Part shown: positions 1 through 64,000 of the stretch, one piece after another
Layout: each line of letters starts with the position of its first letter
How positions within the stretch are numbered: position 1 is the first letter of the stretch
Source of the DNA: Rhodobiaceae bacterium
Lineage (GTDB): Bacteria > Pseudomonadota > Alphaproteobacteria > Rhizobiales > JAKPQE01
Direction of reading: 5' to 3'
Length of the DNA stretch: 64,000 bases
Assembly (NCBI GenBank): GCA_028278505.1
Contig: JANQEG010000027.1
Span: 6,025 to 70,024 of the forward strand
The notes under the pieces: model-generated
The model's database searches: none
Told to the model about the DNA's origin: nothing
The model's input: only the letters and a program-made list of their open reading frames with translations
Translations under genes and position numbers: made by a program

Positions 1-1013
1 ATCGGCCCGATATAGTGGATCGCGCCGCGGATCCGGTCCTTGGTCTCGCGCGGCACGATGGCGGCGACCGGGCCATCGCCGATCAGCTTGACGTAGCGCT
101 TGTCGCCGCCGAACACCCGGGCAGCACCCGCGGCCACGCCTTCATCGAAGAGCCGTACCTGTCGGAAGGCCGAATGGCCCCATTCCAGGAGTTCGACGGC
201 GGCGCGCTCGCGGTCGCGCGGGCGCGCGGCGCCGCCGACCACCACGATCAGCCGCTGGCCGTCGCGCACCGCCGAACCGACCAGCCCGTAGCCCGATTCC
301 TTGACATAGCCGGTCTTCAGCCCGTCGGCGCCGATATTGCGCTTCAACAGCGGATTGCGGTTGCGCTGTAGGATCTTGTTCCAGGTGAACTCCTTCTCGC
401 CGTAATAGCGGTAGTAGTTCGGATGGACGCGGATCAGATAGCGGGCGATCTTGGCCAGATCGCGCACCGTCACCTTCATGTCGGGATCGTGCAGCCCGCT
501 CGGATTGGTGAAGTGCGAATTGCTGAGGCCGAGTTCGCGCGCCCGCTTGTTCATGCGCGCGGCAAACGCCGCTTCCGATCCGGCCATGCCCTCGGCAATG
601 ACGATTGCCGCATCATTGCCCGACTGGACGATGACGCCGCGGATGAGGTCTTCGAGCCGGATCACCGAATTGAGCTCGGCGAACATGGTCGAGCCGCCGG
701 CCGGCGCGCCGCCGGTCCGCCAGGCGTGTGTGCTGACCTTGTATTCGGTATCGAGCGTGACTTCGCCGGCCTTCAGCGCATCGAAGACGACCGCCATGGT
801 CATCAGCTTGGCGAGGCTTGCCGGCGGAAACGGTGTGTCGGGCGCGCGCCTGAACAGCACGGTGTTGGTGTCGGCGTTGAGCAGCAGCGCGTAAGGGGCC
901 TGGTCGGCGAGGCTGTCCTCGACGTCGTCCTCAGCGGCTGCGGGCGAAAGGCCCGCCGCCAGAATGGCAAGTCCGGTCAGCGCCGCCATGGCGAGCCGCT
1001 GTACTGATCGCAT
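1..1013 (-). CDS. dacA: D-alanyl-D-alanine carboxypeptidase (peptidase S11), 3' end outside window
   Basis: Manual translation of minus strand (not in ORF track): signal-like N-terminus, PPASLAKLMT (SxxK), SGND (SxN), DGLKTG (KTG). An in-frame upstream ATG at 1124 is an alternative start. Confidence 0.85.
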   Translation of the reverse strand, partial: MRSVQRLAMAALTGLAILAAGLSPAAAEDDVEDSLADQAPYALLLNADTNTVLFRRAPDTPFPPASLAKLMTMAVVFDALKAGEVTLDTEYKVSTHAWRTGGAPAGGSTMFAELNSVIRLEDLIRGVIVQSGNDAAIVIAEGMAGSEAAFAARMNKRARELGLSNSHFTNPSGLHDPDMKVTVRDLAKIARYLIRVHPNYYRYYGEKEFTWNKILQRNRNPLLKRNIGADGLKTGYVKESGYGLVGSAVRDGQRLIVVVGGAARPRDRERAAVELLEWGHSAFRQVRLFDEGVAAGAARVFGGDKRYVKLIGDGPVAAIVPRETKDRIRGAIHYIGP

Positions 1014-1199
1014 CACGCTTCGCAACGCCGCGGCGTGCCGCCGCGCGCTCTCCCAAATGTCGTCTCTCTCGTTCAGGCTCCTGCCGGTCTTGGGCAAGTG
1101 CAGGAAACGGATGAGCAATATCATCCCGGCAGCGATTCCGCGAGCCCCTGTCACATATCGGACAACGAGATTGATTGAGGATGTGGATTTGGACCGCGG

Positions 1200-2645
1200 T
1201 CAGCGGAGGATGTAGGCGCCGTTGAAACCGTTCGCCCGGGCAAGGCCGACCGCCTTTGCCGCTGCGATGCGCTCGCCAAGCCGGACGCGCACCACATGGA
1301 GCGGGGCGGCACCGCGGTCGAGCGTGGCGACCGTGACCTCGCCGAGCCCGGCCAGCGTCTTCCGCGCCCGTTCGGCGTTCGCCGCATCGGCGAACACGGC
1401 CGCCTGAAGAATCATCGGCGATATGCGGCCGGCATTTTTCGCGGCCGGCTTCGCGGTCGTACCGGTTTCCGCATCGACCAGACGGTCGATCACGTGATGG
1501 GCGGCGGCGACCCGCGACGCCGCCGCATAGGAACGTGACGGCGAAGTCGTCCGGAACGGAACCGGGTGGCCGAAAATCGGCTTCTTCTTCTTGCCGATCG
1601 AGCCGGTGATCTCCGGGGATACCGCGAGGCTGCCCCAGGCGTCGGTGTCGAGCGAGGACGGCGCGCTGCCGGACGTGGTCGTCGCCCCGGTCCGCATATT
1701 GGCCGACAGGGATTGCGGGCGGATGTCGAGCGGTGTGCCGCCGCCGGCGAGCGGACGGGTGCGCGGCGCCGGCAGTTCGGCGATTTGCGTCGGCGCACCG
1801 GCATCGAGCGGGGGAAGATCGGCGGGCTCGACCGTCCGTGGCGCCGGCGCGGGCGGGGCCTGCGAATAGCCGATGCCGCTGCGCGAACGCTCCATGCCGG
1901 GCGGCACCGAGGAGGCGTCGGCGACCATGATGGTCGGCGCCGCGCTGTCCTCGCCCGGCGTCCTCGGGCCGCCATTGACGGGCCGGCCGTTCACGGTCAG
2001 CGAGGCCATCAGATATTCCTGGTCGAGGCCGTCCATGCGCGCCTTGCCGACATATTCGACGCGCACCTTGGCGGTGCCGCGCTTCTTGTAGTCGAGCAGT
2101 TCGGCGGCGCGCTGCGAAAGATCGATGACGCGGCCATGGGCGAACGGCCCGCGGTCGTTGACGCGGACGACGACGGAGCGCGAATTGTGCAGATTGGTGA
2201 CGCGCACATAGGACGGCAGCGGCAATGTCGGGTGGGCGGCGGTCAACGCGCCCATGTCGTAGATTTCGCCATTGGCGGTCTTGCGGCCGTGGAACGCCGA
2301 GCCGTACCAGGAGGCGATGCCGGTCGCCTTATAGTTCGGATTTTCCTTCGGCCGGTACCATTTGCCGGCGATCTTGTAGGGCTTGCCCACGTGATAGCGG
2401 CCGCCGCCCTTGGGCACCGGCTTGCCGTAGCTGACCACCCGCGGGCTGGCCTTGCCGTATTGGGATTCCGGGAAATATTCCTTGCCCCTGGGCGGGTGCT
2501 TGATTTTCGAGGACGCGCCGCAGCCGGCAATGGCGATGCAGAAGATCACCACCAGGAGGCCCGTCGCCAGGCGCCGCAAATCCGAGCTGCGTGGGTCCGG
2601 ACACGCGCGGTCCGGCCGCCCTTCCCTGTCGAACATCGTTATCAT
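1200..2645 (-). CDS. rlpA: Septal ring lytic transglycosylase RlpA family lipoprotein (DPBB + C-terminal SPOR-like domain)
   Basis: Lipobox IAGC, GIASWYG..FHGRKTANGE, AAHPTLPLPS, RVNDRGPF..GRVIDLS. Confidence 0.93.
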   Translation of the reverse strand: MITMFDREGRPDRACPDPRSSDLRRLATGLLVVIFCIAIAGCGASSKIKHPPRGKEYFPESQYGKASPRVVSYGKPVPKGGGRYHVGKPYKIAGKWYRPKENPNYKATGIASWYGSAFHGRKTANGEIYDMGALTAAHPTLPLPSYVRVTNLHNSRSVVVRVNDRGPFAHGRVIDLSQRAAELLDYKKRGTAKVRVEYVGKARMDGLDQEYLMASLTVNGRPVNGGPRTPGEDSAAPTIMVADASSVPPGMERSRSGIGYSQAPPAPAPRTVEPADLPPLDAGAPTQIAELPAPRTRPLAGGGTPLDIRPQSLSANMRTGATTTSGSAPSSLDTDAWGSLAVSPEITGSIGKKKKPIFGHPVPFRTTSPSRSYAAASRVAAAHHVIDRLVDAETGTTAKPAAKNAGRISPMILQAAVFADAANAERARKTLAGLGEVTVATLDRGAAPLHVVRVRLGERIAAAKAVGLARANGFNGAYILR

Positions 2646-3372
2646 GCCGCCAAACTCGGTACATTGGTGTCGGCATGGGAACGTGAACGCACCGAAATCG
2701 CGCCGGGCACATCCGAACCGACTTCCCCAAGTCTGGCCCGAACCGCTGTTCCGGCGTCCCGGTGATCCGTCCCCACCAAAAACGTCACGACAGAGTCTCG
2801 CCCACCTCTTACCCGACCGTTAAGAACCGCCCTCACGCGCGCGGAATCCGGGCGGCGATCGATCGATAGCCTTAACATGTCATAAAGGCTGACGGAATAC
2901 GCCGGAAATGAGGCGCCCGAATGTGCCAATAGGAGACGGAGTGCGCGCGTTCGGCGATCTCTGCGGTCCGTCTGCCGAGGGGAATTCCGGACACCGGTCT
3001 TGCGATCCAGTGACTTGGGCGTCGCTGCGCCGAACGCTGCCGGCATACCGTGTTGAGCGGGGTAATGGGTCCCCGTTGCCACGGGGACGGTGGGTGGTGT
3101 TGGTTCTTGAGCACGATCTTCCACCTTCCCCGCGAAAGCGGAGAACGATTGGCCGTGCCGGAATCACAGGTGCTTGCGGTTTGTGCGCGTTCCTTTGAAA
3201 CACCCGACCACCAATGACGCGGCGCAGGCGAAGCCATCCAGTCGTTCGAGCCGCCCGCTCAAGCCTATATGACCGACGATCCTATCGCGGCGACGGCGTC
3301 GCAGCCTTGCGATGGCCGCGAGAACCGGCAACGCTTGTCAAACGGCGGCGATTACCCCATTGATGACGCTCC

Positions 3373-3462
3373 GGATGGGTGGCCGAGTGGTTGAAGGCAC
3401 CGGTCTTGAAAACCGGCAGGCGGGAGACCGTCTCGTGGGTTCGAATCCCACCCCATCCGCCA
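3373..3462 (+). tRNA. tRNA-Ser (anticodon TGA)
   Basis: Acceptor stem GGATGGG/CCCATCC, anticodon arm CCGGT-CTTGAAA-ACCGG, long variable arm, GGTTCGAATCC T-loop, encoded CCA; 90 nt. Confidence 0.97.
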
Positions 3463-3576
3463 ACAATACTGATTAATAATATGATTTAAAACATATTTTC
3501 CAGTTTGTACGGACGACGTTCCCGCAAAGGCTCCGACATCGGTCATCCCGCTTCCGACGGTCAAAGCCGTCGCCGC

Positions 3577-3598
3577 GTAAGCTTGACGCAAGCTTGGC
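3577..3598. promoter_or_regulatory. Tandem 11-bp-period repeat GTAAGCTTGAC GCAAGCTTGGC, candidate TctD (OmpR-type) binding site
   Basis: About 45 bp upstream of tcuA; near-identical tandem at 12227-12248. Confidence 0.6.
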
Positions 3599-3641
3599 GC
3601 CATAAGGGATCCGCACAATTGTTGAAGCGCGGGCCCTTAAG

Positions 3642-5036
3642 GTGACACCTGGGAAAGAAACGAACTGGGATGTGCTGGTCATCGGCGGCGGCAACGCGGC
3701 GCTGTGTGCGGCGATTACCGCGGCGGAGGCCGGGGCGCAGGCGCTCATCCTGGAAGGCGCACCAAAGGCCTATCGCGGCGGCAATTCGCGGCACACGCGG
3801 AATTTCCGCTGCATGCATTCCGGCCCGCTCGGCGTCCTCACCGACGCCTATGGCGAAGATGAGTATTTCGACGATCTCCTGAACGTCACCAAGGGCAAGA
3901 CCGATGCGGCGCTCGCCCGCATGGTCATCCGCCAATCTGAGGAATGCTATCCGTGGATGCACGATCACGGCGTCCACTTTCAACCGTCATTGTCGGGAAC
4001 GCTATCGCTGTCGCGCACCAATGCGTTTTTTCTCGGGGGCGGCAAGGCGCTGGTGAACGCCTATTACCGCACGGCGGAACGGCTCGGCGTTACCGTGCTC
4101 TACGACGCCGAAGTCACCCATATACATCTCGACGGCGGTCGCATCGCCCATGTGGACGCCCGGATCGACGGCACGCCGCAGCGCTTTGCGGCGAAGGCCG
4201 TCGTCGCCGCCGCCGGCGGATTCGAGGCCAATATCGAATGGTTGACCGAGGCCTGGGGCCCGGCCGCAGCTAACTTCCTGATCCGCGGTACGCCTTACAA
4301 TCGCGGGGCGGTGCTGAAAGATCTGCTCGACCAGGACATCGCCTCGGTCGGCGATCCCACCCAGTGCCACGCGGTGGCGATCGACGGGCGCGCGCCGAAG
4401 TTCGACGGCGGAATTGTCACACGACTCGACTGCGTGCCGTTCTCGGTCGTCGTCAACAGGCACGGAGAGCGGTTCTACGACGAGGGCGAGGACGTATGGC
4501 CGAAACGCTACGCGATCTGGGGCCGTCTGGTCGCCGCCCAGCCCGATCAGGTGGCTTATGCGATCATCGATTCAAAAAGCCTGGACCTGTTCATGCCTTC
4601 CGTGTTCCCGCCGGTGACGGCCGAAACGCTGGATGAGCTGGCGGAGAAACTGGACCTGCCGGCGCAAAAGCTCGTTGCAACGATCACGGCCTTCAACGCG
4701 GCCTGCCGGCCGGGCGATTTCTATCCGACCGAACTGGACGGTCTGGCCACCTCCGGTCTTTCCCCGGAAAAGACCAATTGGGCTCGGCCGATCGCCGAGC
4801 CGCCCTTTTACGGCTACGCGCTTCGCCCCGGCGTCACCTTCACCTATCTCGGATTGAAGGTCGACGACGGGGCACGGGTGCAGGGCCCGGAGGGCCCGAT
4901 CGACAATCTGTGGGCCGCAGGCGAGATTATGGCCGGTTCGATTCTCGGGCAAGGCTATCTGGCCGGCTTCGGCATGACGATCGGCACCGTCTTCGGGCGC
5001 ATTGCAGGCAATGAGGCGGCGGCCCATGCGCGCTGA
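3642..5036 (+). CDS. tcuA: FAD-dependent tricarballylate dehydrogenase
   Basis: DVLVIGGGNAALCAA FAD motif, RGGNSRHTRN, FFLGGGKALVN, WPKRYAIWG, GQGYLAGFGMTIG; adjacent to tcuB. Confidence 0.92.
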   Translation: MTPGKETNWDVLVIGGGNAALCAAITAAEAGAQALILEGAPKAYRGGNSRHTRNFRCMHSGPLGVLTDAYGEDEYFDDLLNVTKGKTDAALARMVIRQSEECYPWMHDHGVHFQPSLSGTLSLSRTNAFFLGGGKALVNAYYRTAERLGVTVLYDAEVTHIHLDGGRIAHVDARIDGTPQRFAAKAVVAAAGGFEANIEWLTEAWGPAAANFLIRGTPYNRGAVLKDLLDQDIASVGDPTQCHAVAIDGRAPKFDGGIVTRLDCVPFSVVVNRHGERFYDEGEDVWPKRYAIWGRLVAAQPDQVAYAIIDSKSLDLFMPSVFPPVTAETLDELAEKLDLPAQKLVATITAFNAACRPGDFYPTELDGLATSGLSPEKTNWARPIAEPPFYGYALRPGVTFTYLGLKVDDGARVQGPEGPIDNLWAAGEIMAGSILGQGYLAGFGMTIGTVFGRIAGNEAAAHAR

Positions 5037-6141
5037 AGTCAACGGTTCACGAGAAACACGCGCCGAGGCGCGACGCCAGATCGAGATCTGCAATGCCTGC
5101 CGCTATTGCGAGGGCTATTGTTCGGTGTTCCCGGCGCTCATGCGCGAGCGTTCCTTTTCGGACGCCGACATCATCCAGTTCGCCAATCTCTGCCACAATT
5201 GCCGCGGCTGCTATTACGCCTGCCAGTACACCGAACCGCACGAGTTCGCGCTCAACCTGCCGAAAGTGCTGGCCGAAGCGCGGCAGGACAGCTGGCGGGA
5301 ATACGCCTGGCCGCGCCCGCTCGCCAACCTCTTTCATGAGCGCGGCGTTGCGCTGGCCCTGGCGGTCGTTGCCGGTATTGCGGTCATCATAGGGCTCGCC
5401 CGTCTGCTCGCCCCGACCGACGGCGAGGGTTTTTACGCCTATCTCTCGCACGGAGCCATGGTGGCGATCTTCCTGCCCGCCTTCGTGTTGCCGCTTGTCG
5501 CCGTTGCCGTCTCGCTGCGGCGCTATTGGACATCGATCGGCGGCGGTACGGTGCGGCTTTCCCACGTCATTGCCGCGACCAGAGCAGCCGCGACAATGAA
5601 AGACCTCGACGGCGGCCATGGCGACGGCTGCAATTTCGAGGATGAGGACCGCTATTCCAATGGCCGCCGCCATGCGCACCAGGCCGTGCTCTACGGCTTC
5701 CTCCTGTGCTTTGCCTCCACCTCGGTCGCGACGCTGATGCACTATATCCTCGACATGCCGGCACCCTATCCGATTTACAGCCTGCCGAAACTTCTCGGCC
5801 TGCTCGGCGGCATCCTGCTTTGCCTCGGCACCGCGGTGCTCGCCCTCCTCAAAGTGAAGGCGGACAGGTCCCTCGGCGATGTCCGGGTCTGGGGCGGCGA
5901 AATGGCCTTCACCGGGCTGGTGTTCCTCGTCGCAGCTTCAGGCCTGTTGCTCTACGCGGCCACCGGCACAAGCCTCGTCATGCCGCTGCTCGCGCTCCAT
6001 CTTGGCGCAGTGCTCGCCTTCTTTCTTGCAACGCCATTCTCGAAGATGATGCACGGATTCTACCGGTGCGCCGCCCTCGTAAAAGAGGCTGCGACCTCGG
6101 GATTACGGCACTCCATCACCGATCAGGGCAACCGAATCTAA
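5026..6141 (+). CDS. tcuB: Tricarballylate utilization 4Fe-4S membrane protein
   Basis: CNACRYCEGYC and CHNCRGCYYACQY Fe-S motifs, multiple TM segments, PFSKMMHGFYR; overlaps tcuA stop. Confidence 0.92.
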   Translation: MRAEVNGSRETRAEARRQIEICNACRYCEGYCSVFPALMRERSFSDADIIQFANLCHNCRGCYYACQYTEPHEFALNLPKVLAEARQDSWREYAWPRPLANLFHERGVALALAVVAGIAVIIGLARLLAPTDGEGFYAYLSHGAMVAIFLPAFVLPLVAVAVSLRRYWTSIGGGTVRLSHVIAATRAAATMKDLDGGHGDGCNFEDEDRYSNGRRHAHQAVLYGFLLCFASTSVATLMHYILDMPAPYPIYSLPKLLGLLGGILLCLGTAVLALLKVKADRSLGDVRVWGGEMAFTGLVFLVAASGLLLYAATGTSLVMPLLALHLGAVLAFFLATPFSKMMHGFYRCAALVKEAATSGLRHSITDQGNRI

Positions 6142-6155
6142 CCGGAGTATTTCAG

Positions 6156-7436
6156 ATGCAAATCACGGGCATGCTCTACGGCAGTCGCTTGCTGCGCCAT
6201 GTCGGGTTTCCGGCAACGGAAATCCTCGGGCCGGGCGCGAGCGAGGACGAGATCCGCGATCTGATCGAACGCCATCAGACGATCTTCATCAAGCCGCTGT
6301 TCAAGGGCGGGATCGGCAAGAAGGGCAAGGCCGGCCTGATCGGCAAGGCGCAGGATCTCAAAACCGCGCTTGCGGAAAAGGAACGGCTCTATTTCGCCGA
6401 GCACCGGCACGGCAATGCCGTGGCCAAAGCCAACGGCGTCACCTTCGAGGCCGGCGTTCCGGCCGAGCACGAGGTCTATTTCTCGATCACCGACGATACG
6501 CGCTATCGAGCGCCGACGATGACGTTGACCCATAAGGGCGGCATCGAGATCGAGGAATTGGACAAATCCGAAATCGCCACCGTGCCCTTCGACGCCCTGA
6601 CCGGGCTGAAGGCCTTTGTCGTCGCCAATGCGCTTAGCGACATCAACGCATCGAAAGAGGTCATCTCGCCGCTCGTCCAGCAACTGCCGAAACTGTGGGA
6701 GCTGATGCACCATTACGGCATGACGACGCTGGAGCTCAATCCGATCCGCATGCGGCCGGGCAAGGGCGGGCGGCTGACGCCGGTCGCCTGCGATTTCAAA
6801 TGCGGCTTCGACCGCGACGATCCGCGCGTCGCCCGGCTCGGCCTGCCCGACCATCTGTTCGCTTCCGACATCTCGGCATTCGAGCAGGAGGTCAATCTGC
6901 TCAGAACCCATCAGGGCCAGTCGGATGTCTTCGTCATCAACGATCAGGGCACGATCCTGGCGCCGACCTTCGGCGGCGGCGCCAACAGCCTGGTCACCGA
7001 AGTGCTCGGCGACGCGGCGATCATCTCGTCCGATTTCGGCGGCAATCCGCCCTATGAGAAGATGAAGGCGGTGGCGTCGATCTGCTACCGCCATTTCCTG
7101 AAGCAGACCAACGTGCTCTTCATCATCGGCGGCAAATCCAACAACACCGACATCTTCGAGACCTTCCGCGGCATGGGCGACGCGCTGCGCGAGCATTTCT
7201 CCGCGCACGGGCCGACGCCGCTTTACGTGGTCGTCGGCCGCGGCGGCCCTAACCTCGTTCGCGGCCTGGGCAATCTGGCGGAGACCTGCGACGCGCTCGG
7301 CCTGCCCTACCGGTTCTTCGGCTTCGACAGCGCGATTTCCGAAGTCGTCAACTACGCCAAGGACGTCGACAAATGGATGCGCGGCGGCGGCCGGGCGGAA
7401 ATCGCCCGCCTGATCGGCGCCAGTGAAGCAGTTTGA
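6156..7436 (+). CDS. aclB: ATP citrate lyase beta-like subunit (ATP-grasp + citrate-binding domain)
   Basis: IKP..GGIGKKGKAGL ATP-grasp, LELNP, FGGGANS, IIGGKSNNTD, GRGGPN resembling ACL citrate-binding motifs; GGAG RBS. Confidence 0.75.
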   Translation: MQITGMLYGSRLLRHVGFPATEILGPGASEDEIRDLIERHQTIFIKPLFKGGIGKKGKAGLIGKAQDLKTALAEKERLYFAEHRHGNAVAKANGVTFEAGVPAEHEVYFSITDDTRYRAPTMTLTHKGGIEIEELDKSEIATVPFDALTGLKAFVVANALSDINASKEVISPLVQQLPKLWELMHHYGMTTLELNPIRMRPGKGGRLTPVACDFKCGFDRDDPRVARLGLPDHLFASDISAFEQEVNLLRTHQGQSDVFVINDQGTILAPTFGGGANSLVTEVLGDAAIISSDFGGNPPYEKMKAVASICYRHFLKQTNVLFIIGGKSNNTDIFETFRGMGDALREHFSAHGPTPLYVVVGRGGPNLVRGLGNLAETCDALGLPYRFFGFDSAISEVVNYAKDVDKWMRGGGRAEIARLIGASEAV

Positions 7437-7447
7437 GGCCGAAGACA

Positions 7448-10159
7448 ATGCACAAGCCAGGCATCGAGGGAATTCCCTACTATCTCGGCATCAACTCGTT
7501 GAGCGAGATCGCCACCCGCGACGATACCGTCGTCGTTCTTAACGCCATGGGCGGCGAAAGCCGGCAGGTGACGCCGGTGTCGCACGCGTTTTCGGGCGGC
7601 AATGTGGTGTTCGGCGTATCGCCCGGCCGGCGCGGGCAGAAGCTGCCGACGCCCGCCGGCGACATCCCGATCTACAACAATGTCCGCGAGGGCCTTGAAG
7701 ACGGGCACCGGTTCAACACCGGCGTCGTCTACCTGCCGCCGTCGGGCGTGCGCGACGGCGTCGCCGAACTCATCCGGGTCAATCCCGATCTGAGGAAGAT
7801 CGTCATCATCACCGAAAAGGTCGCCGTGCATGATGCCCGCGAGATCCGCGCCATGGCCCAGGCCAACGGGGTCGACGTGATCGGCGGCAACTGCCTCGGC
7901 GTCGCCGACAGTTGGAACCGGGTGCGGATCGGCGGTGCACTCGGCGGCGATCACCCGGACGAATCGCTGCTCAAGGGATCGATCGCGATCTTCTCCAATT
8001 CCGGCGGCTTCACCACGACGATCGCCCAATATCTGGCGACCGAGGGCTGGGGCACCTCGACGCTGATTTCGTCGGGCAAGGACGTCTACATCCACTATGG
8101 CGCGCGCGATTTCGCCCATGCCCTGAAGAATGACGACCGCACCAAGGCCGCCGTCCTCTATGTGGAGCCGGGCGGCTATTACGAGCGCGGCGTCGATTTC
8201 GGCAAGCCGGTGGTCGCCTGTGTCGTCGGCCGCTGGAAGTCGAAGCTCACCCGCGCCGTCGGCCATGCCGGCGCGATGGCGGGCTCCGGCGACAGGGCCG
8301 AAGACAAGGAAGACTGGTTCATCGACGCCTTTGGCACCGGCGGCCTGTTCACGCCCGAGGACCCGAAGGTTTCGGCCAAAGGCGCCGTCGTCACCAACAT
8401 CGCCCATATTCCGGCGGCACTGACGGCGGTGATGAAGCTCAACGGCGTTGAAACGGACTTCGCCTCGACGGGAAGCCTGTCGCTGAAGCCGTGGATGTCG
8501 AACGATCAGGGGCTGACGCTGCCGGCCGATATCGACCTGCCCCCGGTTGCAGCACCCGAACCCTACGGCACCCAGATCGAGGTCATCGGCAAGCAGATCG
8601 GCGCCGTGATCGCGCGCCAGACGATGAAGGACAAGTCCGGCGCCTCGTCCATGGACCCCAAGACCCAGGTGACGAGCGTGCACGGAAAATCGGTGCTCGA
8701 AATGGCGCTCGAGCCGCTCGAGGCGATCTTCGCGCTGCCGCTGGTGCACGAGATCGCCGACGACAACGCCCGCGCCCTGCTCGATGTCGCGGTCGCCGCG
8801 GAAGTCAATCTCGTCGGCGATCCCGCGCTGGTCGCCGCCGAGGCGTCGCGCGAGGCCGGCAATTCGCCGAACGTGGTCATGGCCGCGGCGGCCTCGATCA
8901 TCGGGCCGAACCGGATCGACCGTGCGCTCGCCTGCGCGCGCACGCTGATCACGCTCTTTGCCCAGAGCGGACTGCGCGATGGCCAGGATACCGGGTTCGA
9001 CGCATCAGGAATCGCGGTCGATGCCGAAGCCCGGGCACTGTTTGCGGCCGATGACGACGAGGCCGACGATCCGCGCCCGGAGGCTGTGCTGAAGGCGGTT
9101 GCGGCGCGCGGCGGCAAGTCCGTGTTCATCGATTTCCTGACCGGGCTCGGCATACGGCTGTCGCGGGATGCGCTGCTGGCGGCGATCGCAACGACGATTG
9201 CCTGGGGGCCGCTTCTGCGCAAGCGCATCACCCGGCTGACCGCGGAAACCCTGCCCTGGTATCTCAGGCTCTACGGCGTGATGATCGGCGCCACCATTCC
9301 CGCCGAACACCACCGGCACGGCTCGCTCTGGGGAATTCCGCGCCAGGAGCGCTTCGAACACTGGACCATGGCGGATCTGTGCTTCCTGGCGATGACCGGC
9401 AAGAAGCCGCAGGGCGAGGACGCGCTGCCGCTGCAGATGCTGATCGGCCTCCTGATCTCCAACGGTCCCGGCTCGATCTCGGCGCAAGGAGCAAAAGGCG
9501 CGGTGGCCGCGGACGGCCCGCAGACGCCGTCGCGGGTGCAGATCAACAAGGCGATGATCGGCTTTCTCTCGCACAGCGGCTACAGCCATGGCGGCAACGG
9601 TTTCGAAGGCATGGCGATGCTTCTGGAGGAGTTCAAGGACACTGGGCTCGCCGATCCGACCGATCCCGGCCACGGGCTCGACCTGAAGGCGATGGCGAAG
9701 CGGTTCGCCGAGGCCTACAAGGCCGAAAAGGCGGCTGCCAAGGAGGTCGGCGGCGAGGTCCGCGCGCTTCCCGGCATCCATCATCCGGTCTTCAAGGGCA
9801 ATCAGGTCAACTATGATCCGCGCGAGCGCTTTCTCGCGGAATACCTGGAAAAGCGCGGCGATTACAACATCTTCCTGGCGTTCTACCGGGAGGTCGTCGA
9901 GGCCATTTACGCGGTCGGCGCGACGCGCAACGTGTTCTGCGTCAATGTCGACGCGGTCATTGCGGCGCTGCTCCTCGCCATTCTCTGGAAGGACTACAGG
10001 GCCGGGAAGCTGAGCGAACGGGCGCTTGAAACGGCCGCCTTCACCGTGTTCCTCTACGGCCGCATGATCGGCTCGGCCGCCGAGATCGACGACCATCTCA
10101 ATCGCGGCCGCAACATGGACACGCGAACGCCGGTATCGGCCTGCGGCTTCGTTGTTTAG
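7448..10159 (+). CDS. aclA: ATP citrate lyase alpha-like subunit, long form (CoA-binding, phospho-His ligase, citryl-CoA lyase-like domains)
   Basis: IGGNCLG, SNSGG, VGHAGA phospho-His motif; C-terminal citrate-synthase-fold motifs SHGGNG, PGIHHPVFK, DPR, NVDAVIA. Confidence 0.75.
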   Translation: MHKPGIEGIPYYLGINSLSEIATRDDTVVVLNAMGGESRQVTPVSHAFSGGNVVFGVSPGRRGQKLPTPAGDIPIYNNVREGLEDGHRFNTGVVYLPPSGVRDGVAELIRVNPDLRKIVIITEKVAVHDAREIRAMAQANGVDVIGGNCLGVADSWNRVRIGGALGGDHPDESLLKGSIAIFSNSGGFTTTIAQYLATEGWGTSTLISSGKDVYIHYGARDFAHALKNDDRTKAAVLYVEPGGYYERGVDFGKPVVACVVGRWKSKLTRAVGHAGAMAGSGDRAEDKEDWFIDAFGTGGLFTPEDPKVSAKGAVVTNIAHIPAALTAVMKLNGVETDFASTGSLSLKPWMSNDQGLTLPADIDLPPVAAPEPYGTQIEVIGKQIGAVIARQTMKDKSGASSMDPKTQVTSVHGKSVLEMALEPLEAIFALPLVHEIADDNARALLDVAVAAEVNLVGDPALVAAEASREAGNSPNVVMAAAASIIGPNRIDRALACARTLITLFAQSGLRDGQDTGFDASGIAVDAEARALFAADDDEADDPRPEAVLKAVAARGGKSVFIDFLTGLGIRLSRDALLAAIATTIAWGPLLRKRITRLTAETLPWYLRLYGVMIGATIPAEHHRHGSLWGIPRQERFEHWTMADLCFLAMTGKKPQGEDALPLQMLIGLLISNGPGSISAQGAKGAVAADGPQTPSRVQINKAMIGFLSHSGYSHGGNGFEGMAMLLEEFKDTGLADPTDPGHGLDLKAMAKRFAEAYKAEKAAAKEVGGEVRALPGIHHPVFKGNQVNYDPRERFLAEYLEKRGDYNIFLAFYREVVEAIYAVGATRNVFCVNVDAVIAALLLAILWKDYRAGKLSERALETAAFTVFLYGRMIGSAAEIDDHLNRGRNMDTRTPVSACGFVV

Positions 10160-11550
10160 AGCATCGGGCTCTCCGATCCGGGTGCCGCCAGCGGCAGCCG
10201 GATCGAGATGCGCGCGCCGATGTCGCTCTCGTCTATGCAGACGCTGCCGCCATGGTTCTGCGCGGTTTCGACGACGATGGCGAGGCCGAGGCCCGAACCT
10301 TCGGCCGGGCCGACCTGACCGAAACGGGCAAAGGCGGTCTCGGCGTCTTCCGGCTTGATGCCGATACCGCTATCGCTGACGGTGACACGCGCTTCAGTGT
10401 CGGCGGCGGAAACCGCGACGGTGATCTTGGTGTTGTTCGAACCGCCGTGGACGAGGGCGTTGTCGATCAGGTTTTCGACCGCCTCTTCGAGGAATACGGG
10501 ATCGCCGTGAACCGGCACCGACCTGGCGGCGGGAACGAATTCGAAGTCGATTTCGCGATCCAGCACGCGCTTGGCGTTGCGCTCGCACACGTCCCGAGCA
10601 AGCGCGTTCAGGTCGATGACCTGCCTGGTCGTCGGATCGGTGCGGCCCCTGGCCCGTTCCAAAGAGAGCAATTGCTGGGTCAGCCGCGCGACATGTTTGG
10701 CGGCGGCGACCAGATCCTCGGTGCGCGACAGCCGGGCATCGTCGCTCCTCGCATCGCGAACGGATTCGGCAATGGACAGAACGCCGGCGATCGGATTGCG
10801 AAGCTGGTGCGCCGCATCCGAGATGAAGGCATCCCGGGACGCAAAGGCGCGGGTCACCTGATCAAAAAGGCCGTTCAAGGTGCGCACGATCCCCGACACC
10901 TCGCGCGGGATCGGACGCCGGATGCGGCTCAGATCGTCCGAGGAGCGGATCGAGATCGCCTCTTGCAGGTCGGTGAGCGGTTTCAGCCCGAGATTGATGC
11001 CGAACCAGACGACCAGCACGACGGTCAGGATCAGCGATCCCATGACGATCGCGGCGCGGCCGGCGAGATCGCGCGCAAACGCCTGCCGCGCCGCCATCGT
11101 CTGCCAGACAGTGATGGTCGAATATCCGCTGATCGTGTCGATGGTCACGAATTCGCGCAACCGCGCGACCCGAACCTCTTCGCCGCGATAGCGCGACAGG
11201 AAAAGAATGGGAGCACCGTTGTTCACCTGCAAATCGCGCGGCGCCACCGGCGGCGTCGCATAGCCGGTGATAAAGACGCCGTCCGGCCCGTGAACATGAT
11301 AGAAGACTTCGCCGCCGGAACTGCTGCGGATCAGGTCGAGCGTCGACGACGAAATCGCGTCGCCGCCCGAAACCGCAACGTCGCGGGAAATGGCGAGCGT
11401 CGTCGCCATCAGCGTCCGGTCGAACAGCTCTTCCGCCGTCTTGGTGGCGGTCGTGATCCGCCAATAGCCGGCGAGGATCGAGATCGCGACGAGCGGGATC
11501 AGGATGAGGAGCAACAGCCGCGCCCGCAGCGACGCCGGCTTCGCGATCAT
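10156..11550 (-). CDS. tctE: TctE-like sensor histidine kinase
   Basis: SLRARLL N-terminus, two TMs, FISDAAHQLRNP H-box, NLIDNA, DSGIGI, GSGLGLAIV. Confidence 0.85.
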   Translation of the reverse strand: MIAKPASLRARLLLLILIPLVAISILAGYWRITTATKTAEELFDRTLMATTLAISRDVAVSGGDAISSSTLDLIRSSSGGEVFYHVHGPDGVFITGYATPPVAPRDLQVNNGAPILFLSRYRGEEVRVARLREFVTIDTISGYSTITVWQTMAARQAFARDLAGRAAIVMGSLILTVVLVVWFGINLGLKPLTDLQEAISIRSSDDLSRIRRPIPREVSGIVRTLNGLFDQVTRAFASRDAFISDAAHQLRNPIAGVLSIAESVRDARSDDARLSRTEDLVAAAKHVARLTQQLLSLERARGRTDPTTRQVIDLNALARDVCERNAKRVLDREIDFEFVPAARSVPVHGDPVFLEEAVENLIDNALVHGGSNNTKITVAVSAADTEARVTVSDSGIGIKPEDAETAFARFGQVGPAEGSGLGLAIVVETAQNHGGSVCIDESDIGARISIRLPLAAPGSESPML

Positions 11551-12215
11551 GTTTCCTCTTCCATCAAATAGCCGAGGCCGCGCGCCGCCTTGATGCGGAT
11601 GCCGCAGTCGTCGAGTTTCTTTCTGAGCCTTGAAATGTGCACTTCGACGATCTTTTCGTCGACGTCCGCGCCGGTGCCGTAGATATGGTCGGCGAGCACC
11701 GATTTCGGCACAAGCCGGCCGCGCCGATGCAGCAGGCACTCAAAGGCGGCAAGTTCCCGCCGGGTCAGCTCGACCGCGTCATCATTGTTGCGCAATATCC
11801 GGGCGCCCGGATCGAAGACCAGACACCCGATCGGCTCGACCGGCGGCCGGTCGATCCCGCGGCGCCGCGACAATGCGCGGACCCGCGCTTCGAGTTCCGC
11901 CATCTCGAAGGGCTTTACAAGATAGTCGTCGGCACCAGCATCGAGCCCGTCGACCCGGTCGGTGACTTCCGAGCGTGCCGTCAACAACAGCACCGGCGTG
12001 TTGTCGTTGCGCGCGCGAAGTTTGCGGAGCACGTCGAGCCCGTTCAGTCCGGGAAGATTGATGTCGAGAATGACGAGGTCGGCGCCTTCATGGGCGAGAT
12101 GATCGTTGCCGTCCTCGCCATCGTGAAGAACATCGACCGCATGACCTTGATCTCGCAATCGGTAGGCGATGCCGGCAGCCAGCGATTTGTTGTCTTCGAT
12201 AACGGCAATACGCAT
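11547..12215 (-). CDS. tctD: TctD-like OmpR-family response regulator
   Basis: MRIAVIEDN, LDINLPG, GADDYLVKPF, VEVHISRLRKKL, RGLGY; divergent from tctC. Confidence 0.87.
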   Translation of the reverse strand: MRIAVIEDNKSLAAGIAYRLRDQGHAVDVLHDGEDGNDHLAHEGADLVILDINLPGLNGLDVLRKLRARNDNTPVLLLTARSEVTDRVDGLDAGADDYLVKPFEMAELEARVRALSRRRGIDRPPVEPIGCLVFDPGARILRNNDDAVELTRRELAAFECLLHRRGRLVPKSVLADHIYGTGADVDEKIVEVHISRLRKKLDDCGIRIKAARGLGYLMEEET

Positions 12216-12226
12216 CGGCCGATCCT

Positions 12227-12248
12227 GCAAGCTTCGCGCAAGCTTGCG
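12227..12248. promoter_or_regulatory. Tandem 11-bp-period repeat GCAAGCTTCGC GCAAGCTTGCG, candidate TctD binding site
   Basis: In the tctD/tctC divergent intergenic region; matches 3577-3598. Confidence 0.6.
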
Positions 12249-12358
12249 ACGATACCTTTGACCGATCAACCCCGGGGAAAAGGTTTCCCGAGGCGAAATC
12301 GGGGAGGTTCGGCCGGATGGCGCGGCCCTCCCCCGTGGCGAGACATTGGGAGGATTGC

Positions 12359-13456
12359 ATGTCCAACTCGAAAACCATCACACGCCGTGCGACGCTCGGA
12401 TTGGCGGCGGTCGCTGCGGCGGCCTTTACGCTGCCGGCACAGGCCGACATGGACCTCAGCGGCAAGACCGTCGAATGGGTCATTCCGTTCTCGGAAAGCG
12501 GCGGCTCGGCAAAATGGGCGAACTTCTATGCGCCGCTCCTGGCCGAGGCGCTGCCCGGTCAGCCGACCGTGGTCGTCAAATTCATGCCGGGTGCCGGCTC
12601 GACCAAGGGCGCCAACTGGTTCCAGACCCAGGCCAAGGCCAACGGATTGACCATATTCGGCTCGTCCGGATCGACGCAGTTCCCTTATCTGCTCGGCGAT
12701 CCGCGCGTCCGGTATGAATACCGGGACTGGAACGTCGTGCTCGCGTCCGGAACCGGCGGCGTCGCCTATCTGCCGCCCGACCTGGCGGAGAAGTGGAAGG
12801 CGGATCCGAAATCCCTGCTCGACGTGGACTTCATCTACGGCTCGCAGGGCGCGACCCGTCTTGACCTGGTGCCGCTGCTGGCCTGGGAAATGCTCGGGCT
12901 GAAGGTGGAGCCGGTGTTCGGCATCAAGGGCCGCGGCGACGGCCGGCTGATGTTCGAGCGCGGTGAGGCCAATATCGACTACCAGACCTCGTCGTCATAT
13001 CTGAAAGGCGTGACGCCGCTGGTCGAGGAAGGCAAGGCCGTGCCGATGATGACCTGGGGCGCGCTCGATGCCGACGGCAATATCGTCCGCGATCCGACCT
13101 TCCCCGACATCCCGACCTTCAAGGAAGTCTATACAATGATGAAGGGCGAGGAGCCGTCGGGCGCGGCCTGGGAGGCCTGGAAGGCGTTCTTCGTTGCCGG
13201 TTTCCCGGCCCAGAAGATGGTGTTCCTGCCGAACGGCGCGACGCAGGAGATGATCGACACCTATTCGAACGCGTTCAAGAAGGTGCATGCGCGGCCCGAC
13301 TTTGCCGAGATCTCCAAGAAGCGCCTCGGCATCTATCCGCAGATGACCGGCGCCGATGCCGATGCGGCGCTCGATCAGGCGATTTCGGTCAGTGACGAGG
13401 CCAAGGATTTCGTCAAGAATTGGCTGAAGGAACGCTATGGCGTCGAGCTGAAATAA
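12359..13456 (+). CDS. tctC: Tripartite tricarboxylate transporter substrate-binding protein (TctC/Bug-like)
   Basis: Signal peptide with RR, VIPFSESGGS, MPGAGS, FPDIPTF; GGAGG RBS; precedes tctA. Confidence 0.85.
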   Translation: MSNSKTITRRATLGLAAVAAAAFTLPAQADMDLSGKTVEWVIPFSESGGSAKWANFYAPLLAEALPGQPTVVVKFMPGAGSTKGANWFQTQAKANGLTIFGSSGSTQFPYLLGDPRVRYEYRDWNVVLASGTGGVAYLPPDLAEKWKADPKSLLDVDFIYGSQGATRLDLVPLLAWEMLGLKVEPVFGIKGRGDGRLMFERGEANIDYQTSSSYLKGVTPLVEEGKAVPMMTWGALDADGNIVRDPTFPDIPTFKEVYTMMKGEEPSGAAWEAWKAFFVAGFPAQKMVFLPNGATQEMIDTYSNAFKKVHARPDFAEISKKRLGIYPQMTGADADAALDQAISVSDEAKDFVKNWLKERYGVELK

Positions 13457-13473
13457 GCGGCGCAAACAAATGA

Positions 13474-13500
13474 CCCGCGCCCCGGCAGACGGGGCGCGGG
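13474..13500 (+). terminator. GC-rich hairpin after tctC (mRNA stabiliser or partial terminator)
   Basis: CCCGCGCCCCG-GCAGA-CGGGGCGCGGG perfect 11-bp stem, no U-tract. Confidence 0.55.
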
Positions 13501-13531
13501 CGAAAATAAGAATACCTGGGGAGGAACATCG

Positions 13532-15547
13532 ATGGATATTCTTGCGACGGCCCTGCCGGCGTTGAATGAGGCGTTTGCGCTCATTCTGCAGCCACAGCAG
13601 ATCATGTTCCTCGTCCTGGGCGTATTGCTCGGCCTCTCGGTCGGCGTGTTCCCCGGCCTTGGCGGCATTGCCGGGCTCAGCCTGGTTCTCCCCTTCGTCT
13701 ACGGCATGGACCCGGTCGCGGGGCTTGCTCTGATGGTCGGGCTTGTCGCCGTCATCCCCACCTCCGACACCTTCGCCTCGGTGTTGATGGGCATTCCCGG
13801 TTCGTCGGCCTCCCAGGCCACGGTTCTGGACGGATTTCCGCTGGCCAAGCGCGGCGAAGCCGCCCGGGCGCTTGCGGCGGCCTTCACCTCGTCGCTGTTC
13901 GGCGGCCTGTTCGGGGCAACGGTGCTCACCTTCTTCATCCTGATGGCGCGGCCGCTTGTTCTCGCTTTCGGCCTGCCCGAAATGCTGATGATCACGATAC
14001 TGGGCCTGTCGATGGTCGCCATTCTCGCCGGCCGGCTGCCGCTCAAGGGTCTGGCGTCCGCCGGCCTCGGCCTCATGGTCGGCACCATCGGCGCCGCCGA
14101 TGCCGGCGGTTCGCCGCGGATGAGCAGCTATGACATGCCCTACCTCTATGACGGCCTGAAGCTCGTCATCGTCGGCCTCGGCATCTTCGCCATTCCCGAA
14201 ATCATCGCGCTCCTGCGCCAGGACCGGTCGATCGCCAAGAACGCCGAACTCGGGGCCGGATGGATGACCGGCATTCGCGACTGGTGGGCCAACATCTTCC
14301 TGTCAATCCGTTGTTCGACGATCGGCGTCATCGTCGGCGTCATCCCCGGGCTCGGCGGCTCGGTGGTCGACTGGATCGCCTATGGGCACGCGGTCCAGAC
14401 CTCCAGGGACAAGTCGAAATTCGGGTCCGGCGAAATCCGCGGCGTGATCGGGCCGGAAAGCTCCAACAACGCCAAAGAGGGCGGCGGCCTCGTGCCGACG
14501 CTGATCTTCGGCATTCCCGGGTCGGGTTCGATGGCCGTCTTTATCGGCGGCATGGCGCTGCTCGGCTATGACGCCGGACCGCAGCTCATCAGCAACGATC
14601 TCAACATCACCTACACGATCGTCTGGTCGCTGGCGCTCGCCAATGTGGTCGGCGCCGGGTTGTGCATCCTGCTTTCGGGCGGGATCGCGCGGCTGACCAC
14701 CATCCGCTTCACCCTGCTGGCGCCGTTCCTGTTCATGCTGATCTCGTTTGCCGCCTTCCAGTCGCGGCAGTCGCTCGGCGATCTCGTCGCGCTCTTTGCG
14801 GTCGGCCTTGTCGGCATCTTCCTGCGCCGCTTCGACTGGTCGCGGCCGGCGTTTCTGATCGGCTTCGTGCTTTCCGGCCAGGCTGAAAACTACAGCTTCC
14901 AGGCCTATCAGACGGCGAGCTTCCAGTTCCGCCGGAGCATGGAACAGGGGCTTGAATACATCTTCTCGCCGATCGTCATCGTGCTGATCATCGTCACCCT
15001 GGTCTCGGTCGTTCTGGGCATCCGCCAGGCCAAGGCGATCATGCCCGAGGGCGCGGTCGACACCGGAACCAAACGGGCGCCGCTGATCTTCCTCATCGCG
15101 GTCACCGCCTATTTCGTCGTCAGCCTTATCGATGCGGCGATGATCAGTCAGATGACCGACAAGATCTTCCCGGTCTTCATTTCCAGCGTTTCGATCGTCG
15201 CCTGCGTGTTGCTGCTGATCCGCATGATGCGGCAGCCGGAAACGGATGCGGTGTTCGCGGATCGCGAAGCCGCCGGCGAGGATTCCGATGCGGCGCACGG
15301 GCTCTGGGGAACGCTCGCCTGGTTCGCCGGGCTTCTGGTGATGGCGAGTGTCTTCGGCTTCATCATCGCCCTGACCATCTTCCTCATAACCTTCCTGCGC
15401 ATTCGTGCCGGTCTCTCTTGGTTGAAAACGGCGCTGTTCTGCGCCGCCGGCGTCGGCTTCATGATGTCCATGGCGGCGATCCTCAACCGCGACTTCCCGC
15501 CGGGCCTGCTGCAGGCTTATGTCGAACTGCCATGGCCGCTGAAATGA
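13532..15547 (+). CDS. tctA: TTT permease TctA with C-terminal TctB-like extension
   Basis: GVFPGLG, GIPGS, GPESSNNAKEGG, FGIPGS; 671 aa with extra TMs ending DFPPGLL. Confidence 0.87.
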   Translation: MDILATALPALNEAFALILQPQQIMFLVLGVLLGLSVGVFPGLGGIAGLSLVLPFVYGMDPVAGLALMVGLVAVIPTSDTFASVLMGIPGSSASQATVLDGFPLAKRGEAARALAAAFTSSLFGGLFGATVLTFFILMARPLVLAFGLPEMLMITILGLSMVAILAGRLPLKGLASAGLGLMVGTIGAADAGGSPRMSSYDMPYLYDGLKLVIVGLGIFAIPEIIALLRQDRSIAKNAELGAGWMTGIRDWWANIFLSIRCSTIGVIVGVIPGLGGSVVDWIAYGHAVQTSRDKSKFGSGEIRGVIGPESSNNAKEGGGLVPTLIFGIPGSGSMAVFIGGMALLGYDAGPQLISNDLNITYTIVWSLALANVVGAGLCILLSGGIARLTTIRFTLLAPFLFMLISFAAFQSRQSLGDLVALFAVGLVGIFLRRFDWSRPAFLIGFVLSGQAENYSFQAYQTASFQFRRSMEQGLEYIFSPIVIVLIIVTLVSVVLGIRQAKAIMPEGAVDTGTKRAPLIFLIAVTAYFVVSLIDAAMISQMTDKIFPVFISSVSIVACVLLLIRMMRQPETDAVFADREAAGEDSDAAHGLWGTLAWFAGLLVMASVFGFIIALTIFLITFLRIRAGLSWLKTALFCAAGVGFMMSMAAILNRDFPPGLLQAYVELPWPLK

Positions 15548-16668
15548 CCCAGACCGCCATCCCCTTCCTGTTCATGCGCGGCGGCACCTCGCGCGGACCG
15601 TATTTCAAGCGGTCCGACCTGCCGGAAGACCGGGGTTTCCTCGCAGATGTCCTTGTCGCCGCGGTCGGGTCCGGCCACCCGCTCAACATTGACGGTATCG
15701 GCGGCGGCGCTGCGGTGACGACCAAGGTCGCGATGCTGTCGGCGTCCGAGGATGGCTGGGCCGATGTCGACTATTTCTTTGCCCAGGTCAGCGTCGAGGA
15801 CCGCCTGGTCGACTTCAAGCCGACCTGCGGCAATATCCTGGCCGGCGTCGGCCCGGCGGCGATCGAAATGGGCCTCGTTTCTGCCGAGGACGGTGTGACC
15901 ACCGTGAACATCCGCGCCGTCAACACCGGCGCGCGGGTCGTCTCCAAGGTGGAGACGCCGGGCGGACGCGTCCGCTATGACGGCGACACCGCGATCGACG
16001 GCGTGCCGGGGACGGCGGCGCCTTTGGAATTGAACTTCATGGATGTCGCCGGTTCGGCAACCGGCGCGTTGCTGCCGACCGGAAATCTCCGCGACGCGGT
16101 CGGCGGCATCGAAGTAACCTGCATGGACGCGGCGATGCCGATGGTGATCGCCAGGGCGGACGCCTTCGACCTGACCGGCTATGAAAGCTGCGACGAACTC
16201 GACGCCGACACGGCGTTTTTTGAGCGCATGGAGGCGGTTCGGATCGCGGCCGGGCGGATGATGGGCCTCGGCGATGTCTCAAAATCGGTCATCCCCAAAT
16301 TCGGCGTCCTGGCCCCGGCGCGGGCCGGCGGCACGATCGCGGCGCGCTATTTCATGCCGTGGAACACCCACCCGACGATGGCGGTGACCGGATCGCAATG
16401 TCTGGCGTCTTGCGCGTTGACGCCGGGCACGGTCGCCGACGGCCTTCTGGAGAGGCCCGACCAAAGCCCGACCACGGTGACGATCGAGCATCCCTCGGGG
16501 ACGATCGACGTGCTCGTCGATTTCCAATTGGACGACGACGCCTTCACCTTGAATTCCGCCGGCCTCGTCCGCACCGCGCGCAAGCTTGCCGCCGGCGACC
16601 TTTTCGTTCCGGCGGCGATTTGGGACGGATCGGCCGCACCTGAAACGAGATCGGAGACTTTCGGATGA
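15544..16668 (+). CDS. PrpF/4-oxalomesaconate tautomerase family isomerase
   Basis: MRGGTSRG, IDGIGG..TTKV, TCGNILAGV, IEHPSG, RTARKL. Confidence 0.88.
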   Translation: MTQTAIPFLFMRGGTSRGPYFKRSDLPEDRGFLADVLVAAVGSGHPLNIDGIGGGAAVTTKVAMLSASEDGWADVDYFFAQVSVEDRLVDFKPTCGNILAGVGPAAIEMGLVSAEDGVTTVNIRAVNTGARVVSKVETPGGRVRYDGDTAIDGVPGTAAPLELNFMDVAGSATGALLPTGNLRDAVGGIEVTCMDAAMPMVIARADAFDLTGYESCDELDADTAFFERMEAVRIAAGRMMGLGDVSKSVIPKFGVLAPARAGGTIAARYFMPWNTHPTMAVTGSQCLASCALTPGTVADGLLERPDQSPTTVTIEHPSGTIDVLVDFQLDDDAFTLNSAGLVRTARKLAAGDLFVPAAIWDGSAAPETRSETFG

Positions 16669-17486
16669 GCATCCGCAACATTCTCGTCGCCTGCAATGAC
16701 GCCGAAGGCGCGCCGAACGCGCTTCTGTTCGGCGGCACGCTGGCCAAACGCCACGATGCCCATCTGACCGGGCTGCTGGCGACCGCGGCCCATGAATCCT
16801 ATGCCGCCGAAAGCCGCTGGATACCCGATGAGGTGCGCGCGATCATTGCCCGCGCCAACGCCGACGCCGCCGAGAGAATCGAAAAACGCTTTCGGGATTT
16901 CGGCGCCACGCTCGGTCTCGGCGACCGCCTCCACTTTGCGCGGGCCGAGGGCCGTGTCGACGCCGTTGTCGCGCAAATGGCGCGCAGTTTCGACATTCTC
17001 CTCCTCGACCAGCTCGCCAGCGACGTGGACGACCACCATTTGCTTCTCCATCCCGATCGGATCGCCCTGCAGAGCGGCCGTCCGGTCATGCTGGTGCCGA
17101 AGACCTTCGACACCGAAACGCGGTTTTCCAACGCGATTCTGGCCTGGGACGGCCGGCGCGCGGCCGCCCGCGCATTTGCCGATGCCCTCGACCTGCTGGA
17201 GCCGGGCGCAACACTCTCCATTCTCACGGTCGGTCAAATGAGATTGCCGCGCCCGGTCGAGGAAATCGCCGCGCAAGTCGCCCGCCATGGATTGACTCCC
17301 CTCCCCGCCCAACTGCCGGCGACGACTAACGAGGCAGAGGCGGTCCTCGATTTCTGTCGGGAGCAAAGCGCGGACCTGCTGATCATGGGGGCCTATGAGC
17401 ACAGCAAGTTCCGCACGGAAATCTTCGGCAGCATGTCGTCGACCGTTTTGCGGAAATGCCCGGCGCCGGTCATCATCTCCCACTAA
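16665..17486 (+). CDS. Universal stress protein (two UspA domains)
   Basis: [39 protein letters not shown]. Confidence 0.88.
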
Positions 17487-17498
17487 CGAGGGATCAGC

Positions 17499-17711
17499 AT
17501 GACGAAAACACCGGCCGACCACGTTACCGACGCAAAGGCGAGCCTGCTTTCCGCCAAGCAGGAACTTGCCGACCAGATCGCGAACTATCCCTCGCCGATC
17601 GCCGGCTGCGATGCGCAGTTCAACCATCTGCTCGCCGAACGGCGGCGGATCGATGCGGCGCTTACCGCACTTGGCGCCGAAATCCATATTCCGACGCCGC
17701 GTGCGCCCTAA
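17499..17711 (+). CDS. Small hypothetical protein (helix - [16 protein letters not shown] - helix)
   Basis: GAGGG RBS, tight packing between USP and dehydrogenase genes. Confidence 0.65.
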
Positions 17712-17725
17712 AAAGGCTACCGCCG

Positions 17726-18724
17726 ATGCGCGTCTCCATCCTCGACGACTATTTCGATACGCTGCGCCGCCTGCCCTGCTTCCGAAAGCTCGACGGTTTC
17801 GACGTCACGGTGTGGACCGACCATGTCCAGGATAGGGACGCGCTTGTGGAGCGTTTGCGGGATACGGAAGTGCTCGTCCTTTTTCGCGAGCGCACGCGGA
17901 TCACCGGGGAATTGCTGGACCGGCTGCCCAAGCTGAAGCTCATCAGCCAGCGCAGCGTCTATCCGCACATCGACATTGAGGCCTGCACCCGCAACGGCGT
18001 GCTCGTTTCGTCCAACATGCACGCCGGCACGCCGTCCTATGCGGCAGCCGAACTGACCTGGGGCCTGATCCTTTCCGGCATGCGGCAGATCCCTGAGCAG
18101 ATGGCGTCGCTGAAGGCCGGGCACTGGCAGATGGGTGTCGGCCGGACGCTGCGTGGGCGGCTGCTCGGCCTTTATGGCTATGGCCGGATTGCGGGAGCCC
18201 TGGCCGGCTATGCCAAGGCGTTCGGAATGGACGTCGTCTGGTGGTCGTCGGAAGCGGGGCGCGCCAGGGCGATGGCCGCCGGAGAGACTATTGCCGCCTC
18301 CCGTGAAGCGTTCTTTGCCGAGCCCGACATCGTCAGCGTTCACGTGCGGCTGAAACCGACCACCCGCGGCATCATCACGAAGCGCGACCTTGCCGAAATG
18401 CGTCCCGACGCCCTCTTCGTCAACACCTCGCGGGCCGGTCTGGTCGAGGACGGCGCGCTCTTGGCCGCGCTCAATGCCGGCCGGCCCGGACAGGCCGCGA
18501 TCGATGTCTTCGACATCGAGCCGGTAACCGATCCGGCCGATCCGCTGCTTTCGCACAAAAACGTCATTGCGACCCCGCATATCGGCTACGTCACAGAAGA
18601 CGAGTTCGAGCTGCAGTTTTCGGACATTTTCGATCAGATCACCGCCTATGCCGAGGGCGCGCCGATCCACATGATCAATCCGGAAGTGTGGGCGTCGAGG
18701 GTGTCAATCGGCATTGAAATCTGA
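17726..18724 (+). CDS. D-2-hydroxyacid dehydrogenase family protein
   Basis: [41 protein letters not shown]. Confidence 0.9.
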
Positions 18725-18756
18725 TCCCTTACCGGCGTCCAAAAGTGACCGCTTTG
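18702..18756 (+). mobile_element. Orphan IS21-family terminal inverted repeat
   Basis: TGTCAATCGGCATTGAAATCTGATCCC-TTA-CCGGCGTCCAAAAGTGACCGC: TG start and two tandem CGGC..AA..TGA.C units as in IS21 ends; no istA/istB in window. Confidence 0.6.
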
Positions 18757-18763
18757 ATTGCGG

Positions 18764-18841
18764 TTTAGGTCCGGCGGTAGCACCCGCCCGATGCTCTTTC
18801 ACAATCCCAATGATCTGTTCTTCCGCCACCCTGGCTCGCAT
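18764..18841 (-). pseudogene. IS3-family OrfA N-terminal fragment
   Basis: MRARVAEEQIIGIVKEHRAGATA resembles the IS3 OrfA start (..RFSEEQIIGILKEHEAG..); similarity then stops. Confidence 0.7.
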
Positions 18842-18922
18842 CCGTTCCGCCGTCTGCCGCATTCTTGTCGCCGGCGCAATCGTTCTCGATCCGGGCCGTA
18901 AAAAGTCCTTTGCAATCGCTTG

Positions 18923-18936
18923 TGTTATCGATAACA
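18923..18936. promoter_or_regulatory. GntR (LacI-family) operator TGTTATCGATAACA
   Basis: Perfect palindrome upstream of lactonase; fits the ATGTTA-N4-TAACAT GntR consensus; 4 copies in cluster. Confidence 0.8.
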
Positions 18937-19051
18937 TAATCACCCGATACCAACACGCGAACCTGCCGAACGCCGCCGATAGCTCGGCCCTGCCCCGTCG
19001 GACCCGGCAATTTCTCAGGAACCGCTCGATTTTCCGGATAGGACTGCACAG

Positions 19052-20179
19052 ATGATGGAACGGGATTATTCGCTGCTTGTGGGCAGCTACAGTGATCTGG
19101 ACGCGCTGGCCCACCAGCCCTATGCGCCGGTCCCGGGCAAGGGAATCTATGCGATGACGCTGAGCGGAGACGGCAAGCTCCGGCTCAACGATGTCACCGA
19201 GGCGCTCAATCCGGCCGTCCTCATCCCCCACAGCAACGGAAAAACCCTCTACGCCATCGTCGAGACCATTCAGGACGAGGGCGACGTCCTGCGCTACTCG
19301 GTCAATGGCGACGGCACCCTCGCCTATCGGGACAGCTTCCGCGCCTCGGGCCGGTCCACCTGCTATCTGGCGCTTTCGCCGAACAAGGATGCGGCGATCG
19401 TCATCAATTACTGGGACGCCATCATCGACATTGCCGATGTCGATGCCGATGGCCGGCTCGGCGAACTGCGCCAGAGCTTCCGCCAGCACCATCGCGGCGA
19501 CGGCGAATGGCGCCAGGTCGAGAACCGCGAGGACCATTGGGGCAATCGCCAGGTCGGACCGCACGCCCATTGCGCCCATTTCTGGCGTTCGTGGGTGTTC
19601 ATCCCGGATCTGGGCGAAAACGCCGTCTTCCAGTACCGCTATGATGCCGAAGCAAAGAGACTGAGCCGCGAAACCTACATTTCGTTCGAGGCCGGCTCGG
19701 GCCCGCGCCACATGGCCATGCACCCGGAGCTCGACATCTGCTACGTCTCCAACGAGCTCTTCAACACGGTCTGCGTCGCCCGTCTCGACGGCAGCGACCC
19801 CGACGCCGTCAAACCGCGCCTCGTGCCGGTGCAATACGAATCGACCCTCGATGACCGCGAACAGACGAGCTACGTTTCTGAGATAAAGCTCTCGCCGGAC
19901 GCCCGCTTCCTCTACGTCTCCAATCGCGGCGACAATTCGCTCGCGATCTTCAAGGTGCTCGGTGACGGCGGTCTGGCGCGCACCGGCCTAGTGCCGACCG
20001 GCGGCAAGTTCCCGCGCCATTTCGCGATTTCGCCCTGCGGCAAGGTGGTGATCGTCGCCAACCAGGACTCGGGGCACATCCGCGTGTTTTCGCGCGACGT
20101 GGAGACCGGCGCGCTGACCATGACCGACGAGATCTTCGAGATCCCCGCGCCGAACTACATCCGCTTCGTCAACGTCTGA
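19052..20179 (+). CDS. Lactonase, 6-phosphogluconolactonase/YbhE beta-propeller family
   Basis: RQVGPHAH, PDLG, GSGPRH, LYVSNRGDNS, GKFPRHF, VANQDS. Confidence 0.87.
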   Translation: MMERDYSLLVGSYSDLDALAHQPYAPVPGKGIYAMTLSGDGKLRLNDVTEALNPAVLIPHSNGKTLYAIVETIQDEGDVLRYSVNGDGTLAYRDSFRASGRSTCYLALSPNKDAAIVINYWDAIIDIADVDADGRLGELRQSFRQHHRGDGEWRQVENREDHWGNRQVGPHAHCAHFWRSWVFIPDLGENAVFQYRYDAEAKRLSRETYISFEAGSGPRHMAMHPELDICYVSNELFNTVCVARLDGSDPDAVKPRLVPVQYESTLDDREQTSYVSEIKLSPDARFLYVSNRGDNSLAIFKVLGDGGLARTGLVPTGGKFPRHFAISPCGKVVIVANQDSGHIRVFSRDVETGALTMTDEIFEIPAPNYIRFVNV

Positions 20180-20216
20180 CCTTGGATTTGCGGTCCCGCG
20201 GGCCGAAGGGGCAAAA

Positions 20217-20987
20217 ATGCCGAAATTCTCCGCCAATCTCGGGTTCCTCTGGACCGAAATTCCGCTACCGGACGCAATCCGCGCCGCCAAATCCGCCGGC
20301 TTCGACGCGGTCGAGTGCCATTGGCCCTATGATTTCGACGTTGTCGATGTCAAAGCGGCGCTGGCCGAGACCGGTTTCGCCATGATCGGCATCAACACGC
20401 GGCTCGGCGTCAACGGCCCGGCCGATTTCGGCGTCACCGCCATGCCCGGGCGCGAAGCCGAGGCCCGCGGTTATATCGACGAGGCGGTCGCCTATGCCGC
20501 GGCCATCGGCTGCCGCAATATCCACGCGGTTGCCGGCAAGACCGGCGGCACGCGCGAGGCCGAGGCCGTCTATCGGGAAAACCTCGCCTATGCCTGCGAG
20601 AAGGCCGCGCCGCACGGCATTTCCATCCTGGTTGAGCCGATCAACCAGCGCGACGCACCGGGATTTCATGTCAGCATCATCGAGCGGGCGCTGGAGACGA
20701 TCGACGCCGTCGGCGCCGAAAACCTCAAGCTGATGTTCGACTGCTATCACGCCCAGATCATGCAGGGCGATTTGATCACGCGGCTCAAGTCGGTTCTTCC
20801 CCATGTCGGCCATATCCAGTTTGCCGCCGTGCCCGATCGCGGCGAGCCCGACGAGGGCGAGGTCAACTATCCGTGGCTCTTTGCGGCAATCGACGAGATT
20901 GGCTGGACCGGATATCTGGGCGCCGAATACCGCCCGCGCGGGACAACCGAAGAGGGGTTGGGCTGGCTGCGGGGTTATGCGGGGTAG
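20217..20987 (+). CDS. Hydroxypyruvate isomerase (Hyi/OtnI) family TIM-barrel protein
   Basis: MPKFSANL, GFDAVE, LVEPIN, MFDCYH, HIQFA..PDRGEP, GAEYRP. Confidence 0.9.
   Translation: MPKFSANLGFLWTEIPLPDAIRAAKSAGFDAVECHWPYDFDVVDVKAALAETGFAMIGINTRLGVNGPADFGVTAMPGREAEARGYIDEAVAYAAAIGCRNIHAVAGKTGGTREAEAVYRENLAYACEKAAPHGISILVEPINQRDAPGFHVSIIERALETIDAVGAENLKLMFDCYHAQIMQGDLITRLKSVLPHVGHIQFAAVPDRGEPDEGEVNYPWLFAAIDEIGWTGYLGAEYRPRGTTEEGLGWLRGYAG
20855..20971 (+). repeat. Copy 1 of 117-bp imperfect direct repeat (3' end of hyi-family gene)
   Basis: Aligns without gaps to 22169-22285. Confidence 0.9.
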
Positions 20988-21008
20988 TTTGCCCCCCGCT
21001 GAAACGCC

Positions 21009-21503
21009 TCAGAACGTCGGATTGTTGTTCGCGATTGTGCCGCCTGACACCAGAACCAGGACTCTGGTAAAGAAGTCGATGGGTTGAAGCGCATCCCAGT
21101 GCTCCGCCAGCTTCCCATTCTCGATCCTGAACGTATCGGTGATGATGAATCCCTTTGCTTCGTTGCCGCGATGCTCTGCTTTGAGCGTGGCATGGCTGTG
21201 CAAGACCACGAAGTCTCCGCTGGAAATGATCCGCTTCACGTCGAAGGAATAAGCCGGGAACCGCTTCACGATCGTTCTGATATAGCCAACCAGGCCGGAA
21301 ATCTGATCCGGAATGGCGCGGTTGTGCTGGATGTACGATCCATCGCCATAGGTGCGAAGCGTGTATTCGAAATCGTGTTCGTTCATCAGGCGCTGGAAGA
21401 AATCGACAACAAGGGCTGCGTTGTCCCTTTCCTGTTCTGTCCAGTGTTCCTGCACATGGTCGTCCAGGGAAATCACCGGTGTCGTACTCCGCGAGGCCAC
21501 CAT
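21009..21503 (-). CDS. SnoaL/NTF2-like protein
   Basis: YIQHN, GDFVVLHSH, DTFRIENGKLAEHWD. Confidence 0.85.
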   Translation of the reverse strand: MVASRSTTPVISLDDHVQEHWTEQERDNAALVVDFFQRLMNEHDFEYTLRTYGDGSYIQHNRAIPDQISGLVGYIRTIVKRFPAYSFDVKRIISSGDFVVLHSHATLKAEHRGNEAKGFIITDTFRIENGKLAEHWDALQPIDFFTRVLVLVSGGTIANNNPTF

Positions 21504-21731
21504 TTGATCGTTTTCCTTTCTCCGAAATTGGGGACTGAACCGTTCGCTGGCATCCCGGAGCAGCGCTCGGTCAGATCATGGCAATATCTGGTATCCAAAA
21601 CGCACCAATAGTCAATTACGCACTTTTATGACACTTGGTTTGTTCAATGATACCAGTCATTAATATGAGCCTTGAAATTCGCGAAATTGGTATGATAATC
21701 GGTTTTGGTATTTTACGTGCACCGAGGCCCT

Positions 21732-22109
21732 ATGCTTCCCATTGGCGTCGAAAACAAAGGCCAAGCGCTGAACTGTCCGATTCGTTCCGTCCTTGCGAAC
21801 GTCACGGGCAAATGGCGCGTCATTATCATCCTTGCATTGGAGGATGGCCCCAAGCGATTCGGCGCGATGAAGCGCTGCATCGGCGACATCACGCAGCGCG
21901 TGCTGACCGAAAACCTGCGCAGCCTTCAACGTGACGGATACCTCACCCGCACCGTCGATCCGGGACCGCCCGTCGCGGTTTCCTATGAACTGACGCCGCT
22001 CGGACAGCGTTTCCTGGAGATGATAAAGCCGCTCGTTTTTTGGTCAAACGACCACATGGAGCAGGTCAGACGCGCGCGGATGGAATACGACCGGACAGAG
22101 CGAAGGTAA
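21732..22109 (+). CDS. HxlR-family winged-helix transcriptional regulator
   Basis: CPI..L....GKW..II, RF, ITQRVLTENLRSL, PPVAVSYELTPLG. Confidence 0.9.
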   Translation: MLPIGVENKGQALNCPIRSVLANVTGKWRVIIILALEDGPKRFGAMKRCIGDITQRVLTENLRSLQRDGYLTRTVDPGPPVAVSYELTPLGQRFLEMIKPLVFWSNDHMEQVRRARMEYDRTERR

Positions 22110-22168
22110 TGTCGACCGGTTTTCGGCCAACAAAATACGAACGCGCCAAAGAAACGGTGTCGGGGTTG

Positions 22169-22298
22169 GGGCGAGGTAAACTATCCGTGGCTTTTTGAGG
22201 CCATCGACGAGGTGGGCTGGACCGGCTATCTGGGCGCCGAATACCGCCCGCGCGGGACGACGGAGGAGGGGTTAGGCTGGTTGCGCGCGTGCCGATAG
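22169..22298 (+). pseudogene. Displaced 3' fragment of a hyi-family gene (copy 2 of direct repeat)
   Basis: Translates [42 protein letters not shown]; no start codon or upstream portion. Confidence 0.85.
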
Positions 22299-22313
22299 CC
22301 GCAGAATCGTCGA

Positions 22314-22403
22314 GTGCGTTAGCACAGCGTAACGCACCAACATCAGGCAAGTGCGGCATCTCGAAAAACGATGCGTTACGCCGCCGGCGCGGCTAACGCA
22401 CCC
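22314..22403. repeat. REP doublet (REPIN-like), GTGCGTTAGC..GCGTAACGCAC type
   Basis: Two imperfect palindromes (22314-22337, 22370-22403) in inverted orientation. Confidence 0.7.
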
Positions 22404-22635
22404 TGGGTTTGGTTATATCCCCTGTCGTTTGTATTCTACTTTGTACATTGCGGCAGTAAGTAATTTATGTTGCAAAATTCAGAATCACCCCACCATCACA
22501 AATCTATTCTGATAAAATACTTTATGCAAATAAATATTTTAGCATGGTCACAAACTCCTGGAAGTTGTCATCTAAATATGCAACTATGAAGGGTGTTTGC
22601 TTTGGATTGCAGACACCATAGACTGGGAGCAAGCT

Positions 22636-22983
22636 ATGAATTTCTACTCTTTTAAGGCGCTTTGTTTCGCGTCTCTCATGGTAACACTGGGTACGAGCAA
22701 CGCTGAAGTTGCAGCGGAAATCGTCACCTCCGAAGACACAGTGGTCAGCACACAGTCTGGCGACAACTGTGCCATTCTGAACTTGGCATGCCCAGAACTG
22801 CGGGGAACGATCGTGGAAGTGAAGGTCATTTCAGGCGCTGGGTTGCCGATGGAGATCATTTGCGTCAAGGGATCCGGGCCCGGAACGTGCAACACCTACA
22901 AAATTCAGGCGTGCCGACCCGAAGCCCCCATTGACAAACATGGTGTCACCGCACGAATTTACTGCTCTAGAGAAGCGCAGTAG
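22636..22983 (+). CDS. Small secreted cysteine-rich hypothetical protein
   Basis: GGGAG RBS, signal-peptide-like N-terminus, six Cys in mature part, AT-rich context. Confidence 0.55.
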   Translation: MNFYSFKALCFASLMVTLGTSNAEVAAEIVTSEDTVVSTQSGDNCAILNLACPELRGTIVEVKVISGAGLPMEIICVKGSGPGTCNTYKIQACRPEAPIDKHGVTARIYCSREAQ

Positions 22984-23576
22984 GAAACTAGTATCGGCGG
23001 CCGTTTTGATGGAACGTCGTGGTAGACTCGTAAGAATTGCAGGCGATGGCTGAGGATTTGGCGCATGTTGTTGAGTGCGCTTCACACGGACTGACTTCCT
23101 TGAGTTGTTGCGCACAGGATGAATAGCGGGCTGACCACCAAAGGGAACCCGGTCAGAGGATACTTGGTGGTTACTAGGGGCTACTTTATCGGGCAATGAG
23201 GTCGTGTAGTAAATACGCCAAGGCGGACATTAGTCTTACTGCTGATAGATCAATCGACTAGGTGCCAAATTGAGCCATTTTTGGGAATACTTCTATGTCT
23301 TGATCATCGATCCAAAACGGCAGCTTACAAATCGTAATCGCTCCATTCTTCGTCGAGTGCCGCAGGCGGTGGTCGTTGCCCAAAGAAGGCCTGCCTGCCA
23401 ACGCCGGCGTAAAAAAATTGAACCCCTGAGCGGCCGGTTTGCCTGATCGCGGCGAAGGAAGATTCCACCACTCATTACCGTCTTGGTATCAGGGGAACCG
23501 ATTCGGAAGGCGGCGGGAAATGTATCAAATGGATCTTTGCCGGAGGGTTCGGCTTGCCAGTCATCATGAGGGTCTA

Positions 23577-24625
23577 GAGTCTTGGGCAATCAGGTTGGGT
23601 CATATCCTGCGTGTCTGACATAGTTGGCGCATTCGTGGTCCGAGACGGCTTGGAGTGCGGATTTGAGGGCATCGCAGAGCGTATCGAAACAGCGCGCAGC
23701 CGCACCGCGGACGATGGATTTGAGCTTTGCGAACAGCATTTCGATGGGATTGAGATCAGGCGAGTAGGCCGGCAGGAAGCGCAGCTCGGCGCCGCGCGCC
23801 TCGATCGCCTTGCGGGCGGCGGCGTTCTTGTGGACGCTGAGATTGTCGCAGATCACCATGTCGCCTGGCTTGAGCGTTGGGGCGAGCGCCTGTTCGACCC
23901 AGACGGCGAAGGTTGCGCCGTTGATTGGGCCGGGGATCAGCATCGGCGCGTCGATGCGGTCGCTGCGCAGAGCCGCGATAAAAGTGTTGTTGTGCCACTT
24001 CCCGTGCGCAACGGCGCCGATGCAGGGCGCGCCGCGCACGCAGCGTCCGCGCGACCGCGTCATCTTGGTGTCGAAGCCGCTCTCGTCGATGAAGACGAGC
24101 GAGCGGCCATCAAGCTCTTTCATCCCCGCGCGCCAGTCCGCCCGGGCTTCGGCGAGGTCGTCGCGTTGCCGCTCGGCGGCAATGATCGTCTTTTTTTACG
24201 CGTGACGTTGTGGCGGGCCAGCAGGCGACCCACCGCCCATCCGGAGGTCTCGACATCCTCTTGCGCCAGACGCGTCACGATCTCATGCAGGAAGATGTCC
24301 GGCGTCTCCTCGACCAGTGCGAGGATTTTCGTCGCATGGGCCTCCAGCGCCTGTGAGCGCCGATCGCCGCCCATCGGCAGGGCCTCGGCGCGGCTTTCAA
24401 CACGCCAGATCGCCGCCCAGCGGGTCGCCGTCGAGCGCGCCACCAGAAGACGCCGACCCGCCGCGCTCGCCGACATTCCTTCTTCAAGCAACGCCACAAA
24501 GCGGCGACGCAAATCTCCCGAATACGGTTTTCCCATCCAAGCCGACCTCCTTCCGGCCAGCAGCTTGAATCAGAAAATCAAACAGATGGGAATCCCGCGC
24601 GACTCAAATCGGTCGCTCAGGACTC
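23577..24625 (-). mobile_element. IS630-family insertion sequence
   Basis: Imperfect TIRs GAGTCTTGGGCAATC / GAGTCCTGAGCGACC, TA on both flanks (23575-76, 24626-27), HTH and DDE ORFs. Confidence 0.93.
23590..24536 (-). CDS. IS630 transposase, two ORFs joined by -1 frameshift
   Basis: MGKPYSGDLR HTH ORF; FIDESG, DNLSVHK, LPAYSPDLNPIE DDE ORF; A7 run at 24191-24197 gives TRKKKTIIAAER in the -1 frame. Confidence 0.88.
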
Positions 24626-24793
24626 TAAGTAAACGAAAGGCTGCCAAGTGTCTTTTGGCGCGTCCGCTCAGGGTCACTGTTGGTCGATTCCTTCTGCCTG
24701 CGACAGACAGCTTCTCGACCACACCCGGCCCTCAGCCTCCCACCCGCCACTCGACACGCCACCCTGGCGCCTCTCCCCCGCGCCCCTAAACCC

Positions 24794-25660
24794 TCACGCC
24801 GATCCGCGCTTTTCCAGCCACAGATAGTAGGCGGAGTGATCGAGGTCGCCGCCGTCGAAGTCTTCGACCAGGCTGCGGAAGCCGGCCTCGGCGGCGTCGG
24901 CGAGCGGCAGCTTCAGGCCGGCTTCACCGGCTACGGCGAGCGCATTGTGGATATCCTTCAATTGCGATCGGGACCTGCCGCCGGGCGCGAAGTCGCGCTT
25001 CACCATGCGCTCTCCGTGCAGTTCAAGGATGCGGCTGTCGGCGAAGCCGCCGCGCAGGGCCGTGCGCAATATGGCGGGATCGCAGCCGGCGCTCTCGCCG
25101 AGCTTGAAGGCTTCGGCGACGGCGCCGATGGTGATCGCGACGATCAACTGGTTGGCGAGCTTGGCCGACTGGCCGGCGCCGAGCGGCCCGATCAAATTCG
25201 GCCGGCCCATCGACTGAAGCACCGGCCGGGCGCGCTTCATGTCGGCCGCCTCGCCGCCGACGAAGATGGTGAGCGTCGCGGCCTCGGCGCCGGCGACGCC
25301 GCCGGAGACCGGGGCGTCCAGAAAGCGCACGCCCCGCGCGGCCGCGATCCCGGCCAGCTTGCGGTCGCGGTCCGGCTCGACCGAGCCCATGTCGATGATC
25401 AGGCTGCCGGGGGACACCGCGTCGATGACGCCGTCATCGACCAGCACCGTCGTCGTCACCGGCCCGTCATAGAGCATGGTGATGACGATGTCGGCCTCGG
25501 CGACGGCGTCCGCCGGCGTTTGATGAACCGTGGCGATATCGTCGAGCTGCTCGGCCTTGTCGGGGCTTCTATTCCAGATGTGGAGGTCGTGCCCGGCGGC
25601 GGCGAGGTTGCGCACCATCGGCGCGCCCATCAATCCGGTTCCGAGAAACGCCACCCGCAT
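24794..25660 (-). CDS. NAD(P)-dependent beta-hydroxyacid dehydrogenase (2-hydroxy-3-oxopropionate reductase-like)
   Basis: FLGTGLMGAPM, FLDAPVSGG, AKLANQ, GGFADSRILELHG, QLKD. Confidence 0.9.
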   Translation of the reverse strand: MRVAFLGTGLMGAPMVRNLAAAGHDLHIWNRSPDKAEQLDDIATVHQTPADAVAEADIVITMLYDGPVTTTVLVDDGVIDAVSPGSLIIDMGSVEPDRDRKLAGIAAARGVRFLDAPVSGGVAGAEAATLTIFVGGEAADMKRARPVLQSMGRPNLIGPLGAGQSAKLANQLIVAITIGAVAEAFKLGESAGCDPAILRTALRGGFADSRILELHGERMVKRDFAPGGRSRSQLKDIHNALAVAGEAGLKLPLADAAEAGFRSLVEDFDGGDLDHSAYYLWLEKRGSA

Positions 25661-25679
25661 CCCATTGCTCCTTCGTTTA

Positions 25680-25946
25680 GAGCGTGTCATGGCTATATTG
25701 AACCATTCTGCCGGAGACGGTTTGGTTCAAGGTCAAGGGCTTTGGCGACGGGCGTACCGGCAGTACGGCCGAGACAAAGCCCGCAGGATTTGGGCCAAAC
25801 CGGTCCGGCCCTTCGGATTTCATTTCGGCGGGCGCCCGCGGTGTCGCGGCTTTTGCCCGGAGCCCCACTCCGCGCTGCAAGCCGCTCCTGGCGGATCGCC
25901 TCGCCGGAATGAAACAGAATTGATCCAAGCTAGCCATGACACGCTC
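25680..25946. mobile_element. MITE-like element with ~31-bp TIRs, TA target
   Basis: GAGCGTGTCATGGCTATATTGAACCATTCTG vs revcomp GAGCGTGTCATGGCTAGCTTGGATCAATTCTG; TA at 25678-79 and 25947-48. Confidence 0.8.
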
Positions 25947-26821
25947 TAACCCTTAACGGCCCCGGCGGTCATGCCGGTGATGATCTGCTTGGAAGCGATG
26001 AAGGTGAAGATGATCGGCGGCACCGCCAGAAGCATCCCCGTCGCCATGATCACGCCCCAGTCGATATCATGCTCGGTGAGCGAATTCACGATCGTCACCG
26101 GCACGGTCCGCGTATTCCGGTCGAGCAGCGTGTTGGCGAGCAGGAACTCGTTCCAGGCGATGCGGAAGGTGAAGATCGAGGCCGCCGCCAGGCCCGGCTT
26201 GATCAGCGGCAGCACCACCAGGAAGAAGGTCTGGAACGGCCCGGCGCCGTCCATCTTGGCGGCCTCTTCGAGCTGGATCGGCACCTGGACGATGAAGCTT
26301 TGCAGGATCCAGATGACGAACGGCAGGTTCAGCGCCACATAGACCAGAATGATTCCGGCATAGGTGCCGTCGAGGCCGAACTGGTAGGTCCAGATACCGA
26401 ACACCGGCACCAGGAGCACCGCCGGCGGCACCATGCGCATGATCAGCGTCGTCAGCGAGATCGCGCCGCGCCCGACGAATTTGAAGCGCACGATCGCGTA
26501 GGCCGCCATGCAGCCGAGCACCAGGGTCAGGCCGGTCGAGATCAGCGCGACAAATATCGAGTTGCCGAGCGCGCGGCCGAAGGTCGGATCGCAATAGTCG
26601 ACGTGCTCCGGGGCATAGGGCAGCACGTTGCAGAGCACCGTTTCGTAGTTCCGGATCGTGGGGATGAAGAACAGGCTCGCGGTGTCGTCCATGATGTCGA
26701 CATTGACCCTGAACGAAGTGAGCAACATCAACAGGATCGGCGCGATCGACATCATCACCAGGGCGACGATGAGGGCGTAATAGGTCGGGTTCTGCCGGTC
26801 GTAGGGGGAAGCGGCGCTCAT
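25946..26821 (-). CDS. Carbohydrate (CUT1) ABC transporter permease
   Basis: EAA motif LEEAAKMDGA, AWNEFL. Confidence 0.92.
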   Translation of the reverse strand: MSAASPYDRQNPTYYALIVALVMMSIAPILLMLLTSFRVNVDIMDDTASLFFIPTIRNYETVLCNVLPYAPEHVDYCDPTFGRALGNSIFVALISTGLTLVLGCMAAYAIVRFKFVGRGAISLTTLIMRMVPPAVLLVPVFGIWTYQFGLDGTYAGIILVYVALNLPFVIWILQSFIVQVPIQLEEAAKMDGAGPFQTFFLVVLPLIKPGLAAASIFTFRIAWNEFLLANTLLDRNTRTVPVTIVNSLTEHDIDWGVIMATGMLLAVPPIIFTFIASKQIITGMTAGAVKG

Positions 26822-27735
26822 TTCACATCCTCCTCGGCCCGCTGCTGGACCCGCGCGGCGCGCGCCTCGACGGCCTTGTTGTAGAAGAACATGCCGAAGG
26901 TCAGGATCAGCAGCAGGATCAGCAGATAGTTCGACATGGTCGCGGCCACGCCGAGTTCGCGGAATTCGGATGCGGTGCGGGCGATGCGCAAGGCCAGGAT
27001 TTCGGTGGCGAGGCCCGGGCCCCCATTGGTCATCACCAGGATCACTTCCAGCACCTTGAACGCATCGATCAGGCGCAACAGGCAGGTGACGATCAGGACC
27101 GGCATCATCAGCGGGATCTTGATGTAGAGAACCTGCTGCCATTCCGAGGCGCCGTCGATCCGGGCGGCTTCGAGCGCCGATCGCGGCAGCGACTGCAACG
27201 CGGCGAGCGCCAGGATGAAGATGAACGGCGTCCACTGCCAGATGTCGGCGATCACAACGGAGGTGAACGCCCACCAGCTGTCGGAGAGCCAGGGGACCGG
27301 CTCCAGCCCCCAATCCTTGAGGGTGCGGTTGAAGATGCCGACGGTCGGGTGATACATGTAGCGCCACATCAGGCCGACGACGATCGGCGCGATCATCATC
27401 GGCAGGATGAAGATGGTCCGCAGCAGCGACATGCCGCGAATGTTGCGGTCGAGCAGCAGCGCCAGCCCGACGCCGATGACCATCTCCAGGACGACGACGA
27501 TCGAGGCGAATTTCAGCGTCACCCACATGCTTTCGTGGAAGCTGGCGTCCTCGGCCAGATTGCCGTAATTGCGCAGGCCGACCCATTCGGCCTCGCCGAT
27601 ATACTGGCTCGGATTCCAGTCCAGAAAACTGGCATAGATCATGTAACCGATGGGATAGAGCAGCGCCGCGGCGAGGATGACGATCGCCGGCCCGAGAAAC
27701 ATGTACGGGGTCAATTTGTTGAGGTTCATGACCAT
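26818..27735 (-). CDS. Carbohydrate (CUT1) ABC transporter permease
   Basis: WVGLRNY, WQWTPF, EAARIDGA, MTNGGPG. Confidence 0.92.
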   Translation of the reverse strand: MVMNLNKLTPYMFLGPAIVILAAALLYPIGYMIYASFLDWNPSQYIGEAEWVGLRNYGNLAEDASFHESMWVTLKFASIVVVLEMVIGVGLALLLDRNIRGMSLLRTIFILPMMIAPIVVGLMWRYMYHPTVGIFNRTLKDWGLEPVPWLSDSWWAFTSVVIADIWQWTPFIFILALAALQSLPRSALEAARIDGASEWQQVLYIKIPLMMPVLIVTCLLRLIDAFKVLEVILVMTNGGPGLATEILALRIARTASEFRELGVAATMSNYLLILLLILTFGMFFYNKAVEARAARVQQRAEEDVK

Positions 27736-27849
27736 TTTCCCATCAGAAACCGATCGGCAGAAAAGCGAATGGCGTCAATCGTGGCGCATTGCCTTTTGTC
27801 GGTGCCCCGCCGGGGCGGCCTGAGCCTCCCCGGCGCGGCGGTCTTCAGG

Positions 27850-29178
27850 TCATTGCCAGGTGTAGTATCCGGCCTCCATCAGGGTGTCCTTGGCCCGCTT
27901 GGCGACGCCATCAAGAGCCTCCTGAATGTCGAGATTTTCCGTCAACACCTTGGACAGGGCGGTGCCGAGATCGGCGTTGATCTTGCCCCAGACCGGGATG
28001 ATCGGGCGCCAGTCCGGATCGGCATATTTCAGCGCCTCGCCGAAGACCGGCATGTGCGGGAATTTCGCCACCACGTCCGGATCCTCATGGGTCGAGAACC
28101 GCGACGGGTTACCGCCGGCCAGCGCGACCAGCTTGTCACCCTTCTTCGAGGTCAGCCACTGCATCAGCAGGAACGCGGCTTCCTTGTTCTGCGCGTTCTT
28201 CGGAATGCCGATGCCGAAACCGCCGGTCTGCGAACCGCGGCGGACACCTTCCGGGTGCAGCGCCCATGCAACCTTGCCGACGACCTTCGACTTGTTCGGG
28301 TCGTTGATCTGGCCGGCCACCACCGTGGTGTCGAGATACATCGCCGTCTTGCCCTGGAGGAAGGAGTTGAGCGCCTCACCGAAGGCAAAGGAGGTCGCCC
28401 CTTCCGGGCCGCAGTCGACGATGGTCTTCAGCGCCTCGGCGGCCTTGACGCCGGCCTCGTTGTTGATGATCGGGTTCCAGTTGTCATCGAGGACCCGACC
28501 ACCGAGCGGCGCCAGATGGAGCAGGAAGGCGTGCGAGGCCTGGTGGCCGGAGGCTGCGCGCGAAGACACGCCGCCCATGCCGGGCTCAAGCTTCGGAATC
28601 TCGCAGGCCAGCTTCAACAGTTCGTCATAGGTCTCCGGCACCTTCAGATTGTGCTTTTCGAAGATGTCCTTGCGGTAGCCGAGGACCGACGTCTCCGAAC
28701 CGTAGGGAATGCCGAACAAGGACCCGGTCGGGCCCGGCAGATAGCCCTTCTTGCCGCCGGCAATGCCGATATTCTCCAGATAGCCGGTGACGAGGTCGTC
28801 CGGGTCGTAGCTCGGATCGGCGAGCTTCGGATTCATGAAGAAGCGGGCCAGGTTTTCGAGCTGATCGGCGAACACATAGTCGGCCTTGGAGAACACCACA
28901 TAGGCGATCAAATCATAGTCGCCCTTGCGCTTGGTCAGTTCCAGGGTCTGGCGCTCGCGCATCTTGAGGTACTGGAGCTGGTCGACCTCGACATTGATCC
29001 CGGTCTCCTTGGTGAATTCCGGCAGCACCTTGCGGACGGCGTCATAATGGGGGTGAGCCGGGAAGTTCACCACCAGGGTCGTCCCCTTGTACTCGTCATA
29101 GGGCCCGGCAAAGGCAAGGCCGGCCGACAAGGCCAGACCAGCCGCCCCGAGCAGCGTCTTTTCAAGGATGTTTCGCAT
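27850..29178 (-). CDS. Carbohydrate ABC transporter substrate-binding protein (family 1)
   Basis: Signal peptide, FTKETGINV, YRKDIFEK..LKVPETYDEL, NKEAAFLLMQWL. Confidence 0.9.
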   Translation of the reverse strand: MRNILEKTLLGAAGLALSAGLAFAGPYDEYKGTTLVVNFPAHPHYDAVRKVLPEFTKETGINVEVDQLQYLKMRERQTLELTKRKGDYDLIAYVVFSKADYVFADQLENLARFFMNPKLADPSYDPDDLVTGYLENIGIAGGKKGYLPGPTGSLFGIPYGSETSVLGYRKDIFEKHNLKVPETYDELLKLACEIPKLEPGMGGVSSRAASGHQASHAFLLHLAPLGGRVLDDNWNPIINNEAGVKAAEALKTIVDCGPEGATSFAFGEALNSFLQGKTAMYLDTTVVAGQINDPNKSKVVGKVAWALHPEGVRRGSQTGGFGIGIPKNAQNKEAAFLLMQWLTSKKGDKLVALAGGNPSRFSTHEDPDVVAKFPHMPVFGEALKYADPDWRPIIPVWGKINADLGTALSKVLTENLDIQEALDGVAKRAKDTLMEAGYYTWQ

Positions 29179-29251
29179 TGATTTCTCCCTTCCTGTTCAG
29201 ATCGCTTCGTTTCGTCATGACTATTCTTAAATTATTGATATAATTACATAT

Positions 29252-30334
29252 TCATAGTCTGAGCTCGGTTTTGTTATCGAAAAGAAGGACGTCCTGGGGC
29301 GCAACGCTCATCGTCACCGTCTCGCCGCTTTCCGGGTTTTTGCCGCTTTCCGTTTCCACCAGGACTTCGGTGTCGCCGACCATGCAGATCAGCACGGTGT
29401 TGGAGCCGAGATATTCGGTGAGCTTCACATTGAGGTCGATCGTCGACCCGGCATGGGCGCCGGGTCGGATGGCGAAGGGCCGAACGCCGACCGTCACCGA
29501 TTTGCCGCGGTGACCGTTCAGGCGGGCCGTCTGTTCGTCGCTCAGATCGAAGGCAAAGCCGGTGCCGACCGCCTTCACCCGGCCGTCGACCTCGCTCAGT
29601 TCGCCGTCGAGGAAGTTCATCGCCGGCGTTCCGATGAAGCCGGCCACGAATTTGTTCGCGGGGTTTTCGAACAGCTCCTGCGGCGCGCCCTGCTGCTGGA
29701 TGATGCCGCCGGAGACGACGACGATGCGGTCGCCGAGCGTCATCGCCTCGATCTGGTCGTGGGTGACGTAGATCATGTTCTTGTTGAGCATCTTGTGCAT
29801 TTCGGCGAGTTCGGTGCGCATCTTGGCACGCAGCTTCGCATCGAGATTGGAGAGCGGCTCGTCGAACAGGAACGTCGAGGCATCGCGCACCAGCGCCCGG
29901 CCCATGGCGACGCGCTGGCGCTGGCCGCCGGAGAGTTCGGCCGGTTTGCGGTGCAGATATTCGGCAAGGCCCAACATGGTTGCGACGTCGCGGACCTTCC
30001 TTTCGATCTCGTCCTTGGGTCGACGTTCCAGCCGCAGCGCAAACGACATGTTCTTGGCGACGTTCATATGCGGGTAAAGCGCATAATCCTGAAACACCAT
30101 CGCCAGATCCCGGTCCTTCGGCTCGAGATGGCTGATGGGCTTGTCGTCGACATAGATCTCGCCTTCGGTGACGGTCTCCAGACCGGCGATCGTGCGCAGG
30201 ATCGTCGACTTGCCGCATCCGGAAAGGCCGACCAGCACGGTGAACTCGCTCTCTTCCATTTCGAGATTGATGCCGTGCAGCACCTGCACGTTGCGGAATC
30301 TCTTGACGAGGTTCTCAAGCCTGATTTTCGGCAT
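29252..30334 (-). CDS. CUT1 ABC transporter ATP-binding protein (MalK-like)
   Basis: GLSGCGKS, LSGGQRQRVA, FDEPLSNLD, YVTHDQ, TOBE tail. Confidence 0.94.
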   Translation of the reverse strand: MPKIRLENLVKRFRNVQVLHGINLEMEESEFTVLVGLSGCGKSTILRTIAGLETVTEGEIYVDDKPISHLEPKDRDLAMVFQDYALYPHMNVAKNMSFALRLERRPKDEIERKVRDVATMLGLAEYLHRKPAELSGGQRQRVAMGRALVRDASTFLFDEPLSNLDAKLRAKMRTELAEMHKMLNKNMIYVTHDQIEAMTLGDRIVVVSGGIIQQQGAPQELFENPANKFVAGFIGTPAMNFLDGELSEVDGRVKAVGTGFAFDLSDEQTARLNGHRGKSVTVGVRPFAIRPGAHAGSTIDLNVKLTEYLGSNTVLICMVGDTEVLVETESGKNPESGETVTMSVAPQDVLLFDNKTELRL

Positions 30335-30369
30335 TTCCGTGTCCCTTGTTCACGCCCGGCACGTCTTAT

Positions 30370-30383
30370 TGTTATCGATAACG
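30370..30383. promoter_or_regulatory. GntR operator TGTTATCGATAACG
   Basis: 35 bp upstream of the ABC ATPase start. Confidence 0.78.
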
Positions 30384-30499
30384 TTTCTGGCCGGTCCCGT
30401 CGTGTTTGCCGTTGCTCCCTGAGCCGATCGGCTCCGTCCCATCTGTCCGCTGTTCCTGTCGGCCGTTGCCGACCGTGGTGGTTGCGGCGCCGAAGCGCT

Positions 30500-31537
30500 T
30501 CACGAGCTTTCGCGCATCACCATTTCGACCTTGGTTTCGATATGCTGCGGCGGCAGCGCATGGGCGTTGCCCGTCTTGGCTGCGTCGAGCACTTTGAGGA
30601 TCAGTTGCGCTGCCGCACTGCCGAGCCGCCACGGATCGACGGCAACGGTCGAAAGCGGCGGCGTCGAATACTGCGAGATCTCGAAATTGCCGAAGCCGGC
30701 GACGGCGATGTCGTCGGGAACCTTGCGGCCGCTCTCCAGGACTGCGCTCATGGCGCCGAACGCGGCCGGGTCCGAGACGCAGAACACGCAATCCGTATCG
30801 GGATATGTCTCCATCAGGATCCGGCCGGCCTCGGCGCCGGTGGTGATCGAAACGGGAGGCGTCTTGTGGCGCACCAGCCGGTGCGGCGAGAGACCCGCCT
30901 CTTCCATCGCCGCAACGAAGCCGGCGCGGCGGGCGGCGCCGCGGGTTCCGGCATCGTGCGCCTCGCCCAAAAAGGCCAGTTTCCTGTAGCCCCGGTCGAT
31001 CAGGGCGCAGGTCATCTGCCTGGCGGCATCGAAATTCGAAAAGCCGACCGTGTGCTCGATTGGACGCTCCGGCGTCTCCCAGATCTGGACAACCGGGATC
31101 GAGGCCTTTTTCAGAAGTTCCTCGGTGCGCTCGGTGTGGCCGTCATAGGACAGGATGATCGCCTCGGGGCGCCGGCGCAGCATGAGCTCGATCAGCTCTT
31201 CTTCCTTGTCCGAGCAATAGTTGGTGTAGCCGAGAAGGATCTGCAGGCCGACCGTTTCCAGGGTCTCGGTCAAGGCCTGGACCGTCTGGGCGAAATGAAG
31301 GTTGTTGAGCGAGGGCAGCAGCACCGTCACGAAGCCCGACTTCTTGGAGGACAGGCTGCCCGCCGTCAGGTCCGGCACATAATTGAGCTTGCGCACGACG
31401 TCCAGAATGCGTGTCCGGGTCTCTTCGCTGATCGGGCCGTCCTTACGCAGCGCGCGCGACACGGTCATGGTCGAGACGCCTGCCGCCTTGGCGACATCGC
31501 TCATCCGCACCGTTGGATTGCCCTGTGGTTTCGTCAT
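30500..31537 (-). CDS. gntR: LacI-family regulator, gluconate repressor GntR/IdnR type
   Basis: MSDVAKAAGVSTMTVSRAL, LLPSLNN, VVQIWE, VGFSNF, VAGFG; context. Confidence 0.85.
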   Translation of the reverse strand: MTKPQGNPTVRMSDVAKAAGVSTMTVSRALRKDGPISEETRTRILDVVRKLNYVPDLTAGSLSSKKSGFVTVLLPSLNNLHFAQTVQALTETLETVGLQILLGYTNYCSDKEEELIELMLRRRPEAIILSYDGHTERTEELLKKASIPVVQIWETPERPIEHTVGFSNFDAARQMTCALIDRGYRKLAFLGEAHDAGTRGAARRAGFVAAMEEAGLSPHRLVRHKTPPVSITTGAEAGRILMETYPDTDCVFCVSDPAAFGAMSAVLESGRKVPDDIAVAGFGNFEISQYSTPPLSTVAVDPWRLGSAAAQLILKVLDAAKTGNAHALPPQHIETKVEMVMRESS

Positions 31538-31598
31538 GATCCGATCCTGCCGGTCCTTCCTGGTGCCGGCCTAAGTGTCCTTTCGTCTAAGCGCGCCG

Positions 31599-33029
31599 CT
31601 ACATCCACTCCGTATGAAACGTTCCCGGCCGATCCAGCCGCTCATAGCCATGGGCGCCGAAGCAGTCGCGTTGCGCCCGGATCAGGTTGGCCCATGAAGT
31701 GGTCTGCCGATAGCCGTCGAAATAGGTCAGCGCCGAGCCGAGCCCGGGCACCGGCATGCCGGCGCGCACCGCCGACTGCACGGTCTGCCGCCAGCCGTCC
31801 TGAACTCGGGCCAGGATTTCCGCAAAATGCGGCGCGCACATCAGGTTCGAAAGATCACCGTCGTCGCTATAGGCTTTCGCCACGTCGTCGAGCAGCGCGG
31901 CGCGGATGACGCAGCCATTGCGCCAGACGGCGGCGACGGCGGCCAAGTCGATCTGCCAGCCATGCTCGCGGCCGCCCGCCTCGATGAGCGAAAGCCCTTG
32001 CGCATAAATCGCCACGAAGGCGCCGAGCAAAGCCTGGCGGAGCGCCTCGATCGCAGCATCATCCGCAGCGATGCCGATAGCGGAAGACGGCCCGAGCAGG
32101 ATTTCAGACGCCGCGACGCGCTCGTCCTTGAACGACGCCATCGCCCGGGCGAATACCGCCTCCGAAATCGTCGATGTGGGTATGCCAAGCGCCAGCGCAG
32201 TCTCGGAACTCCAGCGTCCGGTCCCCTTCTGTCCGGCCTTGTCAAGTATCGCCTCGACCAGCGGGCCCGAGCCGAAATCGTCGGGTTTTTCAAGGATGTT
32301 TCCGGTGATCTCGATCAAATAGGACGACAACTCGGTGTCGTTCCAGCACCTGAAAATGCCGGACATGTCGGCGTGATCGAGACGGAAGAGATCGCGCATC
32401 AGCCCATAGGCCTCGGCGATCGCCTGCATGAGGCCGTATTCGATGCCGTTGTGGACCATCTTGATGAAATGGCCGGCGCCGCCTTCGCCGAGCAGCGCGC
32501 AGCACGGATCACTGCCGAAGCGGGCGGCGATCGCCTCAAGCATCGGTCGTGCCTGCGCGTAGGCCTCTGTGGAGCCCCCCGCCATCAGCGCCGGGCCATG
32601 CCGCGCCCCGTATTCACCGCCGGAGACGCCAAGCCCCAGAAAGCCGATCCCGTCGGCCGCCAAGGCCGCTTCGCGCCGGATCGTGTCGTGAAAATGGGAA
32701 TTCCCGCCATCGATCAGGGTGTCGCCGCGCACCAGGAGCGGCGCCAGTTCGCCGAGCACCGCATCGACCGGATCGCCCGCCTTGACCATGATCAGAATGG
32801 TCCGCGGCGTCGGCAGCGCGCCGACCATTGCCGGCAATTCGTCGAAAAGCGCGATATCGGGAGGATTTTCGGCATCGAGAATAGCGGCGAAACCGTTGCG
32901 CGCCTCGGCCCAGGTATCAAAGGCGGCGACGCCAAATCCGGCGTCCGCGAAGTTCAGAGCCAGGTTTCGGCCCATCACGCCCAATCCGATCAATCCCAGC
33001 ATTTGTGCAGCCATGATGCTGCTCCCCAT
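31599..33029 (-). CDS. gndA: NADP-dependent 6-phosphogluconate dehydrogenase (decarboxylating)
   Basis: GLGVMG, MVKAG, IDGGN, GVSGGEYGA, KMVHNGIEY, QKGTG, AQRDCFGAHGY. Confidence 0.93.
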   Translation of the reverse strand: MGSSIMAAQMLGLIGLGVMGRNLALNFADAGFGVAAFDTWAEARNGFAAILDAENPPDIALFDELPAMVGALPTPRTILIMVKAGDPVDAVLGELAPLLVRGDTLIDGGNSHFHDTIRREAALAADGIGFLGLGVSGGEYGARHGPALMAGGSTEAYAQARPMLEAIAARFGSDPCCALLGEGGAGHFIKMVHNGIEYGLMQAIAEAYGLMRDLFRLDHADMSGIFRCWNDTELSSYLIEITGNILEKPDDFGSGPLVEAILDKAGQKGTGRWSSETALALGIPTSTISEAVFARAMASFKDERVAASEILLGPSSAIGIAADDAAIEALRQALLGAFVAIYAQGLSLIEAGGREHGWQIDLAAVAAVWRNGCVIRAALLDDVAKAYSDDGDLSNLMCAPHFAEILARVQDGWRQTVQSAVRAGMPVPGLGSALTYFDGYRQTTSWANLIRAQRDCFGAHGYERLDRPGTFHTEWM

Positions 33030-33069
33030 GATCCGCCGATATCGTCAACCGGTCCGAATGCCGACCAAA

Positions 33070-33085
33070 ATGTTATCGATAACAT
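33070..33085. promoter_or_regulatory. GntR operator ATGTTATCGATAACAT
   Basis: Perfect 16-bp palindrome upstream of gndA. Confidence 0.82.
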
Positions 33086-33253
33086 CGTTCATATGCAAGC
33101 GAAAAATCGCCGCGAGATGATCCCCGATCGTCATCCGCAAAAAAGCGGATTTCCGCGCGCGGGCCGTGCTGCCACACCACACGACACTTTTGGGACTATG
33201 GTCACTACCGTCTTGATTTGCGGCTAATCAGAGAAAGCTGACATCCGCCCTAT

Positions 33254-33367
33254 CCCCTCACCCGGCCCTTCGGGCCGACCTCTCCCCAGAGGGGAGAGGT
33301 GAGGTTTTTCAAGGCGTTGCAGCTTTCGTGCCCTCTCCCCGCCGGGGAGAGGGAAAGGGTGAGGGGG
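33254..33367. repeat. CCCTCACCC/CTCTCCC..GGGAGAGG REP-type doublet
   Basis: Inverted palindromic units; related copies at 38524-38634, 50840-50888, 51208-51297. Confidence 0.8.
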
Positions 33368-33468
33368 CTGAGATCGCCGTCTTGATCCGCACATCCCGCG
33401 TGGTGATGACAGCCGTGTCGTGTAGCGTGCCGCGATGCGCCAACGCGAAAACCCGACGGCAACCGGTC

Positions 33469-34503
33469 TCAGCCGAAGCTGAGCTGCACCTTCATGGATT
33501 CCGAACGGTCTCCCGCGGCCTCGAACGCCGCCACCGCATCCTCGATCGGAAAGACGCCGGTCAGAAGCGGCGCGAGCGGGATGCGCCCGGCGCCGATCAA
33601 TTCGACCGCCCAGGCAAATTCCTCGTGGAACCGGAACGATCCGCACAGTTCGATCTCCTTGGCCACAAGGACGTTCTGCGGGATCGACACGTCGCCGCCA
33701 AGGCCGAGCTGAACGAGGCGGCCGCGCGGCCGGATGACGTTAAGCGCAGACGTCAAGGCCGCCTGATTGCCCGAGGCTTCGACAACGATATCGAAAGTTC
33801 CCTTGCCCTCGGCGAATGTGTCGAGTTCCGAAGCGTTGCTCGCGACATTGATTGTGGTATCTGCGCCGACAGCGCGGGCGCGCTCCAGGGCGGCGTCGAC
33901 GACATCGGTGGCGACGACCTGCAAGGCGCCGTGGGATTTGGCAACCGCCACGACCAGCGCGCCGATCGGCCCGGTTCCGGTGACGAGCACGCGCCGGCCG
34001 ATCAGCGCGCCGGCGCGGTTCACGGCGTGAAGCGCAACCGAAAGCGGCTCAGCGAAGGCGGCGTCCCGGGCGCTGACAGTGTCCGGCAGTTTGTGGCACT
34101 GCCAGGCCTTTGCCGTCAGGGCTTCGCGGAACGCCCCCTGGACGTGCGGGAACCGCATGGCGCTGCCGTAATAGCGCATGTCGAGGCACTGGTTGTACAT
34201 CGCCCGCCGGCAGTATTCGCAATCTCCGCAGGGCCGGCTCGGATTGACCGCCACCAGATCGCCGACGGCGATGTGCTCGACCGCAGCCCCCGTTTCCGCC
34301 ACCCGGCCGGCGACCTCGTGACCCAGGATCATCGGCTCGCGAATGCGGATCGCGCCGAAACCGCCGTGATTATAGTAGTGAAGGTCGGAACCGCAGATTC
34401 CGCCCGCCTCGACGCGGACCAGAACCTCGTCCGGCCCGACCGGCGGCGTTTCCCGGTCTTCGATCCGCAAATCCTTGGCCCCAAAGCAAACGACCGATTT
34501 CAC
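33469..34503 (-). CDS. idnD: L-idonate 5-dehydrogenase
   Basis: GGICGSDLHYY, LGHE, structural Zn Cys cluster, GSAMRFPHVQG, GSFRF; GTG start. Confidence 0.9.
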   Translation of the reverse strand: MKSVVCFGAKDLRIEDRETPPVGPDEVLVRVEAGGICGSDLHYYNHGGFGAIRIREPMILGHEVAGRVAETGAAVEHIAVGDLVAVNPSRPCGDCEYCRRAMYNQCLDMRYYGSAMRFPHVQGAFREALTAKAWQCHKLPDTVSARDAAFAEPLSVALHAVNRAGALIGRRVLVTGTGPIGALVVAVAKSHGALQVVATDVVDAALERARAVGADTTINVASNASELDTFAEGKGTFDIVVEASGNQAALTSALNVIRPRGRLVQLGLGGDVSIPQNVLVAKEIELCGSFRFHEEFAWAVELIGAGRIPLAPLLTGVFPIEDAVAAFEAAGDRSESMKVQLSFG

Positions 34504-34653
34504 TTGAAAAATCCTTTCCCGCAGGCGGCGTCTCGGCAGCTCTACTCGATGCCAGAGAACGCACCGTCGCCGTCCGGCGCCCTCTTCGGCCGGCGCTGCC
34601 GGATCGTCCGGTTCGCGTCGCCGACAGCTTGACAACAGCCGCACTCTTGCTTC

Positions 34654-34669
34654 ATGTTATCGATAACAT
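34654..34669. promoter_or_regulatory. GntR operator ATGTTATCGATAACAT
   Basis: Perfect palindrome between divergent idnD and idnO, downstream of TTGACA. Confidence 0.82.
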
Positions 34670-34717
34670 CGAAACATGCAAGCGGTTTCTGAACGCGGTC
34701 TTTGAAGGGGGTGCGCT

Positions 34718-35488
34718 GTGACATTGAACAAACTGTTCGGGCTTTCCGGTCGCCGCGCCCTGGTGACCGGTTCCGGCCAGGGCATCGGCTTCGAGCTCGC
34801 CCGCGGGCTCGCCGAAGCCGGGGCGGAGATCATTCTGAACGACATCGACGGCATCCGGCTCAAAACAGCCGCCGAAAAGCTGCGCTGCGAAGGCGCGACG
34901 GTGCACGAACTCGGTTTTGACGTCACCGACCCCGACATCGTCACCCGGACGATCGACGGCTTCGAAGCCGAAGCCGGCCCGATCGACATCCTCGTCAACA
35001 ATGCCGGCATGCAGTTCCGCGCCCCGCTCGAAGACTTTCCCGTCGACCGGTTCGACTTCATGATGCGGCTGAACATCAACGCCGCGTTCTATGTAGGTCA
35101 GGCCGTCGCGAAACACATGATCGGGCGCAAGCGCGGCAAGATCGTCAACATCTGCTCGGTGCAGACGGCGTTGGCGCGGCCGTCGATTGCGCCCTACACC
35201 GCCTCGAAAGGCGCGGTCGCCAATTTGACCAAGGGCATGGCCACGGACTGGGCCCGCCACAACCTTCAGATCAACGGCCTGGCGCCGGGCTATTTCAAGA
35301 CCGAGCTCACCTCGGCGCTGGTCGCCGATCAAACGTTTACCGCCTGGCTCTGCACCCGCACGCCGGCCGGCCGCTGGGGTGATGTGAGCGAGCTTGTCGG
35401 CGCCTGCGTTTTCTTAAGTTCCGAGGCTTCGAGTTTCGTCAACGGACACGTTCTCTATGTCGACGGCGGTATCACCTGTTCGGTTTGA
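34718..35488 (+). CDS. idnO: Gluconate 5-dehydrogenase (SDR)
   Basis: TGSGQGIG, NNAGMQFR, SVQTALAR, YTASK, APGYF. Confidence 0.9.
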   Translation: MTLNKLFGLSGRRALVTGSGQGIGFELARGLAEAGAEIILNDIDGIRLKTAAEKLRCEGATVHELGFDVTDPDIVTRTIDGFEAEAGPIDILVNNAGMQFRAPLEDFPVDRFDFMMRLNINAAFYVGQAVAKHMIGRKRGKIVNICSVQTALARPSIAPYTASKGAVANLTKGMATDWARHNLQINGLAPGYFKTELTSALVADQTFTAWLCTRTPAGRWGDVSELVGACVFLSSEASSFVNGHVLYVDGGITCSV

Positions 35489-36002
35489 GCGGCGCCCGAT
35501 CGTCGTCGTCATGGGCGTATCGGGATCGGGCAAGACGACGATCGGCGAAGCGCTTGCCCGCCGCCAGAACCTGCCGTTTCTCGACGCCGACGACTTTCAC
35601 CCGCAAGCCAATATCGACAAGATGTCGGCCGCAATCCCGCTCACCGACGACGACCGCTGGCCCTGGCTCAAGGCGCTCGGCGCGGCCATGCGTCAGGCGG
35701 CCGAAAACGAGGGCGGCGTCATCGCCACGTGTTCGGCCCTGAAGCGATCCTACAGATCGCATTTGTCCGAACATGTCGGGCTGCCGATGATCTACGCGCT
35801 GCTCGACGGCAGCCGCGAAACGCTGTTCAAGCGCATCAGCGCCCGAAAGGACCATTACATGCCGCCGAGCCTCCTCGACAGCCAGCTTGCCGCGCTCGAA
35901 CGCCCGGCAGCCGACGAGCCGGTAGCGACCTTTTCGATCGAGAACGACGCGGAGGCGATCGTCGAGGAGATCGAGGCGGCCCTCGCCGCGCTGTCGAAAT
36001 AG
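35457..36002 (+). CDS. gntK: Gluconokinase (start uncertain)
   Basis: MGVSGSGKTT, DADDFHP, PLTDDDRWPW, CSALKRSYR, HYMPPSLLDSQ. Confidence 0.92.
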   Translation: MSTAVSPVRFERRPIVVVMGVSGSGKTTIGEALARRQNLPFLDADDFHPQANIDKMSAAIPLTDDDRWPWLKALGAAMRQAAENEGGVIATCSALKRSYRSHLSEHVGLPMIYALLDGSRETLFKRISARKDHYMPPSLLDSQLAALERPAADEPVATFSIENDAEAIVEEIEAALAALSK

Positions 36003-36029
36003 CTTTCGGTTTATCACCGCGATCCGGCT

Positions 36030-36995
36030 TCACGTGACCCGGTCAACCGGCGCCTTCCCGGCAAAGAACGCATCGAGATTGTCGAGCGCGCGGAAGCCCA
36101 TGGCGTCGCGGGTCTCGACCGTGGCGCTGCCCAGATGCGGCAGCAGAAACGCGTTGTCGAGCGTCCGGTAGCCCGGATGGATCGCCGGCTCGTTGTTGAA
36201 GACGTCGAGGCCGGCGGCATAAAGCCGGCCCGAACGCAGCGCATCGATCAACGCCGCGTCGTCGATGACGTTGCCGCGGGCGGTGTTGACGACGATGGCG
36301 CCCGCCGGCAGCAGCGCCAATGTCCGTTCATTGATCAGCCGGTCGGTCTCCGGTGTCGCCGGGCAGTGGATCGACAGAACGTCGGCGTGGCGCAGCAGGT
36401 CATCCACCGTGTCGTGGAAGATGGCGCCGGCCTCAAGCGCCGGATCGAGCCGGTTTCGGTTGTGGTAGTGGATCTCCATGCCGAAACTTCGGGCGCGTTC
36501 GGCGGTAATCCGGCCGATCTTGCCCATGCCGAGCACCCCGAAGCGCCGGCCCGTGACCTGGCGGCCGAGCATGAAGGTCGGGCTCCAGCTTGTCCAGCCG
36601 TCGGCGCGCACCAGCCGCTCCCCCTCCCCGGCCCGCCGCGCCGCGCCGAGCATCAGCAGGATGGCGATTTCGGCGGTGGCGTCGGACAGCACGTCCGGCG
36701 TGTTGGTGACGACGAGCCCCCTCGCCTGCGCCGCCTCAATGTCGATGTGGTCGTAGCCGACCGAGAAGCTGGCGGCGATCCGGATGCTCTGCGGAAGCCT
36801 TTCGATCACCGCCGCCGACAGCTTGTCGGTCGGGCAGACGAGCAGGCCGTCGGCGCCTGCGGCGCGGCTGATCAGTTCGTCGGCGCTGAAGACGGTGTCG
36901 TCGGGATTGAGCCGTGCCGCATAGTCGCGTTGAAGCCGCGCCTCGACCGCCTCGGGCAGCTTGCGGGTCACCAGGATCGTCGGTTGTGCCGCCAT
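36030..36995 (-). CDS. Glyoxylate/hydroxypyruvate or 2-ketogluconate reductase family
   Basis: SVGYDHID, TNTPDVL, GMGKIG, NTARG, GLDVFNNEP, LPHLGSAT. Confidence 0.9.
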   Translation of the reverse strand: MAAQPTILVTRKLPEAVEARLQRDYAARLNPDDTVFSADELISRAAGADGLLVCPTDKLSAAVIERLPQSIRIAASFSVGYDHIDIEAAQARGLVVTNTPDVLSDATAEIAILLMLGAARRAGEGERLVRADGWTSWSPTFMLGRQVTGRRFGVLGMGKIGRITAERARSFGMEIHYHNRNRLDPALEAGAIFHDTVDDLLRHADVLSIHCPATPETDRLINERTLALLPAGAIVVNTARGNVIDDAALIDALRSGRLYAAGLDVFNNEPAIHPGYRTLDNAFLLPHLGSATVETRDAMGFRALDNLDAFFAGKAPVDRVT

Positions 36996-37023
36996 TCCGT
37001 CCTCTTTCAGGTTTCCGGGCCAC

Positions 37024-37308
37024 TCACGCCGTCGGCGCAACCTCAAAGCCCGGGCGGGTGGGGATTTCGGCCGTTGCGGCATCGCGCCGCTCGATGGCGT
37101 CGACCCGGGCGCCAGCCGGTCCGCGACGGCACGCCGCGATCATCTCTTCAATGGCGGTCTCGGGGCCGGCAAAGACCGCCTCCACCGTGCCGTCGGCGCG
37201 GTTGCGCACCCAACCGGAAAGCCCGAGTGCGGCGGCGGTGCGGCGCGTCCAGACCCGGTACGCAACCCCCTGCACCCGGCCGCGGATGACCACATGAACC
37301 GATCTCAT
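37024..37308 (-). CDS. acyP: Acylphosphatase
   Basis: [28 protein letters not shown]. Confidence 0.93.
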
Positions 37309-37388
37309 CGCTGCCCTCCCGGCCGTCTTGGGCGCCCGACGCCTGAATTTTCCGTGTCAACGCAACGGACTGAAGCACGCGCCGATAC

Positions 37389-37784
37389 TATCGCGTATTC
37401 CCGAAAAAGCCTGCTCCGGGCCTGAACCGGGGTGGGAACCGGTTTTCGGATAAGAATACGCGACAAAACAAAGAGATAGAGCGCTTTAAGCGATTGAATT
37501 CACACTACGCTAAACGACACAAACATCATCGCCACCACCTCTCCCTCGTCACCGCCCGGTTTATCCGGGCGGTCCATTGGCCCGTCAACTTGCCAACGCA
37601 GTGGCGAAAAACTCAAGCGCTTCTGGGTGCGGGACCGCCATTGGATTGCCCGCATGAAGCGGGCAATGACGACGGAAGAGGGATCGAAACCATCCCAAAT
37701 TGCCGAAACCGGACAAACCCGGCAGGACGGAAATACGCTGCTGTATCGTGTAGTGTGGATTCAGTTCAAACGAAAAGCGCTCTA
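37389..37784. repeat. Composite BRU-RS-like/MITE element with nested REPIN
   Basis: TCGCGTATTC..GAATACGCGA hairpin, CAAAACAAAGAGA linker, TAGAGCGCTTT..AAAGCGCTCTA inverted ends, internal REP doublet. Confidence 0.7.
37572..37704 (+). repeat. Copy 1 of ~130-bp dispersed repeat
   Basis: Aligns to 46175-46308 and 53161-53290. Confidence 0.85.
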
Positions 37785-37822
37785 TCGCGAGAACCCTTCC
37801 CGCAGAGAACGATTTTCGTGTT

Positions 37823-38485
37823 ATGACGGTCGATGCATTGTGGACCGGATCGATGGATTTAAGACGCGACGGAACAGAACGGCTGATTTTCCGCCATGAC
37901 GGAGAACGCACGACGCGGATCTTCGCCGCCATTGTCGGCGGCATCCTCGTGCTTGCCCTGTTCATCTGGTTCTTCACCGGAACGACCTCGCCGCTGCCGA
38001 TCCTCGCCACCCTCGGCCTCGCCCTCGGTTTCTTCTGGCTGGTGCGCCGGACCCAGACGGAATCGATCGCCGTCTTCGATCTGGAAAACGGTGCCTTCGG
38101 GCTGCGCCACAGCCGCCGCGGCCAGGTGATCGAGGAGATCGAGGTGCCGCTGCTCGCAATCGAGGCGATCATCGTCGACGTTGCCGCGGGCGGCAATCCA
38201 CGAACGCTGTCGCTGCGCCCGGCAGTGGTGATCGAAAAGACCATCGTGCCGCTGACCCAGACCGATTTCGAGACCGGCGAGCGGCCGCAGACGATCGCCA
38301 CGGCGTTGCGCCTCTTTCTTGGCCATGACGATTACGGACTGATCGACGATTCCATCGCCGCATTGGCGCGCCTCTCGCCGCGCATCCAGCCGGCGATCCG
38401 GCTCGCCAGGCTCGGCAAGGGGCTGAGCCGGACCGAGGCCTTCCGCCTCGTCAGCTCGCTGCGCGAGGTCGAGCCGACCGCCTGA
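37823..38485 (+). CDS. Hypothetical membrane protein (two N-terminal TMs)
   Basis: 220-aa ORF with host-like codon usage and two hydrophobic segments. Confidence 0.7.
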   Translation: MTVDALWTGSMDLRRDGTERLIFRHDGERTTRIFAAIVGGILVLALFIWFFTGTTSPLPILATLGLALGFFWLVRRTQTESIAVFDLENGAFGLRHSRRGQVIEEIEVPLLAIEAIIVDVAAGGNPRTLSLRPAVVIEKTIVPLTQTDFETGERPQTIATALRLFLGHDDYGLIDDSIAALARLSPRIQPAIRLARLGKGLSRTEAFRLVSSLREVEPTA

Positions 38486-38523
38486 GCGGGGTCGATAGAC
38501 CGTTTCAGAATCAACCCCTTCCA

Positions 38524-38634
38524 CCCTCACCCGGCCTTCGGCCGACCTCTCCCTCAAGGGAGAGGTGGAATTGCGCGTGGCGCCAACCACACGTGTCCCC
38601 TCTCCCCGCCGGGGAGAGGGCCAGGGTGAGGGGG
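38524..38634. repeat. CCCTCACCC-type REP doublet between convergent genes
   Basis: Same family as 33254-33367. Confidence 0.78.
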
Positions 38635-38650
38635 ACAAAAGCTCCGGGCC

Positions 38651-40663
38651 CTACTCGAACTCCATGATGACCGCATCGACGGCGAGGCTGTCGCCCGGCT
38701 CGGCCTTGATCGCAGCGACCGTCAGATCGCGCTCGGCCCGCAGCACGTTCTCCATCTTCATCGCCTCGACGATCGCCAGCGTCTCGCCGGCCTTGACCTC
38801 CTGGCCCTCGGCGACCGCAATCGAGACGACGAGGCCGGGCATCGGGCAAAGCAGCATCTTGGAGGTGTCGGGCGGCACCTTTTCCGGCATCAGCGTTGCG
38901 AGTTCGGCGATGCGTTCGGTCATCACCTCGGCGGTGACCGTGATCCCGCGCCAGGTCAGCCGCCAGCCGTTCAGTGACCGGCGAACCTGGACGGTCAACC
39001 GGCGCTCGCCGACGGTGCCTTCCCACAAAAGGTCGCCCGGCCGCCAATCGGAGCGGACCGCCTGATTGCTGCCATCGGCGCCGAACACGATCTCGCACTC
39101 GATCGGCGCCGGCAGGAAGCCGGCCGGCAGGTGGATCTCGACCGGATGACCGTCGAGCCGAACCACCCAGTCCATGCGCTGCTCGCGCGGCGCGAAATGG
39201 CGCTCGGCGCTGTCCTCGAAGCGGTAGCGGTTCGACAGCTCCACCGACGCCGCCACGGCGGAGAGCAGCAACTCGGCCTCGGCATCGAGATGGCCGCCGG
39301 TGAAGCCGTCGGGATATTCCTCGGCGATGAAGCTCGTCGACAGCCGCCCCTCGCGCCAGCGGGCATGGCGCATCAGATCGGAGAGAAACGGGATATTGTG
39401 CTCAATCCCGTCGATAAAGAACGCGTCGAGCGCCTCGCTCATGCCGGTGATCGCCGCCGATCGGGTCGCGGCGTGGACGCACAGCTTGGCGATCATCGGG
39501 TCGTAGAACATGGAGATTTCTGAGCCCTCGACGACGCCGGTGTCGTTGCGCACCAGATAGCCGTCATGGCGCCCCTCGCTCGGTGGCCGGTAGCGGACCA
39601 GGCGCCCGATCGACGGCATGAAGTTGCGGAACGGGTCCTCGGCATAGATGCGGCTCTCGATCGCCCAGCCGTCGATCTTGACCTGATCCTGGGTGATCGA
39701 AAGCGTCTCGCCGGCGGCCACCCGGATCATCTGCTCGACCAGATCGATGCCGGTGATCAGCTCGGTCACCGGGTGCTCGACCTGCAGCCGCGTGTTCATC
39801 TCCAGGAAGTAGAAATTGCGGTCCTTGTCGACGATGAATTCGACCGTGCCGGCGCTCTCATAGTCGACGGCGCGGGCGAGCGCCAGGGCCTGTTCGCCCA
39901 TCGCTTTGCGGGTCTTCTTGTCGAGAAACGGCGACGGCGCCTCCTCGATCACCTTCTGGTTCCGGCGCTGGATCGAGCACTCGCGCTCGTTCAGATAGAT
40001 GGCGTTGCCGTGCTTGTCGCCGAGCACCTGGATTTCGATGTGACGCGGCTCGACGATGAACTTTTCGATAAAGACGCGGTCGTCGCCGAAAGAGGATTTC
40101 GCTTCCGAGCGGGCGCGGTCGAAGCCGTCGGCGACCTCCGCCTCGGTCCAGGCGATGCGCATGCCCTTGCCGCCGCCACCGGCCGAGGCCTTGATCATCA
40201 CCGGATAGCCGATGTCGTCGGCGATCTTCACCGCCTCCTCGGGCGTCTCGATGACGCCGAGATGGCCTGGCACCGTGCTGACCTTTGCGGCGCTGGCGAA
40301 TTTCTTCGATTCGATCTTGTCGCCCATCGCCTCGATCGCCGCCACATTGGGGCCGATGAAGGCGATGCCGGCGTCGGCGAGCGCCCGGGCGAACGCCGCG
40401 TTCTCCGAAAGGAAGCCGTAGCCGGGATGCACGGCTTCGGCGCCGGTGTCCTTGCACGCGGCAATGATCTTGTCGATGACCAGATAGGATTCGGCCGCCG
40501 GCGCCGGGCCGATAAGGACGGCTTCGTCGGCCATTTCCACATGCATCGCGTCCTTGTCCGCATCGGAGTGGACCGCGACCGTTGCAATGCCCATCTTCTT
40601 CGCCGACTTGATGATCCGGCAGGCGATTTCGCCGCGATTGGCAATCAGGATTTTTCTGAACAA
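38651..40663 (-). CDS. pccA: Propionyl-CoA carboxylase alpha subunit (biotin carboxylase + BCCP)
   Basis: ANRGEIA, HPGYGFLSEN, EMNTRLQVEHP, EAMKM; TTG start. Confidence 0.9.
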   Translation of the reverse strand: MFRKILIANRGEIACRIIKSAKKMGIATVAVHSDADKDAMHVEMADEAVLIGPAPAAESYLVIDKIIAACKDTGAEAVHPGYGFLSENAAFARALADAGIAFIGPNVAAIEAMGDKIESKKFASAAKVSTVPGHLGVIETPEEAVKIADDIGYPVMIKASAGGGGKGMRIAWTEAEVADGFDRARSEAKSSFGDDRVFIEKFIVEPRHIEIQVLGDKHGNAIYLNERECSIQRRNQKVIEEAPSPFLDKKTRKAMGEQALALARAVDYESAGTVEFIVDKDRNFYFLEMNTRLQVEHPVTELITGIDLVEQMIRVAAGETLSITQDQVKIDGWAIESRIYAEDPFRNFMPSIGRLVRYRPPSEGRHDGYLVRNDTGVVEGSEISMFYDPMIAKLCVHAATRSAAITGMSEALDAFFIDGIEHNIPFLSDLMRHARWREGRLSTSFIAEEYPDGFTGGHLDAEAELLLSAVAASVELSNRYRFEDSAERHFAPREQRMDWVVRLDGHPVEIHLPAGFLPAPIECEIVFGADGSNQAVRSDWRPGDLLWEGTVGERRLTVQVRRSLNGWRLTWRGITVTAEVMTERIAELATLMPEKVPPDTSKMLLCPMPGLVVSIAVAEGQEVKAGETLAIVEAMKMENVLRAERDLTVAAIKAEPGDSLAVDAVIMEFE

Positions 40664-40793
40664 TTCCTCACCTCGCCGAAAGAAGGGATATCGCCGGGTC
40701 CCGTCGATGCGTCCGCGCGAGACGCCGGCCGGCCCGATCCGGCAGGGATCGTTTTATACTGCGATGCGAAAGCGGTAAACGCCGTCGTTCGGC

Positions 40794-41552
40794 TTAAGCA
40801 GACGTCAGCGCGAGCACCTCGACGGCGGCCTGCATTTCGCAAGCTTGCGCCGCGCGCCGGCGGGCCGCCTCCGCGTCCTCGCCCCATTGCGCGATCTGCC
40901 AATCCTCGTCCACATGCGCCGCCTGCCAGGCCGCTTCCGTCGACAGCCGGCCGTGGCCTGCGGCCAGCGCCAGAACCGCCGATCCGGTCAGCGTGGTGAT
41001 CGTGTGAAGCGCCGTCAGCCGGAACGGATCGCCGCCGACGAGGTAGTCGAGCGCGGCGGAAAACCGCGCCAGCGCCGCCGCCGTCTGCTCGACATGGCGG
41101 ATGCCGCCGGCGACGGCGAAATCGACACCGAGTTCCTGCTTGAGCCAGGCGAGAACCGGGTCCCACGCCGCCTGCTGGTGCGCGACCAGCCTGTCGGGCT
41201 CAAGCGCGCGATAGCAGAGGAGATCGCTGCCGGCAAAGTCGAGGATATCCGCCGCGACCGCCTCCATATCGTCGCCGACGCCGTCGATCGCGACATTGAC
41301 GATGCGCGTGATCGGCAGCGCCAGGGGATCGATGACCTCGCCCAGCCCCTGCCATTCCAGGGCGACCGCCTGGCTCAGCTTCACATGGGGCGTCGACAGC
41401 GGCCGTTTCGCCGGGGTCCGCGCCGACCGGCCGTCGAGAGTGAGCACGAAGCCGTCCGGGGTCTCGGCGACGGTCGCGGTCTTGAAGAAACGGCGCGGCG
41501 GTGCCGGCCGGGCCTGGGCCCGGGCGCGCCGCGTCGGATCGTCAGCATCCAT
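40794..41552 (-). CDS. ATP12 family chaperone
   Basis: RRFFK, LDGRSARTP, DLLCYRA, LTGS, AHVDEDWQ..WG. Confidence 0.9.
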   Translation of the reverse strand: MDADDPTRRARAQARPAPPRRFFKTATVAETPDGFVLTLDGRSARTPAKRPLSTPHVKLSQAVALEWQGLGEVIDPLALPITRIVNVAIDGVGDDMEAVAADILDFAGSDLLCYRALEPDRLVAHQQAAWDPVLAWLKQELGVDFAVAGGIRHVEQTAAALARFSAALDYLVGGDPFRLTALHTITTLTGSAVLALAAGHGRLSTEAAWQAAHVDEDWQIAQWGEDAEAARRRAAQACEMQAAVEVLALTSA

Positions 41553-42216
41553 GGGTCCAGAAGAACTCCTCCAGCGCCGGCACCAGATCCTCGAAGTCCT
41601 CGACCACGGCGAAGGCGCCGGCGGCCATCAGCGCATCTTTGGTATGGTTGCCCCAGGCGACGCCGATGCCGGTGACGCCGGCGGCCTTGGCCATTTCCAT
41701 ATCATAGGCGGTGTCGCCGACGACAATGGTGTTTTCCTTCTCGACGCCGGTTTCGGCGATCGCCCGGCGCACCATCGTCGGATCGGGCTTGGAGGGCGAG
41801 GTGTCGGCGGTCTGGATGGTGTTGAAGCGGCCGTTGAGGCCGGTCGCCGCGAGCATGGTGTCGACGCCGCGGCGCGATTTTCCGGTGGCGATCCCGAGCA
41901 GCACCTCCTCGCGCTCGTCGAGAAAGTCGATCGCTTCGAGGGCGCCGGAAAACAGGCATTCGGAATGGTGCGGGTCCTGGCGCATTGCCGCGAAATTGTT
42001 GCGGTAGGTTTCGACCACGTCGGTAAGGCGCACCGCCTCGCCCGGCGCGACCAGCCGGCTGATCGCCTGGGGCAGCGACAGGCCGATGACCTCCAGCACG
42101 TCGTCGCGATGCGGCGCCGACAGCTTGTGCCGGTGGAATGTCCGCATCATCGCTTCGACGATCAGATGCTGGCTGTCCACCAGCGTTCCGTCACAATCGA
42201 ACAGGACCAGATACAT
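41542..42216 (-). CDS. HAD-IA hydrolase (phosphoglycolate phosphatase-like)
   Basis: FDCDGTLVDS, ATGK, SKPDP, VGDT..D. Confidence 0.9.
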   Translation of the reverse strand: MYLVLFDCDGTLVDSQHLIVEAMMRTFHRHKLSAPHRDDVLEVIGLSLPQAISRLVAPGEAVRLTDVVETYRNNFAAMRQDPHHSECLFSGALEAIDFLDEREEVLLGIATGKSRRGVDTMLAATGLNGRFNTIQTADTSPSKPDPTMVRRAIAETGVEKENTIVVGDTAYDMEMAKAAGVTGIGVAWGNHTKDALMAAGAFAVVEDFEDLVPALEEFFWTHGC

Positions 42217-42288
42217 CGTTATTCTTGAGCGTTTCCAATTTCGCCATTCAAGCGGAATAAATTGAGGCCGTCGATGAGCCGAACCGTC

Positions 42289-43206
42289 TCACCCCCGCGC
42301 CGGCCTGTTGACGATATAGATACCGAAGGCGACGAGCGCGAGGGCCAGGAGCAGCGTCCAGGTCACCTGCTCCTGCAGCAGCAATGCGCCGAAGAGGACG
42401 CCGAACAGCGGCGTCAGAAAGGTGAAGGAAGCGATCCGCGGCGCCGAATAGTGCCGCACCAGCCAGAACCAGACGAGATAGCTGATCGCCGCGACGATGA
42501 TCGTCTGGTAGGCGAGCGACAGCATGATCAGCGGCCGCGTGTCGGTGATCGTCATCTCGCCGAAAAGCGGCGCCGCCGCAAACAACAGCACGGCGGAGAC
42601 CGCAAGCTGGTAAAGCAGCGTCTTTTCCGGGCGAACGACGGCCAGCGGCGATGCCTTGATCAGCACCGTCGTCGCCCCCCAGAAGACCGCGCCGATGAGA
42701 CAGAGCGCGTCGCCGAACACCGCCTCCGGCGTATAGGCGACGAAACCGTCGCCAAAGGCGATGACGATGCCGGCAAAGGCGGCGCTCAGTCCGACCAGGC
42801 GGACACCGGTCAGGCGCTCGCCGGTGATGAAGAAATGGCTGCCGATGGCGACGACGAACGGCGCGAAATTGATGAAGATCGGCGCCCGCGACGCATTGGT
42901 GAAGGTGAGCCCCCAATAGATCAGCAGAAACTCGATGCCGAACAGCAGTCCGGCGGCAATGCCCCACCACAGGGTTCCGTCGCGGTCGAACAGCGGCACA
43001 GACCGCGCCTGGCACCACATGAAGACGAGAATGGTCGCGCCGGCGGAGCGGATGCCCGATTGAAGCACCGGCTGCACGCCCTCATTGGCGACCTTGATCG
43101 CGACCTGCTGCAGGCCCCAGGTCAGGCACAGCACGATGAGCGTCGCAGCCGCGGTCGCGTCGAGGGCGGCGCTCGCGGGCGCCCGTCCCGGCTTCGGCGG
43201 CGTCAT
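42289..43206 (-). CDS. DMT/EamA transporter
   Basis: About 10 TMs, WGLQQVAIK, FLTPLFGV. Confidence 0.9.
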   Translation of the reverse strand: MTPPKPGRAPASAALDATAAATLIVLCLTWGLQQVAIKVANEGVQPVLQSGIRSAGATILVFMWCQARSVPLFDRDGTLWWGIAAGLLFGIEFLLIYWGLTFTNASRAPIFINFAPFVVAIGSHFFITGERLTGVRLVGLSAAFAGIVIAFGDGFVAYTPEAVFGDALCLIGAVFWGATTVLIKASPLAVVRPEKTLLYQLAVSAVLLFAAAPLFGEMTITDTRPLIMLSLAYQTIIVAAISYLVWFWLVRHYSAPRIASFTFLTPLFGVLFGALLLQEQVTWTLLLALALVAFGIYIVNRPARG

Positions 43207-43421
43207 TCCCGCGCGTTCCCGCCGCCTTCGCGCTCGTTCAGGCGCTCGAGCAGCGCGTTGGTCCGCGCCACCTCCTCTTTCAGCGCATTCAACGCATCGA
43301 CGATGTGCCGGTCGTCGCGCCGCGGCGCGGCGATGACGAAATAGCGCCGGCCGAACCAGACGATCAGCACGGTCAGGGCGACGAGCCCGACGAGCGCGAG
43401 ATAGGCGGCGATCTCGGTCAT
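43203..43421 (-). CDS. Small membrane-anchored hypothetical protein
   Basis: N-terminal TM plus coiled coil; 4-bp overlap with DMT start. Confidence 0.6.
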   Translation of the reverse strand: MTEIAAYLALVGLVALTVLIVWFGRRYFVIAAPRRDDRHIVDALNALKEEVARTNALLERLNEREGGGNARE

Positions 43422-43493
43422 GACGGTGCGCGCTTCACTCCAGCAGTTTCGACCCGCACACCGTGCCGCCGCAATTCTCGGTGCCCGGTCGCG

Positions 43494-44474
43494 CTACTCC
43501 GCGTTATCTTTCACGAAGGCGTCGAAGCCGTCCACATTTGCTTTCCAGATATCGATATAGCGGGCCATGTCGGTGCGGCTGAGCCCGTCGAAGGTCAGCA
43601 CTTCCATGGTCAGGACCAATTGCTTTTCGTCATAAGGTATCGCTGCAATAAACCACTCTGTTATATTGAAATCATTCAATATTTGAGGCGTGTGGATCGG
43701 CTCCAGAGGACGCACCAGGAAAAACGTCATGGCGCCGCAATGCTGCATGCGGATATGGCAGAGCTGGACGCCGGCGAGCACCCGCATGCCGTCGATCGTC
43801 ACCCACAGCCGCGAATCGTCGCCCTCCAGCCGCCTGGTCTCGTGACCGAGATCGCCGAATATCTCGGCCAGGGTATCGATGTTGACGATCTTGAGGCGCC
43901 GGTCCTCGGCAATGCTGTCGTCGCGCCCGAGCAGCGCCTCGACCTTCGGCGGCGACGTGGTCATGGCCGAATCGAGAACCTCGTCCGCCATCACCTCGTC
44001 GCCCGGATCGGCCGGATAGCCGTCGGCGAGCGCCCCGGCGATCTCGCGCCAGATATCGATCGCAGCGGAAAACCGGAGGTCCGGGTCGCCCGAGACGAAG
44101 GTGACATCCATCTCAACGCCCGGAACGCCGGACGCATCGAGGAAATGGCGGACGAACAGCCAGGCGGTATTGCGCTTGAGGATCTCGACCAGCGGCGGCG
44201 CTTCAACGTCGTCGAATGTGGCGATGAAGGCGATATCGAGGCAGGTCGTCGGCTCGCCGTCGCAATCGCCGAATTGAAGCGTCGTCGGCAGATCGCCGAA
44301 ATCGGTTTCAATCGTCGGCGAGCCGGCCTCGCTGACGCCGAACTGGACGGGGAATTTGAAGCGCTCGAGGATCGAGGCAATGTCGACCGGCGTGACCCCG
44401 TTCGCCGCATGCGCGGCGTTCATGACCACCAGTGCCCCGAGAATACCGGCGGCGATCGTTGACAGAAACTTCAT
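43494..44474 (-). CDS. Secreted protein with probable tandem YbjN-like domains
   Basis: Signal peptide MKFLSTIAAG..AAHA; two repeats each with a paired-Cys loop and ending DIW. Confidence 0.6.
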   Translation of the reverse strand: MKFLSTIAAGILGALVVMNAAHAANGVTPVDIASILERFKFPVQFGVSEAGSPTIETDFGDLPTTLQFGDCDGEPTTCLDIAFIATFDDVEAPPLVEILKRNTAWLFVRHFLDASGVPGVEMDVTFVSGDPDLRFSAAIDIWREIAGALADGYPADPGDEVMADEVLDSAMTTSPPKVEALLGRDDSIAEDRRLKIVNIDTLAEIFGDLGHETRRLEGDDSRLWVTIDGMRVLAGVQLCHIRMQHCGAMTFFLVRPLEPIHTPQILNDFNITEWFIAAIPYDEKQLVLTMEVLTFDGLSRTDMARYIDIWKANVDGFDAFVKDNAE

Positions 44475-44632
44475 GGTGCGCCCCCTGCCCGGCTTTCCCC
44501 CGTGGCGGCCCCGCGCCGGCCAGCGGTCGGCCGCGAGCCCGGAGTATAGGCCACGGCATCGACGCCGGCGCTGCCGCCAATCGGCGCACCGGCCGCATGC
44601 ATTGTCAGCAAGGACCGTCGGCGCGCAAACGC

Positions 44633-45631
44633 TCAAAGATCCTTGTCGTGCGCCTTGGCGTCATAATCCGACACATCGAAGCCGAGTCGGTCAAAACTGC
44701 GCTGCATGTGCTCGGGCAAGGGGGCGGTGACGTCGAGGGTGCCGCCGGTGGGATGCGGCAGCACGATCCGCCGCGCCAGCAGATGCAGTTTGTTGTCGAG
44801 GCCGCCGAGCGGATCGCGCTCCGGATCGGCGACATGCCGTTCGCCATATTTCGGATCGCCGACGATCGGATGGCCGATATGAGCGCAGTGGACGCGGAGC
44901 TGATGGGTGCGTCCGGTGACCGGCTTCAGGCTGAGCCAGGCGAAGCGCTGCGCCGCCTTGTCGACGACGGCGTAATAGGTAACGGCGTGCTGCGCCGCCT
45001 CGTCCTCACCGTCGACGGTTGCCACCCGCTCGCCCTGCGGCCCCGGCGTCTTGGCGAGCGCCACCGAAATCCGGCCCTGGGCTGGCTTCGGCACGCCGGT
45101 CACCAGCGCCCAGTAGATCTTGCGCGCCGCGCGGGAGCGGAACGTGCGCGAGAGTTCGGCGGCGACCACGCGGCGGCGGGCAAGCACGATCACCCCGGCG
45201 GTATCCCGGTCGAGCCGGTGGACGAGGCGCGGCGGCTCGCCGTTTCGCCCGGCGAGCGCGCCGAGCATCCCGTCGAGATGCCGGGACGTGCCGCTGCCGC
45301 CCTGCACCGCGAGGCCACAAGGCTTGTTGAGGACAAAGAGTTCGTCGTCCTCGTGCAGGATCAGCGACCGGACAAAGTCGGCGTCCGCTTTGTTCGGCTT
45401 TTTCGGCGGTTTCGGTGCCGCCTCGAGGTCGATCGGCGGCACCCGGATCTTCTGGCCGACGGCGATCCGTTCGCCGGGCCGGGTCCGCCCGCCGTCAAGC
45501 CGGATCTGGCCGGTGCGCATCAGCTTCTGCAGCCGGCCGAAAGAGAGCCCCGGATAGTGCGCCTTGAACCAGCGATCAATCCGGATGCCGTCATCGCCGG
45601 CCGCGACCTCGCGGATCTCGACGCCGCTCAC
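44633..45631 (-). CDS. rluC: RluA-family pseudouridine synthase (RluC-like, S4 domain)
   Basis: RIDRWF, NKP.GLAVQGG, HRLDRDT, TGRTHQLRVH. Confidence 0.88.
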   Translation of the reverse strand: MSGVEIREVAAGDDGIRIDRWFKAHYPGLSFGRLQKLMRTGQIRLDGGRTRPGERIAVGQKIRVPPIDLEAAPKPPKKPNKADADFVRSLILHEDDELFVLNKPCGLAVQGGSGTSRHLDGMLGALAGRNGEPPRLVHRLDRDTAGVIVLARRRVVAAELSRTFRSRAARKIYWALVTGVPKPAQGRISVALAKTPGPQGERVATVDGEDEAAQHAVTYYAVVDKAAQRFAWLSLKPVTGRTHQLRVHCAHIGHPIVGDPKYGERHVADPERDPLGGLDNKLHLLARRIVLPHPTGGTLDVTAPLPEHMQRSFDRLGFDVSDYDAKAHDKDL

Positions 45632-46008
45632 ATGAGCACCATGCGCACCAGCCTGAGGCCGAGATAGAGGCCGAAGACGGCGCCGAACACCGACGTGCCG
45701 ATATAGGCGGCCGCCGTCATCGTCGCGCCGCGCTCGATCATCACGACAAGGTCGAGCGAAAAGGCGGAGAAGGTGGTGAAGCCGCCGAGCATGCCGGTGG
45801 CGACCAGCAGCCGTATATTGGCCGAGCCCTGGAATTTCAGCGCCAGCAGTTCGATGAAGACGCCCATCAGCAGCGAGCCGAGGATGTTGACGGTCAGCGT
45901 GCCCCAGGGAAAGCCGGGACCGAACGCCCGCAAGGTCCACATATTGACCAGATGGCGGAGCGCGGCGCCGACCGCGCCGCCGGCTGCGACGATGAGAAGA
46001 TGCTGCAT
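45628..46008 (-). CDS. crcB: Fluoride channel FluC/CrcB
   Basis: GGAVGAALR, FPWGTL.VN, GGFTTFSAF. Confidence 0.95.
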   Translation of the reverse strand: MQHLLIVAAGGAVGAALRHLVNMWTLRAFGPGFPWGTLTVNILGSLLMGVFIELLALKFQGSANIRLLVATGMLGGFTTFSAFSLDLVVMIERGATMTAAAYIGTSVFGAVFGLYLGLRLVRMVLM

Positions 46009-46174
46009 GATGACGGCCGTTTCCGCGGTTTCGATCGACTTCGCGACATATACCCTATCGGCGCCGGTTTCTCACCTTTGTGCGGGCGGGGCGTGGGACG
46101 CGTCTTCGATCCGTCGCAGAGAGGCAAATCTTCTGCGACCTCCGGAAATTCCCACCTCGCCCGCGAAAGCGGGC

Positions 46175-46308
46175 GTCCATTGGCCCGTCGACTTGCCAAC
46201 GCATTTGTGAAGAAGCTCAAGCGCTTCTGAATGCCGAAAAGCCATTGGATTGCCCGGATAAACCGGGCAACGACGATGGAGGAGGGATCGAAACCATCCC
46301 AAATTGCC
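46175..46308 (+). repeat. Copy 2 of ~130-bp dispersed repeat
   Basis: Aligns to 37572-37704. Confidence 0.85.
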
Positions 46309-46314
46309 TAAACC

Positions 46315-46693
46315 ACAAACCCGGCAATGACGCCGGTGGTGGGGCGGCGTCTTTCACGCAAGCGTCCACACCACCCACCGCTCCCGCGGAAGCGGGAGTC
46401 TTCTGCCCCGCTCAACACGGTATGTCGGCCCAGATCCGGGCGATGTCTCGAATTTATCAATTGGGCCAGGAATTTGTCGCCGACGCCAATGGTTCCCCGC
46501 TTTCGCGGGGAAGGTGCGGATTGGGAGCCAAATGGGCAATCCGGTTTCAGTTCCTGTGCTCCGTTTCGCAGTTCCTCTCCCCTGTCATCACCGGGCTTGT
46601 CCCGGTGATCCATGGGGCCTGACAGTCTGAAAACAAAGTCAGTTTGGATTGCCGGGACAAACCCGGCAATGACGCCGGTGGTGGGGCGGCGTC
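46315..46693 (+). repeat. 37-bp perfect direct repeats (46315-46351, 46657-46693) enclosing REP modules
   Basis: ACAAACCCGGCAATGACGCCGGTGGTGGGGCGGCGTC twice. Confidence 0.85.
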
Positions 46694-46819
46694 GTTCACG
46701 CGGAACGCCTCTCCGACCATGTTCATACCGGCGCAATTCCGTGATAAATCCACATATTCAACGGCTTAACCGGTCTCATCGAGTTTATACCGGCCAGCAA
46801 TACCTTTTCGCGGGAAATT

Positions 46820-47845
46820 CTATCCCGGCTCCGGGCACTCATCGGTATAGGACGTCGTGATGTTGGCGAGGAACATGTCGGCCGACTGCGCCCAGGTATA
46901 CGTCATCGCGTAGTCGCGGCAGCGGTCGCCGGAAATGTCGAGTGCGGCAAGCGCCGCCGCACCCAGATCATCATCGAGCACGCCGACGCCGCTGTCGCCG
47001 ATCACGTCGAGCGGGCCGGTCACCGGATAGGCGGCGACCGGCAGGCCGGAAGCGAGCGCTTCAAGCAAGACGACGCCGAAGGTGTCGGTCAGGCTCGGGA
47101 ACACGAACACGTCGGCCGACGCATAATGGGCGGCCAACTCCTCGCCGACCTTGCTGCCGACGAACACCGCATCGGGGAAACGGGAAATCAGCGTCTCGCG
47201 CGCCGGCCCGTCGCCGACGACGAGTTTGGTTCCGGGCAGATCGAGCTTTAAGAAAGCCTCGATATTCTTCTCCACGGCGACGCGGCCGACATAGAGGAAT
47301 ACCGGCCGCGGCAGGTCGAGGATCGCGTGTTCGCGCGGACGATAGAGATCGGTATCGACGCCGCGGCTCCAACGGCAGATATGGGCAAAGCCGCGCGCGT
47401 CCAGTTCCCGCGCCAGGCTCGCGGTCGCCACCATGCAGCAGGTGCCGGCATTATGAAACCGCGCAAGCCAGCGATAGATCGGTCCCTCGGGTATCGGCAG
47501 CCGCGCCGACACATATTCGGGAAAGCGGGTGTGGAAGCTGGTGGTGAAACTGCGCCGCTTTTTGAGGCACCAGCGGCGCGCCAGAATGCCGAGCGGGCCC
47601 TCGGTGGCGATATGGATATGCTCCGGGTCGACTTCGCCCAGCCGTCGCCCGACTGCGCCGGGCGGGGCGAGCGCGAGCCGGATTTCCGGATAGGTCGGCA
47701 GCGGCAGCGTCCGATACTGGCTCGGCACGATCGGAACGACCTCGATGCCGCGCTGATCCAGCTCGTGCTGCAGATTTTGAAACGTGCGAACGACGCCGTT
47801 GACCTGCGGCGCCCAGGCGTCGGAAACCAGCGCTATCCGCATCAA
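46820..47845 (-). CDS. GT4 glycosyltransferase, Agt-like (glycosyl-diacylglycerol synthase)
   Basis: DAWAPQVNGVV, HIATEGP, YVGRVAVEKN, DTFGVVLLEA; adjacent to plcP-like gene. Confidence 0.82.
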   Translation of the reverse strand: MMRIALVSDAWAPQVNGVVRTFQNLQHELDQRGIEVVPIVPSQYRTLPLPTYPEIRLALAPPGAVGRRLGEVDPEHIHIATEGPLGILARRWCLKKRRSFTTSFHTRFPEYVSARLPIPEGPIYRWLARFHNAGTCCMVATASLARELDARGFAHICRWSRGVDTDLYRPREHAILDLPRPVFLYVGRVAVEKNIEAFLKLDLPGTKLVVGDGPARETLISRFPDAVFVGSKVGEELAAHYASADVFVFPSLTDTFGVVLLEALASGLPVAAYPVTGPLDVIGDSGVGVLDDDLGAAALAALDISGDRCRDYAMTYTWAQSADMFLANITTSYTDECPEPG

Positions 47846-48669
47846 GCGGCCTCCAGCGGCTTCCTCGTCGCCGCGGCCAGCACGTGCTTCTGGTAGATTT
47901 CGCTCCAGCGGATGATCCGGTACGCGCCGTCGAGGGTTTCGACGATTGCCGTACAGCTTTCGACCCAGTCGCCGGTGTTCATGTAGCGAATGCCATAGTC
48001 GTCATGGATCGCGGCGTGGTGGATGTGGCCGCAGATGACCCCGTCGACGCCGTTTTGCCTGGCCTCCTCGGCGACGACGCGCTCGAATTCGCCGATGAAG
48101 TTGACCGCGTTCTTGACCTTGAGCTTGGCCCAGGCCGACAGCGACCAGTAGGGAAATCCGAGCCAGCGCCGGACGATGTTAAAAGTGGTGTTGGCTTTTA
48201 AAGCGAGATCGTAGGCCCAGTCGCCGAGAATGGCGAGAAAGCGGGCATGGCGGACGACCACGTCGAACTCGTCGCCGTGGAGGATCAGATGCCGCTTGCC
48301 GTCGAGCCCCTCATGGACGGCGCGGCCGACGATCCGGATGCTGCCGAAATGGCCGTCGAGATAATCGCGCAGGAACTCGTCGTGATTGCCCGGAACATAG
48401 ATGATGCGCGCGCCCTTGCGGCCCTTGCGCAGGATCTTCTGGACGATGTCGTTGTGGGCCTGCGGCCAGTACCACGACCGGCGCAGCCGCCAGCCGTCGA
48501 CGATGTCGCCGATGAGGTAGATGAGATCGGCGTCGTGGAAGCGCAGAAATTCGAGCAGCAGCGCTGCCTGGCAGCCGCGCGTGCCGAGATGGATATCGGA
48601 CAGGAAGATGGCGCGGTAGTGGCGCGTGGTGAGGTCTTCCAACGGCTCAATTTGATCGTCTTTGGGCAT
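47842..48669 (-). CDS. plcP: PlcP-like phospholipase C (LpxH-like metallophosphoesterase)
   Basis: SDIHLG, GDIVDGW, GNHD, HGD, GHIH, GDWVES; bta/GT4 context. Confidence 0.78.
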   Translation of the reverse strand: MPKDDQIEPLEDLTTRHYRAIFLSDIHLGTRGCQAALLLEFLRFHDADLIYLIGDIVDGWRLRRSWYWPQAHNDIVQKILRKGRKGARIIYVPGNHDEFLRDYLDGHFGSIRIVGRAVHEGLDGKRHLILHGDEFDVVVRHARFLAILGDWAYDLALKANTTFNIVRRWLGFPYWSLSAWAKLKVKNAVNFIGEFERVVAEEARQNGVDGVICGHIHHAAIHDDYGIRYMNTGDWVESCTAIVETLDGAYRIIRWSEIYQKHVLAAATRKPLEAA

Positions 48670-48695
48670 TCGCCGTTCCAATCCGCATCCGGGGA

Positions 48696-49373
48696 TTATC
48701 TGCCTGCTGTCGCCGGGCGCGACAGCGTGGCCAGAAACGCATAGCCGCGGCCGAAGGCGCGAATGTCGACATCGCATCCCCGCACTTCGGCCAGGGCCCT
48801 GAGCGCGGCAGCGAACTCGCCGGCGCGCGGCGCGACGTGAAAGAGCGAAAGCCAGGCGAACAGCAGCCGTCGGAAGACGGCCGGCAGATCGCGCTGCGCG
48901 CCAAAATCGACGATGTGCAGGCGCCCGCCAAGCGCGAGCCCGTTCGCCGCCCGGGTCAGCGCCGAACGCCAGTCGGGGATCATTGACAGCGTGTAGGAAA
49001 AGGCGATGCGGTCGAAGCCGTCGAGGCGGAAGGGAAAGCGCGGATCGGTCGCCGCCGCGTCGGCCTCGGCAAGCGTGATCCGCTCGGCCAGCCCGGCGCG
49101 GCCGATCGCGGCCCTCGCTGTGGCGAGCATTTCGGTCGAGATATCGATGCCGTAGAGCCGGGTCGTCGGGTGGCGGCGGGCGATTTCGATCAGATTGCGC
49201 CCGGTGCCGCAGCCGATTTCAAGCACCCGTCCATTTACCGGCGGATCGAGTTCGGCGATCAGCCGGTCGCGGCCGAACAGATAATATTTGCGCGTCGCAT
49301 TGTAGATATGGCGCTGATACCGGTAGGTCCGGTCCATCAATTGGCGATGCGGGGTCCGCGCGGCGGCCGTCAT
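48696..49373 (-). CDS. btaB: Betaine lipid N-methyltransferase
   Basis: MDRTYRYQRHIYNATRKYYLFGR, EIGCGTGRN, SYTLSMIPDW. Confidence 0.88.
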   Translation of the reverse strand: MTAAARTPHRQLMDRTYRYQRHIYNATRKYYLFGRDRLIAELDPPVNGRVLEIGCGTGRNLIEIARRHPTTRLYGIDISTEMLATARAAIGRAGLAERITLAEADAAATDPRFPFRLDGFDRIAFSYTLSMIPDWRSALTRAANGLALGGRLHIVDFGAQRDLPAVFRRLLFAWLSLFHVAPRAGEFAAALRALAEVRGCDVDIRAFGRGYAFLATLSRPATAGR

Positions 49374-50617
49374 GCGTCGAGCCCCCGCAGCCTGTAGAGA
49401 TGGAAACCGCCATAGATCGCCGAGCGGTCGCGCTCATGGACCGCGGCGGAGGTTTCCGCGTCGTAGCGCCAGCGGCCGAGAATATCGTCGTCGACGCGGC
49501 CGGGAAGCAGGTCCGGCTCAGCCGCGGTGCGGAAAATCACCCGGGCGCCCGGCCTGGCGGTGCGGGTGATCTCGTACCAGAGCGCGTTCAATTGCTCGTC
49601 GCTCATCCAGTCCTGGGCGTCGAGCAGGACCACGCGGTCGACGCTTTCCGGCGGCTGATCGGCAAGAAAATCGGTCATCGACCGGTGCAGCACACTGACC
49701 TCTTCCGCCCGCGCGCGCAGCGCCCCGAACCGGGATTGCCGGAGATAGAGCGGCAGCGCCTCGTCGGCGTCGGTCGAATAGCGCCGGCCGAAGGCCTGAT
49801 GGGCGAAATAATTGTCGGAAAGGTCGAAATCGCAGGCCAGCCGGCGCAGACGGTCGCGCAGCACATCGGCCATGTGGCGGTCCCCGGCGAGTGCTGAATA
49901 CTGCGCCGGCGGAATGCCGAGGCCGTAGAGCGAGATCGTCCGGCCGGTCAGCCAGCGCAGGAAGCGCCGGTCGAACAGCGGCGCGATCTGGGCATCGAAA
50001 ATCTCGATCTGCTGATCGCGATCGCCGGCCGTGAGCATGATCCGCGGATCGATGCCGTATAGGCGCGCCACCTTGTGGGCAGCGCCGATGAAGCGGCCGA
50101 GCAGCCCCTTGGTGTAGAAATTGCCGGAAAACGCCGCGATGCGCCGGCGGCCGAGGCGCCGCCGCTGCCAATAGCTGCGGGTCGCCGGGTCAAGGGCGCG
50201 GTCGAGGCAGCGGTCGAACGCGGCAATGTTGTCGGGCTGGCGCGGCTCGGCGAAGAACCGCCGGAACGCCGCATAGTCGGGCAGGTTCCGGGCGGCGGCG
50301 AGCTTCAATCGGGTCAGCGCGATATGGGCCGGGTTGAGGTCGACCGCGGTGATTTTGCATGGCGCCGCGGACAGGTAGGACATGACGTTGCAGCCGCCCG
50401 ACGAGATCGTCACCAGATGGTTGTCCGGCTCGATCTCGAGTGCGTCGAGGTCGGCTTCCGGGTCCTCCCAGATCTGCGGATAGACGAGGCCGGTGAACGC
50501 CATCGTAAACAGCCTGTCGAGCATGCCGGCATTGGGCCTGGCGCTGTCTGCCCCGAGCGCCGCCCGGATCCTCGACGCCGACGCCTTGCGTGAAGCGATC
50601 GCGACTGCGTCCAACAC
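49370..50617 (-). CDS. btaA: SAM:diacylglycerol 3-amino-3-carboxypropyl transferase (DUF3419)
   Basis: LVYPQIWEDP, ISSGGCN, VDLNPAH, NYF, LLDAQDWM, DRSAIYGGF. Confidence 0.9.
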   Translation of the reverse strand: MLDAVAIASRKASASRIRAALGADSARPNAGMLDRLFTMAFTGLVYPQIWEDPEADLDALEIEPDNHLVTISSGGCNVMSYLSAAPCKITAVDLNPAHIALTRLKLAAARNLPDYAAFRRFFAEPRQPDNIAAFDRCLDRALDPATRSYWQRRRLGRRRIAAFSGNFYTKGLLGRFIGAAHKVARLYGIDPRIMLTAGDRDQQIEIFDAQIAPLFDRRFLRWLTGRTISLYGLGIPPAQYSALAGDRHMADVLRDRLRRLACDFDLSDNYFAHQAFGRRYSTDADEALPLYLRQSRFGALRARAEEVSVLHRSMTDFLADQPPESVDRVVLLDAQDWMSDEQLNALWYEITRTARPGARVIFRTAAEPDLLPGRVDDDILGRWRYDAETSAAVHERDRSAIYGGFHLYRLRGLDA

Positions 50618-50683
50618 TCCACTCCTCTTAACGGTTGCGAATCGATTGTCCTGTGGTCGTCGTCCTGCGGATAAAGTGGAAGC

Positions 50684-50701
50684 ATGAAAGACGGATGACA
50701 C
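50684..50701 (-). promoter_or_regulatory. Pho box GTGTCAT-CCGT-CTTTCAT
   Basis: 7-4-7 match to CTGTCAT repeat about 67 bp upstream of btaA. Confidence 0.7.
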
Positions 50702-50839
50702 TCGAATTCGCGGCAATTGCCCGGAATTCCGCCGAAAGCGGCCAAGTTGCCGGCAACGAGCGGCAATTGGTCGCGAAACCGGGCACGGGCGCCCTGCCCA
50801 TTGATGAGTGCGTGTGCCGCCGAAGTCTTCGACGCCCGC

Positions 50840-51445
50840 CCCCTCACCCGGCGCTTCGCGCCGCCCTCTCCCCCAAAGGGGGCGAGGGCTGAAAGCGGGA
50901 CTTCGATAAGGCCTGACCGCAAACCCGGCCATTTGCCGAACCGCCCCAATGGACCCCCGTCTTCACCGGGGTGACGGAGGAAATTGCGTAAGTGACGGAA
51001 GAAGCGGGGCGACGGAGGACAATGGTGAGTGACTCTGGAGAATTCGGATGACCAGCATGTCCACCACGTATTCGTCGTTCCCGCGAAGGCGGGAATCCAA
51101 TAGGGCTTTTCCGCAATGAAACTGACTGCCGCCACCGCCTAACGCCCCGATTTCGAAGAGCAATCCCAAAGGGGGCGAGGGCTGAAAGCCGCTGCAGTCG
51201 CAAATTTCTCCCTCTCCGCGGATGGCGAGAGGTGAAGTCTTTCAATGCCTTGCGGTTTTCGTGCCCTCTCTGCCGGTGGGGAGAGGGTCAGGGTGAGTTG
51301 GTAAATCCCTCGCCTTCAGGTGATGGACCAAAGGAGAACGTCATCGCGAGGCCACGAAGTGGCCGTGGCGATCCAGTCTACAGATGAAGGAGGAATTCGG
51401 CCCTGGATTGCTTCCCCCGGCTTCCGCCGGGGTCGCAATGACGGG
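50840..51445. repeat. Intergenic mosaic of several REP families, including a 25-bp direct repeat (50872-50896, 51165-51189)
   Basis: CCCTCACCC units, GTTCCCGCGAAGGCGGGAATCC unit, GTCATCGCGAG..GCAATGAC doublet. Confidence 0.75.
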
Positions 51446-51566
51446 GATGGTGTCGGCGGTGGTATCCGTCTGCCGACCGATCCGGCTTTCAGCCGCAACC
51501 CGAAGCCACCGACCTGAGCCGGTGAGGTGTCCAAATTGTTGTAATAATTTCTCTATTATCATCCTA

Positions 51567-51588
51567 TTGACTTTTACGTAAAAGTCAA
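51567..51588. promoter_or_regulatory. LiuR-type operator TTGACTTTTACGTAAAAGTCAA
   Basis: Perfect 22-bp palindrome with TTTACGTAAA core starting at a -35-like TTGACT, upstream of the MerR gene. Confidence 0.8.
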
Positions 51589-51625
51589 AATAATTGCAGA
51601 AAACACCCCAATCGAGGGCTCATTT

Positions 51626-52042
51626 TTGAAACCGCTCTGCAGCATTACCGATCTCTGCCGCGAATTCGACGTGTCGACGCGGACCCTGCGCTTTTACGAG
51701 ACCGAGGGCCTGATTTCGCCGATCCGGCGCGGCCGCCAGCGGCTCTATCGCTCCAGCGACCGGACCCGGCTGAAGCTGATCCTGCGCGGCAAGCGGCTCG
51801 GCTTCACGCTCGCCGAGATCCGCGAAATCGTCGACATGTATCGCGCGCCGCCCGGCGAAACCGGGCAGCTTCTGCTGCTGGTCGACAAGATTGCCGACCG
51901 GCGGGCCGAATTGATGCAAAAGCAACGCGATATCGAGCTGACGCTTTCCGAGCTCAACGAAGTCGAAGCCGGCTGCCGCCAACGGCTCGACGCGCTTGGC
52001 GCCCGCGGGCCCGCAAAAGCGGGAGACGATGATGGGGTTTGA
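51626..52042 (+). CDS. liuR: MerR-family regulator, LiuR type
   Basis: SITDLCREFDVSTRTLRFYE, RLKLILRGKRLGF; upstream of ivd. Confidence 0.85.
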   Translation: MKPLCSITDLCREFDVSTRTLRFYETEGLISPIRRGRQRLYRSSDRTRLKLILRGKRLGFTLAEIREIVDMYRAPPGETGQLLLLVDKIADRRAELMQKQRDIELTLSELNEVEAGCRQRLDALGARGPAKAGDDDGV

Positions 52043-52505
52043 ACCGCGCACTCCCGATTTCGCCGCGCGCGTCGCGGACAGCTTCGCCCGGCAATCCTTC
52101 ATGACGCTGCTCGGCGCCCGGCTCGCCCATATCGCGCCCGGAGAGGTCGATATCGAGACCCCGGCGCGCGACGATCTCTGCCAGCAGCACGGCTTCTTCC
52201 ACGCCGGCGTCACCGCCTCGATCGCCGACAGCGCCGCCGGTTATGCCGCCTATTCGCTGTTTTCCGCCGAGTCGAGCGTGTTGACGACCGAGTTCAAGAT
52301 CAATCTGCTGGCCCCGGCCGCCGGCGAGGTGCTGATCGCCCGCGGCCGCGTGGTCAAGCCCGGACGCACGCTGACGATCGCCCGCGCCGATGTCTATGGC
52401 GTTCAGGATGGTGTCGAGGTCCATGTCGCCACGGCGCTCTACACGATGATGCAGATGGCGGGCATGTCCGATCAGGCGATCGCGAAGACGGCGGAGGGCG
52501 GCTGA
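52029..52505 (+). CDS. PaaI-family thioesterase
   Basis: QQHGFFHAG..ADSAAG, EFKINLLAPA, GRTL. Confidence 0.9.
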   Translation: MMGFEPRTPDFAARVADSFARQSFMTLLGARLAHIAPGEVDIETPARDDLCQQHGFFHAGVTASIADSAAGYAAYSLFSAESSVLTTEFKINLLAPAAGEVLIARGRVVKPGRTLTIARADVYGVQDGVEVHVATALYTMMQMAGMSDQAIAKTAEGG

Positions 52506-52506
52506 C

Positions 52507-52944
52507 ATGGGAATGGAGGCCGGCCTCATCACCTATCGCGGCGCCGTTTATCCCTGGCATTGCGATCACATGGGCCACATGAACGTCATGTACTATGTGG
52601 GCAAATTCGACCAGGCGACGTGGTGCTTCTTCGCCCGGCTCGGGCTCTCGCCGTCCCACCTCCGAAAAGCGGGCCGCGGCATGGCCGCCGTCGAGCAGCG
52701 CATCAGCTATAGGGCGGAACTGCACGCCGGGGACGTGGTCACGGTACGCACGAAGCTCGTCGAGTGCCGCGACAAGTCGATCCGCTTCGTGCATGAGATG
52801 ATGAATGACGAGACCGGCGAACTGGCGGCGGTGACCGAGCTGACCGGCGTCCACATGGACACTGAAGCCCGCCGCGCAGTGGCGTTTTCGGACGATATCC
52901 GCGTGGTGATCGAGTCATTCGGGAATGGAGGCGACCGTAAATGA
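52507..52944 (+). CDS. Acyl-CoA thioesterase (4HBT-like hotdog fold)
   Basis: VYPWHCDHMGHMNV.YY. Confidence 0.87.
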   Translation: MGMEAGLITYRGAVYPWHCDHMGHMNVMYYVGKFDQATWCFFARLGLSPSHLRKAGRGMAAVEQRISYRAELHAGDVVTVRTKLVECRDKSIRFVHEMMNDETGELAAVTELTGVHMDTEARRAVAFSDDIRVVIESFGNGGDRK

Positions 52945-53160
52945 CCCCCGGTCATTGCCGGGCTTGTCCCGGTACGCCGGTTAAGCGGTTTTGGCATCGA
53001 CATCTTGTCGTCGTCATTGCCCGCTTCGTAACGCTGGTGTTCGGCTTAATTGCACAAGGACGTCATGGGAAATTGCACGGATGCCGTTTTTTCGACCGAA
53101 GTGCCGCGTGGACACGGGTGGGCACCCCCTCTCGATGTCACCACCCGGTTTATCCGGGTG

Positions 53161-53290
53161 GTCCATTGGCTTGTCGGCTTGGCCAACGCGCTCGTGAGGA
53201 ATCCAGGCGCTTCAGGGTGCCGGTAAGCCATTGGATTGCCCGCCTAAAGCGGGCAATGACGACGGAGAGTTATCAATGCAATCCCAAATT
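53161..53290 (+). repeat. Copy 3 of ~130-bp dispersed repeat
   Basis: More diverged alignment to 37572-37704, with shared upstream GTCACC.CCCGGTTTATCCGGG.GGTCC REP. Confidence 0.8.
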
Positions 53291-53392
53291 CCCCTGATCG
53301 AACGGCAATAGCCTCATGGGCGCAATCCAACGGCCTGTCCATTTGCGAAAAGCGCCAAGCAACCGGCAAAGCCGCCTAAGGAGAGACGAGAC

Positions 53393-54565
53393 ATGATCCC
53401 CAATGACATGCCGACGCTTGATTTCGGCCTCGGCGAGACCGCCGACATGCTGCGCGACAGCGTTCGCGCCTTTGCCTCCGACCGGATCGCGCCGCGCGCC
53501 GAAGAGATCGACAAAACCAATACCTTTCCCCGCGATCTGTGGCCGGAAATGGGCGAACTCGGCCTGCATGGCATTACCGTCGAGGAGGACTATGGCGGCT
53601 CCGGGCTCGGCTATCTGGAGCATTGCATCTCCATGGAGGAAGTCAGCCGCGCCTCCGCCTCGGTCGGGCTTTCTTATGGCGCCCACTCCAATCTTTGCGT
53701 CAACCAGATCCGCCGCAACGGCACCGACGAGCAGAAGCGCCGCTACCTGCCGAAGCTGATCTCCGGCGAGCATGTCGGCGCGCTTGCCATGTCGGAACCG
53801 GGCGCCGGCTCCGATGTGGTCTCGATGAAGACCCGCGCCGACAAGAAGGGCGACCGCTACATCCTCAACGGCAGCAAGATGTGGATCACCAACGGGCCGG
53901 AGGCCGATACCCTCGTCGTCTACGCCAAGACCGACATGAATGCCGGCCCGCGCGGCATCACCACCTTCCTGATCGAGAAGGATTTCAAGGGCTTTTCGAC
54001 GGCGCAGAAGCTCGACAAGCTCGGCATGCGCGGCTCCGACACCTGCGAACTGGTGTTCGAGGATTGCGAGGTGCCCGAGGAGAACGTGCTCGGCCAGGAG
54101 GGCAAGGGCGTCAACGTGCTGATGTCCGGCCTCGATTATGAGCGCGTCGTGCTCGCCGCCGGCCCGCTCGGCATCATGCAGGCGGCGCTCGATGTCGCCA
54201 TGCCTTACGTGCACGAGCGCAAGCAGTTCGGCCAGCCGATCGGCACCTTCCAGCTCGTCCAGGGCAAGATCGCCGACATGTATGTGACGATGAACGCCTG
54301 CCGCGCCTATGTCTATGCCGTGGCCCAGGCGAGCGACCGCGGCGAGACCACCCGCCAGGACGCCGCCGGCGCCATCCTCTATGCCGGCGAAAAGGCGACG
54401 CAAATTGCGCTCGACGCGATCCAGCTTCTCGGCGGCAATGGCTACGTCAACGAATACCCGACGGGGCGGCTCCTGCGCGACGCCAAGCTTTACGAGATCG
54501 GCGCCGGCACCTCGGAAATCCGCCGCATGCTGATCGGGCGGGAATTGTTTGAGAAGACGGGCTGA
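53393..54565 (+). CDS. ivd: Isovaleryl-CoA dehydrogenase
   Basis: [40 protein letters not shown]. Confidence 0.94.
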
Positions 54566-55029
54566 TGACCACACCTGAAGCGCGCCTGAAGGACCTCGGC
54601 ATCGAATTGGCCGCTCCGCGCGGGCCGGCCGGCGCCTATCGCCCGGTCGTCATCGACCACGGACTCGCCTGGCTCTCCGGCCAGGGGCCGATCGATCCCG
54701 AAGGCAATGCGATCCGGGGAAGCGTCCCCGACGAGGTGTCGATGGAGCGCGCCATCGAGGCGGCGCGCTGGACCGGCGTCAACGCGCTCGCCATGCTGCG
54801 CGCCGAGATCGGCTCACTCGACCGGGTCGAGCGGATCGTCAAGATCACCGGCTATGTCTGCGCCGCCCCCGGCTTCACCGAACACCCGAAGGTGATCGAC
54901 GGTTTTTCGACCCTGATGGTCGATGTCTTCGGCGATGCCGGGCGCGCGGCCCGGGCCGCCGTCGGCGTCGCCACCCTGCCCTTCGGCCTCGTCGTCGAAA
55001 TCGACATGGTGGTGCGATTGGAAGAGTAG
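54565..55029 (+). CDS. RidA/YjgF family protein
   Basis: SGQGP, VFGDAGRAARAAVG, LP..VEI. Confidence 0.88.
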   Translation: MTTPEARLKDLGIELAAPRGPAGAYRPVVIDHGLAWLSGQGPIDPEGNAIRGSVPDEVSMERAIEAARWTGVNALAMLRAEIGSLDRVERIVKITGYVCAAPGFTEHPKVIDGFSTLMVDVFGDAGRAARAAVGVATLPFGLVVEIDMVVRLEE

Positions 55030-55091
55030 GACCAGGGGCGGGTCATAGTGATTCATCTGACGGGCTCAGATCGGTTCATTCGGGCAGGCGC

Positions 55092-55949
55092 CTACATCCG
55101 CCCCTGCCGGAAATCCTCAAAGGCCTGCAGCACTTCGGCTCTTGTGTTCATGACGAACGGACCGCCGCGGGCGACCGGCTCGCCGATCGGCCGGCCGGCG
55201 ATGATCAGCGCCTTGGCGCCCGCCGCCCCGGCCCGGAGCTCGATGACGTCGCCGGCGCCGAGCACCGCAAGCTCGCCCGCCGCGATGTCGCGGTCCGCCC
55301 CCGGCACATGAACCGCGCCGTCGTGAACCATCACGAAGACATTGTGGCCGGGATCGAGCGGCTCGCGCAGAACCGCATGCGCCGCCATATGGGCATCGGC
55401 ATAGAACGGGTCGGTGGCAATGTCGCGGACCGGGCCGGCCGTCCCTTCAGACGTGCGGCCGGTGATCAGATGAAGCTCGACGCCGTCACGGGATTCTGCC
55501 GGAATCTGCCCGGCCGCGAACTCCTGATAGCCGGCCGGTCCCATCTTGGCCGCGGCCGGCAGGTTGACCCAGAGCTGGAAGCCGGAGAGCAGCCCGTCCT
55601 CCTGTTCCGGCATTTCGGAATGGACGATGCCGCCGGCCGCCGTCATCCACTGGATGCCGCCCGGCTCGATGACGCCCTCGTGGCCCTTATTGTCCCAGTG
55701 CCGCATGCGGCCGTTGATCAGATAGGTCACGGTCTCGAAGCCGCGATGGGGATGGTCGGGAAAGCCGCCGATATAGTCCTGCGGCTGGTCGGAATGGAAC
55801 CAGTCGAGCAGCAGGAACGGATCGAGCATGTCGATCTCCGGCGTTCCGATCATCCGGCGCAGATTGACGCCGTCACCGTCGGAGGCCCGAAAACCTTTTG
55901 TTTTCAATGCAATCGGCCGGACCCGGCCATCATGTTCGGTCGCGCTCAT
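55092..55949 (-). CDS. Pirin family protein
   Basis: DPFLLLD, HPHRGFETVTY, WMTAAGGIVHSE, GPFVMN. Confidence 0.93.
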   Translation of the reverse strand: MSATEHDGRVRPIALKTKGFRASDGDGVNLRRMIGTPEIDMLDPFLLLDWFHSDQPQDYIGGFPDHPHRGFETVTYLINGRMRHWDNKGHEGVIEPGGIQWMTAAGGIVHSEMPEQEDGLLSGFQLWVNLPAAAKMGPAGYQEFAAGQIPAESRDGVELHLITGRTSEGTAGPVRDIATDPFYADAHMAAHAVLREPLDPGHNVFVMVHDGAVHVPGADRDIAAGELAVLGAGDVIELRAGAAGAKALIIAGRPIGEPVARGGPFVMNTRAEVLQAFEDFRQGRM

Positions 55950-56058
55950 ACCGCCTCCTTCGGAGATCTGCCCGTGTATTCGCCTGTCCAATAGATTGGT
56001 CGCCGCGCGGTGGAAAGGAAGCCCCGCGCTACGTGAGCGCTACGCTCGGCGTATCCGC

Positions 56059-57456
56059 TTATAGGGACGTATCTGCCGCCGGCCGGTGCTCGGCAATCGA
56101 AAACCGGCGCCGGAACGCGTCGAGATGCTTTTCCGGCACCCGGACGATGACATCGGTGCGGCCCTCCGTGTCCGTCGTCCGCTCCAGCACCTCGCAATGC
56201 TCATGGATCCAGGCCAGCCCGGCGCCGTCTTCGGCGGCAACGACGGCGCGATAGCGGTCCCGCCCTTCGGCGAGCCGCGCCTCGATCTCCGCGGCGAGCG
56301 CATCGACCCCCTCCCCGGTCACCGCCGAGACAAGGACCGGCCGACGCCGCCTGTCGGTGCCGGCGGTCATCGCCGGCAAGGAAGCACGGCGATCCGGCGG
56401 CAGCAGATCGATCTTGTTCCAGACCTCGATGATGCGGTCGCCGTCGCCGGCATCGATGCCGAGCAGCGCCAGAACCTCGCGGACATCGGCGGCCTGCGCG
56501 GCGCTGTCCTCATGGCAGACATCGCGGACATGCAGGATCAGATCGGCCTCCAGCACCTCTTCGAGCGTCGCCCGGAAGGCGGCGACGAGCTGGGTCGGCA
56601 GGTCGGAAATGAAGCCGACCGTGTCGGACAGGATGACACTTGCGCCATGCGGCAGCACGAGCCGGCGCAAGGTCGGATCGAGGGTCGCGAAAAGCAGATC
56701 CTCGGCGAACACCTCGGCCTTCGTTATCGTGTTGAAAAGCGTGGATTTCCCGGCATTGGTATAGCCCACGAGCGCGACCACGGGATGGGGCACGTCGCGG
56801 CGGCTCTTGCGGTGCAGGCCGCGGGTGCGCTTGACCTGTTCGAGCTCCTTCTCGATCCGCGATATCCGCTCCTGCAGCAGCCGCCGGTCGGCCTCGATCT
56901 GGGTCTCGCCCGGGCCGCCGAGGAAGCCGAAGCCGCCGCGCTGCCGTTCCAGATGGGTCCAGGAGCGCACCAGCCGGCTCTTCTGGTAGGACAGATGCGC
57001 CAGTTCGACCTGCAACCGCCCTTCGCGCGTGCGTGCGCGGCGCCCGAAAATCTCCAGGATCAATCCGGTGCGGTCGAGCACCTTGACGGTCCACGCCTGT
57101 TCCAGATTGCGCTGCTGCACCGGCGTCAGCGGATGGTCGACGATCACCAGTTCGACACCGTCGGCGGCGATGCGGCCGACCAGCTCCTCGACCTTGCCCT
57201 TGCCGAACAGCGTCGCCGGGCGAAGCCCCGAGAGCATCACGATGCCGCTCGCGACGACGTCGAGATCGATCGCCGCGGCCAGGCCGACGGCCTCGTCCAG
57301 CCGCGCTTCCGGCGATCTTTGCGGGCGATCGGGCGGCTCGGCGGGGCGTTTCTTTCCGCCGCGCACCACCGGCACGATGACCAGCGCGCGGACGAGATCG
57401 CCGCCGTCCTTGTGCGGAGGCGATCCGGTATCGGTCTCGCGCGGCCGGTGTTTCAA
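56059..57456 (-). CDS. hflX: GTPase HflX
   Basis: GPGETQIE, GYTNAGKST, LFATLD, DTVGF, NKID. Confidence 0.96.
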   Translation of the reverse strand: MKHRPRETDTGSPPHKDGGDLVRALVIVPVVRGGKKRPAEPPDRPQRSPEARLDEAVGLAAAIDLDVVASGIVMLSGLRPATLFGKGKVEELVGRIAADGVELVIVDHPLTPVQQRNLEQAWTVKVLDRTGLILEIFGRRARTREGRLQVELAHLSYQKSRLVRSWTHLERQRGGFGFLGGPGETQIEADRRLLQERISRIEKELEQVKRTRGLHRKSRRDVPHPVVALVGYTNAGKSTLFNTITKAEVFAEDLLFATLDPTLRRLVLPHGASVILSDTVGFISDLPTQLVAAFRATLEEVLEADLILHVRDVCHEDSAAQAADVREVLALLGIDAGDGDRIIEVWNKIDLLPPDRRASLPAMTAGTDRRRRPVLVSAVTGEGVDALAAEIEARLAEGRDRYRAVVAAEDGAGLAWIHEHCEVLERTTDTEGRTDVIVRVPEKHLDAFRRRFSIAEHRPAADTSL

Positions 57457-57468
57457 ACCGGCACCGCC

Positions 57469-57717
57469 CTAAACCTCGGCCTCTTCACTGGGCTCGAAAA
57501 GCTGAACCGGCTGTCCCGGCATGACGGTTGAAATCGCGTGCTTGTAGACGAGCTGGGAATGACCATCGCGCCGCAACAAAACGCAGAAATTGTCAAACCA
57601 GGTGACCACGCCTTGAAGCTTCACGCCGTTGACGAGAAAAACGGTCAGCGGAGTCTTGTTCTTGCGAACGTGATTGAGGAACGTATCCTGCAGGTTCTGC
57701 GCGCGTTCTGCCGCCAT
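57469..57717 (-). CDS. hfq: RNA chaperone Hfq
   Basis: [26 protein letters not shown]. Confidence 0.97.
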
Positions 57718-57900
57718 CCTTTTTGCCCTTTTGCTGCCGACCTGATCTCCTGCCGGGACAGTTACCGGCAGGATAAATCTCAAATTGCGCGCAACAAAGC
57801 ACATCTACCGCACAGCGACTGCCTCTGGCAACCGCCAGCACTCCGGTCGTAACGGCATAGAGGGGCGGATTCGGCGCAGGCTTGTGCCGATTTGCGCCCG

Positions 57901-58785
57901 TCATGTCGCCGACCGGCTGCGGCGAAGCGCCGCGATTTCAACATGGTCATGAAAGCATCGTCGCAGTCCGGTTACAACCGATCCGGGAACACCATTGCCG
58001 ATGACGGCGTCATCGACGCGGACGACCGGCATGACGAGATTCGTGGCCGAGGTGACGAAGACCTCGCGGGCGGTTTTGGCCTCTTCGGGCGTGAACCGCC
58101 GCTCCTCGATCCTGAGGCCCTGCCGCGCGGCCAGATCGAAGACGCCCGCACGGGTGATGCCGCGCAGGATGCCGTGATCGGCCGAACGGGTGACGAGCGC
58201 GCCGTCGGCCGTCACGATCCACGCATTCGTCGCTGCGCCTTCGGTGACGAAGCCCTCGCCGTCGACGAACCAGGCCTCCTGGGCGCCGGCCTCCTTCGCC
58301 GCCTGGCGGGCGAGCACGTTCGGCAACAGCGACACCGACTTGATGTCGACCCGATCCCAGCGGTTGTCGGGAACCGTGATCACCGCGATCCCCTGTTCGG
58401 CGCGCTCAATCGTCTTGCCCCGTTCGGCCGGCCGTGCGGTCACGACCACGGTCGGCCTGACGGTGTCGGGCGGAAACACATGGTCCCGGGGTGCCACGCC
58501 GCGGGTCACCTGGACATAGACGAGACCGTCGCCGATGCGGTTGCGCCTGACCACTTCGCGCAGAACGAAACCGAGCGCGGCCCGCGACATCGGCATGGCC
58601 ATGCGCAATTCGTCGAGCGACCGCTTCAGACGATCGAGATGGCGGGTTTCGTCGACCAGCCGGCCGCCAAGAACCTCGCAGACCTCGTAGACGCCGTCGG
58701 CGAACTGATAGCCGCGGTCCTCGACGTGAACCGCGGCACTGCGGTGCGGCAGATAGCGACCGTTGACATAGGCCCATTTTGACAT
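57901..58785 (-). CDS. dat: D-amino acid aminotransferase (PLP class IV)
   Basis: EDRGYQFADGVYE, DIKS, TEG..TN, ILRGITR. Confidence 0.9.
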   Translation of the reverse strand: MSKWAYVNGRYLPHRSAAVHVEDRGYQFADGVYEVCEVLGGRLVDETRHLDRLKRSLDELRMAMPMSRAALGFVLREVVRRNRIGDGLVYVQVTRGVAPRDHVFPPDTVRPTVVVTARPAERGKTIERAEQGIAVITVPDNRWDRVDIKSVSLLPNVLARQAAKEAGAQEAWFVDGEGFVTEGAATNAWIVTADGALVTRSADHGILRGITRAGVFDLAARQGLRIEERRFTPEEAKTAREVFVTSATNLVMPVVRVDDAVIGNGVPGSVVTGLRRCFHDHVEIAALRRSRSAT

Positions 58786-58809
58786 CGCGCCCCTCCGTGG
58801 CCGGCGCTT

Positions 58810-60270
58810 CTATCGGCGCCAGTATGTGGCCCTCAATGCCCCGAACAGAATGAGGATTTCAAGCCGGCCGAGAACCATGACCGCCGCAAGCACCAGCTTG
58901 GTCGCGTCGGTGAAGCCGGCAAATCCAGGGCTGGCCGTGGTCCCCGGCCAGCCGGTCGTGTAGATCGCGGTGACATTGGCAAAGGCGCCGACCGCGACCG
59001 TCAGTGCGTCGACGAAGCTTGTGTCATCGAGCGTGACGAAGGCGGTGGCGAGCGCAACGAGGCAAATTGCAACGGAAAACTGCGCCCACACGGCTTTCAT
59101 CAGATCGAGCGAATATTCCTGCGTGCCGAAATGGGATCGCGACACGCTGTGCGGGTGGATCAGCCGCACCAGCTCGCGGCCGGATTGGGCGAACATCGCC
59201 CCGACCCGGTAGGCCTTGACGCCGCCCGCCGTCGAGAACGTCGCGCCGCCGATGAAGACGATGGTGAGCACGAGCGACAGCGGCACGATCGTGAAGCCGC
59301 CGTTGCGCACCTCGAAGCCCGATGTCGTCAGCAGCGAGACGCCGGTGAAAAGCCCTTCCCGCAGCGCCGCCGCGGGCGCCAGCACCGCCGGTCCGCCGGC
59401 CGCCTCCAGAAACAGCACCGCGTAGACGACACCGAGGCCGAGCGCGGCGGCGACGACGAGGATGCTCTCCTGGTTTTCCAGCGCCAGCCGGAAGTTGGCA
59501 CGCATGAGATGGCGATGCCAGAGAATGCTGGTTGCGCCGATCAGCATGAAGGCGACCATGACGAACTCGGCAGCCGGATTGGCATAGACGGCGACGGTGC
59601 CGTCGCGCGGCATAAAGCCCCCGGTCGAAATGGTCGACATGGCCAGGCAGACGGCATCGAAAATCGGCATGCCGGCGACGATCAGCAAGGCCAGGCAGGC
59701 CAGTGACAGCACCACATAGCCGGTGGCGACCAGGCGGATCACCTCGACCACGCGGCGGCCGTCCTGACCCGGGCGATGGGCGTCGATGCGGATGTATTGG
59801 TGGGGGATGCCGCCGGCCCCGGTGGGCCCCAGGATCAGCACCAGGGTCAGCAAGGTCAGGAGCCCGCCGATCCACTGCAGTTCGGCGCGCCAGAAGATCA
59901 GGCTGCGCGGCAGCGCGTCGAGTTCGCGGAACACGGTGGCGCCGGTCGTCGTCAGTCCCGAGGCCGCCTCGAACAGGGCCGGGACCGGTTCGATGCCGCC
60001 GATGGCCGCGATCGGCCCGGAAGCGGCGACCGGCAGGATGGTCCAGATCAGCAGGGTCAGGGTGTAGGATTCGCCGCGGCGCAGGCCGCGTTCCCGGCCC
60101 CGCAGCGCAAAGAAGATGGCGCCCGACAGAAATCCGATGAGACCCGAGGCGAGCAGGAAGATTTCGACGGCGACGCGCTCGTCGAGGGTGAGCGCGATCA
60201 TCGCCGGGGCCAGCAGCGCCGCGGCGAGTGCGCCCAGAAAAAGCGACAGGAAGAACAGGACCGGGATCAT
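58810..60270 (-). CDS. trkH: Trk potassium uptake membrane protein
   Basis: FEAASGLTTTG, STISTGG, TTSG, GRLE. Confidence 0.9.
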   Translation of the reverse strand: MIPVLFFLSLFLGALAAALLAPAMIALTLDERVAVEIFLLASGLIGFLSGAIFFALRGRERGLRRGESYTLTLLIWTILPVAASGPIAAIGGIEPVPALFEAASGLTTTGATVFRELDALPRSLIFWRAELQWIGGLLTLLTLVLILGPTGAGGIPHQYIRIDAHRPGQDGRRVVEVIRLVATGYVVLSLACLALLIVAGMPIFDAVCLAMSTISTGGFMPRDGTVAVYANPAAEFVMVAFMLIGATSILWHRHLMRANFRLALENQESILVVAAALGLGVVYAVLFLEAAGGPAVLAPAAALREGLFTGVSLLTTSGFEVRNGGFTIVPLSLVLTIVFIGGATFSTAGGVKAYRVGAMFAQSGRELVRLIHPHSVSRSHFGTQEYSLDLMKAVWAQFSVAICLVALATAFVTLDDTSFVDALTVAVGAFANVTAIYTTGWPGTTASPGFAGFTDATKLVLAAVMVLGRLEILILFGALRATYWRR

Positions 60271-60287
60271 CGCCGACGCCCGGTATT

Positions 60288-61664
60288 CTAAAAGAACTCG
60301 AGGCTGACGCGGAACATCTGCTCGACGGTGCGGACGCGGTCGGCGCGGGCGAAGATGACGACGCGATCGTGGGCGTTGATCTGGGTGTCGCCGTTCGGAA
60401 TGATCACGGTCTTGTTGCGATAGATGGCGCCGATGCGGATGCCGTCGGGCAGGTCGACCTCGCGTAAGGGTGCCCCGACAAGCTGCGATGTGGTGAGAGC
60501 CTCGGCCTCGATCACCTCGGCGGCGCCGTTCTGGATCGAGTGGACGCCGCGGATGCGGCCGCGCCGGACGTGCTGGAGGATTTTCGACACCGTCACTTCG
60601 CGCGGATTGAGGTGGGCGTCGATGCCGAGCGTGTTGGTGAAGGTGGCGTAGCTCGGATTGTTGATCAGCGTCAGGCTGCGCCGGCACCCGAGCCGCTTGG
60701 CCATGACGCAGGACAGCACGTTCACCTTGTCGTCATTGGTCAGCGCGACCATGGTCTCGGTATCGGCGATATCGGCCTCATGCAGGATCTCGTGGTCGAG
60801 GGCACTGCCGTGCAGGACGACGGTGCGCCGCAACTGGTCGGCGATCTCGACGGCGCGATCGTGCGAGTGTTCGATCACCTTGACCTTGGCGCGGGAGTGC
60901 TTCTGCTCCAGCGTCCGCGCCACATAGTGGCCGATATTGCCACCGCCGGCGATGACCACGCGCGAGGCTTCCGGCTCGTCATGGCCGAATATACTGAGCA
61001 TGCGCCGCACCTGGTCCTTATGCGAGACGACATAGGCGTGGTCGCCGACGAGCAGGCCGTCGGACGACCGCGGCACGAAGAGCTTGCCGTCGCGGACAAC
61101 GCCGACGACGACGGCGCTCAGATCGGGAAAGAGTTCGGTCAACTGGCGCAGCGGCGTGTCGACGATCGGGCAATCCTCCTCGCAGACGATGCCGACGACC
61201 ATGACCTCGCCGTCGGCGAAGCGGACGCTGTCGACCGCGCCCGGCAGCGCCAGCCGCCGCAGCACCATGTTGCCGACCTCGATCTCCGGCGAGATGACCA
61301 CGTCGATCGGCATGTGGCTGCGCGAAAACAGGTTCTGCCAGTGCGGCGCGAGATAGCTCTGGGCGCGCACGCGCGCCACCTTGGTCGGCACGTTGAACAG
61401 GGAGTGGGCGACCTGGCAGGCGACCATGTTGACTTCGTCGTAAAGCGTGGCGGCGATGATCATCTCCGCCTGGTCGGCGCCGGCGGCCGCCAGCACGTCG
61501 GGATGGGCGCCGTGGCCGACGAAGCCGCGCACTTCCAGCGTGTCGCGGATGACGTCGATCAGCCGCGGCGTGGTGTCGATGACGGAGACATCGTTCTGCT
61601 CGGCCGAAAGCCGTTCGGCGATGCCGTAGCCGACCTTGCCGGCGCCGCAGATGATGACCTTCAT
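60288..61664 (-). CDS. trkA: Trk potassium uptake regulatory subunit
   Basis: ICGAGKVG and IAGGGNIG RCK domains. Confidence 0.95.
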   Translation of the reverse strand: MKVIICGAGKVGYGIAERLSAEQNDVSVIDTTPRLIDVIRDTLEVRGFVGHGAHPDVLAAAGADQAEMIIAATLYDEVNMVACQVAHSLFNVPTKVARVRAQSYLAPHWQNLFSRSHMPIDVVISPEIEVGNMVLRRLALPGAVDSVRFADGEVMVVGIVCEEDCPIVDTPLRQLTELFPDLSAVVVGVVRDGKLFVPRSSDGLLVGDHAYVVSHKDQVRRMLSIFGHDEPEASRVVIAGGGNIGHYVARTLEQKHSRAKVKVIEHSHDRAVEIADQLRRTVVLHGSALDHEILHEADIADTETMVALTNDDKVNVLSCVMAKRLGCRRSLTLINNPSYATFTNTLGIDAHLNPREVTVSKILQHVRRGRIRGVHSIQNGAAEVIEAEALTTSQLVGAPLREVDLPDGIRIGAIYRNKTVIIPNGDTQINAHDRVVIFARADRVRTVEQMFRVSLEFF

Positions 61665-61708
61665 GGATGCCCCTTCATTGCGGGATCGACTGGCGCCGGC
61701 TCATACCC

Positions 61709-63076
61709 TCAGGCGATGCCGAGCGTCTTCAGCTTGCGGTGCAGGGCCGAGCGCTCCATGCCGACAAATTCGGCCGTGCGCGAGATATTACCGCCAAACC
61801 GATTGATTTGCGCAACCAGATATTCGCGCTCGAAAATCTCCCGCGCCTCGCGCAGCGGCAGCGCCATCAGGTGCTCGCCATTGGATTTCGACGGCACCGT
61901 CGGCAGCATTTCGCCGACTTCGGAGGGCAGCAGGTCGGCGGTAATCACCGCATCGGGATCGCCGCGGGTCAGAATCATCAGCCGCTCGACATTGTTGCGG
62001 AGCTGGCGGATGTTGCCGGGCCAGTCATGGGCCTGCAGCACCGCCATGGCGTCGTCGCCGATGCGGCGCAGCGGCAGGCCGGTCGCGGTCGAAATCTGCG
62101 CCATGAAATGGGCGACGAGTTCGGGGATGTCGTCGCGCCGCTCCGACAGCGGCGGCACGCCGAGCGGCACCACGCTCAGCCGGTGGAAAAGGTCTTCGCG
62201 AAACCGGCCGTCGGTGATCTCCTGCTCCAGATCGCGCGCCGTCGACGAGATGATGCGGACATCGACATGGACCCGGGTCGAGCCGCCGACCCGCTGGAAG
62301 TTCTGCTCGACCAGCACGCGCAATATCTTGTTCTGGGTTTCCCGCGGCATGTCGGCGACCTCGTCGAGATGCAGCGTGCCGCCATGGGCCTCTTCGAGCG
62401 CGCCCACTTTTCGCGGCTGGCCGCCATTCGGCTCGGTGCCGAACAGTTCGATCTCCATGTTCTCCGGCGTGATCGCGGCGGCATTGAGCGTGACGAACGG
62501 CCCGCCGGACCGGGTCGAGGCGCCGTGCAGCGTTCGCGCCACCAATTCCTTGCCCGAGCCCGAGGGCCCGGAAATCAGGATGCGGCTGTTGGTGGGGGCG
62601 ACCCGATCGATCGTCTGGCGCAGGGCGTTCATGATCGACGAGGCGCCGATCAGGCGGTTGGTCTCGCCGCTGCGCTGGCGCAGTTCGCGGACCTCGCGCT
62701 TGAGCTTGGTGGCTTCCAGCGCGCGCTCCGCCACCAGGATCAGGCGGTCGCTCTTGAACGGCTTTTCGATGTAGTCGTAGGCGCCGCTCTTGATCGCCGA
62801 GACGGCGGTCTCGATATTGCCGTGGCCGGAGATGATGACGACCGGAAGGTCGGGATGCTGCTCCTTGATGACGGCGAGCAGTTCGAGCCCGTCGAGCCGG
62901 CTGCCCTGGAGCCAGATGTCGAGGAAGATCAGCGTCGGGCGGCGCTGCTCGATCGCACCGAGCGCCTCGTCGCTGTCGGCCGCGACCCGTGTGCCGTGCC
63001 CCTCGTCCTCGAGGATGCCGGAGACCAGTTCGCGAATGTCGGCCTCGTCGTCAATGATGAGGATATCAGACGCCAT
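61709..63076 (-). CDS. ntrX: Response regulator NtrX (REC-AAA+-Fis)
   Basis: LDIWLQGS, ISGHG, GPSGSGKE, WPGNIRQL, MERSALHRKL. Confidence 0.95.
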   Translation of the reverse strand: MASDILIIDDEADIRELVSGILEDEGHGTRVAADSDEALGAIEQRRPTLIFLDIWLQGSRLDGLELLAVIKEQHPDLPVVIISGHGNIETAVSAIKSGAYDYIEKPFKSDRLILVAERALEATKLKREVRELRQRSGETNRLIGASSIMNALRQTIDRVAPTNSRILISGPSGSGKELVARTLHGASTRSGGPFVTLNAAAITPENMEIELFGTEPNGGQPRKVGALEEAHGGTLHLDEVADMPRETQNKILRVLVEQNFQRVGGSTRVHVDVRIISSTARDLEQEITDGRFREDLFHRLSVVPLGVPPLSERRDDIPELVAHFMAQISTATGLPLRRIGDDAMAVLQAHDWPGNIRQLRNNVERLMILTRGDPDAVITADLLPSEVGEMLPTVPSKSNGEHLMALPLREAREIFEREYLVAQINRFGGNISRTAEFVGMERSALHRKLKTLGIA

Positions 63077-64000
63077 CGTTCCCGTTTTCTTTCGGTTCGT
63101 CTTGGTTTGCGAGCGTTCGGCCGCGGTCGGGCCCGTCATCCTGCTTGTACAGCACGAGCCGGATCATCGCCCCGCGGCCGCCATCGGCCACCGCCGGTGC
63201 ATCGAGCAGTTCGATGCGGCCGCCATGGTCTTCGACGATCTTGCGGACAATGGCGAGCCCGAGCCCGGTCCCCTTGTCGCGCGTCGTCATGTAGGGCTCG
63301 AGCAGCCGCTGCCGGTTGTCGCGCGGCAGGCCGACGCCGTTGTCGACCACCTCGATGACGTAGTCGGCATCCGTCTCATCGACGCGGACATCGATGCGGC
63401 CGCCGCCGGCATCTTCCGGCAGCGCCGCGATCGCCTCGGTGGCGTTCTTGATGATGTTGGTGAGCCCCTGGGCGAGCAGCCGCCGGTCGAACCGTCCGAC
63501 GATTTTTGCTTCGGGCAGGTCGACGTTGAAGGCGATTTCCGGATAGCCGACGCGCATCATGAACACGGTCTGGCGCACGATCTCGCCGAGATCGCCCTCC
63601 TCGATCACCGGCGTCGGCATCCGCGCAAACGAGGAGAACTCATCGACCATGCGGCCGATGTCGCCGACCTGGCGGATGATGGTGTCGGTGCACTGTTCGA
63701 AGACGGCGCGGTCCTCGGTCAGCACCTTGCCGAATTTGCGCCTGAGCCGCTCGGCGGAAAGCTGGATCGGGGTCAGCGGATTCTTGATCTCATGGGCGAT
63801 GCGGCGGGCGACGTCGGCCCACGCCGAGGTGCGCTGGGCGGCGACGAGGTCGGTGATGTCGTCGAGGGTCACGACGAAGCCGCGGACCACGCCCTCGGCG
63901 AATTCGCTGGTGACGCGGACGGTCAGATTGTGCTCATGGCCGTGGCGCACGATGGTCACCTGGCCGAGATGCATGCGGTGCGGCTCGTCGATGGCCATGT
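63066..64000 (-). CDS. ntrY: Sensor histidine kinase NtrY, 5' end outside window
   Basis: WADVARRIAHEIKNPLTPIQLSAERL, GTGLGL; upstream of ntrX. Confidence 0.93.
   Translation of the reverse strand, partial: MAIDEPHRMHLGQVTIVRHGHEHNLTVRVTSEFAEGVVRGFVVTLDDITDLVAAQRTSAWADVARRIAHEIKNPLTPIQLSAERLRRKFGKVLTEDRAVFEQCTDTIIRQVGDIGRMVDEFSSFARMPTPVIEEGDLGEIVRQTVFMMRVGYPEIAFNVDLPEAKIVGRFDRRLLAQGLTNIIKNATEAIAALPEDAGGGRIDVRVDETDADYVIEVVDNGVGLPRDNRQRLLEPYMTTRDKGTGLGLAIVRKIVEDHGGRIELLDAPAVADGGRGAMIRLVLYKQDDGPDRGRTLANQDEPKENGNDGV

Follow-up and report, generated by a model that had tools for sequence, protein, structure and literature searches.

A candidate catabolic ATP-citrate-lyase-like enzyme encoded with tcuAB beside tricarboxylate uptake genes in a Rhodobiaceae bacterium

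Type I ATP-citrate lyase (ACL; AclAB/ACLY, solved as 6hxj, 6hxi and 6hxh) arranges its modules in the order ATP-grasp, citrate-binding, CoA-binding, phosphohistidine and lyase, with a lyase module of ∼260 aa in an alpha chain of ∼600 aa. Type II ACL has two subunits, the larger of ∼900 aa, and serves as a marker of the reductive TCA (rTCA) cycle; the homologous clade of Geobacter has been modelled in the same way in the literature, where it is treated as citrate-cleaving. In Hydrogenobacter thermophilus, a citryl-CoA synthetase (6hxq) and a citryl-CoA lyase (6hxp) have been solved. Described systems for tricarboxylates include tcuRABC of Salmonella, the TctCBA/TctDE uptake system and the tar system; according to PMC11495376, the PrpF-family proteins TarA/TbrA are aconitate isomerases. 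A tct or tar operon with an ACL-like enzyme was not found in the literature searched. Here we describe a locus with parts related to such systems in the window, the whole 64,000-nucleotide stretch of DNA analysed, from a Rhodobiaceae bacterium.

Four genes of the window share the plus strand, and a check of the ORF coordinates confirmed the one overlap and the two short gaps reported between them in an earlier note on this DNA. tcuA (3642..5036) encodes a predicted FAD-dependent tricarballylate dehydrogenase and tcuB (5002, 5011 or 5026 to 6141) its putative membrane 4Fe-4S partner; aclS (6156..7436) and aclL (7448..10159) encode the small and large subunits of an ACL-like enzyme. Depending on whether tcuB starts at TTG 5002, ATG 5011 or ATG 5026, it overlaps the end of tcuA (stop codon TGA 5034-5036) by 11-35 nt. 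The aclS ATG lies 14 nt past the tcuB stop and is preceded, 9 nt upstream, by GGAG; the aclL ATG lies 11 nt past the aclS stop, which is overlapped by GAGG. Because both gaps are this short and carry ribosome-binding sites, a single transcription unit is predicted, and we infer that tcuAB is co-transcribed with aclSL. Six terminator-like sites were found inside the cluster against 7.9 expected, none beyond chance. Directly upstream of the cluster is a tRNA-Ser gene (3373-3462), and a 160-aa ORF without assigned family also lies upstream of tcuA.

TcuA matched Pfam FAD_binding_2; its score was 692 bits with NF006130, whose cut-off is 369, and 617 with TIGR02485. TcuB scored 344 bits against TIGR02484 (cut-off 246.6), so that both reached equivalog-level matches, in common with the Salmonella system; against NF011607, TcuB stayed under the cut-off (387 versus 524 bits). 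In the TcuB translation, two Cys-rich cluster motifs precede hydrophobic stretches, and tcuA is single-copy in the window genome. Unlike in Salmonella, however, the operon appears to run on into aclSL, and tcuR and tcuC are absent, as the earlier note had stated: no LysR regulator or MFS transporter gene occurs among the neighbours scanned. Their roles in uptake and control have apparently been taken over by a tripartite tricarboxylate transporter (TTT) system and a TctDE-like pair.

AclS matched Pfam ATP-grasp_2 (PF08442, 52.7 bits) and Citrate_bind (PF16114, 51.9 bits), both above the cut-offs, and AclL matched CoA_binding (PF02629) and Succ_CoA_lig (PF13607), with a weak match to Citrate_synt under the cut-off (20.6 versus 27 bits). 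AclL is 903 aa long and consists of a SucD-like CoA-binding/phosphohistidine domain (residues ∼1-330), a linker and a citrate-synthase-like lyase module (∼400-903). An assignment to SucCD or MtkAB was rejected, with SucC at 56 bits (cut-off 370), MtkA at 26.6 (604) and SucD at 116.5 (336), and is also contradicted by the additional citrate-binding and lyase domains, which upholds the original view of an ACL-like enzyme distinct from both families; a genuine SucD is encoded elsewhere in the window genome, adjoining sucA. Judged by its domains, AclS/AclL has every part of an ACL, including the C-terminal lyase module. The module order is that of type I ACL, and Foldseek aligned the entire AclL with the ACL alpha chains of Chlorobium and Methanothrix. 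Nonetheless, type I was rejected for AclL on length, as its lyase is a full ∼500-aa citrate-synthase fold; the alpha chain is long because it carries this full-size fold where classical ACL has a short module. The nearest solved relative of both synthetase subunits was the citryl-CoA synthetase of H. thermophilus: AclS scored 89 bits with the large subunit 6hxq_B, compared with 65 and 51 for ACL (65 for type I) and 28 for SucC, and AclL scored 122 bits with 6hxq_A, compared with 52.6 for type I ACL. In contrast to the H. thermophilus system, the lyase of the window enzyme forms one chain with the small synthetase subunit and has double the length, and the hosts of such enzymes are mesophilic heterotrophs.

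The earlier note had likened the long alpha chain to the type II ACLs of Magnetococcus and Endoriftia. Our comparison with type II was made through the published primers and the Geobacter-type clade. Sites for acl2F1 (position 8299, 4/22 mismatches) and acl2R1 (9596, 6/21) fall on homologous motifs of aclL, the next-best sites having 9 and 7 mismatches. The primer peptides AKEEWF and NGFEAIA suit the Geobacter-type clade, whereas EDKExWF and NGFEGMA take their place in the window clade; the Geobacter/Desulfobacter clade fits the published primers best. The clade of the window enzyme is tight (72-81% identity), with members in no fewer than 579 species genomes, spread over alpha-, beta- and gammaproteobacteria. 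Its sister clade, that of Geobacter/Desulfobacter, shows ∼44% identity for AclL and ∼50% for AclS, and the two split with 100/100 support. The relationship to type II thus stands, in the two-subunit make-up, the length of the large subunit and the primer-target motifs, but the window enzyme belongs to a separate sister clade, apparently outside the type II clade of autotrophs and anaerobes, with an uptake-linked, catabolic context rather than one of central anaerobic metabolism.

The catalytic motifs are consistent with an enzyme that forms and splits a CoA thioester. The phosphohistidine loop GHAGA (AclL residues 272-276) aligns with GHAGA of 6hxq_A and SucD. In AF2 models of AclL (pLDDT 82 and 83), the lyase module (model residues 1-502) matched citrate and 2-methylcitrate synthases with a VIA Z of 26 and an rmsd of 3.2-3.5 Å across 325-340 residues. 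A HMMER alignment with the citryl-CoA lyase 6hxp, itself weak (E 2e-5 with profile A3, 0.11 with profile A4), retained His713, the His of HHP, DPR790 and Asp835 together with the SHGG and NVD motifs. In every aligned sequence the substrate-side His of the lyase's 'DHG' motif is replaced by Asn (SNGPG), which counts against citrate cleavage. The AclS loops aligned to N346/T348, R379 and G309 of human ACLY are conserved, and 57 window-clade sequences show little or no variation in the acid-binding loops GGKSNNTD, GRGGPN and DFGGNPP (S at residue 328 in 54 sequences and A in 3; G at residue 361 in 56). The Geobacter-type clade shares the lyase motifs as well as these loops, which are near-identical in 62 of its sequences, S328 → A being the sole consistent change. 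ATP- and CoA-dependent cleavage of citrate by AclS/AclL is a prediction, citrate being the presumed substrate.

Convergent with aclL, the window encodes a TctE-like sensor histidine kinase (10156..11739, minus strand; Pfam 2CSK_N, HisKA and HATPase_c) and an OmpR-type response regulator (11547..12269, minus strand; Response_reg and Trans_reg_C) whose best family is TctD, the top match to NF012023 (201.9 bits) lying under the cut-off of 337. The next genes are on the plus strand. The first (12317..13456) encodes a putative periplasmic solute-binding protein with a twin-arginine-like signal in its translation; it has no Pfam or NCBIfam match, being too diverged for Pfam TctC, and a weak match to the TctC-family structure 6hke (E 0.001) suggests a distant TctC relative. 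Its homologs adjoin AclSL in 6/80 loci of the survey described below. It is followed by a fused TctA-TctB membrane component of a TTT (13532..15547; TctA 385 bits, TctB part 24.5 bits and under the cut-off). The window resembles TctCBA/TctDE in its TctA, putative TctB and TctD-like regulator, and differs from it in the fusion and the diverged binding protein; TctA is clear and the kinase carries 2CSK_N, while TctB, TctD and the binding protein remain below family cut-offs. Next to the transporter, as in the tar system (PMC11495376), lies a PrpF-family gene (15418..16668; Pfam PrpF 330 bits), a candidate aconitate isomerase. NCBIfam names its family, NF033377 (475.7 bits, cut-off 440), 4-oxalomesaconate tautomerase rather than aconitate isomerase, an observation that weighs against a role in aconitate metabolism. 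A universal stress protein family gene (16665..17486, plus strand; Pfam Usp) and a D-isomer-specific 2-hydroxyacid dehydrogenase gene (17456..18724, plus strand; Pfam 2-Hacid_dh_C), which reaches no NCBIfam equivalog cut-off, accompany the cluster in 3/80 and 4/80 loci, respectively.

We set 80 genome loci of the window clade against 80 metagenome loci from the sister clade. aclS adjoined aclL in 76 of the window-clade loci. A TctA homolog lay within the flank in 30/80; in 20/80 it was the immediate upstream neighbour, encoded on the same strand (61 loci had 3 kb or more of sequence on that side). A TctD-like response regulator and a kinase were near in 31 and 26 loci. In the sister clade, TctA and the regulator each occurred once and tcuA/B in no locus; neighbours there included DsrAB/DsrC, tRNA synthetases and flavoprotein/Fe-S pairs. 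tcuA or tcuB was found near aclSL in only six window-clade loci, three of them close kin (Azohydromonas-type), in four differing arrangements. The link between tcuAB and acl first noticed in the window is therefore real, as it recurs, but it is a minority variant: the general partner is the TctCBA/TctDE uptake system. The 74 loci that lack tcuAB count against a pathway built on both. One could suppose that tcuAB and aclSL are two separate tricarboxylate-related modules joined in a mobile island without a common pathway, in line with their rare pairing, the tRNA-Ser gene, the patchy distribution (the enzyme is present in 0/40 relatives of the window genome) and the widely varying contexts of aclSL, which include plasmids with unrelated neighbours. 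We consider this distinctly improbable, as the short gaps with ribosome-binding sites point to one transcription unit, the pairing recurs, with locus L091 having the identical order tcuA-tcuB-aclS-aclL, and by a rough estimate far less than one co-location per 80 loci is expected by chance.

We favour, with a probability of roughly 55%, a reading in which the enzyme works catabolically, cleaving citrate in the breakdown of imported tricarboxylates, as part of a tricarboxylate catabolic island. The island would be controlled by the TctDE-like two-component system and served by the adjacent variant TTT transporter (solute-binding protein and fused TctA/TctB). TcuAB would oxidise tricarballylate to cis-aconitate, trans-aconitate would probably be isomerised to the same acid by the PrpF-family enzyme, and a housekeeping aconitase, for which the window genome offers three aconitase-family loci, would lead on to citrate. 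AclS would bind ATP and the hydroxy-tricarboxylate, phosphate would be carried on His273 of AclL, and the resulting citryl-CoA-type thioester would be split in the citrate-synthase-like module into acetyl-CoA and oxaloacetate. An imported C6 acid would thus yield acetyl-CoA and a C4 acid with no carbon lost. Of the catabolic role first proposed for the ACL, the uptake-linked rather than carbon-fixing setting is borne out, and citrate as substrate stays a supposition.

Two further points speak against this reading: with citrate synthase in the same cell, a citrate-cleaving enzyme would drive a futile ATP-burning cycle unless both are regulated, and the 4HBT thioesterase gene that follows aclL in 14/80 window-clade loci would be superfluous if the product were acetyl-CoA. 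Both fit an enzyme acting on another hydroxy-tricarboxylate, such as 2-methylcitrate, hydroxycitrate or a lignin-derived acid (e.g. carboxy-hydroxy-oxoadipate), with tcuAB and the isomerase feeding that route or merely sharing the transporter. There would then be no futile cycle, and the thioesterase, like the Amidohydro_2 gene downstream of aclL in 3/80 loci, would suggest an unusual acyl-CoA or lactone step. The tautomerase assignment of the isomerase, the 2-methylcitrate synthases ranking level with citrate synthases among the top structural matches, and the many acids taken by TTT binding proteins (e.g. terephthalate binders) agree with this. Still, the acid-binding loops of AclS are nearly those of a clade held to cleave citrate, and no gallate or protocatechuate ring-cleavage genes occur among the neighbours scanned near the cluster, so we regard another substrate as rather unlikely.

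Hosts of the enzyme are mostly aerobic heterotrophs, among them Sinorhizobium fredii, Halomonas, Variovorax, Paracoccus and Mesorhizobium, which, like its patchy distribution, speaks for a catabolic role; in addition, 3/5 isolates carrying it have no match to POR_N (2-oxoacid:ferredoxin oxidoreductase). The latter backs the earlier suspicion that type II-like acl genes are unreliable markers of autotrophy; they are probably poor markers, as in hundreds of heterotrophs they appear linked to tricarboxylate uptake and not to carbon fixation. The search for rTCA oxidoreductases, which the note had recommended, gave a less uniform answer for the window genome itself. It encodes a RuBisCO large subunit and five POR_N proteins, of which three are alpha subunits of the generic 2-oxoacid:acceptor oxidoreductase type; the oxidoreductases include a PorA-like protein. 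An anabolic role is therefore possible for this organism. AclS/AclL might then serve the rTCA cycle, in keeping with the use made of type II ACL and its Geobacter homologs, or, as reported for Desulfobacter postgatei, act as a citrate synthase that yields ATP; in either case it would be a central enzyme with an anabolic or energy-conserving role. Operation of ACL in acetate oxidation has also been reported. We nevertheless judge such a role very improbable here, given the isolates without POR_N, the position of aclSL between tcuAB and the TctDE-like regulator and adjoining uptake genes, its membership of the transporter-linked rather than the autotroph clade, and a window genome that also encodes 2-oxoglutarate dehydrogenase E1 and citrate synthase.

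More broadly, we tentatively propose, at somewhat less than even odds, a dedicated and horizontally spread catabolic ACL, co-transcribed with TctCBA and in some lineages also with TcuAB and an aconitate isomerase. If so, aerobic heterotrophic proteobacteria would split imported citrate, aconitate and tricarballylate directly to acetyl-CoA and oxaloacetate, and aclAB-like genes would be unusable as rTCA markers. This catabolic ACL, its lyase part still a whole citrate synthase, would be a sister lineage of type II ACL and an extant form midway between citrate synthase and ACL.

The earlier note had described tcuA, tcuB and the two genes of an enzyme resembling ATP-citrate lyase (ACL) as one co-oriented cluster, and inspection of the ORF positions bore this out. 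Both tcuA (3642-5036, +) and tcuB (+, ending at 6141, with its start overlapping the tcuA stop) exceeded the cut-offs of their NCBIfam equivalog models (692 bits versus 369 and 344 bits versus 246.6, respectively). The small-subunit gene aclS (6156-7436, +) starts 14 nt past the tcuB stop with GGAG in front, and the large-subunit gene aclL (7448-10159, +) starts 11 nt past the aclS stop. A promoter and terminator scan of the cluster revealed nothing above chance. The absence of tcuR and tcuC also held, as neither a LysR regulator nor an MFS transporter was detected among the window neighbours scanned with Pfam. For the TcuA/TcuB-like pair, a cobalamin-related (CobZ) function was considered and dismissed, since TcuA and TcuB are encoded separately and the scanned neighbours included no cobalamin genes. 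Among public sequencing runs, the stretch was present in no RNA run, and its sole strong DNA match was one coral metagenome run.

Pfam analysis assigned ATP-grasp and ACL citrate-binding domains to AclS, and a CoA-binding domain, a succinyl-CoA-ligase flavodoxin domain and a weak citrate-synthase match to AclL, which also carries a phosphohistidine loop (GHAGA) at residues 272-276. The nearest solved proteins were the subunits of Hydrogenobacter citryl-CoA synthetase (122 and 89 bits), with classical ACL and SucCD behind. Identity with SucCD or MtkAB, raised in the earlier note as an alternative, is ruled out by scores far below the family cut-offs and by the extra domains of AclS and AclL. 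As the SucD-like domain dominated the Foldseek matches of the whole AclL model, the C-terminal part was folded alone. The AlphaFold model of this C-terminal part (508 residues; pLDDT 83, pTM 0.84) superposed on full-length citrate and 2-methylcitrate synthases (Z 26, rmsd 3.2-3.5 Å over 325-340 residues) and could also be superposed on citryl-CoA lyase (CCL; 6hxp). Since the match to citrate synthases extends across model residues 1-502, the long alpha chain is predicted to contain a whole citrate-synthase-like module rather than an insert of unknown fold. The HMMER alignment to 6hxp was weak, with E 2e-5 for a wide profile (A3), whose top matches stemmed from N-terminal columns, and E 0.11 for a narrower C-terminal profile (A4). 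In this alignment, SHGG (His713), the His of HHP, DPR (790) and NVD (Asp835) of AclL fall on the corresponding CCL residues, and we take the aligned His/His/Asp to be the catalytic triad of citrate synthase. The CCL motif DHG reads SNG in AclL: Asn replaces its His at residue 672 (window ~9461-9463), and SNGPG or TNGPG is present in all aligned sequences of the clade that includes the window enzyme (window clade) and of its sister (Geobacter clade), marking this Asn as an apparent family signature. AclS keeps the loops aligned with N346/T348, R379 and G309 of human ACLY, which presumably act in citrate binding.

AclL matched more than 3000 database proteins, the best 120 of which (76-100% identity, 903-907 aa) carry only the names 'CoA-binding protein', 'hypothetical' or 'succinyl-CoA synthetase alpha'; clade members bear no annotation more specific than 'CoA-binding protein' or, for the other subunit, 'ATP-grasp domain-containing protein'. 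Using one genome per species, relatives were found in at least 579 species genomes. The best 80 of these (72-80% identity) belong to Rhodospirillaceae, Paracoccaceae, Amaricoccus, Mesorhizobium, Xanthobacteraceae, Acetobacteraceae, Variovorax, Azohydromonas, Piscinibacter, Halomonas, Rhodanobacter and others, and there are plasmid-borne copies in Sinorhizobium, Aminobacter and Paraburkholderia. The enzyme is absent from all 40 genomes related to that of the window (2 from the same family, 38 from the same order). This patchy distribution and a tRNA-Ser(TGA) gene (3373-3462) located 180 nt upstream of tcuA hint at an integrated island; no attachment-site repeat was found in the window, as the last 23 nt of the tRNA gene are present only once. 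An AT-rich stretch follows the tRNA gene. Clustering at 50% identity yielded only two other full-length groups, a Variovorax/Paraburkholderia type (59%) and a Geobacter metallireducens type (44%), the latter a large group that includes Geobacteraceae, Desulfobacter, Desulfosarcina, Spirochaetia, KSB1 and Melioribacteraceae. In a maximum-likelihood tree of 30 chosen sequences, the window and Geobacter groups were separated by a long branch with 100/100 support, and branches were very short within the window clade, although its members come from three classes of Proteobacteria and from one Gemmatimonadota MAG.

The long alpha chain had been likened to a type II ACL. In excerpts of PMC6783814, PMC3522073 and PMC6315080, this postulated enzyme is taken to cleave citrate in the reverse TCA (rTCA) cycle, with Magnetococcus Mmc1_3638/3639, tubeworm symbionts and some Chromatiaceae as examples, and a G. 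metallireducens model, as excerpted from PMC3998878, has ATP-citrate lyase within an rTCA pathway. The large-subunit primers for type II ACL, as quoted in the published excerpts, fall on homologous motifs of the window gene with 4/22 and 6/21 mismatches, and the window enzyme is therefore of the type II kind. However, the primer peptides AKEEWF and NGFEAIA occur in Geobacter-clade sequences, whereas the window clade has EDKExWF and NGFEGMA, which, as judged by these primer peptides, places the window enzyme in a sister clade. The likeness stands for the kind of enzyme but probably not for the clade, and AclS/AclL is a new, widespread, uptake-linked form of the type II ACL kind.

This link to uptake was seen in 80 window-clade loci (best 80 of at least 579), in which neighbours were counted by tblastn with the window proteins as queries. 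aclS adjoins aclL in 76 of them, and a TctA homolog is present in 30, directly upstream on the same strand in 20 (the upstream flank is 3 kb or longer in 61 loci). Response regulators (31/80), histidine kinases (26/80) and PrpF-type isomerases (8/80) recur as well, and Pfam confirmed TctC, TctB, TctA, LysR regulators and porins. The commonest layout is (tctD tctE) tctC tctB tctA aclS aclL; for the TctC adjoining aclS, the names of solved relatives were not informative on the ligand. Overall, a catabolic role, as the earlier note had inferred, is well supported by this context. The proposed tcuAB-acl synteny does recur, but it is rare: tcuA or tcuB was found in only 6/80 loci, in four layouts. 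L091 shares the window arrangement, with tcuAB immediately upstream; in L016 tcuAB is downstream, in L035 it is convergent, and in three Azohydromonas-type loci it lies ~8 kb upstream, accompanied by a porin and an SBP_bac_11 protein. A literature search retrieved no coupling of tcuAB or TctCBA with an ACL-like enzyme. In four Azohydromonas-type loci (L040, L047, L055, L056), a Porin_4 porin and a periplasmic SBP_bac_11 protein are encoded just 5' of aclS; SBP_bac_11 is also the family of a periplasmic aconitate isomerase from Pseudomonas. By Pfam, a 4HBT thioesterase lies 3' of aclL in 14/80 loci and an Amidohydro_2 protein in 3/80. The thioesterase is YciA-like and directly follows aclL (L087:12747-13229 and 13 other loci), is absent from the window, and its role beside an enzyme expected to yield acetyl-CoA is unexplained. 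In 80 Geobacter-clade metagenome loci searched with the same queries, TctA and a regulator were each found once and tcuA/B not at all, although the two samples come from different collections with different flanks (10 kb for the window clade, 8 kb for the Geobacter clade). Their neighbours were DsrAB/DsrC, tRNA synthetases and flavoprotein/Fe-S pairs. In ~5/80 of these loci, an FAD_binding_2 flavoprotein and a 4Fe-4S protein are encoded near the ACL-like genes (for example L107:971-2566 and L111:2038-3258), a formal parallel to TcuA/TcuB of the window clade; these proteins may correspond to the tfrAB fumarate reductase named in an excerpt of PMC6315080.

In the window, aclL is followed by genes for a TctE-like kinase (10156-11739, -) and a regulator with TctD as best family (11547-12269, -), then a diverged binding protein, a fused TctA/TctB, a PrpF-family isomerase (15418-16668, +), a Usp protein (16665-17486, +) and a D-2-hydroxyacid dehydrogenase (17456-18724, +). 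This block recurs with aclSL in L017, L035, L081, L086 and L091. The isomerase scored above the NCBIfam cut-off for 4-oxalomesaconate tautomerase; in the same PrpF family, TarA and TbrA are aconitate isomerases, according to an excerpt of PMC11495376. TctA and TctB form a single 671-aa protein (13532-15547), and its partner binding protein (12317-13456) is too diverged for Pfam TctC; the pair recurs in L017, L035, L076, L081 and L086. A 7-bladed lactonase gene and a gene for a TIM-barrel protein resembling 2-oxo-tetronate/hydroxypyruvate isomerases (289 bits, under the cut-off of 325) follow the cluster at 19052-20987.

With regard to the substrate, 57 window-clade sequences show little or no variation in the three acid-binding loops of AclS: residue 328 is S in 54 and A in 3, and residue 361 is G in 56. 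The loops of 62 Geobacter-clade sequences are nearly identical, with A at residue 328 in all 62. If Geobacter-clade enzymes cleave citrate, as the rTCA literature assumes, these loops suggest that the window enzyme most likely does so too. Citrate is a plausible candidate substrate of AclS/AclL, and a putative coupling to TcuAB through aconitase is likewise plausible. The main objections to a citrate-catabolic reading are that the enzyme would cycle futilely with citrate synthase, that the thioesterase has no explanation and that the tcuAB link is rare.

The window genome, a MAG of 3.35 Mb (85% complete), encodes one citrate synthase, three aconitase-family loci and 2-oxoglutarate dehydrogenase E1. 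Beside this oxidative TCA set it has a RuBisCO large subunit (contig C60, 7326-8159) and five POR_N proteins (contigs C132, C81, C43 and C18), namely three generic 2-oxoacid:acceptor oxidoreductase alpha subunits, a PorA-like protein and IorA. The search for rTCA oxidoreductases that had been suggested as a check gave a divided answer: three of five isolates carrying the enzyme (Halomonas ramblicola, a Mesorhizobium and Paracoccus marinaquae) had no POR_N match, a Variovorax and a Piscinibacter had matches, and with five such proteins in the window genome, a reductive cycle might yet operate in the window organism. With RuBisCO and ferredoxin oxidoreductases, this genome could wrongly be credited with two carbon-fixation pathways. 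ACL-like genes serve as rTCA markers in genome and metagenome surveys, and this large clade (at least 579 species genomes; more than 3000 database proteins), wired to uptake genes in heterotrophs, would yield false positives in such use. If citrate is cleaved, the enzyme would define an aerobic route that spares carbon in the use of citrate, aconitate and tricarballylate, and it would call for some means of preventing futile cycling with citrate synthase. A full-length citrate-synthase module on an enzyme resembling succinyl-CoA synthetase is also relevant to the proposal that citrate synthase and ACL descended from citryl-CoA lyase.
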